A stretch of 64,000 nucleotides of DNA, taken from assembly GCA_050084515.1 (NCBI GenBank), contig CM114271.1, positions 20,026,001 through 20,090,000 of the forward strand. Reading direction: 5' to 3'. The notes beneath the pieces are model-generated. The model made no database searches. It was not told the DNA's origin and was given only the letters and a program-made list of their open reading frames with translations. How positions within the stretch are numbered: position 1 is the first letter of the stretch; every line of letters begins with the position of its first letter. This stretch comes from Blasia pusilla (lineage: Eukaryota). Positions 1-64,000 of this stretch are shown here, one piece after another. The position numbers and the translations under genes are program-made.

Positions 1-2759
1 CTTTTTGTCACCATAAGTGCTTATATATGAGAATTTTCTACTTATGCCACCAAATAACAAGGATTTAGGGTTTAGGGTTTAGTGCCGTCTTTGTCCACAT
101 GGCGCTTCAAATAACAAGCGCTTAAAACTCATAAGTCACTAGCCCCTTTTATGAATAGTTGGAGACTTGCAAAGGGAAATAGACAAATCACTTGTTTATT
201 TATTAGTTTCGTGATGAGTTTCAACATTGGTAATGATGAGCTCTCTTCGAGAAGCCAAAGTGTTGGATGAATTCTTTGGTCCTTTTGGGATATTACTTTG
301 CATTGGAAAGGGTGATAAAACCCCAATCCTGGCCATGTGGACAAGGATGAATTCTCTCATGCACTCAATCAACTAAGGCCTTTTCGCGTCTAAACGCATA
401 ACCACAAAAGAAGTTACTCATTTACCTTATGATCGATGAATGAATTGTTTGTTTATGCATTTTTCAAAGGAAACTTGATTCGCTTCAATTTCCATGGCAA
501 TCTAGAGCACTCGTTGATCAAAGAGGCCTTTTTCTGGTTGAAAAAATGTGAATTTTTTTCGATTCCTCAAAACTTGGAAAAAAAAAATAGTGACTAATGT
601 CATAAATTAAAAAATTTGAATCATTCAAATCAAAGGGAGAATCATTGTATTCAACATTGTAAGAAAATGATCACATGAAAGGGGCCTTGTTCTTCCACAT
701 TGCAACATTCTATGAAAGATTTCCATTTGAGTCATAAGGAAGCCCTTTGAGTAGTGCTAACATGATTACTTAAAGTCTTGGATTCTCAATTCCTATGAAA
801 AAGGATAATAAAAATGTCTTATACTACCAAATAAGTACCTACTCAGGAATTTAGGCTTCTTATTAGTAATTTGGGATTATTGCAAAAAGTCTTCATCGTT
901 AAGAGAAGATTTTGCCCTCTTTCACTTGACATAAAGTTTTACCATTCGAATTTGATCTCAACATACGTCTTTATTGATTTTAATTGGTTGAAATTCTAGA
1001 GCATTTTTTGTGAAACCTTATGTCTTAAATGGATGATTTCTTATTGATTGAGATTTTTCAATGAAAGTTATTTTAGAGAGATTGCATGTTTATTCTACAT
1101 TTTTCCATATATATATATGAAATGTCATCTATAAAGGAAAGAAGAAAAGAGAAGATAGAAAAAAGGAAAAAAACCAAATTGAATTTAGTCTACTTAATTC
1201 AAATTGAAAACTAGTGAAACCTCTTCGAGCTATGGAATTGACATCTAGAAATGTACCGGACGAAAATACTCATGATTGATTGTCAATAAATTGATTGGCT
1301 TTTCAATACTTTTACTTATATAACATTGCTACAACTACTTGTTGCAATGCCATATATACACGGGATAATAGCACACGACTGTTAGATTTTGGATAAAAGA
1401 AAGAAAGAAAGAAAGAAATATTATTATATTATATGTAAAGACAAAGGTTTCACATATGACAATCATTCATTTTTTTAACTTAGCAAAATATCCAAATGGA
1501 AACATTTAAGGAAAAATTTCCGTCATCACAATTGTCTCACCAAAAATATCCAACCATAATTTTTTTTCACATAAATCACTATTTTTGAAAATCTCCTTAA
1601 TTTGAAAAGAATAAGAGTAGAGTTTCTTCGCCCAGAAGTTTTTCCTAGAAAAAAAATCTTTCCTATACACTTACTAGGACTTTTCTCCAAACACATTGAC
1701 TGAAAAATGAAATGAAAAATATTTGGAGACTGAAAACTGGTCTCCAAATATTTTTCATTTCATATTCATGGGTCTTTTTATTTCATTATCATTTTTGTAA
1801 CTTCATCCCTTAGACCAATTGTTTTCCAGCAAGTGTGGGATATATTGATATTCCAATCCATGGCATCCCATTTTAATTACTCCCATGATGTGCACCACTA
1901 GTAAAAGAGATTGAAAACACAAAATACCGAACCAAAATACAAGACATAGAAATAAACAAAAGAAATTGAAAACACAAATTGACGCATAGAAATCGGGACC
2001 AACGAAAACAACAAGAAACCCTAAAAGAAAGAACCCTCCGAATGTCCACACATACACACACGAAACGAAGGAAAGAAACTGAAAGCGCACCAATAGAAAC
2101 GGGACTGAAACAAAAGAAAAAAAAGTAGAAGAAGAAGAAGAAGAAGAATTAACAAACCCTTGAAACAATAGGGAACGAAAACAGTCGTCCGAATCTCCAT
2201 AGGGAGGAAAGTGCAGGAGTCCGGTCATGATGATCACGGGCACTGCCACTCCGAATCTCGGGTCATCCGCGCAAGTCAAGTCCACAGAAGTGGACTGAAG
2301 TGAGCGAGAGAGAGGGGGGGAGAAGGAGAAGGAGGAGCCCCACAGCTTTTGCGGGAGAGGGAGAGGGAGAAAGGACGAAGAAGAAGAGGAGGAAGGGAAG
2401 AGGTTTGGGAGAATTGGTAGTTTCTGCTGTTGGGAGGCGTGTGAGGTGCTCGGGCTGACGATGGAGTGGATGATAAGGTGCCTGCGGGTGCTCCGCAGAG
2501 GATGCAACATTTCGTGTTACCGTGCCCCTCCCCAGATTTGAGCGCCCGCCTCCTTCTGCTGCGCGCCTGCTGCTGCTGCTGCTGCCGCCGCGCGAAAACG
2601 CACGATTTCCTGTGCTGCCCCCCTCGCGCTGCGGGGCAAACGAAGGAGCTGTCTGTTTCTGTCGAGTCGAGGAACTCTCAGATTTGTGTTTGTGCGTGGG
2701 AGCTTCACGGGACGGGAGGTGGTCGAGGACTCGCCTTCAGCCACCGATCGAGAGTTTGT

Positions 2760-2790
<31 letters not shown>

Positions 2791-3186
2791 GAGGGAGATT
2801 GCGGTACTCGTCAATCCGGTTTTGGTTGGTGTTGGAGTGGCGAGGGCGGATGGGAGCGCTGGACTCGCCGATGCATCGCGTGGATGGTGAGGGAGAGCGC
2901 ACGCACGGGGAGTTGCTGTGAGAGGGTAGAGATCGGTGTGTCCGCGAAATCGCGGGGGTAGGAAGGGGGGCGCTGGGATGGGCGGAGAAAGGTTTATGCG
3001 ATCGGAACCGTCCAGCGAGCGTCGTCTGGAATTGGATTCGGCCGGCTCGTAGCAGCAGCGCGCAGATAGAGTGCGAGTCTTTCGTTCGCGAGCCTGCCGA
3101 GGAATGCTGCTCGCCGTCTCGTTCTCTTCGGGATTGCCTCCGCGGAGTTCGAGGTGTCGCTGGTCTCCGCGGAGTTTGTAGTTTTT

Positions 3187-3333
<147 letters not shown>

Positions 3334-3494
3334 TTACTGTTGTTGCAAAAGTAGGGAAGGAATGAATGCTCACAGGAGGAGGCGTCATCACGATCGTGAT
3401 AACGCTTCGACCAGTAGAGGTCTTCATCGGCCTTGACCCTTAGTCTGGGTAGCGGCCCAGCCCCCTGTGAGAGCCTCTAGGATCATAGGATACA

Positions 3495-5564
3495 ATGGGG
3501 CTGGACAGTGTAGGACGATCCGTAGTGAATTCAGCCGATGCTGCCGGGTATATGGTCGACGTGAGGAGCTCCCTGGTGCAAACTCTGGGGAAGGCCAAAG
3601 AGATGGCCTTGTCCATCGACAAATCCCATCACAGACTCCAGCACATCGTAGACAGTCTGCCTGCTCTGGAAGCGGCCATGAAACCGCTGCAGGCCCAAAC
3701 CCTCCTGGTGACAGCCCTCGGAGTGAAAATCAATCGGGCCGTGGAGCCTGCCGAGAAGGTTCTCGAGACATTTGAGGTCGTCCACGGCCTAGAGCGCGTT
3801 CTCAAGGGCGATCCACCGACGGATTTCTCGGAGTATCTGGCATCTTTGTCTCAACTGGAAGAAGCCATCGACTACCTGTCCCGCAACTGCGTGAACGCAG
3901 TCCAATCGATAAACGACGCTGTGACTTTTCTGGCCAACAGCAAAATAGCCGACAAATACCGAATGTACAGATTAAATGAAAGACTAGCCAGTGTGTTACA
4001 GGATCTTAAGAAGGTGGAAGGAGATGCGTATGATATGGGTCTTCTCAAGATCGCCCTCACCAAGCTCGAGTCGGAATTCAAGAGGATCTTGCAGGCGAAC
4101 ACGACGCCCGTGAACTTGCCCGATGTCGTCCCGGTGGAAGAGCCGCCGCCGGATCCCCCCCGTGACGAAGAACCCGGCTCGCAGCGGAACGTCATTCCCA
4201 TTCTTCCTCCGCAGGCATCCGATCAGCTGCAGACGATCGTCGAAAGGCTGAATTTCCACTCGTGCGCGGACAATGCCATGGAGATCTACAGGGACTCGCG
4301 GTTGGTGGCAGTGAAAGAGAGCTTGCGTAGTTTACAGCCGGATTATTTGGAGTACTCGACCTCGGAAAAGATCGACAAGCTGGCGTGGGAGGATCTCGAG
4401 GGTATGATAGGCTTCTGGGTTCAGCACATCGGAGTAGCTTGTAAAATATTGTTCAAAAGTGAGCGTAGAGTATTCGCCAGAGTTTTCAGCTCGGTCGAGA
4501 AAGGCAGGTGGATTGTGTGTTGGGGGAAATTGGCTCAAGCGGGTTTCCGTCCGTTTCTAGCAGTCGGAGAAAGCGTGGTGCAGAGTGAGGCGGCTCCGGC
4601 GAAGCTGTTCAAACTGCTGGATATGTATGAAGCCATGGAGGATCTGTTGCCCAGCATTTTTGAGGTGTTCGAGGGTGCGGATTCGGGCTGTGGAGAAATC
4701 AGGGTTCGGGCCAGAGAACTGCAAAAGAAGATCGTGCACAGAGCGAGCGCGACCTTTCTCCGGTTCGGACGAGATGTCGAGAACGGCAGCGGCGATTCCC
4801 CTGTCACCGGAGAACGCTCGCGTCTGTGCAGCTATGTGGTCAATTACCTCAAGTATTTGGTGAGCGACTTCTACGGACCGATCATGTCAAAAGTAATGAG
4901 GATCCAGCAGAACAGCGACGCGAAAGAGGAAGCAGCACAAATAGACGACTCATGCCTCGCGCGAGGGCTTGTACTGATGATGGAATCGCTGGAGCGGCAC
5001 CTGTTGAAACAGGCCAAGGCCTACGAAGACACTTCTCTCGGTCACATTTTCATGATGAACAATCTGTGGTATATCGTGAGCCGTGCAAGGGAATGTGAGC
5101 TTGGACCTCTGCTGGGCGATACCTGGATCAAGGACATCACGGTGAAGGTGAAGCAGCACACTCTCGATTATCAGAGGCAAACGTGGGGCAAAATATTGGC
5201 CCATCTTACCAGAGATGGACTCAACGTATCCAGTGGGGGAAGGGGAGCTGTGCGTGATCTTGCACGCCAAAGATTGAAGAACTTCACATCCAGTTTCGAA
5301 GAGACCTTACAGAAGCATCTCAGGTGGTGCATAACGGAAAACGAACTGAGAGAAGGGACCGTTTTTGCAGTAATGCAGGCTGTGGTTCCTGCTTACCGAA
5401 GCTATACTCAGACGTACAGGGGCCTGCTGGATGGAGGCAACAGCGTCAAATATATGAAGTATTCGCCAGAAGAAATAGAGCAAAAGATAGAGAATTTATT
5501 CACGCCTAGAGTTCAGGATAATAGACGCAACGGAACAACTGGTAATCCTCAACCTTCAACCTAA
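3495..5564 (+). CDS. EXO70: Exocyst subunit Exo70 family protein, Exo70.3 (G/I-like) clade; single exon, 689 aa
   Basis: Uninterrupted 689-aa ORF. Exo70 C-terminal motifs include KLFKLLDMYE, LCSYVVNYLKYL, HIFMMNNLWY, QRLKNFTSSFEE, WCITENELRE and VVPAYRSY. The N-terminal INRAVEPA...VHGLE...DP...YL...LEEAI segment resembles the Exo70G/I clade. Confidence 0.93.
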   Translation: MGLDSVGRSVVNSADAAGYMVDVRSSLVQTLGKAKEMALSIDKSHHRLQHIVDSLPALEAAMKPLQAQTLLVTALGVKINRAVEPAEKVLETFEVVHGLERVLKGDPPTDFSEYLASLSQLEEAIDYLSRNCVNAVQSINDAVTFLANSKIADKYRMYRLNERLASVLQDLKKVEGDAYDMGLLKIALTKLESEFKRILQANTTPVNLPDVVPVEEPPPDPPRDEEPGSQRNVIPILPPQASDQLQTIVERLNFHSCADNAMEIYRDSRLVAVKESLRSLQPDYLEYSTSEKIDKLAWEDLEGMIGFWVQHIGVACKILFKSERRVFARVFSSVEKGRWIVCWGKLAQAGFRPFLAVGESVVQSEAAPAKLFKLLDMYEAMEDLLPSIFEVFEGADSGCGEIRVRARELQKKIVHRASATFLRFGRDVENGSGDSPVTGERSRLCSYVVNYLKYLVSDFYGPIMSKVMRIQQNSDAKEEAAQIDDSCLARGLVLMMESLERHLLKQAKAYEDTSLGHIFMMNNLWYIVSRARECELGPLLGDTWIKDITVKVKQHTLDYQRQTWGKILAHLTRDGLNVSSGGRGAVRDLARQRLKNFTSSFEETLQKHLRWCITENELREGTVFAVMQAVVPAYRSYTQTYRGLLDGGNSVKYMKYSPEEIEQKIENLFTPRVQDNRRNGTTGNPQPST

Positions 5565-6611
5565 TGCTACCTACTCTTGCCATGAATTGATTTGCTGTCT
5601 TCGACCTTCTCCCAGTGTCTGCATTAATGCCTACACTTGCTCTGTGGATCCAAGTTTCACTGTCCGAAATACATGCATTTGCAGCCCGAATGAGGATCAC
5701 GATTTACTGTTTATGCATTCCATTGTCTTGTTCGCTTGTGGATTTTGTGACAGTGATCCCTCATGAAAATACCGTCATGCAGACTATTGCATACCACAGC
5801 TGGATTGAAACTTTAACTGTACCTGTTGCTCTCGATGTAATTTCCTGTTCCCACAATGTCTGCTTTGGTTGATTATTTATAAGCGTTTACCTGTCGCTGC
5901 TTTCTTGCTCTCTCTGAAAGTGTCTTGCTTCGTCCTCCCAGGACATGGGCCCTAAGGTCTCGAGATGTGGCAGGCAGTTCCAATGAGTGATAATCTTTAT
6001 GTAAGTGGCTCACTTGAAATGTAAACTCTAAAAGACCTTACATGGCACCATGGGGCAAGAATGGAAGCAGACTCTCCCAGAGACACAGCGAGCACTCCAA
6101 CTGCAAGAAACATCATATGTGAAGAAACACCTATGAGATGGATTTCTGATTGACAATTTGGTGAAACAGATTGGATAGTTAGAACTGGTGCACCACTGTC
6201 CCATGATGTCCTGCTGGTGAGTAAGATGGTGTGGATCGCAAACTGGTGTAGGCCAACAGCCTTATTAATTCTACATGAATCCTGAATGGAATCCACGGCG
6301 CCCACAAAATGCTACAAACTCAGACAGATTCCCTACCTCAGCAGCAGGGTAGTCCAGCATACAAATGCCTTAGTAGCATCAAACAGCACGGTGTTTAGGT
6401 TTTTCCTCAATTGGATCTTGGCATCTAGTAGTGTAGCCACAGAGTATCCTGTTTACAAAGTTTACAAATTATCCTGTTTTTGCTTAAAATTGGAATCCCT
6501 CCCTAGCTTTACCTGTAAATAAAGGAAATGGTGACTGGAAATGTCCTGTAGCCCTTTGGCTTTGTAGATGATCAAATTTCTCCAAGTGGATTGAATTCTC
6601 TCACTTGCTCA

Positions 6612-6613
<2 letters not shown>

Positions 6614-6669
<56 letters not shown>

Positions 6670-6729
6670 CAACCACCGGGGCACGGGGTCTATGGTCGCA
6701 AGGCTACGACAGGCACTACTTAATGAGTA

Positions 6730-6778
<49 letters not shown>

Positions 6779-7038
6779 CGGCCCATCTTTCACGGTCCAA
6801 CCAGGGTGTGGGGCCTATGGTCGCAAGGCTACAACAGGCACTACCTAATGAGTACAGTCTCACTGGCCCATCTATCATAGCACCATCCAACCCGGGTGTG
6901 GGGTCTATGGTCTCAGTTGGCTCTCTCTCTCATATGGTACCTTCTTCACTTCTTCCTCTCTCTACACTCATCCCAGTTCCAAGCACCATCCAACCAGGGT
7001 GCGGGGTCGCAAGCTACTACAGGCACTACTTAATGAGT

Positions 7039-7111
<73 letters not shown>

Positions 7112-7340
7112 GCACCGACCAACCAGGTTGCGGGGTCTATGGTCACAAGGCGACGACAGCACTACTTAATGAGTACAGTCTCTCACTCACCCATCAAATG
7201 GTACCCTCTGCATTTCTTACTCTGTGTGCATCCATTACTGCAGGGTCTATGAAGGAATGAATTAGTTCATTCCTACATTCTCTGTCCAAAGAATCTATGA
7301 TCTCACTGCTACAACAGGCCATACTGAATGAGTATAGTCT
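6614..7340. repeat. Compound repeat: ~55-60 bp unit (GGGGTCTATGGTCGCAAGGCTACRACAGGCACTACTTAATGAGTACA-like) interleaved with (CT)n tracts
   Basis: Unit recurs near 6685, 6810, 6895 (partial), 7000, 7130 and 7307 (partial). CT runs lie at about 6614-6666, 6732-6773 and 7043-7108. Confidence 0.85.
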
Positions 7341-8405
7341 CTGTCAAGTCCCGTGCCAGCTTCTCCATTAACAGCCAAGATGGGTGCACGGTAAGACAAA
7401 GTTGAAATGACGGAGCAGCTCCAGGAACTGCCTCCCCACTTATCATCCCAAAGGCTGGATGGAGGTGACAGCGACGCAGAAGAGACTGGTGAAGCAAGCA
7501 AAAATTATGGAATGGAAAGCTTCAGCAGCTTGTAAACCCTCCTAGTGGACCTGACTTGTGGGAGCAAGAGAGGATGGCTTTTGTGACTGTAGTAAACAAA
7601 GCGATGGAAGGAATGTCACAGAAGCACAGTATCGACGGAGTCACCAAGAAATCAAACCCTTCTTCACTCGCTGCATCTCCCAAGCAAGGAGGCCTCAAGA
7701 TCTGTCTTAAGGGAGCTTGCTCTTTGGATACATCACTGATGTACAAGATCAGGTCTCGGGCTGTTTGCCTGAACCATAGAAGTAGGACGGGAATGCAATC
7801 AAAATCCTCCACTGTCTGAAAATGCGGATGAGACTGCAGCCAACTCACACTGCCTGCTCACGCGCAAAAATTTCAATTGGGAAGAACTGCACTTCATTCC
7901 GAAATTGCTGGCCTTGTCTCCACCAGAGCTCTTCTCCTCTTCTACAGTAAATTGGATAAATCGCCTACAGCTTTTACACTCACTGGTAGATCTTATGAGG
8001 TCTTAGTTAAGATTTGTCCAATTGCGATGTGAAAAAAATACTTCGGCTTAAACCTGAAAGCTCAGCACTAACACCCTGTTTGGTATAGGTCACAGTATAT
8101 GATAGAGCCTCTCATTCACCACTTTTTTCTCTGTTTCATCATTCTGCACCCATCCCATTTAGTAGCACTATTCAACCAGGGGAAGGAATCTATGGTCAAA
8201 CAAGGCAGCTACGTCGTTAGCCCAGTCTCCTGTGATAGATCTCAGGCAAGCCTATGAGATCATCTCTAATAGTATAGTCAGATTTGTGCACCTATTTGCT
8301 TCTGTACCTGTAGCTTCATCTTAGCTGTTGAGAGCTGTGCCTCGCTCACATGGATCCAGTCAGATGTGAAGCTGTTTAATTTATGGTACAAAGCACTCAA
8401 TGGTT

Positions 8406-8790
8406 GTCTTCTCACATTGATCTTGAGCATTAGTGTACAGATTCGTTCGGTCTTTCAGCTGCCTACACCAAGGCAGGTGAGACTCCCAGTCCTGCATTCG
8501 AAGGAAGTCCGAATGACATTTGGGAATGGTGCCTCTTTTCTCGTGTGTACTGACCAGTATGAAGCATCACTGCTGAACCCCTAAATGCTTGGCTTCTCAC
8601 CTTGATTATGATCATTAGTGTACAAATTCATTCGGTCTTCCTCCTGTCTATACCGAGGCAGGTGGGACTCGGCCAGTCCTGGGTTCGAATGAAGTCCGAC
8701 TGACATTTGGGAGTGGTGCCTCTTTTCCCGTGTGTACTGACCCACCAGTGTGAAGCATCACTAGGAGCATGCATCACTGATGAACCCCTG
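8406..8790. repeat. Diverged tandem duplication, ~185 bp unit x2
   Basis: CATTAGTGTACA...GGCAGGTG...GAAGTCCGA...TGACATTTGGGA...GGTGCCTCTTTT...GTGTGTACTGA...GAAGCATCAC appears twice in succession. Confidence 0.85.
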
Positions 8791-9407
8791 AATCCGACTG
8801 TCAGTAGTTGTACAGCCCCGCTAGGAGCCATGGACACCGTCATCTCACGCAGACATGGAGCTTGGTCATTTCGAAGCAAGGTTCTTGGCCATTAGTGGCG
8901 TCGAAGCTCCTTAGCAGAAGTTCTGTTGCTTGCGATCGGATTGACTATTGCCAGCAGCTAGGGCCCGGGCTGTTTGACTAACTCCTGCTGTGGAGGGATT
9001 TTTGAGGACGGCAGTCGTTGCTTCTGGGGAATGTGCAGTTCATGTCGTATTCCACACGTCCACGGAATGATGAGTCGCTCCTGTGTTCGTGCTCGTCACG
9101 AGTTTTGATAGGGCAGGCCTCTGTAGTTGTGTTTCTGCAAGAATTTTTCAATCCCAATGCTTGAGGGTTCTGAATTTGACTTTCTTCTTAGAAGGTGCAT
9201 CGGTTGCACCACAGAACCCATTTCAATCATGACATTGCAGAGTCTCGAGATCGTCTACAGCAAAGTAGAATCGCTGTGACTGGTGTGTCGCGGGAATTTA
9301 CCTCTGGCAATTGTGGAAGTTCCTGGATTTGATTCCTCCCTCATCCAGTCGCTCCTTCACTACTGCATATGAATCTTTGTGGGGGTTCATCGGTTGGATT
9401 GAATGTT

Positions 9408-9472
9408 TGGCGTGGCGTGGCGTGGCGATGCGAGGCGAGGCAAGGCGTGGTGTGGTGTGGTGTGGTGTGGCG
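9408..9472. repeat. (GTGGC/GTGGT/GAGGC)n pentanucleotide repeat
   Basis: Direct reading of the sequence. Confidence 0.85.
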
Positions 9473-10682
9473 TCTTGTTCTGCAAGCTCTTTCTTCACTA
9501 AGACTTTCTTTCTTTCTTTTACTACATGTGTACTAGTCAAAGGGCAGAGAATCCGTGGCTTCATCTTCTGCAAATGGTTGCGTAGAGTCCTTGCCTGTGT
9601 CTGAGCAGCGGGGATGAGAGCCGGCTACGAATTTGTCCTCCGATTTTCAGGCCCAGGTCCCATGGAGCTCCATGCGTCGGTCGGCGTAGTACTCTCCTCA
9701 TCTGGAGTCTCCCGATATGAAGACTACCTCCCCAACCTCCCCCGCATCAGGAGAGGTGGCTGTGCGCGGTGGAAATCGCCGTGGATTTCCACAGGGCATA
9801 GCGGCGCTCCAGCCGGGAACGGGACCGAATCCTGTCAGTGCGAGGATCCCAAAAAGAACTTCTCCTTCTGCTGTTCGCTCGCCAATTCCCTTCTCTGGAT
9901 GCTTTCGGCTGAGATTCCTGATTTCTTTAGGATTGGACGGATGGACCTCGTCCTCGGCTCTCGCTTGCTTGATTGCTTGCTTGCATGCGAGGAACGGAGA
10001 GAAAGTGGAGGTGTTCCCCCCCCCCATCCCTCCCTCTCTCTCCGGCCCAATGTTAGCGCGACGACATTCTCTACGCCGGAGGGGCGTCGAGAATGTCGTG
10101 GGGTTCCAGCGCGCACGGGGGAGGGGGCGCCGTTTCCATCAGCACGAATCCGCTCGTCCTCCATTCTTGCTTGCCGCCATGGATGGTAGCGCCATGTAAT
10201 CCGCCCGCTCTGCAATACAGATGTGAAGAACTCGCAGTCTCTGGCGCCGACCTCCGCGTGTGCATTGCACTCCCTTTGCTTTGTTTTTGCGTCCCTTCTA
10301 TTTCTGCTCTCCATCGCGATTTTCTGTGCACACCCCACCCCTTCCATTCCTGCTCTCAATCCGGAATTCCCGTGCCGCTTCCATTTCCGCTCTCGCTCGC
10401 GAATTTCTGTCTGCCTGTGTCTCGTTCCGCCGTCGGTCTCGATTTCCGTGTCAATTGCTTTTGCTTTCTTGCGCACGCCGCGTCCTCACCATCCCGTTCG
10501 CTCGCTCGCCTCAGCGGTCGAGTGGTGGAAGGCCATTTCTATGTGGGGATGGCGGTCTCTGCTCCGATTCGCGAGCGGTGAGAAGCGGAAAGGAAAGCGT
10601 TGCGATGGGAGCGAAGTGGAGGGAGGAGGAAGGAATGAAGGCTCGTGGGCGGTCGTATATAGTATTAGCATTATTATTGTTA

Positions 10683-11810
10683 TTATTATGCTTTCCTTGC
10701 GAGTTCTGTTGGGGGCTTATTATGCTTTGCTTGTGGGTTCAGATGGGGCTTATTATGTTTTTCTTGTGAGTTTCTTGGGGGCTTATTATGCTTTGCTTGT
10801 GGGTTCTGTTGGGGTCTTATTATGCTCTGCTTGTGAGTTTCTTGGGGGCTTATAGTGCTTTGGCTGTGGGTTCTGTTAGGGGCTTATTATGCTCTGCCTG
10901 TGAGTTTCTTGGGGTCTTATAACGCTTTGCTTGTGGGTTCTGTTGGGGGCTTATTATGATCCAAAGGCTTGTGGGTTGACATGGGGGCGGATTATGCTTT
11001 GTTTGAGTTTCTTGGGGGCTTGTTATGCCTTGCTTGTGAGTTTCTTGGGGGCTTATTATGTTTAAAAGGCTTGTAGGTTGACATGGGGCGAATTATGCTT
11101 TGTTTGAGTTTATGGGGGGCTTGTTATGCCTTGCTTGAGGGTTGGATTAGGGGAGTATTTTGCTTTGCTTGTGAGTTCTTAAGGGGGCTTATTTTGCTTT
11201 GCTTGGGGATTTTGTTTTTTTTGTTTTGCTTTGCTAGTGAGTTCTGTTGGAGGCTTATTACGATTTGTTTGTGGGTTCTATATGGGGGGTTTATGATGCT
11301 TTGCTTGTCAAACTTATCCCTTTTGAATTCTATTGGGGGTTTAGTTTAGTCTCCTTATGAGTTCTATAAGAGGATTATAATGGTTTGCTTGTCGGTTCTA
11401 TTGGGTGTTTATTATGCTTTGCTTGTGAGCTCTATTGGCGGCTTATTATGGTTTGTGTGTGGGTTCTATATATAGGGGGTTCATTATGCTTTGCTCTTGG
11501 GTTTGATAAGGGGTTTATTGTGCTTAGCTTGTCGGTTCTATAGGATGTTTTAATGCTTTGCTTGTGATTTCTTAAGGGGTATTATTAGGCTCGCTTTGTG
11601 AGTTATGTTGGGAGATTATATGTGCGTCCTATAGGGGGCTTATTATACTATGCGTTCAAGTTCTAGTGGTCATTCATTTTACTGTGCGTGTGAGTATTGG
11701 GGATTCATTATGCTTTGCTTGTGACTTCTATAGGGGGTTTATTTTGCTTTGCTAATGAGTTCTGGATGTGGCTTATTTTGCTTTGCTTGTGAGTTCTATA
11801 TGGGGCCATG
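10683..11810. repeat. Minisatellite, ~33-37 bp unit (GGGGCTTATTATGCTTTGCTTGTGRGTTYYT...), degrading rightwards
   Basis: Many tandem copies of the GGGGCTTATTATGCTTTGCTTGTG core. Confidence 0.92.
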
Positions 11811-12646
11811 CCTTGGGGGCCATAGTGGCTATTGGATATCGCATTTGTTGCTCTACTAATCCAACCGGATTTTTTTATATAATTTTGGATGCATAGAAGT
11901 GGGGTTTTGTTTTGACAAATTTCATGCTTGGGCTAAATTTTCTATGTTTTCTCCTTTTTTTGGGTGCATTTGTATATGCTTTTTCTAAGCAAAGGAGTTG
12001 GGCCATGGGCTTGCTTAAAAAAAATACTTGGAAATTTCAAGTTTTTTTGAAATGCATCAACTATACTCGCGAGCAATCAGCCCACCAAACTGAAGTCTTT
12101 GCTTGATTCCTGAATTTGTTTTCTCATTTCTCTCTCCCTCTTATGTTGAAGAGTAGTTTTGCCCCCATGTGAGAAGGTTATAATCAAAATATACAGAACT
12201 TCCTTGTTTTGTAAAGATAGGGGTGTTGAGTGGTGTAGCTTGGCGTGAAGATCTATGGTTGAGAGTTTAGAGCTCTAGTACATGTGGAATGTTAGGAGAT
12301 GGAGCAAGAACAAAAGTAGGGGCTGGAATCAAACCCTTCAAGGAAAAAAATAAAAAATCTCTTCTTTCAAAAAATATCAAGTTCTTTTTCACTCCTTTAA
12401 TATAAAAGTGAAACACCTCGTCATGAACTTCTTATGAATCCTAAGACACATCATAAGACGAAACTTCAACATTTGAAATGCTAGCCCAAATAAGATAATA
12501 GACAAGGGACTAATACCCATTTTGAAATTAAATGAGTGAAAGGTCACGAACAAAAAAAGCAAGTGCATCTATTTTGGTACACAAAGAGAACAATCATCGG
12601 AGTGCCAAGTAGAGTTAATGTGAAGACCACAACAAATACAAAATGC

Positions 12647-12822
12647 AATAAACCATTTTGACAATATGTTGAAAGCCCATCCACATGACAAAGGGATACC
12701 TCCAACATATATAAGGAGGATACTCAATTTATCGTAATAAACCATCTTGACAATATGTTGAAAGCCCATCCACGTGACAAAGGGATACCTCCAACATATA
12801 AGGAGGACACTCTGTTTATCAA
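12647..12822. repeat. Tandem duplication, ~88 bp x2
   Basis: AATAAACCAT.TTGACAATATGTTGAAAGCCCATCCAC...GGGATACCTCCAACATAT...AGGAGGA appears twice. Confidence 0.9.
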
Positions 12823-14968
12823 TATGGACTAAAACATGATTCCAAATTCTGTCTTTTGCAATCATCTTCACATCAAGCTTTTAAAGCACATTTTCTTTGA
12901 ATTCCCCACTAGATGATTTTATTTTTAGAAGGAATTGTGGATTTTCTTGGCCCACATTGCAACCACAATGCTATGAGGAAATGGATGGAAACCATATGCA
13001 TGTGCAAAGCGGAACAAAGAGAAGAGATATCGATAATAAAACCATTAATGTACTTCTGGATGTCCCGGGCAGCCCATGGGCCTTATGAACGACTTGTGAT
13101 GAAGAATTGTTGTGTAACCTTACGATCAAATTACACTTCAATCACTTATGCATTCTCTCACATTCGTGAGTTATCCTCATCCCAATAGGGAACATTCCTT
13201 CCCCAGGGTAAAAATCACTTTGAACTCTACATCAAACCTATGGCATTTCACGTTTAGGCAGGAAGACGGAAGACTGCATACTAAGATTATAAATTTCACC
13301 CATGATCTCTCAAGCTTTTGTTGCACCTCCACACCAAGATGAGACACTTGTGGAACGTAGGAGAGATATTAGGGGATCCTCTTGAATCAAGATCCTACAA
13401 GTTCCCCATTTTGCAATGGCTCGTTGAGATTGCTGCAACAAATTTTGGAAAGTCTTAAAACAACTAATGAGCGAGGAATTAGTGAAGCTAATCTTACCTC
13501 CACAAAAACAAAACTCTAATACATTAGACATAGTCGTAAACCTTGCTCCATCTACGACGCATGCTCGATGAGAATAGGGCGTGCCTTTTTGCAAATGTAA
13601 GGAGCAAGAGCATGAAGAGATGCTACAAGTGCCACAAGTCCCCAACACTAGTACTACTACAACCTCCTCCGCCAATTTAATGCATGTATCATCGATTCAT
13701 GCATTAAATCCTGGTAAGACTATCAACAATATCAAGTTCTTAAAATGAACTTGAATGAGCTCAAATCTACAAGGTCTCTCAATACTCATAAAGCCCTTGA
13801 GATAAACTTTTGGAAAGCTAGTCAAAGGCGTCTAACATTCAAACCATTCTTATCAAGTGAAACACACTTCTTTCAAGAAGAAAACCCTATTTAACCATGG
13901 AAAGTTGAAATTGTATTTCCCATAAGGGGCTCTAATCATGGAACATAAAGGTCATAGCATGCTGAAAAAATTCTTCAAGTAGATAGTTTTACTAAGTTAC
14001 TCATGTATGAAAATAACAATGAGAACCAAAAATCTACAACTCATTTTCCAACTTTTATCCGTTACAAAGGCATATCAAAAACCATTCCAAATAAACAAAA
14101 TGCCTTCCTTTAGAAAAAGGAAGAGCATGTTGATAATCAATGCCACGTCTTGAGAGGTAAGTGCCTTCAGGTAACGCTTCCTACTTTTTGGTCCCTACCA
14201 TATTGCAACGTCAAAGACGTTGCAATATGGTATGGGTGTCAAAGACGGGGTTGCTTTATGGCACCCGGATACTTCATTTGGACACCTGAACAGATGCTTT
14301 AAATTTGGACGAATCACTAACTAACCAACTAAACCTATGATTCCTATTTGGACAAACAAATAAATTATCACCCCAAATTTGATATATGTCTTCTGACGTT
14401 GACATATGTCACTTTAAAGAGACAATTAAATGAGGAAAGGAAAGAGGATCTCACGTTCTATAATTTTTTAAAGTTTGAATATCACCAAAACGCACTAGTC
14501 TAGTATCACTAAAAATGCCCTATATTTTCCAAATTCATCGATATAATTAAAAAATGATGGGATTATAGGAGGTGTGACTATAAAAGAATGTCACACCTCC
14601 TATAATCCCATCAGCAGTTAAAAACGGAAGCATTCTAAATTTTGAATATCAAACTAGTCTATATTACTAAGAGTACCCTGCTTTTTTCAAATACTTTTCT
14701 TCATATTATCTATCAATAAGGTTTTCAAATGCTAATTTTGTGTTTTTATCGTTTAATTAATTGCCATTTCCAGAGATAATTTGAATTCATCCTTCCATGA
14801 TTTAGAAGATATGAAAGGGAACTCTGTATAGGCGAACCCCTCTAGCCCATGGACTCGTCGGTCTCCGTCCGCGCCAGTTACGTGAGCTTTTCGGTGGCTG
14901 CGCAATTTCACAATGCCCGCGGGCAGGTGATGCGGGATCGAGAGAACCGCGCGATGCAGAGGATGGGT

Positions 14969-15059
14969 TGATGCCAGAAATGCGTAATTCTGAGGGGGTT
15001 GATGCCAGAAATGCGTAGTTCTGAGGGAGTAGATGCCAGAAATGCGTAGTTCTGAGGGG
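14969..15059. repeat. Three tandem copies of ~31 bp GATGCCAGAAATGCGTARTTCTGAGGG
   Basis: Direct reading of the sequence. Confidence 0.92.
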
Positions 15060-15871
15060 TATTAACGGGGCTGGGGAGTGGACAGAGACGACTCAGATAA
15101 TTTCAGTAGTACCATATTGCGGCTGAGAGCATCAGGAGTGTGCAGGTCGATGTTTCTCACATGGTGAGCCATGGTGTGAGAAACACCGACCTGCACACTC
15201 CCGAAGCGAATGAGAACGACACGGATCACTACTAGAAATACGTGCAGTGATACGGAACATTTTGAAGGACGAATGACAGCGCTTTGACAGTGGACCAAGA
15301 CGATGGCGAGAACTCGTTTGCGCACGGGCGGAAATGCAAAGACGATTCGACGAGCACTCATTTGCCGCGAGATATTGATTCCGCTTGACCAACCAGAGCC
15401 AGAAATGGGCTGCAGAAGAAACTTTATTGAATAGCCACTTACAAAGGGCTGCTTACTGGCAGGCAAGCTGGCTGAACAATGAGCAAATTAGCCCATGTTG
15501 GCCCGAGGCCTACGCTTCTTATTTCCTGTGCGCTGCATGAATGCTGTGCTGTAGTTAGGAGCTCGACAACTGCAGTTAGTAAACCCGTACGTACTGATCA
15601 TGGACGTAAGTCCAGATTGTACAACAACCTGGCTGAAGGTGTGGAAGCCCAGATGGCTTGGAACCACACCCTCCTCAACCGGCTCAAACTCCGAGCCATG
15701 AATTTCCTCGAGCCATGGACAAACTTTCCTGTAGTATACAAATTTCGTAGGCAACACAGATGAATTGTCACCAAGAGTCGAAGGATTCTTCTCTTGGGAG
15801 GGAAGGGTCAGTCAAAATCACGGACAGGCCACCTTAGGAGACCTATATCAGGACAAGCGTATGAGAATCAG

Positions 15872-18800
15872 TTAGCTCATGGGCGACACTTCGGCGGCAG
15901 AGCTTGAAGGAGGGGTCTGAGGATGTGGTGAATCTTCGCCTATACCGAACTCCTCCCACATCGCGTTCGAAGCTTTTCCATCACGTCAAGGTGGACGCCG
16001 CAAGCTTACTCCAGCTCAAGAAACATGAAGCGAACTAGCTACAAACGCTACGGCAGGGACAAAAACAACTATGGGAAGGGTAAACATAGCCACGCCCACA
16101 AAAACATTCAATCATTAGAAACTACACTAAACAGGAGAAAGGATACGATCGCTCCTCCACATGTCAGTTATCCCCACACCGGCATCCGATAGCAGCCAGT
16201 AGTCGGTGTCCGTCTACAAAACATCCCAAGGGAGCAATAGTCAGGAGCTTCTACGTTTGATGGCGGTTCCACTAGAAGATTGATCAAAAAGCAGACCACC
16301 ATGAAGACCCAAAACGGATGGTCGCTCGGCGAACTTACATTCACTTCGGCTGGCATTATTCTCATAATCCCACCAACAAAATCGTGAGGACTCGCGGGTT
16401 CCGAACTTGGCGAAGGTGCCTCTTGCTGATTCCCAGACCCCAGGTCTGATAAACGCTGGACATCGGATTGCAATCCGCCAGGAGCCTGGGTAGAAACGCC
16501 AGACTGACTCTGATTCGCCTCTGGCTGAATCATCTCCATTGGCAGCTCCGTGTTCATTTCCTCGAACTTCTCTTCGAATCGACTGCGACAAGGGGTAAAT
16601 CCAAATCAAGTTAACAAACTTCCGTAAGAGACGCTCAGGAGAAGGAGAAAAACACCGTTCCAGGACGGTGCAAGCAGACCAGAGGACAGGAAAGACCTTT
16701 GGAGGACGAAGAGGATCACTTCAGTGGGTGAGGCAAAATTCTCACTACATAACTAACCTCACAAGATAAACATCGATGGGACCCATGGTGCTTCGGAGCA
16801 GAATTTGATATCGCCTTTGGGGATACTCCACAGCCTGCGATAAATCAATGTCAGCTTCCACTCCAACCCTGTGATGTAGACAGCACTTTTCAACCGACGG
16901 AACTCAACACAGCGTATTGAAACGTAAAATGGTAGCCGGAATACGAGGACAAACAGTGAAAGGCGGCGTTATACCTCATCGGGATCAGGAACTTCCAGAG
17001 TTGTACCGTGTGGTGCTTTGATCGCAATCAGAGTCTCGTTCTGTGAAACGACGGTGGTCATGACTCTTCATTTACTCATTTTACCACTTACACACCCCAC
17101 TATGGCACGCTTCAGGAGATTGCGAAGAAAAACTAGGGATCAATGCATGGACGTGCACGCACACAAACAAATGGCGGGTCGAATGGATTTTCCTTCGCCC
17201 GATTTGGCTAGACATAGTAAAATCGTTTATCTAGAAATGACGGACGTGTTCCTGTACGAGGGAGTAAACACTTACGCGGATATTTGAGACTCACCTGAAA
17301 ACATGGCAAACTTTTGATATCATCTTCGGTGACATACAGCCATCTTCAATTGTTCGAAGTTAAGGTTTCAAAGACACTCCATAGGAGAGAACTGAAAACC
17401 CGATACCATATCACTAACGACAGTGGGAAGGAGAAAAGAAAAGCAACAGCTTGATTTAGGGAAAAACTGGCTTCGTAGGATACTGCTTGTTATTCTCATC
17501 TTCACTTAGGATCCGCAATCGCTCTCTCATATCCCTGCAAGACCCAACGTTGCAATCAATCCCCGATCCATTCCATGAAACCGAACCCTCCCAAAGAGTT
17601 CTCAATCTAAATCGGTTTTGACCTAGCGGACAGGTTTGACCCAGGAGGAACGCATTGGATCCATGTTGGGATACACCAGCTGTGGCCATATCCCCGTCCA
17701 CAGGTTTACTCCAAGAACTCTCATATCAATTACATATACTCAGAGAGGGACGACATATCTCCTCTCAAGACCCACAACCAGCTTATTGTACCGTAAGGTA
17801 CCTCTTATGCAGGATTTTAAAATGTACCTTATGTTTTCATCTAGTCGACGCTCTTCCAACTGCAAGTCCTCAACCTCACCCTGCCAAATTCTAAATCATC
17901 AGCATGTTGATCTCGTTTTCTGTTGACATGATGCTCTGTGTATAGGTTAGGTATGAACCAGAAGCGCTAGACAAGTCCATGACGACCCATGAATGATCTC
18001 CAACGACCATATTGGGAACATTAACCCTAGTTTTATTCAACAGGCACGTTCGCTTTGAATTTTATTTCACTATTGTAATGCAAACAGCGAAAATAGGAAT
18101 ACGAGCTGACAAGCCTACGATAACAGCCCAATACCTGGAGTGCGTTCACGTCATCTTTCCCTTCACCGGGCCTGGAGACACCGAGTCCTCTGCAACACGC
18201 ACAAATCGGGCCATTACTTCACAAGCTTGACCTAGTTAACGCAGGAGCTCAACTGGTGCAAACAACTGGCACAATCATCTGTAGGATCTGCAAAGTTACT
18301 CACTTCCAACGGATGCGGTTCTTAAGCTTCTTCTCTATCAACCCGATTCCTTCAAGCACATTTGTGATGTCATATATTCGTCGCTTTTGTACCTGTAACA
18401 TCAAAATTTTGTTCGACTCAGTGAGGAGAGACTTCACAGTGTGGTCAAGTCTCTGGCGACAGGGAAAACCCAACAACTCCAGACATGTGATATTTATCCC
18501 AGATTCAATATCTACTTGACGGCGATTTTGAGCTACTACATGAGGATTGGATGTGAGAGAGGCCGTCCACCCACACGTAATGTATCGGCAGCCTTGTTAA
18601 GATCCAGGACCCCATCTTCAGCTTGTTTAATGAGGTCTATGAACTTTTTTGTCAGCAGCCCTGTTTCAGAAAAACGTTTGCTAGCGTAAATTCAAAGCAA
18701 CGGACAAACACCAAATCTGAGTAATTTAAGATTCGCGAATGCTTCATCAATTTTGCAAAGGTTGACTGACATCATACCAAGAGAACTGTCGTATCGGCAA

Positions 18801-20586
18801 GTACTATTAGGTGTTGGTGCATTGCTCATAGGAGATCCTGTAGAACATAAACAAAATTGTAACATAAGATCGCTTAAGATAAGAAGCATGAACCTCTTTC
18901 AGCGCGCACACTAGAAGATCCTAGGCAACCCACATATTCGGAGACCTGGAAGCTGCTGGCAGCACATACCCCATCCAGTTGGAAAAGGAGATGTACTTCC
19001 TGACTGATGATGTTTGACTGGGTTTACCTACACCTGCAGGCCCTGGAGTGTGTGGGACATTCTTCAACTGCCTTCCTAGCTTGGCACGGCTTCCTCGTTT
19101 ACCACCAGGCCCAGGTGTGGGAATGGGACTCGCGTCAGCTCCTGCGAAACCGTTGCCCGATGACCAGCCGTTCATCTCCATATCCTGGTCTTCATCATTT
19201 ACAGGTTTTCGCCTTGCCTGTTTAATAAATGTCAGCCAACGAGTTCAGTCACTAAAAAGGTAATGACCCATTTCAGTCGTGTATCCATTCACCCGCCAAA
19301 AAATAGAAGAGAGGAATGATATGCTTTCAATATTAGACGACCTCACCACGGCACACTCTGATAACAGGCTACTCAGGAGTTGTGTCCCCTCCCGATGGGA
19401 GACTCAAAGACAGGGAACTTCATGAGCTACAGATTCCACATTACGAACTCGTCATGCTGAGTCATGTTTCATACTCATAACAATCAATACTTTGACACGG
19501 AGATGAAAACCAATTCAAACAAAATGACTCGTGATAACCCCTAACACACCCATCCAAGCTCACAATCCGACATGTGGGGTGGAAGCAGGAGAAAACGGGA
19601 TTCAGATTTCCATGAGCAACTAACCTTCACATGCTGCATGTATGCAGAAGCGTTTACTTGATGGCGGACAGATTCCTGGACGCGAAGGGAACAATGTCAG
19701 GTCAAGGAGGGTCTTCAGGACAGCGATGCAACGCAAACAAGTTGCCCCAAGAACCAATGAGACGATGAGCAAATTGATCACTAGGTCATGAATGTCTGAT
19801 GTGTAGATGCCAAACGAGGGTATTGTTGCAGACTATCGGGCGACACATTTCTCTAGCAATGAGCAAGTCGACCATCTGCTCTCAAAAGTGAAAGCGCGTA
19901 GCATAGTTCACACTTCGGGCACAGCCCATGGCGGGAAGCCTTGCAACAGATTCTAAGAATAGGATTAGTGATCAAAAGGGAAGCAGAATTACTTTCCACG
20001 CGTTATCCATACCCACGAGGGAAAGGCAATCTCGACGATCAGAACAGAGCACCATGAAATGATACAATTCCTTTTCCCAATTTACATAGACGGTTTGAGC
20101 AGTGGCTTTGAGAGATAACCCACTTCGAAAGTATACGATAAGGAAAAAATACAATTATAAGCTTTATGGCAAAGCCACCGAGGACGTATTACACAAGTTT
20201 ATGCTATTCCAGAGTTTAAGACGCAAACAGTTACCCAGGGTTCGTATCAAACTAGAAGCTAACACTCAACACACCCAATCATGGAGATGCTGAAGATTTC
20301 GTACCGAGAACCTGTCGATAGATATATCGGAATGAGAAAGGCTTGTGCTTGCACCATGATTGTCAAGTGCAGCTCCTGCTTCTCGGGAACGATGATCGTC
20401 TTCAGGTAAAACGAAGGCTGTGTGGGATGATGGATGAGTCACTGACTGTTGATCCGGCTGTAGTGAGTTGGTTCCATGTTTAACGCGGAATCCAGACCTA
20501 GTTGCAGGGTTACTCCGCCTCAATGGCATAGAGTTCCTTATCGTATTTTGGAAACCTTTCCCATCCCTGGCTACTATATCTACCAT
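15872..20586 (-). CDS. E2F: E2F transcription factor (canonical E2F with Rb-binding motif), 14 coding exons, ~489 aa
   Basis: Spliced by hand with GT-AG introns and consistent phases: 20586-20305, 19217-19028, 18837-18778, 18660-18575, 18392-18304, 18189-18135, 17880-17828, 17534-17484, 17343-17295, 17040-16975, 16834-16758, 16582-16339, 16213-16147, 15972-15872. Encodes the DNA-binding domain [14 protein letters not shown]...[21 protein letters not shown], the marked box [10 protein letters not shown]...[16 protein letters not shown], and the Rb-binding motif [15 protein letters not shown]. The first exon and start codon are the least certain. Confidence 0.93.
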
Positions 20587-22037
20587 ATCGACAAATCACT
20601 TAGATGACAGCTTCTTCGGAAGATGAAATATTGATCGACGGACACGGAAAATGGTCTAATCCGGCCCTTTCCTTGGATAATAAGAGGCCAACCAGAGTAC
20701 TCTCTCTAAGGCCTCATTCACTCAGTCGGCATTAGAAGGAAATTGCCCTAAATCCCACAGTGATCTCCACGGGAAAAGTCGCTCCGAGTTGGTCAGCACG
20801 AAGGCCCTTACTGGATACTCCAACTGCTCAGTACTCTCTGTTATAGAGATGCCGATTCCATGGCCCGATGAAAAGCATGCGCAGAGAAGACTCCCATCAC
20901 TTCACGGAGATCCAATTCGCAAAGTGGAGCTTCGTCTCTACTCTTTGCATCGATCTCACAGAACTCAGACGACCCGTCCAATCGACCAGCCAAGAGACAG
21001 TCGCTATCAGCACATTGCCGCCCTAATTCAGACACAAGCACTTTAAGGTGCAGTAAGCAATGATGCGCCAGACTGGGAAGATCGTCAGGGGGATGCCTCC
21101 CAGCACCCCTCACATGTCGAAGGGGGTTTCCGCGCACTATCCCTCTTATACCTCCGACTAAGGCAAGATTTATCTATCCCACTGAATCACTGCCTTCGTC
21201 CCGAAGAGACGAGGTACAGCAAGTTTCCCCCGCCGACTTAGATTACCAGCCCATGGACTGGCACCATCACATAAGCATACGGATGGGTCACGCCCGCCGC
21301 AACCACTGCCCAGCATGAAAGTTAAACGGCAGCATTTGTAGTCCGGCCTTACGCACGAACAGCCACAAACATTAAGAGGTCCGTCCTCGACAACGAGCGA
21401 TAATGGACAGCAAGCGGGGAGCTAAGGGACATCAATTGAGAATTCACAAGTTCAGCAAGAATGGCTCCTAGAATAGAATTGCCCTACAACGAACGCCTCC
21501 CGACTGTCACCGCTCTTTCGTGCGGCAAAAGCACTCTCTCAGCCGACACTGCTCTGGAGAGTGGTAGCAAAGCTCGAATGGATGAGGAGACCGGCAGGGC
21601 GGGGTCGGAGGGCAGGAACGATTTCCAGGGCAACGACCGTTAAGTCGAAAGAATCGGAACAATGTTCACAGAAGAAGCGGGGCGGAGAGTGAGAAAGAAA
21701 GACAATTGGACGAAGGTATACCACAGATGAACGACCAGCGAAGACTTCTCAGGGGGTACGCCTATAGAACCAGAGGATGATAGATGTAAGGGGGAGAATG
21801 AAGTTGGTGAGAAAGAGTGAGAGACGAAAGAGAGGAGAAGACCAGGAAAGGGCAGGGTAGGCTGCGTCTGTGAAGGGCAAGAATGAATTAGGACACAGGA
21901 GATACAGGAATATGAAGAAAGAACCTCCAGCGGCCCGCAAATGAGGCCTGGTTAAGGAATTTACAGGTCAATGGCTACAAGCAGTCAGGCTCACAGAAAG
22001 GGAGGGAAAAAAACTACCCGCACCTCACTAAACTCGA

Positions 22038-22041
<4 letters not shown>

Positions 22042-22080
<39 letters not shown>
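22042..22080. repeat. (CT)n microsatellite
   Basis: Pure CT run. Confidence 0.95.
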
Positions 22081-22082
<2 letters not shown>

Positions 22083-23018
22083 GGGAATAAGACAGTAAAA
22101 GAACTAAATCAACCTCAAGAAGCCTCCCCTTGCGGAGCCTCGGGCTCACTCATTCTTCTTTCATCTCTCTCGCATACGGCACGCCTGCGGTCTCAACTCA
22201 TCGGCCCACTTTCCTTCCCTCCTTCCGCCACTAAACCTTCAAGAACTTCTCCAATCTCAAACCTAAACGTTGATCTTCTTCTCTCCACACACCACCTTTC
22301 CCACCACCATCTCTCTTCCTCCTTCGGTGCCTGTCGCCCTGCCCGCTCAGACCGCAACCACAATCGGGCTCCGTGCGCTTTCGAGCTCGGGTGCTTCCAT
22401 AACCGGCATCCGCAGCGACCTCATTTCAGCGCTTGCGCTGCAGCACCAGAAGCATCAGAGCATACGTGAGGTGAGGCGTTCGAGCTCGCACGAAGAGAAT
22501 AGGCTCATGGGGATGGAGGGAGGTGGAGGGAGAGGGGGGGAGAGAGAGAGAGAGAGAGAGGGGAAGGGGAAGGGGAAGGGGGAAGACGGGAGGCGAAGGA
22601 GGGAAGGGTTTGAATGCGCTCTCGCGCCTCTTCTTCCCTGCGCGCCAAAGCCTGCAACCACATCATCGACACCAGTTTCCACGTCAACCTGTATCGTTTC
22701 CAGGTAGGCCAACCCTGGGAAACTTGTGGCTCGGACAGTCGCTCTGCCAATGGAGATCCGCGCCGTGTCCACGTGGAGGAAATGTGAGCGGGTTCGTGTC
22801 CGCGGAGAACAACAATGAAGTCCATTCGTGCCGGAGCCAGTAGCACAGTGTTCGCGATACGAGCCGGCGCCTTTCTCGGCCATGGCCAAGTTATGGAACA
22901 TTATTCCGCCCATCTTCGTGGGAACGCCCTAAAGGCTCGTGTATGAGGCACTCCGCTTACTTATCGACTGGACTGATTGCGACACGCGAACTCCACGCCG
23001 GGAATTCCTGGAGGGCTC

Positions 23019-23032
23019 TTTTCGCGCGAAAA
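23019..23032. promoter_or_regulatory. Palindromic E2F/DP binding site TTTTCGCGCGAAAA upstream of the E2F gene
   Basis: Matches the TTTSSCGC consensus on both strands. Lies in a GC-rich region about 2.4 kb upstream of the predicted E2F ATG. Confidence 0.55.
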
Positions 23033-25702
23033 ATATATGTCGCTCTCTCATGTGACCGGAGGGAGGGGGTGGGGGGTCTTGGAGCCGCGATCAACACAGC
23101 CATCTCAGCGGGCGCAAGTGGTCCGGCGGGCGATGCTTCCCGGCACCTCACGCCGGCGGATTCATCCACGGGCGCCCAGCGTCCCGCGCTTTTTCTACAC
23201 CACTAGCGCTCAAGCGCTGGACAGATGGACGCTGCTCTGCCTGCCACACAGGCCTGACCGTCAGCTCGGATCTCTGTCCGCCAACGACAGATCCGTCCGA
23301 TCCGCGCACCAGGAACAAGTCACAGCCGGCCGATCAGACAAGATAGACTTCCACCACCGGCTATCTTTCCCCCTCCTCCTCTTCCACAGAGTCCGCACGG
23401 TCCCTGTGAACCCCCGCTACTTTAGATAGTTCCGGTTACTTCCGCTCCGTCCCTACCTCTCTCCCTCCCTCCTTCCTCCAATCCAAACGTGCCACCACTG
23501 CCTTTCATGACTCACGCATTGGTCGGTGAATTCCACCCAGTTTACATTAATGATTTCATCAATCAATCAAATGCCTTCCCAAATACACCCCATGTTCGTT
23601 CTGCCCTACTTTTCCCTATTTTATTTCCTTCTTATGGAAGCTCCTCATTTTTATTAATAACAATTACCAACTAAAACCTCCTATAAATATGCGTGTGTCC
23701 GAAGACGAGGAGCTCCATGGCAGTGATGGCACCACACTCCCCATCCCCTCCCATCCCATCCCATCCCATCCCATCCATCCATCACCAATCACCATACGTA
23801 CAGAGCCGGTAATACCCACTCCGGCATTCTTCGGACAACGCAAACAAACCGGGAGTTACGGACGGACGGACGGACTATCGACTTAAGTAAGCACCGTGAA
23901 TATGAGGTAAGTTCCCGTCCGGAGCGGGACGCATGTCCGTTGGTCCGCTGCCACTGAACGAGAACGCGGTCCCGAACGGGCAGCCATGAAAGAAGAACTT
24001 ACGCAGGTGCCCTCCAATGGGAAGGCAGGAAAGACAAACTTACGTAGTGTCCCAGATGGACGTATGAGGGTCCAGCATGCCGGGAAAGATGGATGCGCAT
24101 CCCATCTGTCCACTAATGCAGAACTGACCTAGTAGAGTCCGAGGGGAACGTACGAGTGTTGTTGAACATGTGGGGGAAGAAGACGTAGGACAAAACTCAG
24201 AGGGGAGGATTTGCTTCGTATTTTATGTACCCGCCAAGAAAGATGTACATAGGCTATGGTAGGACCGTGGAGGGTAGGCTGGTGCGATGAGAAAGAAGGA
24301 TTCCTCGTTTTGTTTTCTTTACACAACAAATACGGAGATCAGAGCCAATGGGAGACCGGCACAACGTGGTTGTTAGTTCTTAGGAGGAAAATATTTAAAT
24401 TTTCATTTAGAACAAAAAAAACCTCTAAGGAGTGAGGTAATAAAAGTGATTATTTATTTCATACCCCATCAAGACAGATGTGCTTAGGGTAGGATTAGAC
24501 TTGGAAGGTAGTATGGTGCTATGTTTCTTTTCTCTTCACACCATGTTGAATATAAGGCCAATGGGAGAAGAGCTTTAAATTGGTTGTGAGTTCTTAGAAG
24601 AAAATCCTTATGAGGCCCTTTAAGAGGGGTGGGGGAAAAAGTCATTATTAAACGTGTGGAGGACATGTGGATCAGGGTCTGGGGAGTTTTTTCGTGACAA
24701 CCGGTACATTTCCGGTCTCTACAAACCCGAGCGGCAATTTTCAAAGTTTTCTTCATTCCAGCCGGCAAAGACAGATCTGAATCGAAGGACACCCTCCTCG
24801 AGCCCTCGGTTTTTTGAATCAGCGGCGACCTGATTTGGCAATTCTCAAATTCTACCGGCCAGCTCAACATGTAACGCAGGTTCTCCTCGGACGTTGATGT
24901 GGATAGCTTAGATGGAGAGGGGAAAAAATGGGGAGTCCCAACAGGGGCCGTGACAAATCTAAGGCCCTTTAAGAGGGGGGGAAGAAACCAACGTGCAACC
25001 TTCAATTCATGGACGAAGAAGACGAGTTAGGTACATTGGAGCATAGATGCTGCGACTCGGGTTGCTGAGATAATGTCTTCCAAAGTACTAGTTGGAATTG
25101 TATATGTGTAGAAATATTTTTGAAAAAAATATTGAGCCATTTAGTATGTATGTACTTAAATGGTAAAAGCTGAAGCGCACATGACGTGGTATTAACGATA
25201 GTGTGGATCTGCCCCACGAGTAAATCGCACACGTTAAGAAGAGTCCAATGTATGCTATTGCATTTGACTCTTCTTATCCTGCAATTTACTCATGCACCTC
25301 ACAAAATGAAGTGTGTGACATGGCAATGCATGAAACAAACGGTAGTGGAGCGAAGTAGGAAGCTCCTCAAAACTTGAGCATACGAAGTTTGTTTCAAAGA
25401 GGTCTAGCTAAAAGTATGGTATTAATATCATCGTAGAAGACACTCAATGATGGAAGCTTGGAAAGCAAGCTTGGTTTATTCTCAATGTAACCCTTAATGT
25501 TTCTTGAGAAGTCTCCAAAGTAACCCCTACCATCCTTTAATTTCTAATTTACATCATCTAGTCTAGATGTGCTAACCCAATTCCCTTCTTCTGAGTTGTC
25601 CTGCTAATCCACATCGTCATACAACATACATCGCTGACATACCATACTCACATACATACATAACATAGACGAGAGCATCCACAAACACAAGTGTACCACA
25701 AC

Positions 25703-26070
25703 TGAAATCCGTGAAAGACCTGCTGTCATAAAACACGTATAGAATCACATACAATCGAGCCAAACCCACTCCACGATAGGAGAATCCATGTCGAAGCTTG
25801 CGGGAATCACCATAGCCAAGAGCTCTACTCACTACCAAGGCTAACTCCCAACGCAACAGGCTCAACTCAAAGAACTAACTGTTCTTTGAGTGCACTCCAC
25901 AATATATCCTCCAACCTAAGAGCGGGCCCTACTGGAAAAGTCACCCTCAACATAGTAACCCCCAACCCTATGTATGAAACCGCATCTCTACCTATACACT
26001 ACGGCCCTACATAAGGTATGGCCTCTACTAGCACACTATACTCTACGACATAATCCGTATGGTCATGACA
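25703..26070 (-). repeat. Terminal repeat A2 of copy 1 (LTR-like, TG...CA, ~368 bp)
   Basis: Near-identical to 37126-37492. Starts TGTCATGA on the minus strand. Confidence 0.93.
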
Positions 26071-26334
26071 GTTGTCGTGTGAATCCACATCGTTGACATA
26101 CCATACTCACATACATACATAACATAGACGAGAGCATCCACAAACACAAGAGTACCACAACTCGCCCCCCTAACTGGCGGTTAGTTCCCTCTAACTCCTA
26201 GGTAGCCCTATACATCTACTACATGCTATACACCTTCGTGGGTGCACGAATTAGAAGGCCGGGTGCTAGGTTGCCCCATCGTTAGTCGCACATCTGTAAT
26301 CCATATCATGCAAAGATCAAGTCATCTACCTCTC

Positions 26335-27610
26335 CTAAGTACATCGAGGACGAACCCACCTTCAAGTAGGAATAACATCCATACGTGGAGTCAAACACAT
26401 CATGTGCCAACCCCTAGAACACCGATCACACACCAACATATGGACTGCGTAACCAGCAGACCCACACACGCACCTCAAGCTAGCACGAATCATGGCTAAG
26501 CTTGGGTCAACAGTACCATCCACATTTGGAAGATGACATGGCGCACAATTACGCACATGGTCCTTCCAAAAAATTCCATCACGACCCTCCAACATGAGAA
26601 CTCCATAAGCTAACACCTCGCGCACTCGTAAAATAGTGCGGTCTACCGTCACATCCAACATTGTCGGTGCAATCTGCTGCAAATAGACATAGTCCCCCAC
26701 ATGGAACCTATGAATCGATGGTCGATAACCTCCATCCCGAATGTTTGCATACCGCAACGTATCCCTGTGTTGAGCAATGGCAAGATTCTCAAAGGCCGTT
26801 GGCATAACTCTCTGAAAGAGCTCTGCCCACTGAGAACACACTCTCATCCACATCTCTGGATCATCAAGGTTCACCACCTCACTAGACTCGACGAATTGCT
26901 GCTGGCAAGTCTGGATCTCGGCCGTATAACAGAAAATAAGGTGAGAAGGAAGCCAAGGATGCTTAGCGACTGAACCTATATCCCATGGCTAACCATGGCA
27001 ACTCAATATCCCAGTCTCCAAGATGCCCCTTCTGTAGGCCATACTTGCCCAATGCCCTCTTCACCGTCTGAACCACACGCTCAGCCAAACCATCCGCCTC
27101 TGGATGATCCCGAGACGTGGTCCGATGATCAATCAACGCCTTGTCACACAAGACCTGAAACTCACCCTGAAACTTTGTACCCTTGTCGATCAGCACTTCA
27201 CCTGGTGCACCAAAATGACTAAGCACTCTATCAAGAAACGCATATACCGTTACCTCACTTGCCTTGTCAGGTAATGCCACCAACTCAATCCACTTGGAGA
27301 AGTGCTCCACCATCACCAACACATATCGATGATGTCGTACAATCAACGGTAACGGTCTCGCAAAGTCCACACTCCAACGGTAACCCAACCCTATAATAGG
27401 CAAGGGGTGTAATTGTGGTGTAAGGGCATTGAATGATGCCCTCACCCGGTCACAAACCATACAACGTGACACCAACTGCTGCACCTGAGTATGCATGCCA
27501 CGCCACCAATACTGACCAAGGAGTAAGCTATACGTACGCTTTACCCCAAAATGTCCCAACTCCTCATGGGCGTGTCGCACAATGCGCTCTCGATGAGCCA
27601 AATGCGGCAC
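26335..27610 (-). pseudogene. Integrase (HHCC zinc finger + DDE core) with C-terminal PHD finger, copy 1
   Basis: HAHEELGHFGVKRT...CMVC, WSVDFARPLP, VEHFSKWIE, VLIDKG and DHPEADGLAERVVQTVK, followed by CVCGS...MLVCDRCSRGWHMMCLTP...W...RC. Confidence 0.9.
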
Positions 27611-27613
27611 TAC

Positions 27614-29446
27614 TCATACTCTACCATCCTCCCACACACAGAGAATATGTGTTCCCTCCAATTGATACCTCTTAGCACGTTGAAGAACACGGTCTTGCTC
27701 CTTGGCACTCACTATGCCTGGCACCCTACTGGTCCATAGGAACTCCAACACCAACGCATCATCATGAATATCACGCTGATCCGTACCACCATCTCCAACC
27801 TTAGGATTTGAAGGCTGGCCATCTACCCTCTGACTATAGTAAGATGTCATGTGGTCCTCCATACTAGAGTCCACCCCTAACCAACATAAAAAGGCGGATG
27901 CATGCCCACATGGCACCATCTCATCATCAACCTCGCCATGCCATCTAGCCCCATTTGCATCCTCTTTGCTAGTACATGGGTTCCTACTCAACCCATCAGC
28001 ATCAAGGTTGGCAACTCCAGGTCTATGTACCACCTGGAAGTCATACTCCTGTAAGATAAGATCCCACCGTGCAAGCTTCCCTGTAAGCTTGTCAGACTCC
28101 ATCAACCACTTGAGCGGTCGTGATCAAGTAACAAGGGTAAAGCGTGTGCCAAACAAGTAACACCTAAAGTGTGCTATAGCCCACCTCTTGCCAAGCACTC
28201 TCCCTCATATGAACTATAGCGACTCATTTGCATTATTCGAACGACTTGCATAGGCCACCACAAACTCCATGTGCTCATCATCATGTTGTGTCAACACCGC
28301 TCCAAGTCCCAACCTACTCCAATCAGTGTGTAACTGAAATGGACGCCCTTTGATAGGTCTCCTCAAGATAGGTGCCGTCACCAACAGGGCCTTGAGCTCC
28401 ACAAAAGCTCTCTCTTGATCATCTCCCCAGTGCCACTCCTGATCTGATTTCAAAAATTGGTTCAAAGGCTTTGCCCTAGCACTAAATCCCTTCACGTACC
28501 TCCAATAGTAGTTCGCCAATCCCATGAATGCCCGAACTCTACTCACATCTACCGGACGAGGAATAAGTGCAATAGCCTCCACCTTTGCTTGCTGAACTCC
28601 CAAACCACCTGGATAGATCACATGACCCAAGTACTCAACATCCTCATGGAAGAACTTACACTTTCCTGGATGCAAACGTAGACCATGAGCTTTCAACCGC
28701 TCAAACACAATCTGAAAATGTATTTGATGCTCCTCCACCGTATTACTGAACACCAAGATATCGTCAATGTAACACCGAAAAAAATCCAACTCTGCTAGGA
28801 TCCTGTCCATCACTCTCTGAAACTCGGCAAATGCATTCTTCAACCCAAAGGGTAAGAATTTCCACTGGTACAAACAATCCTTGCCATGAGAGTTGACACC
28901 CCAAAATGTTGTCTTGGCCTTGTCACTCTCTCGAATTGGCAACTGATGGTATTCTGCCTGAAGATCCAAAGTACTGAAAATCTTTTCCTGTCCCACCACA
29001 TCAAAGATATTCTCACGTGTAGGCATGGCATACCTATCGGCCTTGGTCTACCGATTGATAGGACGGTAATCTCCACACATCTGCCTATCCGTGTAGTTGC
29101 CATGCACATCCTTTTTAGCAAGCATGACAGTGGCTGATGCATACTCTCCATGTGACAACTCCACTAATCCAGCTTCCAAAAGGTCCAACGTCCTACTCTG
29201 AATCAGGTCCCTCTCCATATCACTATATTGGTAGGGACGACGGAAGATTGGAGAATCACTAGCCAAATCAATCCGTATACCGGATCCAACCAAAGCACCC
29301 AACTCCTTCATGCTAAAGGCAAAATAACTCCTATAAGCACGTAGGAATTGAGTCAAGGGTCGTTTCTTACCTCCCCTAAGCTTGGGCCCAAGTAATAGCT
29401 CCCAAGTCTCCTTCACTGGCACACTAGAAGGAGAGGACGACGCCAT
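27614..29446 (-). pseudogene. Reverse transcriptase and RNase H, copy 1 (frameshifted)
   Basis: MCGDYRPINR, FSTLDL, LPFGLKNA, YIDDILVFS, VEYLGH, FQLHTDWS, VVAYASRS, GKLARW and NLDADGLSR. Confidence 0.93.
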
Positions 29447-29710
29447 TGGCTGCTAGGCAACCCCCTCACAAGATGGTACACCCTTAGCTACATCATCATC
29501 TGAGCAAATAACTCCTCCACCAACATGAGCAACCAACTCCACATGCCCAGCCATTAGATCCCATTTACTCCAAGGATGCAAAATACTATTCTCCTCGCCC
29601 CCAGCCAATGTCTCTACCGTCCCGGTAGCCATCGAGCTCATCACAAGGGGTGGAAGACCCATAGACATAGTCCAAAGTCAACGTTGCTCGGCCATCTCAA
29701 GACTCAAAAT

Positions 29711-30921
29711 TCAGGTCAAACAATTCAAGTCCATGGCCTGACCCAACACATGACATGGTGAAGCCTCATAAATGGAAGCAACCGCTGTCACACCAGTAGC
29801 AAATCCCATCGCACGCTCTCTCTCATCAGCGTTAGGCTCAACCAACTGTCGCACATAAGAATCCCATACAAGCCCGGGATCACCTTCCCTGTAGGCTTGT
29901 GACGAGGGAAAACTCACAAATGTGGGTAGTGCCATCCTAAGCTGTCCCACACGGTTCACCACTGCCATGGATGACCGATCAATAACCCTCACCACCTGAG
30001 AAAGTCGCCCAATATCCAAGATACTATCCACTGTAAGGTAAGGATCCCGCTACAGTGCATCATATGCTCGACGTAGAACCTCCCTAGGCAATAAGTTTGT
30101 CCATCACAAGCATGGACGATGTGCACGCGAGCCAACTCGCACAGCATCCAACAACACCGTTGGTCCAATCCAAGACCGCATCTCATGAACAATCACCATC
30201 ATCAGGGTCCGAGTGTCACCCAACAATGGAACATTCTCCAGAATGTAAGCTAGAGCACGTGCCTGATGAACCTGAAGATATCGTAATGCCCGTAACATCT
30301 CCCACCTGTAGAACCTCCCTAGGCAATAAGTTTTTCCATCACAAGCATGGACGATGTGCACGCGAGCCAACTCGTACAGCATCCAACAACACCGTTGGTC
30401 CAATCCAAGACCGCATCTCATGAACACTCACCATCATCAGGGTCCGAGTGTCACCCAACAATGGAACATTCTCTAGAATGTAAGCTATAGCACGTGCCTG
30501 ATAAACCTGAAGATATCGTAACACTCGCAACATCTCCCAAAACAATCGAGACCTAGGGTCGTGTAATCCCTCACCACGACCAGCACGTGTATGACCCTGA
30601 CATGGCCATCCAGCAATCACCAAATCCTCAGGACCAACCCTCTCAAGGTCCGCCCCCCAACAATGCAATGTGTGACGGCAAAGCACGCTGGTACCCACGA
30701 ATAGCTGATGGCGGCAACAACTTAGGATATCTCCGCATCAACTGACCAATATGTCGGGATGAGACTCTCTGGGTTGTCTCATCTCGCTCCATATACACGT
30801 ATCTCCGCATAGGAATACCGGCCTGCAACACTGCAGCCAAACTAGTGCTAATCCCACCAAAGAGATCTAACACACAAATGCCCTCCGGCGGATACTTCCA
30901 TACAATGGGTGTAGTATCCAA
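29711..30921 (-). pseudogene. C5 cytosine DNA methyltransferase domain within pol, copy 1
   Basis: Motifs in canonical order: I VLDLFGGI, II YMERDE, IV DLVIAGWPCQG, V GLHDPRSRLFWE, VI YILENV, VIII LDAVRVGSRAHRP, IX ERERAMGF, X VLGQAMD. Confidence 0.9.
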
Positions 30922-31259
30922 AGGGGATAACCCAACTGGACTAGAAGTAGGAGTCCATCGTGGGGCCTCCTCTTCCTTGTGAGGTATAACAGCCTCACAC
31001 CAAGCCTCCTACACTAGGCGATCAGCCTCCTGCCGTAGTGCACCGCCTGAACTCCAAAGTGGCACATCCAACAATGAGAATGCCACTGTTGCAAAACTAG
31101 GGACCTCCTCTACCTCCTCATGTACAAGAGAATCCATAGTAGAAAGATTACCCTCCAAAAAGTCTCATGGCCAAGTGACTACTCCACTAAAACCAGCCAC
31201 AAATGCTAACACCGTTGGGGAAGACCCTCCTGGTCGAGCCCCATAAATAAATCTCACAG

Positions 31260-33771
31260 GAACCTAGCTCATACGTCCATCCCCCGACTGCCAACCAGGT
31301 CTATAAGATGTTGTCTCAGTCCAGTAGTCCATCTGAAAACCCATCGGGTACAATACTGCTCCTCCAACTAGTACATCATACGACTTGGCTGATGTGACCA
31401 CTATAGGTACTCCCAACCAAGAGCTATCGGTTGCATGATCTGATCTCAACTATACAGACAACTTCTCCCGTGTCATGAATTGAGACCTATCATTGGCTCC
31501 TCCAAGTGATGTTTGAATCTGGAATGGGCAAGGCTCAAGCTCTGACCTCCAAATACCCAAACCAATACATGTCGCCTTTCACAACATCAAAGGTTGGGCA
31601 CCAGAGTCTAACAAGACTTTATCTGGTCTATACACTTGTCTTGTAGGACTCACCAATCGAAATATCCCACTCCGGTTGTCCAACATACATACACTTGGTG
31701 TAAGCCTCTCACAATCAATGGCTGGCCGGGCTGGTAATGCATCCATCTTCGCCGCTGCAGCTTACCAAGTAGCCCTCGTTCTCAATGCTACACCTGACAT
31801 AGAGGGTCGCTCCACCACAACATCTTCATCCACCTCAGCACGTGTAGCAGTAACACCCCCACGTTCACACAACGTGGCTGCTAGCTGAAATACAAGAGCT
31901 AAGTCAACTCCTAAAGCCATCAGCTCTGTGGCCGAAAACAATGGGGATCCCAACATTGAAGTTGCCATCCGCAATATTGCACTAGATGTTGCATCCGTGT
32001 CTACTACACGCAATGTAGATGCCTCAATCCCCAGTGTAGGCTCAATAGGCTGCATAGGAACCATGGATAGATTCCTAAGCATCTCAGACAACAAGAATGA
32101 CTGGGGAAGCCTAGCCTGCCTCCCAGCCTCACCCCACTGTGGATCCAACTCCACAGTAGCACCAAGTGGCTCTGACGCTCGAGTGGCTCCTCTCGTAATT
32201 GCAGCTGATGCCTCAACGTGTGTTGCACTCGCCATATAAGAGAAATCATCCTCTCAATAAGAGGTGGAAGCCCCTGCTGCCAAACTTGCTCTATGCTGGA
32301 TACCAGCCATAGTAGCCAACTCGCCTCCAATCGCTCAATCCTCGGCAGACCATATAGCGATCGTGTCGTAGTGGTAGGGGTAGCCACCGTAGGCTCTCCA
32401 ACCACTGATCTACCTCTATCACCCCTACCACGTCTACCACCTAGGTGTCTCGGAGCTACTCCACCACGGCCGCGGACTGATCTCAACTCTGGATGAAGAT
32501 CAAAGCAACGCTCTCAAGGATGACGTGATCTCCCGCAATGATCACACTGAGTTGGGGCCGACTAAGGCCCATCCTCCAAAGTCCGTCTCCCATCCTCTTG
32601 GGGAAAAAACCTCCTAACATGATCATCTCCACATGTCTAACATGATTGTGCTTGCTGCGGGGCAGCAAATGAAGGCAATGGTCTCTACGCAAGTGTCCCT
32701 CTAGGACCTGACTGAGGTTGTATGTACCCCCCATGACTCCCACTACTACTACCACCACCACTACTACGAGACTGTGAGGTGGACTGCTAAACACGAGAAG
32801 AAGTAGTTGTATCCCTATTGAATGCGGATGTCACCACTCTCTCCTCCACCATGTTAAGCTCAATCTTCTCAGATAGAGCAAACACATGGGTCAATGTGGA
32901 TGAATCATCACTCATAAGATTAGCATCACGTACCCTGCGGCGCAACTCTCTGTCCAAGATCCCATACCAAAACAATATTTTCTGGTATCTGAAACATATT
33001 GAAGCGTCATATGCGACGCTTGATTTCAGTCACACCCTAGGTAACTGAAATCAAGCGTCGCATACGAGTGTATGCCTCATGAAGACTCTCACCAGTCCTT
33101 CGCTCAAATTCTTGAAGACTCCTCAACTTCTCTGTCTTCACTCCCTGATAGTTCTTCTTCAACCTCTTGAAGAACTTTGCAATCAGGATGAACAATGGTG
33201 GGGCACTAGTACCTCCATTGGTACCCCCACTCCGGCTCGTACTCGTACCACTCAACGTCAGGTTGGTTGGCATAGTAGGAGCACTACTACCAATACCACC
33301 ATGGGTGATAGACACATAGCCTGGAGACCAATATTGTCTCCACGCCTCAATCTCAACAATATGGTACTTCCTAAACTTATGGTAATCATCCATGGGTGGT
33401 CCCTCCAAGTGCTGAAACAACCCCTTCCAAGCCAAGAAGGGTGTAAACAACGTGGCGTTCCGCAACATCTGCATATCACACCACGTGTCAAACTCCTGAA
33501 GGAAGTCCTCCAACTCAATGGTGCCCACTGCACCCGAGTATCATCGTGGGCCCTTCATGGCCCCATATATCCCGTCCATGTCCCAAATCAATGGAACTGT
33601 AACACTCGATAACAACGTAGAAGTCTCGGTGTTTAGAACACCATCGTCCTCCTCTTCATCAACCGTCGAAAGTGGAAAAGGTAGTCGATACCTCAATCCA
33701 CTCCATGTAAAACCACCACTGTCTGCACCACGGTCCCCAACCAGACCATCAGACAGCTCCATGATGACCAA
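31260..33771 (-). pseudogene. Gag (CCHC knuckle) and aspartic protease, copy 1
   Basis: Gag fragments ELEDFLQEFDTWCD and RRTGESLHEAYTRM. Knuckle CDHCGRSRHP*ERC at about 32500-32548. Protease VLLDSGAQPLML at about 31582-31620, and YDVLVG. Confidence 0.85.
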
Positions 33772-33994
33772 CGCATATGCCGCACCAGCACCAAATCACC
33801 ACCACCAGGTAAACAAATGACGTCGATGTCGGTGTACTATTCTAGCTCTACTAGCTATGGGTGTAGGCAACCTAACATGTCATCACCACAAGAAGCCTCC
33901 CACGGTCTACTGGTCATCACTCCAGCCTCACTACCGGTAGCACACACGCTCTGCCCTCGTTGGACCTAGCCTGCGCCGTATGTCCTAAGATTAT

Positions 33995-34704
33995 CGTAGA
34001 AGCTTTTTATTTGGATGATTCTATTTTTTGGGTATTCCATAAATTAGACTAAAAAGCAAACAAGGAACCTATTATGCCACATATCCTTTCGAGATTAACT
34101 CAATTTAGCATTTATTTTGTACTTCCTTTTATAGGTGCTACTTTTCTTCATCATGTTACTATTGGGCAAATAGCCTCAATTGGTTTTTTCTTTTGTTATT
34201 ACGCCCATGCTTGTCAAAAAATTAGAAACCAGATTAAGGAATTTTCGGGATTCTTTATTAATTTTAATTGGGTAAAGGCTACTGCTGAGTTTTCCATATG
34301 CAATCCTACTTGGATTTTCCCAATTATTTGGTGTTTGATTAGTGGGGCCTTGTTGTTATTTTTTCATTTTATTATTATCAAATTCATGGGAGACTTTTCA
34401 TATTTAGAATCTTTCTGTGGTGTGCTTTGTTTTTTCTTCTTTTGTACGTTGTTTTTATCATTTCATCATAGGCGCGATAGGTTAGCGAGGCAAAAAATTT
34501 CTTTTTTTGTTTTTTCACAAGCAGAGAAGACGCGAGCTTATTATATCGTCATTGAGAAGAAATAACTTGAATTGGAGTAGATTTTTTCTTGTTTGCGCCT
34601 TACCGAGTAGACTGATGACTGTTGGTCACGACTTTCGAAAAGCCTTTATCCCTTTGTCTTTTTTTCATGGCCAGATTCATGGTCAAATCAAAAATTGTTT
34701 TTGA
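33995..34704 (+). pseudogene. ccmFC: ccmFC-like fragment (mitochondrial cytochrome c maturation), probable NUMT nested in copy 1
   Basis: GDFSYLESFCGVL...F...RRDR and ALPSRLMTVGHDF recall plant mitochondrial CcmFC. The segment is T-rich and frameshifted, with composition distinct from the flanking element. The foreign segment may extend to about 35750. Confidence 0.72.
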
Positions 34705-37125
34705 TTTGACCAACCCCCGTAAGATACATAGGCCCGTCCAAGGATTTCAATGGTTTTTTTTGGTTTCAAATCCTTATAATGGGTTTTTTAGTCGAACGTC
34801 GGGGACGGATTGTAGTCCCGGGATATTTTAATAGAAGAAACCGTTTAGGAATACTTAGTATTGACTATAATACACGCATACGTATATTAATAAGTGTAGA
34901 TGAAATCACTCCAATTTGTTCGGTAGTCAGTATATTTCCATTGGCCGGCTGGTGGGAACGCACTACTTGACAATATGCTCTCGTGTTCTGACGAGTTTCC
35001 CCTGAATATGAGGTATCACAACACTTATTTGCTCACAATCGTTATGTGGGTACGCTCAAGCGTTGGGTATGTGGAGCTGAAAGATCATTCACAAAATAGC
35101 TTTAGGTTTATACCTAAACGAAACACGGGGCAATGCGCAGTTGGAGCAGCTTGAAAATCTAAAAATCCTTTTGTTGATACGATTGTGGAAGGAACCAATG
35201 CAGGTTTAACTCGAGACTCTGGCGGAGGCCTTTCCGTCACTGCTTGGTGTAGACTCTATATTCTCACCGGATAACGGGCATAATATTTACCACCCTCCCT
35301 TTGGCACTCTCCACCAGGCCCAGAGGAGGGAAATTCCTGAACTCACAGCCCAGGTCGAGGTCCAGGCCTCCTATTTTATGGATATTATAGTTGGGTTATA
35401 TCCATGTAAACATCGTTCCGTGATTTTGTGAAAATCGATGTTTCCGCGTAGAATAAGCGGTGGTGGGGCGAAGACTACGGCGCCCGGCCTTCGAGGGAGA
35501 GGTGCTACGCACTTTGTGGCCCCAGAGGACACGAGACTATAGGGAGAGGTGCTACGCAGTTTTGAAAGTCTTAATAGAATCAGGGATACCTGGCGAATAT
35601 TCTATGCTCACTGGGTTTCCCACCCCTTTGTGGAACTAATCATGCCTTTATGCCTATTGTCGTAGAGGTTGTTTCTCGTGTGGAAGGGCTCTCACTCAAC
35701 GGATCAAAGGTACGCCCTGCCTCAGAATACCTTTTAGTAAACTCTGGCAACTCCTTGAACTTATTAATGGAAATGCCTAGGCCTTTCCTCTCAGCTTCAA
35801 GAATACATGAGTAAAACTACTCTGGAAATCAACGTCAACCCTAACAATGGGCGCTCAAGCAAGAAGCAACGATGGAGGGGATCCAAACACAAGAAGTCCA
35901 ACGACAACCCTCCAATCGCAAATGGAAACAAGGTAACACAATCCACCAAATGTGGCGCCCCCTGAATCCACAGAACCCACCACACAATTCTAACGCAATA
36001 GCTACTCCGCCGCGGGTCGATGACGTGCTAGTCGCACTCGCAATACGTGAAAATATCACCTACATGAACAGGCTACACCGTACTATGCGCTAGAGGTCCA
36101 TCAACCGAAAACCCGAGATGCATAAAGCGCCTAACACATCTCCGAACAACACCAAATGAGCTGCACAGTGTGTACACTGGCATAGTTAAGAACTCAGCAG
36201 TTAAGTGTCTTCCAGGCAAAATAGCCCAAAGACGGGTGACCACTTATGCAGCACTCGACTCACAAATCCTGCAAAAAATCCCTCACGCCCAAGCAACCAA
36301 GCTTGCTCCTTACTCTTTACTCTGCCTCTCACGCCCATTCGTCCAGAGCTACCACAAGTTGCCTTGAAGCCTCAAAACGCCGAGAAATACCATGCTTCAC
36401 CATGATTTGCTATGGAGAGAGGTCCATCCAGGGCGCTCCCAACGGGATAGGCGTATTCAACAACGGACGAATCACCAACCAACCAGCCCCTCCGATGTGC
36501 TGTCCACCATAGCCAGACCTTGAGCTAGTCCACAAAATTTTGATCAGCAATTACTCCACAAATCCTCAACTAAAATTGAATTTGTTTCAACCAGAATTCA
36601 ATTGGCCACCATACCTATCTCTCCACAAAAAATCAGCTACAACCGAGCTCTGTACTCTGAGCTAAAAATCAGACAAACTTGCTATCCATACACCTCTAGA
36701 ATTGTAAATCCGACATCGCTTCCGCCTAGATTCATGCATTCAGAAATCCGCAACGCTCCACACACTCAAGCAGATAGCTTCATATGAGATCAAAATACAG
36801 GCAGCAAAAGGAACCTCTCACCCGATCTGGATGAACTTCAATAGAGCTTCCGCACTCCAAGCTCTCCACATCATAAAACCGTCGAACACGAACCATGATC
36901 TTCAATCCTTAATAACTTCCAACTCCCTTGACAAAATCCGGCAATCTAAAGCGCGTTGGAAAGCTCTTAGCAAGGCGCTTCTTTTCCAAGCAACCTTGCA
37001 CCATATTCCCACCTCCAACATATGCCACAAGCCACAAACATCCACGGCTGAGTACACAATCTGCCCTAACCAGATCCTACAGATCCACGATCGAAGCTAC
37101 CATCGATCTACTCTAGTTCTTTGAG

Positions 37126-37492
37126 TGAAATCCGCGAAAGACCTATTTTCATAAAACACATATAGAATCACATACAATCGAGCCAAACCCACTCCACAAT
37201 GGGAGAATCCATGTCGAAGCTTGCGGGAACCACTATAGTCAAGAGCTCTACTCACTACCAAGGCTAACTCCCAACGCATCAGGCTCAACTCAAAGAACTA
37301 ATTTTTCTTTGAGTACACTCCATACTATATCCTCCAACCTAAGAGCGGGCCCTACTGGAAAAGTCACCCTCAACTGAGTAACCCCAACCCTATGTATGAA
37401 ACCGCATCTCTACCTATACACTACGGCCCTACATAAGGTATGGCCTCTACTACCACACTATACTCTATGACATAATCCGTATGGTCATGACA
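37126..37492 (-). repeat. Terminal repeat A1 (5' end) of copy 1
   Basis: Near-identical to 25703-26070. Confidence 0.93.
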
Positions 37493-38379
37493 CAATCCAC
37501 AAAATATTATTCATAATGGAGATCTCAATGGAAAGGCGGAATGAGCGTTTTTCAACTACATCCAAATTTGAAGAGATATAATCATACAGATGGTTGGGTA
37601 TTGCATCCACATGATGGTCCATGTTCATAGTATCTTGAATGTATCCCCGGTTTGAATAGTCATCATGATGAATACGACGGAAGTAGGAATCCTAGTTGTC
37701 TCCAAAATTTGGCCTAGATGAGGTAGATCGAATCCATAATTGCATGTCACATAGGAAAATACAAATAAACTACAAGCAATTTGTCACTGTGACTATCCAT
37801 ATTGAAATAACATAATAGGGCCACGCAAGATGCAACAAATGCTAACATTATATATAAGGAATCAAGTGATTGTGATATACGAAATATATTATATTGCATA
37901 GTAATATCAAATATCATTTGCATAACACAATAAATGAAGTCCATAATATTGATTACATGACACTTAAAGACATAATGAATTTAGTTACAATAAGCATAAT
38001 AAGATTCAATAATGAAATGTGAATTGTAGAGAAACCCAATTATAAGGAAGTAGAAATGCTCAAATGCATAAAATCACTCAATGAAAAACTTCAAAACTTA
38101 TGATGTTTCCAAATAGAAGTGCATAGGATGCAATGCAAAAAAATAGAACATGCGTAATTGATGATATGAATATCATATGTTAACAAAGTGATTCATAAAC
38201 TATTTATGAGAAAGTGAACATACAACTAATTGCAGCAAAAGAGGTTGTCTAGTCCACATACCAACACAATACCGTGCAAATTCTAATTCATAATGGAGTC
38301 AACAAAAGATATTCATGATTGAATTCTTATGAGCAAATAAGGGATAAGTGAGAAGCATGAATAGGGGAATGATGTAAAA

Positions 38380-39480
38380 AACATGCAATTGAGTACCAAA
38401 TGCACTATATGCATTTTCTCGTACACCAAACAATGACCAATGTACATTTGTAAATCCTTGATTCATATGTGTTTTCATTGCATACCCTAACATAAGTGGA
38501 AACGATTTCTTCATATACTTTTGATTGGAATCATACTTGAGAATAGAGAAATTGGTTCTACTTATTATGATGGACTTTGATCAGACTCATGTACACCAAC
38601 AATATGAACTAGTTTACTCTCCTCGTCTATAAGATCAAAAAAATTGCCAAGGATCGATTGGCTGTCTAGCATTTTAAGATTCACATTAGAAGTAATCGTA
38701 ACTCCGTAATGGGAATCTACAAATGGTAGTTGGTGGAAAGAATCATCATTTATCCATCATTGATTTCAAGCTTTTTGGGATGCATTTGAAACTACATCAA
38801 CCTTGACAACTGAAATATCTCCAAAAAGCCTCCTATATGATAGGAGCTTGAGTAGTACAACATTTTTACAGCGGATGCAAATGATCGTGGTATATATATA
38901 AGTTGGTAAATTCTATAGCCTCATCTTCTTACATTAAGTAAGTACCTAGGCATTCATTAATATGACTTTGGCTAGGAATTTTGGATCTTGTATATATTAG
39001 GAATTGATGATATGAAAGATCATCTAAATGATAGATAAGTAACTAACTCATAAGAAAGCACCTTCTCTATAAATGTAGATGAACTAATATGGCAACTACG
39101 GCAAAATTTTGGACTCCTATGGTTACAAATATGTGGAAATTGACAAAGGTCCCTTGCCAGAATGACCAGTTTGCCGCCAAATAGATTATGGATAGTATAT
39201 TTTGTAACTTCACTTATATGCATTACCATTGTGTGTCATAGTTTTGTAGTCAACATGGAGCATTCATCAGCTATAATTATTCGAGCAGCTCTAAGTATGA
39301 TGTAGGAGTCAAAAGCTCCATGCATAAATGGCAAGTCACCACAAATAGATATTCCAAAAGTTAATTGGACTGTAGTTGCATCTTAGTGACAACACATAAC
39401 GACAATAGTTGTGGTGACAATTAGTAGTGATGACATGTCTAGTCATGTAACATGTCTTGTAGCCCTTTCAAGATGTTTAT
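38380..39480 (-). pseudogene. Pif1-family helicase remnant, probably from a Helitron
   Basis: IIIADECSML (Walker B-like), FGGKLVILARDLCQFP (motif III-like) and FPLMLGYAMKTHMNQG (motif V-like). Many stops. Confidence 0.72.
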
Positions 39481-41094
39481 GTTAAAATCATAAGATCTAG
39501 ATACAACTCTTCCATGATTCTTCGATTCATTTGCAATATCATGAATATTAAGTTGAGAAAATTGGGGATGCCCCCTTACATCAAGATGTAAGGATCCAAT
39601 ATAATGGTAATTGTCGTGCGCCTACTCTCCTCGAACATCAATCTCAATGTCGCAAAAGCGTACGTTCAGTAGGACACACTCTCATCGTCGACCTACACCC
39701 AAACACACTCACGTTAGTCTGGCTTTGGGTCAAGCGGCTTTCCAACCCGCCGAGTTCTCAACACGGCATCTAATCAAGCTCAATTTTCCCTCTTTCCTAG
39801 GTTCCCAACACGGGCAAGTCTTCCGAGACATAGGACACACTCTCTAGTTAGTCCAAACCCCTAAAACGGCATTTGTGTGCCTAGTGGTCCCAAATGTCCA
39901 ACAGACTTCGCATGAGTTCCCAATCGATACTCAAAAATATGAGTCGCGAATTGGAATCCAATAGGGACCTCCAAAATCCACTCTATTGGACTTGGTTCGG
40001 ATTTTGAATCCTAACACCAAATTCCCAATCCGTTTCGTGCCCTTGAGTCGCCCCACGACGCCCCAAAGTGGGGTTCGAGTCCCAAGCACTCTTGGAGACC
40101 TTCCCCCTTACTAGTACTTTTGGGGATCTCCGGGGTCCCCCTACCTTTGGGAAAGAGCACCCGGGCCCCTCTTTTTGGCCCTCAACCTGACTCCTCTTAC
40201 ATTCGGTTTTTGGTCCATATCTCAGCCTATGCGCATATATTTGCCAAGATCTTTGATGCGTTGGAACCAACTCAGCATAAGCTTCCCAACACTACCTTAG
40301 TTGTCCCAAATGCATCTTGGGACTAAAAGTTATGGTCAAAAGTACAATCGAAAACTCCCAAACACTGCCCGCGTCTCAAGTTTGGTTCTCACCCCTCGGT
40401 TGAGGCTCGTCCAAGACTTGACTCTTCTCAAGTATGAGTTATGCGTTTGGTTCAGGTTTCCTGTTTGTGATCATAAACGCACAAAACAATCGAAATGCTC
40501 GCCTTGCTCATGTCTCGTCCTTGTATTTTCTTAACTCCAAAGCACAAACCATCCTAGCGTGAGCTCGCTAGAGTTCGGATGTTCCGCTTGGCATTCGTTT
40601 GGTTATGAGGGTCGCGAAAATAATGGTGATGCTGATGTTGAGTTAGAAAGGACGATTCCTTGTGGAGATGGTATGCGCGTGACTAGAGCTAGGGGAAGAG
40701 GAGGAAGAGTTGGTGAGACGTCTTCGCCGATATTACATATATCTGATGATGAATTAGATGAGATAGAATGAGTTCATATTTATATCTTTGTAATGTTCAT
40801 AAGTATTAGGTTCCTCTCAATCCATAATTTTTCTTGGATACTACTCATTTTTTGTAAAAACATTTTTAAAAAAAAACAAAATATTCCATTGAGAAGACTT
40901 GTGAAAGTGCACCGGTCATGAATGTTGTCCATGAAGTGAGTTCATGAAATGGTGAAATCTTTCTCTTGGGTTATAAGTCCTTGGGTAAGGTGGGATCAAT
41001 TTTGAGATAAATCAAGGTCATAATTGACTTTGGGATCATTAAAATTCAGAGTTAGTGTAAGATAATGATGGGAAATTGAAATTATTGATCATTA

Positions 41095-41122
41095 GCCCGT
41101 GCATCGCACGAGTATTTACTAG
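41095..41122 (+). mobile_element. Helitron 3' terminus signature
   Basis: GC-rich hairpin CGTGC-ATC-GCACG, 8 nt upstream of CTAG, followed by T. Confidence 0.6.
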
Positions 41123-42049
41123 TCCTATTAATACGTAATGATTTGCAACCACGGAATTTGTTAATTACAAAAATGTATTTGAGAAGCTTAACTTCTATAT
41201 TGGATTCAATTTTCCTCCATATAGAAATTTTGTTTTGAACTAGTACAAGGGAGACTCAAACTACTTTCTCTCCGCGTAGAATTCTCAAATTTTGTGCTAG
41301 CACCAAGGTAGCTCCAAGCACTTCTTACAATGACCGATCGAAAAAAAACCATAACATAACATTAATTTTTTAAATAGGATTTTTGAGATACACAATTTTA
41401 ACAAACTTCCCACTTCGGGTAGGGCACTTGTGAGCCCCCCTCCCATGAAGAATGAATCAAAAAGTAGAAGGATGGTTCACATGGAGCTCCCCTTCTCTAG
41501 TTTCGTTTGCCTCCGTTTCAACCCTTTTTCTACATTAAGTTGTTTTTAATTTTGCGGGTTGAGGAGGGAAGGATAGGGATTTGGGGTACACACAAAGTAT
41601 AGAGCATTTCACACATTCCTGAGAGCATTTTATATGGCCATATCATATTCAAGGGATTGTGATGTTTTTTTTGAACTTATTTTTTTAACAACAATCTGAA
41701 CATAAATACTATAGTAGATGAAGAATAAGGAGATTTTCATTTAGACTATTTTAACTATCATTATGGATGTTTTTTAGTTGTTTTTTGCATGGTTTCTTGA
41801 CGACGGGATGTTTAGTGAACTCGAGCTCAATACTTTTATGATGGGGACCACATAAGATCTCGGAGTTGATATTAAAAAATTATTAATGTTATGTTTCATG
41901 ATTGAAGAGTGACATCAAAGTCAATCAAATGAAAGAAGAGAGTTTAGGATAATACAAAGACAATTCACATGGTGTGAGATCATTCATAAAGAGGTTTGGA
42001 CTTATAACGACGATTTTATTTACACTCACATGAGAAGTCAATATAGAAT

Positions 42050-42900
42050 AGTTTTTGAAATTTTGTAGAAACTAGTAGATGTGATTAAACCATAAATTCC
42101 ACCCATGCCAATGTGAAAAAGTTGAGATAGCAAAGTGTGTTGTGATAATTATTTATCGATTCGTCTAGAATCCATCACTCCAAGTCTTAAATGAATTAGA
42201 TGGGATTGGAAAATAAAACATTGTTAAGTACACATCCATAATCATTGACATTCTAACGATTAGACATAAATTGTATGCCAAATATGTTAGATGGCCAACA
42301 ATTGATGAAATGATTGAACAAATACATAAATATAAGCGTATTTGTGGAGTTTCACAAATCCTAAGAGCCATAGATGGATCTCACATAAAACTTAAATTCA
42401 AATTTGATATCAAATATTTCCTAGAGCACTATAAGAATCGTCACTCTAATTATTTGGTGCTTCTCCAAGGCATATGTGATGTTGATGTGAAGTCTTGGAA
42501 CTTACATTGTATTGAGCCTGGATCCACTCATGATGTTGCGTATTCCAGGAAATCCATAATGTGTCAATGTATTGAAGAGAAACATATCCTTTCTCAATTA
42601 GAAATCACATTACCACTCGATCATTGAGAGGTTCAAGTCATTCCGCCAATAATACTTGGGATATCACCTATTCTCTATGACCATGGCACCATGGCTACTA
42701 AAGCGTTTCCATCAAAACCTTCATCAAGGAAATCCATTGGAAAACATATTTATAGACATACATCAAAGGCAAAAGTGACAATAGAAAATTCTTTTGGTCA
42801 TTTGAAAGGAATATAGATAATTCTACGTGATTGCCTAATATCTAAAAATTGTTTCTAAGTGACGCTTGCATGTGGAGTTCTGCATAATTTTATTATCCTA
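42050..42900 (+). pseudogene. PIF/Harbinger DDE transposase remnant
   Basis: YVRWPT...AIDGSHI...YKNRH...VLLQGICD...PGSTHD, then IENSFGHLKG and ACGVLHNF. Confidence 0.85.
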
Positions 42901-43229
42901 AATGCAAAGCCTTTATCGCAAGAAATCAATCTAGTGGATTAGAGGATGGATCTTTGAATTATCCAATCACAACCTAGAAGTGAATTTTAGAGAAAAAGAA
43001 CAATCTCGGATGAATTAGTGCGGGCAACATTGTTTAAGGAGTTTTATGACATACTTGCTTACTTAAGCGATGACAAAACTTGAGATGGATCATACACACT
43101 TATTTTTTAGAAGTAGGCATTGTTGATGATTGTCCACCTTTCTTTTCTATCTCCATTTGGAGCTCCATATGGCGAAGTTCAAACATTTGAGACATTAGCT
43201 CCAATTTTTATCTTCTTGTTGAGCTTTCT

Positions 43230-43866
43230 TCTAACTTGCAAGGTTGCACGGAAGTCGCCCGCCCTAGCCCACGCCTCCCATGTTCGGACAAGTCCTCGGA
43301 CATGTCCGGCCCGTATCCAAGCCCGCCTCGGAGCCCTCCACCTAGACTTGGGCTAATAGATCCGACACCCGTTGCGTGGCCCGCATGGCAAGCTCGGGGC
43401 GGGAAAATGCGGACTGAAGGCGGGCAAGCGCGGGTTGAGGGCTGGTTGGGCGCAGGCTCCTGGCTGGCAGGTGTTGGCTAGGACGGGCAAGCGCATGCTC
43501 AAAGTTGATTGGGCGTGCGCTCTGTACGGGCAAGTACGAGCTCGAGGCGGGCAACTATGGGCTAGGGAGGGCAGGTGTGCGCTCAAGGTTGATTGGACGC
43601 AGGTTCTGGGCAGGCAGGTGCGGGTTCAAGGTGGGCACGCTCGGGCTCTAGGCGGGCAGGCGCGGGCTCTAGATGGGCAGGCGCAGGCTTGAGGCCGGCC
43701 TTGAGCCCGCACCTAGGGCCTACACGCGGGCTCAGAGCCCGCATCGAGCCTGCCCAAGGCCGAGCTGCGGGCCACGCAATGGATGCGGGCCCCGGGTACC
43801 GAGGTCCGCACATACATGTTCGTCCATAGGATGGACATAAGTTCGCGGACACGGACTTTTTCAGTG
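43230..43866. mobile_element. GC-rich internally repetitive insertion, possibly a non-autonomous CACTA-like remnant, between the Harbinger ORFs
   Basis: Abrupt GC-rich block with repeated GGCGGGCAGG/GCGGGCTC motifs. Right end reads ...TTTTTCAGTG (CACTG on the minus strand). No clean left TIR. Confidence 0.35.
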
Positions 43867-43954
43867 TATTCCTAATTCCTTTAGTTGTAGGCCTCTAAAC
43901 ATATGTATTTCAGCATAATATTCCCACTCTACTTGGTTTGGCACTCATTTGACC

Positions 43955-44300
43955 TTATTTCATATTTCCACTCTTATACTTTTTTACTAACCCATCTAAT
44001 TTTTTTCTTAACATATGTGACTCATATGTTATGATCACTTGAGATATTTGATTCGTGTGAATTGCAAGCAATTGCCATTGATCTTGGCTCACATTGCCTC
44101 GATTACAATGATGGAAGTAACACTCTTCATACAAATTTATATTATTATTGGAGAGTACCTTCTTGATTTGCAAACAACTCTTTGCTTGACATGTAACAAG
44201 TGGCCAACAAGAAAATATTTAATATCCTACGGACAACAGAAAATTATTTCCTCCTCCGAGGGTAGCAAGAAAAAAGATTTTATGTATAACATGATTAGTC
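43955..44300 (-). pseudogene. Putative Myb/SANT-like accessory ORF of the Harbinger element
   Basis: QDQWQLLA...LRKKLDGLVKKYK resembles the trihelix/Myb-like motif, and the ORF is convergent with the transposase. Confidence 0.5.
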
Positions 44301-46992
44301 ATTCCATTCATGTGCATGGCACGAGCTATCCACTAATCAAGAAATATTCTTTCATTTTCTTTACTCATTCAACTTTTGTATTTTAGAGAGGGAGGTTCTA
44401 AAATCAAGACTGCAAAATTCATAGTGATAAGGATCATCACATAAGAAGCCCTCAAACAATGCATAGGAGGAAACATGAAGGAACGGAATCGTATAAAAAA
44501 CCATACCCAACCATACAAGAAAATTGTTCATTGGTCTTGGTTGAAATTATATATTGTTGTGGTCGGATACCACAATGTTTGTTGATACGTTATAGTCCTC
44601 TCCATGTAGTCAAATATTTCCTGTACCTTCAAAATACAATTTTTTTATACAATCCAAATCCTATTGTGCAAATGACTCCACAAAGAGATAAAGGATACTT
44701 CAATGTACATTGCATTCACATGTCCAAAAATTTAAAAATGGGTTTAGAGATCTTCTTATTGCGACAATTTTGACTCCAAAAATAAAGCATGAAAAAAATT
44801 GATTATTCTAATTTAATACACTCTCAAGTTTACGTTTCATAAAACTTACCTTTAAGAAAAGAGGAAAGCAAGTCTCTCTTTACCCAGATGGTCACAAAAT
44901 GGAAGATATATATATATTGAAGTGCCCGTTCATCCAAAGTTCTTCATCCACCCTATTTGTAGAGTCAAACCGGATGGAAAACCATAGGGAAAGAAGACGA
45001 GGAAGAAGGGGGCTCCATTCCGACTCCGTTCAAACGGAGTGACCAAATATTTGGGGGATATACCTCCAAACACCTCCATGTGAATAGGTAAGAAACCATC
45101 CGTTTCTATGTCCATCCAATGGATGGAAATATCGGGTTTTCCATCCGTTTCTATTTCCATCGATGGAAAGTCCAAGAAAATGCGGAGGCGGATCTCATAG
45201 AGTCGGGGATTTTAAAACGGTGGCGAAGACAAGCGGATTGGCCATACAAACCTCCGTGAGGTTGTGTGGATGTTTGGAGTTTACGGGGTTCTTGAGAGGA
45301 AGGCGAATCCACGAGTCTTCCATGATTTCTTGGGTCGTCTTTTCACCCACTCATGTTGACCTCCTCTCTCTCCCCCCTCTGGACTGCGAGGGACCTCCGG
45401 AGGAAGAGGAGACCTGCGCAGGAAAGGAGGCGAGCGCGGGGGCCGATCGGAGTCCGACGAATCGAGCGCGCCATGGCGGAGACGCTGTCCGATTGCCGGG
45501 GGGGGGAACTAGGGTTGTGGCGATCGCTCGCGGAAGCGGCGAAACGAGTCGATGCGTTGGAGGGTTTGCGTTGAGCGGTGTTTCGAGATGTTGGGAAGCT
45601 GTGTGTCTTGGAGGGCACGAAGCGAATGGAGAAGGACCGAAGGGGGGCGAGCTCCCCGTTTGGAAGGAGGAATCATTAACCATCAGTACCAATTGGTCTT
45701 TAGACTCTTTACAGTGGAGCCTGGCAGGACTCCGCTGCTGCTTTCGCTTCCGAGCGATCATGGATGTGTGCAGGCGGGATCCGGGAAGAATCCGATGGCG
45801 GCAAGGGCCACGTTGAGGCGTCGTTGTTGGCGTGGAAGGAGTCGGTCAGGCGGGAATTCTTGTGCCGAAGGGATGGATAGACAGACGGGCAAGTGCAGTC
45901 AGAAAATATCCTTCTGCAGATCGGTTCCTGAAAGTGAGTGCGCGAGTGGTGGAGGATTATGATCTATCGCGACGGTTATGGAAACGATAATGGGCAGCAG
46001 GCGTTCGGTGGTATCCGAAGAGCGGCAGATCTGGTGAGGAAGAATGGTCCGAGTCTTACGCTCAGGGGGGCGTTGGTGGATTCCCTGTTGAAATAAGCGC
46101 ACCTGTCTCTGCAGGAGGTGCAGCACAAGGTGCGCTGCCATATATTATTAGAACCTCCGGATGTCATACAAGCGGACCGTGTTTGGTGACGAAATCCTGT
46201 TTCCTTTCCGGGAACAGAGACTGCGTTGCATCCCGGTCGCTACTTCCACATTTGCCATACCCTGTGTGGGTCTCAGTTTCGAGAGCTCTTTCGACTTTCT
46301 CAAAATTCGTAGCGTGCCACTCCAACTCCTCTTTTGCGCTTTACCCTCGATTGTTCCAAGTTTTTCTACTTCCTTCTGCAATGTTCGTTGCGGCATTAAA
46401 GAGGTAAATTGTTTCTTCATAAATAGGCGCCCGTGATGCTTCCGGCCTCCCAAATGGAAACACTCCGAAGATGGGAGACGACATTCACAAAGGTCGGGGT
46501 GAAAGGCCTTAGGGTAGGACAAAAAAGTTTTAAGCACCTAGGGGAGATGACCCCTTAGATCCACAGCCAAATGAGTGAGACAGTTCCTCGCAAAGAGACA
46601 TCCTTCAAATCGCTTCACATTTCTTCCAGAACCTTATGTACACATGCCACGGCTATCTTGTGTTTGTCTCTAAAATTGGTCTGTTTCGCTCCACGTTTTG
46701 TGGCGTGATAACCTCAAGGAGCACCAGTAACATTTCCAGATCATTTACAGCCGTCTAGCTAGATTTTGATCCAACTGCTCAAAGTCCTGCGTGCAATGCG
46801 AGGTAGGAAGGGGAATTCAAAACCTTCAAACCCATCGTTGGAAACTACCGAAGAAGATATCTACACCTCATCTCAAATACGAACACAGTCAGACTTTTTC
46901 TCAGCCTTTCTTTACATCGTTGGCTACTACAAAGGTTTCTCTTATAACCACACTAATTATTTTGCTCGGAAGGAACCTCCCCACCAATCAAC

Positions 46993-49712
46993 TTAGTCCG
47001 AAGGGCCTTCCAGGGCGGTGAAGATGTCTGTCCTTGTAACAATCCCTGCACAAACAACCTCGTTACAAAACACTTACTTGAAAATGTTTCTGTTGAAACA
47101 AGACATTTCAAACTGTCCGGCACATGTACAGGTAAAAAGCTCCCCGGTTCAGAAGTTCAAGATTCAGTAATTGTGCTAAATCACTGCTAAACCTGCTCAG
47201 ATGAGTCTCTGAATTCGATGATTTGTGAATCAAATGGTATCTTAGGACAACACATACCCACAACTTGTTGGTTTGAGTTCAAAATTGGGATACGATGGAT
47301 TTTGTTTTTCAACATCAGCACGGCAGCATCTGCATAGAATTTGGTCATGTTAGGAGCACGGTCTTCTTTGTCCAAGCACTAACTTAAAGGAACAGGATGT
47401 GAAAGCATCAGTGCAGATTGGGTACCAACTCAGATCAACCTTACCACGTACTATGGAAAAGACTGGCAAGTTTTGATCACAACTCTTCCACCAGACCCTA
47501 TTCAGTACTCTTAGCATTAAAACATGGCTAGTTTGGAGAGTTTTATCAGCCACGAGGCCCAGATATATGAGATTAGAGAAATCACATGAGAAGCTTGTGG
47601 CAGAAAACCAGGAATCTAAAGCCAAGTGAGAGAAAAACCGTGTATCCTGAATATTAGTACCTGAGACTGTTTTGTCAGCAGACAAGGTAATGGCAGGCGA
47701 GGTCATGAGGTCTCGCACTAATGCCTTACCCTGCAACAAGACAGAAAGCTTTGGTCATCATCACAATCCCTTCCCTATTTCACTTAGCTGGACATCATCT
47801 AGGGGATGCATTTACACTCTACCAGCTCAGATAATTCTACAGACTTGTTTCTTCAGATGAATACTCAGAAAAGAAACATAAAGATTGGTTACAATAAAGT
47901 TTTGGATATTCCATATCATACATACCCCATAGATGGACTTTGTTCTATCCTTCCTGGAGAGGACTCCAATGCACTTCAGTTCCTTATCGATAACAGGCAG
48001 ACCGGATATCTCTGAAAAATGATGATCTACCTCCTCCAAAGCCTGATCGGGGAAAGCTGTGTAGATTTTTGTTGACATCACTTCTGCCAAAAAGGACTCT
48101 GGTTGGGCCTGCAAAATATATAGAATTTTGGCACGGGCTTTAGAAATCATGCCGGAACTTTCAGAAAAAGTCGGCCCAAACCCGTGAGCCTTTAGTTTAC
48201 ACTCCACGTAGAGTGACACTCTTGTTACTAGGCTCAGATGTCTTGACTAGGAGGAAGATTCGTGTGGATGAGAAGATCACACAACAAATGACCAAAGACA
48301 CTGCCACATTCCCTCGTGAGAGTGGGAATAATTCGTCAGAATTTTCATTGACAGAGGAAACTTCAATAGGACCATTTCCCAGACTACAATAACCTCCACG
48401 CAAGAACCGACATTAAAGACAACATTGTCTCCTGGGGACACAATAATAGCATGCAGAAACTGTAAGCCTCACAATGCACCATTCCGATAATAAAAAAAAA
48501 AATGCCACATTAATTCCAGAGAGTGCCTGTTCTGTTCTGCCTCTGGATACGAGGCTCACACAGCAAATGTGTTGAGTATGCTGCGCACACCAAATGGAAC
48601 AATTACAGAAGGGATGATCTCTACTAAATACGGGAAGATAATACAGACTCAGATTGTAGAGGGTAGCATGGAGCGATGTAGATCAACAAGAGTTCCTCAA
48701 TTCAGATGAGGAGCGCCGACGACCCAGGAAAATCCCGACAACTACAACGGATGCATGAAGCCACACGGTCGCCACACAAATGACAAAGGACACCTACGAC
48801 ACAAATTCAGAAGGTTGGACCACAACTCTTCCAAAAATTTAGCGATCGGCGCAAATTATGACGACCTACGACTCATCAAAGTAACCGACACCAGTGTTAA
48901 AAAGTTGGAACTGACGACCGATTAAGCATGCGTCAAGAAAGAGCTTTTCTGAAAAGTTACCAGCGGACAACATCCGTCCTCGCACATCTTCTTGTCATTA
49001 TTCAAGACTCACTCCTTCCTACGCACTACAAGGCTAGTACTAATTGCGCGGCATTCTCAGATGTCCAAAAACAACTTCTCAAGACCCGCAGCGATTGCGC
49101 CTACGGCGACGGTTCCGGGAAAGAGGAAAAAAAAAACAAGAACTAACCAACAAACTGAACATACTCCTCCCAAACCAAGTACCAAAGAGCACCAGAACTC
49201 GTACAAACGACCTCCAACACTGCTAGAAAGGCAGCTACCAGGGAGGCCAAGATTTCTCCGGACAGCCCCCGGCACCCGATAGCTTGAATGACCGATAATA
49301 TATCCTACTCCTCGCAGAACTCAGTCAGCCGCGAGGTTCAACAGGCACGGAAGAGATGTACGAACCGACGAACGCTACGCACCTTGGCCTTGAATAGCCC
49401 CGGCTCATAGTGAGCAATGAGATCCTGGAAATTCAGCACCGAGTAATTCTCTGGCCACTCGCTGGAAGGAAGCACATCACCCTCGATGCTACTCTTCGTC
49501 TCGACTTCCACATCCACCCCTTCTCCGGCAGCTCTCACGCGCAAGCCACTCTTCCTCCTCATTCCCATCCTCCCTCCGCTTCTCGCCCTCGGGAACCAGC
49601 AGCTCGCGCGTCCTCCCCATTGCTGCCCACTCGCCCCCACGACATCGCGATCCCGAGCTCCTACTATCGCCACTCCCGCAACTCCTGCTTTCAATGCCAC
49701 TGCCATTTTCAT
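46993..49712 (-). CDS. CBS-domain-pair protein (CBSX-like) with transit-peptide-like N-terminus, 5 exons, ~235 aa
   Basis: GT-AG exons in consistent phase: 49712-49383, 48108-47926, 47730-47661, 47329-47258, 47045-46993. CBS motifs EVMSTKI...ISGLPVID...IGVLSRKD and VRDLMTSPAITL...IHRIPIL...VVGIVTRTDIF. Confidence 0.9.
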
Positions 49713-51524
49713 ATCTCTTCCCCTCGCTCCTCACCGCCTCGATCGCCACACAATCCACCCCCACCCCCACGCACAACACAAACAATACAGCCCCAGAGAT
49801 TTCTCCTCCTTCTTCCCGTCTGCGCTCGATTCTGCCCGCCTCCTGCGATCGGTTTTCCGCGGCAGCCCACACAAATAGACGATAGCGCTGCGAACGAGGG
49901 AGCTCGAGAACAAAGATGCGCTCCCCCGCCCTCCCCTACCCTACCGAGCTACCCCACCAGCGCGCGCCTCGTGGCTTCCCGTAATTCGTGAAGACCGCAG
50001 TGGCCTGCCACACATACGCTCCAGGTTGTCAACCACGCAGGCGAGACCCGCTTTGATCTAAAACCGTCCATATGAGGATCGGACGGTCCATCGAGACTCG
50101 GCTGTGGGGACTGCGTCCGTCCAATGGTACTCACTCGCTTCACAACCACGTAGGGCTAACTTACGGCGACGAATAGCCGTCGACTGTTTTCGATCTTGCG
50201 GGTATGGGCTTTTACTAATTTTGGGAGTCGAATCCCCGTAGTAGTGAGCCCTTCGTCATCTGGCCCAATCTACGAGCATCAACTTATCGCGCGATAAACA
50301 TCCAGTCAGCAAACTCAACCCTAGTGGTCAACGCAGGGAGCCTCTGAAGCTCGATCCTGACTGTGCATCTGAGATCCAGCCATTACCGAACGTCGATTCC
50401 CACCAGTGCTAGGGGAAGAGCGAGTTAACGTGACTAACCATGGTAAGACGTCAACCTCGTTGATTAGAACTATGGTACTGTGTTCGGACTTTTCTGCTAC
50501 CAGATTAAGATGATATTAAGTCGCTCAAATGCGTTCGTACGATCTGAAATCTTAGAAATTCACCACCGTCGATTACTATTGCCAACTTAGTTAGACCAGT
50601 AGTAATAATAATAAGACATGCATACAGTATAAGAGAATCTTCTAATGAACTATGTGAAGCACCCGGTTCAGTTAGCTCACTACGTTAGTTCTGGATACAG
50701 TTGATCTCGCCTTCCCTATCTTCGCAACGCGGTGATGGTGGACCCGGCCCAGCCACGTGCTGATGCTACAGTAGCTGGCCTCATCCCTTTCGGAAGTGGA
50801 TAGGGGAGACAAGGAGAGGGCCCACAAGCCCACGTGGGACAGAATCCATCCGTTGGCCCGTCTTTTTCCATGGTAAGAAGTAGGGTTTTGGAGATATTTC
50901 CATATTTCTTAATTAATTATACATTTTTATGAAAATATAAATTTTATTTGAAAATGTCATTATTGAGCGAGTACTTTCATTATGCTCATCTCCGCCCCCA
51001 TTCTTACAAGTGTCTTCTCCCCAATTCCTTGAGAAAATATCCCAATGCCACACGAACATTTCATTTGCTTTAGGAAAAAGGGTTTCTTGATTATAATTTA
51101 AAACTTAATTTTATCTGTTGGCATTTTTATGGCTCCGGATTCATTTTTATTGCCATTGGGTCATGTGTTATATGTATTATAAATGTAATCTGAGTGGAGC
51201 GAGTACTTTCATTTGGCAGGTAAAATTAAGACCACTATTTTGTGGAAGTTGTGTAAGAATCTTACAATGTACACACGCTTTTGGATTAGTTTGAGCATTT
51301 TCCACATACACGCAACTTCTGTGTATTGATGGACTAAAGGGAGTATAATGCTATGTTCACTATTTAAACAAGCCACTAATATGCGAGACAAGGCAACAAC
51401 ATACATGCAATAGGACTTTCAAAAGTATTCTCATTTCTTTATTCCTTGCATAGTTTCACACATAGCTAAAGGTTAACATCCACATATGGAGATATTTTTT
51501 CAGTTTTCTCTACTCGTACTATTG

Positions 51525-51987
51525 TGTCATGGTAGATGAGGCGTAGGACGAGATAATATCAAGGCCTTAGAGGGGTATTGTATTTCTCTATTTTGAGAGG
51601 TCATATGTGACATGTTCTTAGGAGGTGACCTATGAGTATAGGTCACCCTTCCCTCCATGAGGAGTGGCAATCTTGGAGAGGTTGACCTTCCCAATCATGT
51701 ATGGCTCCACTTGGACCTATAGGGTCGTTTGGTAGTTGGTCTCATGAGGGGACCACATGTGTAATTGTTAGGGAGCTAGTATGGGTGTACTACAAGTGAA
51801 TAGTGACCTGTTAGGAGGGAGGTGACATGTGTGTACATGCCACCTATGGAGGTGCTTAGGGGGATATACCTCGGATGAAGCTTATTTGGGGCTCATCTCC
51901 TAAGGATTGCAGACCCTTGTTGGGATTCGTGATTTAGAGCGGCTTGCATGTATTGAGCCTGGATTCTCTCTTGAAGAGTGGGCTAGG
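51525..51987 (+). repeat. Terminal repeat A1 of copy 2 (463 bp)
   Basis: Matches 62242-62704 and the copy beginning at 62815. Confidence 0.92.
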
Positions 51988-54920
51988 AGCGATCAATAGG
52001 GAAGATCACACATTTTGGGAATCCTTGTATATACTTTCTCTTGCTATTACACAAGTGTTTATCTGAATCATGATTATGGCTGTTTGGATGAAGCACGGTT
52101 GATTGGAGATTTCATCAGAGCTTATAGTGCGTATTCAACTTTATACCCTGAGTAGATGCATGATGTTTCTCAATAGAAGAGAAAGTCAGACTCAATTTGT
52201 GGTGTAGAGCACAATTGTGGTGCTATGTTTGCAGGAATTGCAAGATAGTGTATCTTGACCATGCGGGAGGACATAGGGCAGAAGAATTGTTAAAATTGAA
52301 GTCAGATGTTGAGAATTGAGAAATTTGTGCAATGCAACAGATTTGACATGATTTGAAGAGGGGGAGGCTTCTCAATCCTGATGGAGTTGCTCAAGAGTGG
52401 AGCAATTTACGATTAGATGGTAGGGACGGAGTTTCTGAGATAATTATGATGAGGAAATCAGTGTCAATCGTGACCTAATTGAGTGTGGGAAAGTCAGCAA
52501 GTGCGTGGGCACTTTGTTGCTGATTTTGAGTGAGGCGTGCTTAATTCTGGACCAAATCGGATGAATGTTGGGCACGAGGAAAATCAAGCAAGAAGCGAAA
52601 GTAAGGAGGGAACAATGGTGTTTGATTGTGCAGGGTTTTATGAGATCTGAATTCTCCGTTGGAAAGATCGTGAAAATCTGAGTCCAATTGTGAAAATGGT
52701 ACCAGAAACGGAGCTGATTTGAGAAAGATTCCAAAATTATTCCCTACAATTGCATAGATTCCCTAAGATGAGTGAATCACCAGTGTGGAAAGGGCAGGAG
52801 AGCAACGCTGGAGCTGCTGAGCGAGGCATCAGAACTGAAGTTTTGATAGCCCTTGTTTGGAAAGTGAGAAGGAGTTAGGAGGAGGAGAGCTCTTCATTCA
52901 ATCGGAACTGAAGTTCCAATTTCCCTTGTTGATGAACGTGGTTCACACAAGGAAGAGGTTATGTGGTCAACTTTCCCTCAATCAGAGGTTGGAAAGGTTT
53001 GGGGTGCCGCTAGGTTGGAGGAGCTACCGCCATTAGTTTGGAGCCGTTACTGGAGCGTAGCTAGGACTGCTAGCCACAGAGTTAGTGGAGTAGAGGGAGG
53101 CATGAGAACTTAAGTTCCAATTCAGGAGAGCGCTCCCAAGAGGCAGTTTGGAGCAGAGCGAACTTCAATCAAAATTGAAGTTCTAATTCAACAGCAAGGG
53201 CCGAGTCACCTAATGGGCGCGGCACGACACGACGCGGCAAGGATGACAAGGAGCTCCAAAGGGATTTGGAACTCGAGTTCCATTTCGAGCACAGTTGAGC
53301 CAAGGCGTGGTTCAAATGCATGGTGGTCATCTCGATGACATAGTAGAGATTGACACAGCGGGAGTGACAAGGAAGCAAGGAGGATTTGGAACTCAAGTTC
53401 CAATTTTGTCTCAGTTGGAGAACAGTGGAGCGTCTTAACTGTAGTTGACTACTACAACGTAGTAGAGTGCGGTGGCGTAGGGAAGTGAAGCGAAGAGGCA
53501 ATTGAAACTTCAGTTCCCATTTTGCTCTTCACTTGTGGGTCTCCTCTACAATAAGGTGGAGAAGATAGGAAGGAGGCAATTGGAACTCTAGTTCCCATTC
53601 CGCTCCTCACTTGTGTTGGATTCTCTCTACAAGGGGGGGTGGGGTTGGAGAGGATAATGAGGGCAATCGGAACTGAAGTTATGATCCTTTTGGCGCGGAC
53701 CCAAGAAGTGAGATCGGCGATACTCTCAATTTCAACACAACCTTTAGAGGAAGGAAAGAAGAATCGGAACTCAAGTTCCCATTCCACGGATTCTCAAGTT
53801 AGGTATGGCTATTCTTTAAGCACGGCGAGAGGAAGGAGGAAGAATCGGAATTGTGGTTCTTATTCGGCGGCTTGTTCAAGTGGGCGCGGCTCTTTCTATC
53901 AAATGCAGCGCGACGCAGCATGTGAAGTAGAGAGGGAGGAGTGAGCAATTGGAACTTCAGTTCCAATTTTGTCATTTTTCTGTGAAGTCAAGAAGGAAGG
54001 AAAGAGCCAAGAGCATTCAGAACTGAACTTCCAATTCGGCACTCTTTCTGATGAAGGAAATTTTGGTGACGTAGTCTCTTTTGGTGAGGGCAAGAATCGG
54101 AACCCAAGTTCTAATTCCCACCTTGGTCTACTGTGAATCCGGCGTTTGTGGCATGGTGCAAAACGGAACTGAAGTTCCCATTCAAGTTTGGCAAAGCTAA
54201 GCGTGGCGGAGAAGTGAGCAGGAGGTGAGGCGGGTGAATCACAGGTATTCTCGAATTTCAGGCGAGAGAGGTTTTGAAGGTGCGAGTGGGCGTGAGAGGC
54301 GTCGAAGGTGTGAGGCGCCAGCAAGCCAGCTTGTTGGCGAGCGTGAGGACTTGGCAAGCTGGTGTTAATCCAATTCAGCATAACTTCAAGGTCACCCATC
54401 CCAATTCTATTCCTCCAGAGCATGCTTAACTGGAGAGTTGTTTTGCATGTTGTGTTACCAACACACCCACAAGAAAGTGATGGCTTGCTGTTGCATACAG
54501 GGGAATTTATTCACTTACCTTGCTGCTTATGGAGATGTTTGAGGGGTGATTTTTTGGTGACACAGATTGTGGATTAGTGCGTTGGTGAGTGCACGGCACT
54601 ACCGCGATTATTGTAGAGAACTTGGTGGGATGGATGTATACCACACTAGTTGGGAGTGACTTAGTGTGCGGGCTATTAGCCGAGTGTTGATCTCAAGTGA
54701 GATAAGTGGGGGCGTGTTCACAGTTTGGGCATTGTCTGGTGGAGAGCTAGTGGCTTGAGAGTGAGTCATAGTAGTTTGCAGTTTTCACCACGATGCATCC
54801 ACAGAGTATTGGGGAGCGTGGTAGTGGTAGAAGTGCTAGAGGATTTACCCGGAGTGGGGCTAGATATCGAGGGTTTCCACACGAGGAACCACCTCAGCCA
54901 CCACTTGTAGTTACTCCGAG

Positions 54921-57345
54921 ATGAAATTAGGGGATTCTGAGTTACTCGAAAGGCCACAGAGTGTCGCGAGTGTTCCCCCATCATTGTTGTGGAACATGGA
55001 TGATCGCGATACGTATGGGTCCACGAGGAGACCCCAACGGTTCTCAGGCATGGTGGGAACCATCGAGTTGGATGATTTTATGGAGGAGTTTGATAGTTGG
55101 TGCGATGCACAGAGGATGCGGAACCATCAAAGATTCGACTCTTTTATGGCGTTGAAGGGACTTTTCTGCATTTGGAGGGCTCTCCCATGGATGATTATCA
55201 CAAGTTTCAAATTCTCCATGAGGCGGAGATCGAGGCGTGGAGACTATTTTGGTCTCCAGGATATGTGTCCCTCACAAGGCGTGGGATGTATGATGTGGCA
55301 GCTGCTATAGCACCCACTAACCGCACGGAGGAGACACTTGGAGGAGTTGTTGACCCAAGTCTTACAAGTGTGACCAGCCGCATACCACCAGCGTTCAACC
55401 CGTTGGTCGAGTTCTTACGAGAGTTAGGGAGGAACTATCAGGGGGTGAGGACCAAAAAGCTGAAGTTGATTCATGAGTTTCAGCGGAGAGCGGGAGAGAG
55501 TCTTCGAGAGGCCTATGCACGGCTCCGATGGTTGATTACAGCGACTCAGGGTGTCACAAAGGCACAAGCGGTTCAGTTATGGTATGCAATGTTAGACCGC
55601 AAGTTGCGGAAGAGAGTGCGGGATGCAACTCTCTTACATGTTGGTTCGCCTACTCTCAACTCTGTATTTTTTTTGGCGGAGCGGATTGAGCTCAACATAC
55701 TTGAGGAGAGAGTTTTGACGACAGGCGCGTCATCTTTGAGGGAGACGATACGAGTGATGGTATCTCCATCACTGCTGCAGCGCACTACTCAAGATAGAGT
55801 CATAGGACCGAGGGATATGAGAGGATACCGGGAGCCAGGACCACGATCAATTCAGGCATACGCTAGGCAGTAGGGCTCAGGTATTTCTTGTTGGACGTGT
55901 GGAGGATCACATCGTCAACAAGATTGTAGACAACACAGTGGAGTGCATGTAGCACCATCAACTGTATATGAGGCGGCCGAGGGGAGGCCACCCTTACCTC
56001 AATGTGATCATTGCCAGAGATATGGGCACACACGTGAGAGATGTTTCAAGCTTCACCCCGAGCTGCGCCTAGAGGTAGGTCGAGGACCTGGAGGTGGCAG
56101 AGGACAAGATATAGGAGGTCGAGGATATGGTGGAGGCAGGACCCCACCACCTACCAGAGCGAGTGCAGCACTTGCATCAGAGACAAGTTTGGCGATGATT
56201 GCTCAGTTGGAGCAACACCTTCAGGCTATGACGGCCCAACAGGCATCTACATCACATCTAGGGGGCACGTCGACTTCTGGATCAGCTCAGGCCCTAGATA
56301 TGGTGGGAGGTCTAGGAGGTATGGGATTTTTGTGCAACACCGCACAAGTGGATGCAGATGCAGTGGTTACGAGAGGCGTGGTGAGAGCTTCTCAGCCACA
56401 AGGATCTCATGTGGAGTTGGATCCCCAGATGGGAGAAGCTAGCAGGCAGGCTAGACTTCCCCAATCTTTCACATTGTCAAAGGCTCTTCGGACCCAAGGG
56501 ATGGTTCCTAGAAGGCCTTTGAGGAGTGTTGTTGTTGCAAATGCTGATGGAGTTAAAGGAGTAGGTGAGGCGAGTACGTCTACCAGGCCTATGCAACATT
56601 TGACATAGCCTAACACTGGCACGTTACGAGAGATGGCGACGGCTTTGTGTAGCATCCCATTATTTATGGCCAGAGTTTTGTTGACATGTGGAGGTCCACT
56701 AGTTGAGGTTTTTTGGTTGGCGGCGACGCTCTATGAGAGGAATGAGTTTGGTTCTTCTAGTGTTGAGACTCGCAAAGGAGATGTGGCAGAGATACCCTTG
56801 GAGCAGGTGCTCAAGACGAGAGCCACAGAGAGTTGGCATGCAACAACGGCTAGAGTGGCGGAGTTGCCAGCTAGACCAGTGATAGAGCGTGCATCTATCT
56901 CACCAAGAGTTGTTGTCTTGGACAACCGAGATGGAGTTTTCTAGTTGGTTGGTTCATCCAGAGTTATGTATCGATTGTAGAGAGTGCTACTTGATTCAGG
57001 AGCACAACCCCTTATGTTGGGGAAGGCGGCATGTGTAGTGATGGGATTGCAGAAGTGTGAGATCACTCCATGTCCATTCCAGATTCAGACTTCACTGGGA
57101 GGTACATCCTCGACACAGTTCATGACTCGTGATGAGATTGCAGTGAGGATTTGACCCGATCATCCTACTGATAGTGCGATGGTGCGGACGTGAGCGGTTG
57201 CGATACTGGCCGAGTCTTATGATGTTTTGGTAGGGGCTACCGTATTGTATCCTCTAGGGTTCACACTTGACTTTTGGGAGGAGACAACCTCCTATCGACC
57301 AAGTTGGCAGTCAGGTGAGGGACGAGCCAGTCAGCTACCTGTGTA
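54921..57345 (+). pseudogene. Gag (CCHC knuckle) and aspartic protease, copy 2
   Basis: GTIELDDFMEEFDSWCD, RRAGESLREAYARL and CDHCQRYGHTRERC. Protease VLLDSGAQPLML at about 56984-57019, and YDVLVG. Confidence 0.85.
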
Positions 57346-57672
57346 GTATGCAAGGAGACTTGGTGGCTCACTTCGAGGGTCAAACACAACAGTTGCTATT
57401 TATTGTGGCACATTATGTTGGCCTGGAGATTTATTGGAGGGGAGCGCCGATGTAGAGGATATTCGTGTAGAGGATAGTCTTGAGGAGTGGCATGCGATGA
57501 CGAGCGTGGCTACATGTGTTGGCTACACTTCTTCAACTTTGTGGGGGACAAGCATCCATTTGCAGAGGAGAGCAGACGAGCTTGTGAGGCAGGCATGGAG
57601 CCAAGCCTATGCTCTAGAGCGAGACGGGACAAAGTTACCATGTGCTCTAGGAGTGGAGACGTTGACAGCCTT

Positions 57673-58665
57673 GGACACCACACCGATTGTGTGGTAGTAT
57701 CCCGAGGAGGGTGTACGTATACTAGATCTCTTTGGATGGATTAGTACAGCGTTGGCTGGAGTGTTTCAGGCCGCAGTACAAGTACAAAAATACTTGTATG
57801 TGGAGAGAGATATGACTGCACGTAGAGTCATATCATTACATCATGTGTCGAGACTAGTCCAACAATATCCTCAATTATTTGTAGTGTTTGTAGTCAGGGG
57901 ATATCATCATGTTTTTCCGACCGACATTTCATTGTTGGGGGCACTCAATCTGGATAGGGTTGGTCCGATACACTTGGTGTTGGCAAGGTGGCCATGTCAG
58001 GGTCATTCTTTGACGGGTCGGGGACTTGGTTTGCATGACCCGCGGTCGACCATGTTTTGGGAGATGTTGCGAGTTCTTCGTCACTTGCAGACTACCTAGC
58101 GATGTTCTCCAGCCTACATTTTGGAGAACGTCCCATTGTTAGGTAACACTTGAGCCTGAGTGATTGTGAGTGTACATCAAGTGCGGTCTTGGATAGGAAT
58201 GGCAGGTATGTTGGATGCGGCAAGTGTTGGATCGTGCGCACACTGTCCACGATTATGGTGGATGAACCTTTTACCATCTGAGTTGTTGAGGCGGGCTTAT
58301 GATGGAGTCCAGAGACCATCACTACTTACGGTGGATGCGATCTTGGATCCATAGCGGCGATCTCAGGTTGTTACTCGTGATGATGTACCACCGTTGGCAG
58401 TGGCCAATCGGGTGGGCTAGCAGAGGGCAGCATTTCCTACGTTGGTGAATTTTCCGGCATCTCATGCTTTTCATCAGGGAGGACCAGACATGACATGGGA
58501 TGAGCAAGGAGGTACACTAGTAGAGCCCAAGGCCGACGAGCGAGAGCGAGCTATGGGGTTCTCTACAGGTACGACGGCGGTGCTTATGCTGGCAGAGGCA
58601 TCCCACAAACATGTATTGGGTTAGGCTATGGACCTGAACTGTCTTACTTGGGTGTTCAGTCTTGG
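57673..58665 (+). pseudogene. C5 cytosine DNA methyltransferase domain within pol, copy 2
   Basis: ILDLFGWI, YVERD, DISLL, HLVLARWPCQG, GLHDPRSTMFWE, YILENV, LDAASVGSCAHCPRLWW.N, ERERAMGF and VLG*AMD. Confidence 0.9.
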
Positions 58666-58960
58666 TTTGGCTGAGCAACAACGGATACAAGAGGCATCTG
58701 TGACATTACGTCCACTTTGCAACACATCGTCTAACAGGACGGGTGAGACACTGGTTGGGGGCGCGAGACATCCATGGACTTCATGGGACATGTCACGAGA
58801 GCACAAAGAGATGGGAATTTATTTTGCTGATGCAAGACATAGTGGAGTGCCTAGAGAGTTGGTGTCTGAGTTGGGAGCGCATGTTGATGCTCTAGAGGTT
58901 GCTAGTTAGCAACCACCACCCTCCTCTTCTCCAGAGGTAACGAGAGAGACTTGGGAGCCG

Positions 58961-61945
58961 ATGATTGGTCTTAGGTTGACAAGAGCGGAGAGGAGACAAG
59001 TGTTGCAATTCTTATGGAGATTCAAGGATTGTTTTGCATATAGTATGCACAACTTGGGTACACTGAAAGGTCTAGGTATTCGGATCGAGTTGGATAGTGA
59101 TACTCCTATCTTCCGACGACCCTACAAGTATTCTGATATGGAGCGAGCCTTGATTCAGAGTAAGAGTCGAGACTTGACTGATGCTCAAATGGTGGAGAGA
59201 TTGCTTGGAGAGTATGCATGTGCTATCAATCGGCATACGAAGGCCGATTGCTATGTTGTGCCTACTCCCGAGGAGATCTTAGATGCGGTGGGGAATGCAA
59301 GGATCTTCAATTGTTTGGATCTCTGTGCTGGCTATCATCAGTTGCCTATCTTAGTGGAGGACAGGGAGAAGACAACATTTTGGGGGATAGATCCTTTCGC
59401 GAAGGATTTTTTGTACCACTGGAAGTTCTTACCATTTGGGTTGAAGAACGCCCCTACGGGTTTTCAGCAAGTTATAGATAGGATTTTGGCTAATTTGGAT
59501 TATGCGAGATATTACATCAATGAAATTATCGTCTTCAGTGGCACGGTTGAGGAATATGAGAGACATCTGGAGGAGGTGTTTCGAGGATTGCAGTTACATG
59601 GGCTGAAGTTACATCCAGGCAAGTGCACGTTCTTCCATGACTAGATCGAGTATCTTGGACGCACCATTTATCCAGGGGTATTGGAGTTCAGAAGACGAAG
59701 GTGGAGGCCATAGTGCCAATTCTCTGCCCTACAGATGTGAGTCGAGCTCGAGCTTTCATAGGATTGGCGAACTACTACCGACGGCACGTGAAGGGCTTTA
59801 GTGCGATTGCAAAGGCACTGACTTTGTAGACTTGGTTGGACCAGGAGTGGTTTTGGGAAGATGACCATGAGTGAGCATTTCAAGAGCTCAAGGCAGGTTG
59901 ACGTCCTCACCCATTTTGAGGAGACCTATGCATGGTCGCCCGTTCTAGTTACATACAAACTAGAGTATGTTGGGGTTAGGAGCGCTGCTCACTCAAAGAG
60001 ATGATGAGGGGAAAGAGTTCGTAGTGGCATATGCGAGCCGTTTGAATAACACTGCGGAGGCAAAGTAAAATTCCTATGAGGGGGAGTGCTCAGCTATAGT
60101 GTGGGTAGTGGCCCCTTTTAGGTGTTATTTGTTCGGGAATCGTTTCACGCTCATAACTGATCATCAGCCACTCAGATGGTTGATGGAGTGTGACAAGCTT
60201 ACAGGGAAGCTTGCCAGATGACCACTCTTATTGTAGAAGTACACTTTTTAGGTTGTCCATCACCCAAGACATCTGAACTAGGATGCGGACAGGTTGAGCC
60301 GTAACCCACGCACGAGCCAGAGCGATGCGACTCGAGCGCGGTGGCATGGTGAGAATGATGAAGAGATGGTGTCGGGTTGGCATGCATCTGCCTATTTGTG
60401 TTTGTTGGCTATGTCAGGTCAACAAGAGGCATCTACTCCAAGAGGGAGGTTGGATGGCAAGTCCGCAGATCCAGATGCTCGTGAGGAGTCGACAAGGACT
60501 GGAGATATCGACGATGATGAGATGGTCTTGGAGTACCTGCACATTGGTGTCTTAGCAAGCACGGAGGGTGCTAGAGAGCGGGATTGAGTGCTACAAGGAG
60601 CCAGGAGGTTCAAGTGGGAGGGGATGCATGAGCTTTGAGTTTGGGATGATGGACGAGTGCGGATGGTGCTGCATCCTTCGCAGCGAGCACGAGTCGTGAG
60701 ACATGCTCACGAGGAGTTAGGGCATTTTGGAGTCAAGCATACGTATAGCTTGATTGAGATTCAGTATTGGTGGCGTGGTATGTGGACTGATGTTAAGTAG
60801 TTTGTAGTTTTATGCATTGTATGTGAGAGGGTGCGGACATCGTTCAATGCTTCGACAACACACTTGCATCATTTACCGATCATGGGATTTGGATATTGTT
60901 GGAGTTTAGACTTTGCAAGGCCTTTACTATTGACGGGACGCCATAGTCGGTACGTGTTGGTCATGGTGGAGCACTTCTCCAAGTGGATTGAGTTGGTAGC
61001 GTTGCGGGATAGGTCAAGTGAGGGAGCGGCTTATGCATTTATTGATAGAGTGCTTAATCAGTTCGACGCACCAGCAGAGGTGTTGACACACCAGGGTATT
61101 GAGTTTAGGGGTGACTTTCAGGCCTTGTGTGATCAAGCATTGAGAGATCATTGTACAACTTCTTGAGATCATCCGGAGGCATATGGTTTGGCATAGAGAG
61201 TTGTGCAGACAGTGAAGAGAGGATTGCGCAAGTATGGAATGTAGAGTGGACACTTGGGAGATTGGGACCTACAGTTGTCGTGGTTGGCGATGGGTTACCG
61301 CTTTAGTCGGCATGCATTCGTGGCATTATTTTCATCGTATTTCTTCCTCTATGGGAGAAATCCAGGATTACCGTATTGATTCGACAAGATGTGGTTGAGG
61401 TACTTCACCTCGACGATCCAAACGTATGGGTGCGAGTGTGTTCTCAACGGGCTGATCTCTTTCAAAGAGTCATGCCTATGGCATTTGAGAACCTGGCTAT
61501 CGCTAAGCATTGCAATACTCTGAGGGACGCGACTAGGCATGGAGGAGGCTATCGACCAGGGATTCGGCGATTCCATCCTTGCGATTATGTCTACCTACAG
61601 CAAACAGCGCCGACGACATTGGACGGGAAGGTGGGACGCACTATTCTATGAGTGTGAGAGATTTTACCTTTAGGAGTCCTTGTTTTAGATGGTTGTGATG
61701 ATACGGTTTGGAAAGATCATGTGCGTAACTATGCGCCATGTCATCTTTCGAACGTAGATGGGAGGATTGATCCAAGCTTGGCAGTTGTTCTTGCAGGCTT
61801 AAGATGCATGTTATGAGGATCTGCCAGAGGCCCAGCCACGATGCTAGTTTGTGATGGGTGTTCTCGAGGATGGCATATGTCGTGTTTGACACCGCCTCTT
61901 GACTTTGTTCCTCAGGGACGTTGGCTTTGTCCCAGATGTACATAG
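58961..61945 (+). pseudogene. RT, RNase H, DDE integrase and C-terminal PHD finger, copy 2
   Basis: FNCLDLCAGYHQ, LPFGLKNAP, YINEIIVFS (decayed YxDD), TDHQPL, HAHEELGHFG, WSLDFARPL and VEHFSKWIE. PHD MLVCDGCSRGWHMSCLTPPL...GRWLCPRC at about 61800-61940. Confidence 0.92.
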
Positions 61946-64000
61946 GTGTGATAGGTAGATACAAGATGACTCTTGATATTATGGATTGCAGGATGGTGAC
62001 TAACGATGGGGCGACATAGCAACCGACCTCATGGTCTTAGCACCAAAAAAGTGCATTGCATTTAGACTTGTTTTGTAGGCTATCTGGAGTTAGAGGGACC
62101 TAACCACCAACTAGGGGGGCGATTGGGATTGTCTAGTCGTTCATGTGTAGAGATGTTAGGATCCATAGCTAGATGGATCTTAGACATGTGTGTGCATGAC
62201 AGCTGATGTATGTTGGCAACAATGTGTATTCCCACGACAGTTGTCATGGTAGATGAGGCGTAGGGCGAGAAAGTATCGAGGCCTTAGAGGGGTTTTGTAC
62301 TTCTCTATTTTGAGAGGTCATATGTGACCTGCTCTTAGCAGATGACCTACAAGTATAGGTCATGCTTCCCTTTATGAGGAGTGGCAACCTTGGAGAGGTT
62401 GACCTTCCCAGCCATGTATGGCTCCACTTGGACCTATAGGGTCGTTTGGTAGTTGGTCTCATGAGGGGACCACATATGTAGTTGTTAGGGAGCTAGTATG
62501 GGTGTACTATAGGTGGGTAGTGACTTGCTAGGAGGGAGGTGACCCATGTGTCCAGGTCATCCATGGAGATGGCCAGGGGGATATACCTCGGATGAAGTTT
62601 ATTTGGGGCTCATCTCCTTAGGATTGCAGACCCTTGTTGGGATCCGTGATACAATGCGGCTTGCATGTATTGAGCATAGATTCTGTCTTGAAGAGTGGGC
62701 TAGGGTTTATTAGGGTTGTCCAGTCGTTCATGGGGAGAGATGTTAGGATTCATAGCTAAAGGTTAACATCCACATATGGAGATATATTTTCAGTTCTCTC
62801 TACTCATACTACTCTGTCATGGTAGATGAGGTGTAGGACGAGATAATGTCGAGGCCTTAGAGGGGTCTTGTACTTCTCTATTTTTAGAGGTCATATGTGA
62901 CATGCTCTTAGGAGGTGACCTACAAGTATAGGTCATCCTCCCCTTTATGAGGAGTGACAACCTTGGAGAGGTTGACCATCCCAGTCATGTATGGCTCCAC
63001 TTGGACATACATGGTTGTCCAAGTGGTTCATTTGGTAGTTGGTCTCATGAGGGAACCACATGTGTAGTTGTTAGGGAGCTAGTATGGGTGTACTACAGGT
63101 GGGTAGTGACTTGCTAGGAGGGAGGTGACCCGTGTGTACAGGTCACCCATGGAGGTGCCTAAGGGGATATACCTCGGATGAAGCTCATTTGGGGCTCATC
63201 TCCTTGGAATTGCAAACCCTTGTTGGGATCCGTGATATAGTGCGGCTTGCATGTATTGAGCGTGGATTCTCTCTTGAAGAGTGGGCTAGGAGCGATCAAT
63301 AAGGAAGATCACACATTTTGGGAATCCATGTGTATACTTTCTCTTACTGTTATACTATTATTATGTATCTGAATCATGAGTATGGCTATTTGGATGAAGC
63401 ACGGTTGATTGCAAATTTTATTAGAGCTTACAGTGCGGATTCATAGCTAGATGGATCTTAGACATGTGTGTGCATGACAACTGATGTATGTTGGCAGCGA
63501 TGTGTATTTTCACGATAACTGTAGCACTAGGGTTCATTTCTATTTCAAAATATGATGATACAATGATGCTCAAATTTCACTTTATTTCTATGCTTAGACT
63601 TGTTGCTACAATGAGAGCTCATACGCTTTGGTACTTATTAATTGTTGTGCTTATGAAAACCCTCACCCCGGATGCCAACTGGAAAGAAGAAAGTAGTGCT
63701 TCTACTCCAAATTAATCTCAATATTTTAATTTCCCTTAACTTTTAAGTGCATTCAATTGTGAATATGGATCATTCTCCATTGATAAGTAGCTCCAATCCT
63801 CCAACAGATGTGAAGTAGCTCGAGTCCTTACTCTTGCTTCTCGAATGATCCATGCACATGACTTATAAGTGAGTACTCTGAAGAAGACATACAAACAAAC
63901 AAAAAAAATATATACATAGGTCCAAATGCTGTAGAATAAGGCAATGGAAAACCCACATACTTCGAAGAGGCACTATGGAATCAAGCTGGAAGATGTAGTG

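Follow-up and report, generated by a model that had tools for sequence, protein, structure and literature searches.

Copy 1 is a dead Ty3/Gypsy-lineage element of about 10 kb, with a further 1.86 kb contributed by a nested insertion, on the minus strand of the window (the whole 64-kb stretch of DNA that was analysed). Its direct repeats are split, and this split layout is a trait of the family, no accident. In this family, the landmarks of reverse transcription (PPT and PBS) and those of integration (inverted ends and target-site duplications, TSDs) each delimit an "LTR" of their own, and the two are circular permutations of one another.

Repeat layout of copy 1

On the minus strand, copy 1 runs in the order A1 ... 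PPT, B1, AC, A2, B2. The repeats were delimited by repeat comparison. A1 (TGTCATGA...GGATTTCA; 37126..37492, minus strand, as are all features of copy 1 given below) is the 5' terminal repeat, the leftmost part of the inserted element. The PPT, AGGGGGGCGA (26162..26171), is kept ahead of B in relatives and adjoins B1 (GTTGTGG...CACGACA; 26073..26161). A spacer of 2 nt follows (26071..26072), which is AC in copy 1 and GC in most relatives; its flanks complete the palindrome GACA-NN-TGTC. Next come A2, the internal copy of A (TGTCATGA...GGATTTCA; 25703..26070), and B2 (25597..25702), the 3' terminal repeat and right end of the inserted element, which terminates in GGACA and is followed by ACTCAG. 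The preliminary description had placed these split repeats within 1-3 bases of the positions given here and had read the B1/A2 junction correctly as GACA-AC-TGTC.

A1 and A2 are 94.3% identical over 368 nt, and B1 and B2 are 97% identical over 76 nt, beyond which B1 has a 17-nt deletion relative to B2. No fragment of A or B, solo or in a further copy, occurs in the 64-kb window outside those known. The layout goes well beyond chance: the A...B-A-B order recurs in independent metagenome contigs, and the read depth of the family ends at 37496 and is down to 0.18-0.3 just past this position.

Coding regions and identity

The pol domains of copy 1 follow the Gypsy-type order on the minus strand, as was also checked in the related locus L075. 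A reverse transcriptase with the start of RNase H (28214..29452; RVT_1, 4.3e-28; RT_RNaseH_2, 7.5e-18) is followed by an integrase consisting of an H2C2 zinc domain and a DDE core (26963..27613; Integrase_H2C2, 1.1e-16; rve, 3.3e-13), and a PHD finger forms the C-terminal end of pol (26377..26472; PF00628, 7.2e-06); L075 also has one. The rve and Integrase_H2C2 matches bear out the DDE integrase of the preliminary description. A tyrosine recombinase ORF, for which it had proposed a search, was not found: Phage_integrase is absent from the six frames of L075 (E<=0.01).

Upstream of pol lies a gag-like region with a broken frame (33037..33593), homologous to the gag of copy 2. Between gag and the reverse transcriptase sits a C5 cytosine DNA methyltransferase (DNMT) domain (30104..31008; PF00145, E 1.1e-08), which is likewise broken and contains a 235-bp internal tandem duplication. 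PF00145 is combined with RVT_1 and RNase H in relatives too. In L075, with stops read as X, Pfam does not list DNA_methylase at E<=0.01, though tblastn recruited this locus; viral contigs scanned with the DNMT alignment held no relative. The order in the lineage is thus gag, protease, C5-DNMT, reverse transcriptase, RNase H, integrase, PHD. The nested insertion lies in the leader (33944..35804) and is foreign to the family; DNA contigs and RNA reads jump from 33943 to 35805, and depth inside it is about 50-fold lower. The closest named relatives of copy 1 come from liverworts and mosses (Marchantia polymorpha, Calypogeia fissa and Sphagnum). There is little doubt that copy 1 is, in identity and architecture, a Ty3/Gypsy element with split repeats.

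Copy 2 (51525..63520, plus strand) belongs to a related family and is rearranged: A occurs in it three times and B twice, along with a B-like hybrid carrying 5'-flank sequence. Its gag is followed by CCHC knuckles, and its identity to copy 1 between gag and PPT is about 65-72%. Since its A and B cannot be aligned with those of copy 1, it lends the layout no more than loose support.

The split layout in related copies

The family sample comprised 80 related metagenome loci found by tblastn. Among these 80, the 3' end reads B-A-B at five loci (L015, L059, L062, L074 and L075), B-A interrupted by the contig end at two (L005 and L068), and lone B followed by flank at 12. B was found upstream of A1 in 0 of 22 distinct 5' ends, so that inserted copies do not carry identical LTRs at their two ends. 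Full-length copies with B+A LTRs at both ends, which the preliminary description had named as the finding that would speak against it, thus did not appear, and the layout that it had taken as genuine recurs in related metagenome loci as a property of the family. Inserted copies have the form A-int-B-A-B or A-int-B; BA-int-BA was not seen, nor was A-B-A-int-B among the 22 5' ends.

Both forms are intermixed on a star-like tree, with 6 changes, compared with a mean of 5.8-5.9 after shuffling. The copies examined are old (A1 and A2 are 89-94% identical), and the A-int-B copies could therefore all stem from deletion after insertion.

Insertion ends and target-site duplications

Inserted copies of the lineage start exactly where A does (TGTC...) and stop exactly where B does (...GACA). 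Directly beside TGTC...GACA, a 4-bp TSD matches at 4/4 bases in six of ten complete copies, at 3/4 bases in two and at 2/4 bases in two, while shifted controls gave 4/4 bases in 0/100 and 3/4 bases in 6/100. Perfect TSDs are present in the A-int-B copies L020, L032 and L077. Copy 1 has no TSD even with its end corrected to GACA (ATTG against ACTC, 2/4); the earlier statement that the flanks show none therefore holds for copy 1 but not for its relatives. An integrase-like inverted repeat, TGTC(A/G)TG, opens A and closes B; the ends defined by PPT and PBS do not have it. Because 4-bp TSDs flank TGTC...GACA, integration is of the integrase type and not of the recombinase type, and insertion by an integrase at TGTC/GACA can be regarded as very likely.

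Landmarks of reverse transcription

The PPT/B1 junction reads GGGGGG(C/T)GA-GTTG in 7/7 cases, and the PPT also precedes lone B in 10/11. Immediately 3' of A1 lies a PBS-like site, CTCAAAGAACTA (37114..37125), whose sequence is common to most related loci after A; it does not look to be of the tRNA type, in agreement with the earlier observation that no TGG-type PBS follows A1. A segment within A1, TAGTTCTTTGAG (37289..37300), is complementary to this site, with a duplex of -20.4 kcal/mol that 2/300 shuffles equalled. Exact complementarity of 9-14 nt between the PBS-like site and mid-A was found in 12 of 21 A1 repeats and was absent from the other nine at a criterion of at least 8 exact nt. 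In L074 and L054, the duplex extends to 20 bp and none of 300 shuffles was equally stable; copy 2 lacks the complementarity, 102/300 shuffles being as good.

With the PPT beside the start of B and the PBS-like site beside the end of A, the expected product of reverse transcription is a canonical cDNA whose LTR is B+A. Judged from these two sites, B+A is probably the LTR of reverse transcription, and B1+A2 is the sole complete LTR in copy 1 that is defined by PPT and PBS. The B/A junction inside it reads GACA-GC-TGTC in five of seven cases and has AC as its spacer in the other two. The palindrome at this boundary, GACAGCTGTC, would correspond to two integrase ends abutted inside the LTR. The A2/B2 junction, TTTCA-(G/A)TTGTGG in 6/6 copies, brings the U5 end (...TTTCA) precisely up to the base that comes right after the PPT (GTTGTGG...) and may be the signature of a 2-LTR circle junction.

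Two raw-read runs carrying the same species label provided the RNA evidence. Sense-strand RNA reads cover the element, with a depth of 119-154 at A2 position 76 and of 11-20 at A2 position 349. Fragment ends accumulate at 25909 and 25717; the pile at 25909 occurs in one of the two runs only and was weighed only along with the depth drop. The drop and the piles inside A2 together imply that most transcripts end within A2, which makes B2 dispensable in the RNA. RNA and DNA joints from 37492 to 25597 and from 26077 to 25602 were considered as circle or tandem junctions and rejected, because B1/A2 reads of other copies would map likewise.

Origin of the inserted forms

That a circular cDNA opened at the palindrome inside its LTR explains the whole of these observations has about an even chance of being right. 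Linear cDNA with the LTR B+A would be circularised, and integrase would open the circle at the internal palindrome and insert it. A 2-LTR circle would give A-int-B-A-B, the one form that keeps the whole downstream LTR and that would thus be able to make terminally redundant RNA; A-int-B would arise from a 1-LTR circle, from a double cut or from a later deletion between B1 and B2. As described for 2-LTR circles of retroviruses, their integrases cut palindromic LTR-LTR junctions (PMC1905944, PMC1180852). The opening step taken by itself is a possibility that we place slightly below even. The non-canonical, possibly circular intermediate of the preliminary description is still, with moderate confidence, the best reading.

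Several observations weigh against circle opening. Two identical palindromes per 2-LTR circle predict the form A-B-A-int-B, which was seen in 0 of 22 5' ends; its absence is excusable only on the supposition that the 340-bp A repeats collapse faster. Neither circles nor free A/B junctions were seen directly. The PBS-complementary segment (193-204) lies downstream of the RNA 3' pile, which is at A2 position 162; this fits poorly with a Tf1-style 5'-end primer. The exact A/B joint in 6/6 copies is neater than usual end-joining, and copy 1 is without a TSD and copy 2 without PBS complementarity. A more far-reaching and rather tentative proposal is that the lineage has moved the integrase attachment site from the LTR edges to the internal palindrome, so that a 2-LTR circle would be obligatory for a replication-competent insertion.

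A DIRS/PAT-like cycle without a recombinase is an unlikely alternative. In such a cycle, the RNA would start within A1 and stop within B2, B1-A2 in the interior would be the template for restoring what A1 and B2 lack on their outer sides, and integrase would insert the finished linear cDNA, bounded by the start of A and the end of B, with no circle involved. The repeat order is the same as the A1-B1-A2-B2 described for PAT, Ngaro and Viper (PMC4157794), an identical A2/B2 joint in 6/6 copies is what inheritance through RNA would predict, and the lack of A-B-A-int-B among 22 5' ends is also in keeping with it. However, given the primer site behind A1 and the PPT ahead of B1, any RNA would yield BA-int-BA, with B2 left uncopied. 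RNA depth, moreover, falls about 8-fold across A2, with fragment ends piled within A2, and the 12 lone-B copies would need an added deletion.

Trimming of the cDNA by integrase appears equally improbable. Integrase would nick a linear BA-int-BA at the internal CA, at the start of A in the left LTR and at the end of B in the right LTR, and join these ends to the target; the outer B and A would be lost as flaps, leaving A-int-B. The loss of flanking DNA is known from the integration of infecting phage Mu. The greater number of A-int-B ends (12 against 5-7), the perfect TSDs of this form (L020, L032, L077) and the placement of TGTC(A/G)TG where A begins and B ends, instead of at the ends set by PPT and PBS, are consistent with trimming. 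In this reading, A-int-B-A-B would be made only when a cDNA happens to have an additional LTR on its right. An A-int-B copy without a downstream A would, by the usual rules, make no terminally redundant RNA, so that most insertions would be dead on arrival, and the exact A/B joint would still require end-joining. No retroelement integrase is known to cleave hundreds of bases from a DNA end, which also counts against trimming.

The idea that rearrangement or truncation turned ordinary elements, with B+A LTRs at both ends, into copies 1 and 2 can draw on the missing TSD of copy 1 and on the visible rearrangement of copy 2, with B-like sequence ahead of its A1, but it is highly improbable in view of the 0/22 independent 5' ends with B upstream of A1, the 4-bp TSDs that directly adjoin A at its start and B at its end, and the same layout as described for K. 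nitens (PMC5890265).

Relation to known systems

With canonical Ty3/Gypsy elements, the family shares the domain order, the PPT at the 3' repeat, the TG...CA ends and the 4-bp TSDs. It differs from them in having no paired LTRs and no TGG-type PBS, in the location of the integrase ends inside the LTR defined by PPT and PBS, and in the additional DNMT and PHD domains. In the textbook account, an LTR retrotransposon integrates as a linear cDNA joined at the edges of its LTRs, and circles count as dead ends. If circle opening is true, the family would be a natural case of a circular cDNA as the productive intermediate of a DDE integrase. Software that finds paired LTRs would then miss or mis-annotate an abundant bryophyte family, whose A-int-B copies are without any terminal repeats.

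In Tf1 self-priming, the element's own RNA, not a tRNA, serves as primer. The present family resembles Tf1/sushi-type self-priming elements in its U5-adjacent site complementary to its own upstream RNA, and differs from them in the place of the complementary segment, some 160-200 nt inside A. A plant Ty3/Gypsy clade without tRNA PBSs has been predicted to self-prime (PMC6317226).

PAT, Ngaro, Viper and TOC1 have a tyrosine recombinase, whereas the present element has a DDE integrase, TG...CA ends, 4-bp TSDs and a Gypsy-type reverse transcriptase, RNase H and integrase. Insertion without a TSD is typical of tyrosine-recombinase retrotransposons with the DIRS order, from which this family differs by the 4-bp TSDs of its relatives. 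PAT, Ngaro and Viper are described with the order A1-int-B1-A2-B2, their internal repeats matching the terminal ones (PMC4157794). Circle opening, if true, would account for the evolution of the same split-repeat layout in these unrelated recombinase elements. If the attachment site has indeed shifted, the family would be the DDE-integrase counterpart of the circle-integrating DIRS/PAT elements, and split direct repeats would be a general sign of a circle opened inside the LTR, whichever enzyme opens it.

In 2-LTR circles of foamy virus and HIV-1, a palindrome of two abutted integrase ends is reported to be cut into insertable ends, as is proposed here (PMC1180852, PMC1905944). The retroviral palindrome is made by joining LTR edges, whereas here it is a permanent part of the LTR interior and the joined edges (A/B) are the passenger.

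The closest likeness by description is KnitGypsy-Dnmt3 of Klebsormidium nitens (de Mendoza et al. 2018, PMC5890265), a DNMT Gypsy whose repeats are called "the same as that of a DIRS retrotransposon". Both it and the family of copy 1 combine a Gypsy-type pol and a C5 DNMT with A-coding-B-A-B repeats, as far as the published description goes (PMC5890265). The hosts differ, KnitGypsy-Dnmt3 residing in a green alga and the present family being bryophyte-like, with relatives in Marchantia, Calypogeia and Sphagnum; no K. nitens protein stands among the named relatives. The main-text section on KnitGypsy-Dnmt3 gives neither TSD, PBS/PPT, junctions nor mechanism (PMC5890265). A search of the literature outside subscription journals found no account of such DNMT-bearing Gypsy elements in bryophytes. 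The novelty implied in the preliminary description is reduced by the published layout on the K. nitens DNMT Gypsy (PMC5890265), and the present element is a further case of a known but unexplained layout. To the layout known since 2018 from K. nitens, it adds the liverwort and moss host range, the TSDs, the palindromic internal site, the A/B joint resembling a circle junction, and the repeat-less A-int-B form.

Structure of the copy 1 element

Copy 1, a Ty3/Gypsy-type retrotransposon on the minus strand (37492-25597), opens with the terminal repeat A1 (37492-37126), which reads TGTCATGA...GGATTTCA. About 11 kb separate A1 from the 3' repeat block, which comprises, on the same strand, the polypurine tract (PPT) AGGGGGGCGA (26171-26162), the adjoining B1 (26161-26073; GTTGTGG...CACGACA), a 2-nt spacer (AC), the second A repeat, A2 (26070-25703), and B2 (25702-25597) with its terminal GGACA. 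Identity is 94.3% over 368 nt for the A pair (A1, A2) and 97% over 76 nt for the B pair (B1, B2), beyond which 17 nt of B2 are missing from B1. The split order A1...B1-A2-B2 given in the preliminary description was confirmed, with coordinates correct to within 1-3 bases, and A1 is indeed followed not by a TGG-type primer site but directly by CTCAAAGAACTA.

The Pfam order on the minus strand is C5 DNA methylase (DNMT; E 1.1e-08), RVT_1, RT_RNaseH_2, Integrase_H2C2, rve and a C-terminal PHD finger, and every reading frame is broken. A tyrosine recombinase domain, the search for which had been suggested at the outset, was found neither in the ORFs of the window nor in the six frames of the related locus L075 (stops read as X); the DDE integrase (rve) is present. 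In chromoviruses, a chromodomain occupies the place after the integrase. The PHD finger of the copy 1 lineage, located 3' of the integrase (26377-26472) and also found at the C-terminus of the L075 pol, may direct insertion to certain chromatin.

The leader harbours a nested, low-GC insertion of 1,861 bp (33944-35804) that is absent from other family copies. Family DNA contigs and RNA reads bypass it, joining 33943 to 35805, and depth within it is about 50-fold lower; it is a later insertion of a different repeat. Within the DNMT domain, about 235 bp are duplicated in tandem (30073-30539; 96% identical), and some family DNA contigs omit about 241-267 bp at this place. Elsewhere in the window, a G/T-rich minisatellite (10645-11789) has at least 16 copies of a 33-34-nt unit.

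Two forms of inserted copies

Eighty loci were retrieved from metagenome contigs with the DNMT alignment, and A and B were then mapped on them. They belong to the copy 1 family, sharing the A start, the B start, the PPT and the sequence after A. With int as the internal coding part, inserted copies take the form A-int-B-A-B or A-int-B. Three loci are complete A...B-A-B copies (L062, L074, L075), two are additional B-A-B 3' ends (L015, L059), and in two B-A is interrupted by the contig end (L005, L068 = L067). Twelve end in a lone B directly followed by unrelated flank, five of them as complete A...B copies (L020, L032, L039, L044, L077), and one is rearranged (L049 = L051). In the star-shaped tree built from the final 1.5 kb together with B, the two forms are intermixed (6 changes; mean of 5.8-5.9 after shuffling), implying that the form is fixed at or after each insertion rather than passed down in sublineages. 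The examined copies are old, with A1 and A2 89-94% identical and terminal branches of 0.03-0.13. The family is highly repeated in the source organism, where read depth ends at 37496, 1-4 bases past the first base of A1.

Inserted elements begin with TGTCATGA... and end with ...CACGACA. The four bases on either side were compared in 10 complete copies, with 100 shifted comparisons as controls. Perfect 4-bp target-site duplications (TSDs) occur in six (AAGG, CATA, TGTG, TGTT, TACA, CACA), the one in L020 presupposing that its A start is read as TCTC (one substitution). Two copies match at three positions (L062, L039) and two at two (L044, copy 1); the controls yielded no perfect match and six at three positions. 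Perfect TSDs are found in both forms, and insertion in this family is of the integrase type. The initial report of a missing TSD thus holds for copy 1 (ATTG versus ACTC, even with the right end placed at GACA), but not for its family.

At L068 (= L067; 15486-15741), the B|A junction has collapsed via a short direct repeat, ATGAC...ATATGT, shared by B end and A start, deleting the palindrome; in copy 1, B end and A start likewise share this short repeat, in different letters. Downstream of the lone-B element of L028 (16642-17294), two 157-nt direct repeats, 87% identical, lie 496 nt apart, a spacing resembling the B1...B2 of another family.

Putative priming sites and junctions

The PPT lies immediately before B1 in 7/7 copies and before the lone B in 10/11. 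In 12 of the 21 A1 repeats examined, the 9-14 nt downstream of A1 form a perfect complement of a mid-A segment, as in a primer-binding site (PBS). This duplex reaches 20 bp and -25.7 kcal/mol in L074 and L054 (0/300 shuffles as low) and 12 bp in copy 1 (2/300); none was detected in copy 2 (102/300), a related element. With a PPT before B and a self-complementary PBS-like site after A, the usual rules define the LTR as B+A, and the cDNA should be BA-PBS-int-PPT-BA. The ends that the integrase uses, A start and B end, are at odds with this LTR; inside it they adjoin one another, forming the perfect 10-bp palindrome GACA-GC-TGTC. Five of seven copies have the GC spacer and two, including copy 1, have AC, while GT is found in copy 2 and the RNA reads; AC and GT each differ from GC by one transition.

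At the A2|B2 joint, ...TTTCA is directly followed by GTTGTGG in 6/6 copies (once ATTGTGG), so that the base preceding the PBS abuts the one that follows the PPT. Blunt joining of linear cDNA ends, i.e., a 2-LTR circle junction, would give this joint.

Transcripts

In two stranded RNA runs carrying the same species label, nearly all reads on the element have the orientation expected of sense transcripts. Depth falls from 119-154 at A2 position 76 to 11-20 at position 349 and is 13-15 over A1, while fragment ends cluster at 25909 (29/114, one run) and 25717 (5/20, the other). Within the limits set by multi-mapping between A1 and A2, the drop, the end clusters in A2 and the low A1 depth would fit a canonical RNA that begins within A, continues through PBS, int, PPT and B, and stops within the next A. 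Reads also skip 1,006 nt in the integrase region (26804-27811; 16 and 27 reads in the two runs) and 556 nt from upstream of the PPT into B2 (25652-26209; 10 and 7). Neither skip is bounded by GT..AG when read on the element strand, so that deletion variants among expressed copies are the probable explanation.

Proposed mode of insertion

The simplest scheme compatible with all junctions is the opening of a circle. Canonical reverse transcription would produce BA-int-BA, and the cDNA would circularise. The integrase would then cleave 3' of both CA dinucleotides in the internal palindrome and insert the opened circle. A 2-LTR circle would yield A-int-B-A-B; A-int-B could derive from a 1-LTR circle, a double cut or a later B1 × B2 deletion. 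Retroviral integrases are documented to cleave palindromic junctions between two LTRs (PMC1905944, PMC1180852). Of the two forms, A-int-B-A-B alone retains a complete LTR 3' of the coding region and should be the sole source of terminally redundant RNA.

The scheme's chief weakness is a missing form. If the circle opened at the other palindrome, A-B-A-int-B should result, but it occurs at none of the 22 distinct 5' ends; no locus of the survey has A-B-A upstream of the coding region. This form might be masked if the A repeats, being longer, collapsed more quickly. The initial interpretation, with its non-canonical, possibly circular intermediate, is partly supported.

A DIRS-like scheme would require RNA extending to B2; the read profile suggests that B2 is mostly untranscribed, an indication limited by multi-mapping between A1 and A2, and this scheme is considered unlikely. 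A second alternative, in which linear cDNA is trimmed internally, is likewise considered unlikely. A rearranged ordinary LTR element, with symmetric B+A LTRs in other copies, is contradicted, as B precedes A1 at 0/22 5' ends.

Copy 2

From gag through the PPT, copy 2 (51525-63520, plus strand) shares 65-72% identity with copy 1; its A and B do not align to those of copy 1. The 60-68 nt preceding its A1 (51457-51524) reappear at 62747-62814, before the third A copy, where they are linked, at a common CATAGCTA, to the first half of B; its second A is truncated at CTAGG and joined to a PPT remnant. Copy 2 may have arisen by several steps of rearrangement or by template switching that took in flank-like sequence. 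In both window copies, the match to the internal B|A junction extends 3-5 nt past the terminal GACA of B2 (GATA in copy 2): ACT in copy 1 (25594-25596) and AC+TGT in copy 2 (63518-63522). Among 18 distinct terminal-B flanks, only L048 (ACT) does so.

Comparison with known elements

The DNMT segment of copy 1 matches polyproteins of Marchantia polymorpha, Calypogeia fissa and Sphagnum (PF00145 + RVT_1 + RNase H), as well as remoter full-length proteins that combine rve, RVT_1, PHD and DNMT. No report of bryophyte elements of this DNMT-Gypsy split-repeat kind was found in the open literature searched. Split direct repeats in the order A1-B1-A2-B2 are the hallmark of PAT, Ngaro and Viper, which are recombinase elements (PMC4157794); copy 1 shares their repeat order but lacks their defining enzyme. 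KnitGypsy-Dnmt3 of Klebsormidium nitens (de Mendoza et al., PMC5890265) has a Dnmt3-type domain in a Gypsy pol and, according to the legend of Fig. 4c, a DIRS-like repeat structure with Gypsy-type domains; the accessible text of that paper contains no analysis of its junctions, TSDs or mechanism. Copy 1 is a bryophyte-type element of a kind already known but mechanistically unexplained. New here are the 4-bp TSDs, the internal palindromic integrase site, the circle-junction-like A|B joint, the self-complementary PBS and the repeat-less A-int-B form, which make the mechanism directly testable.
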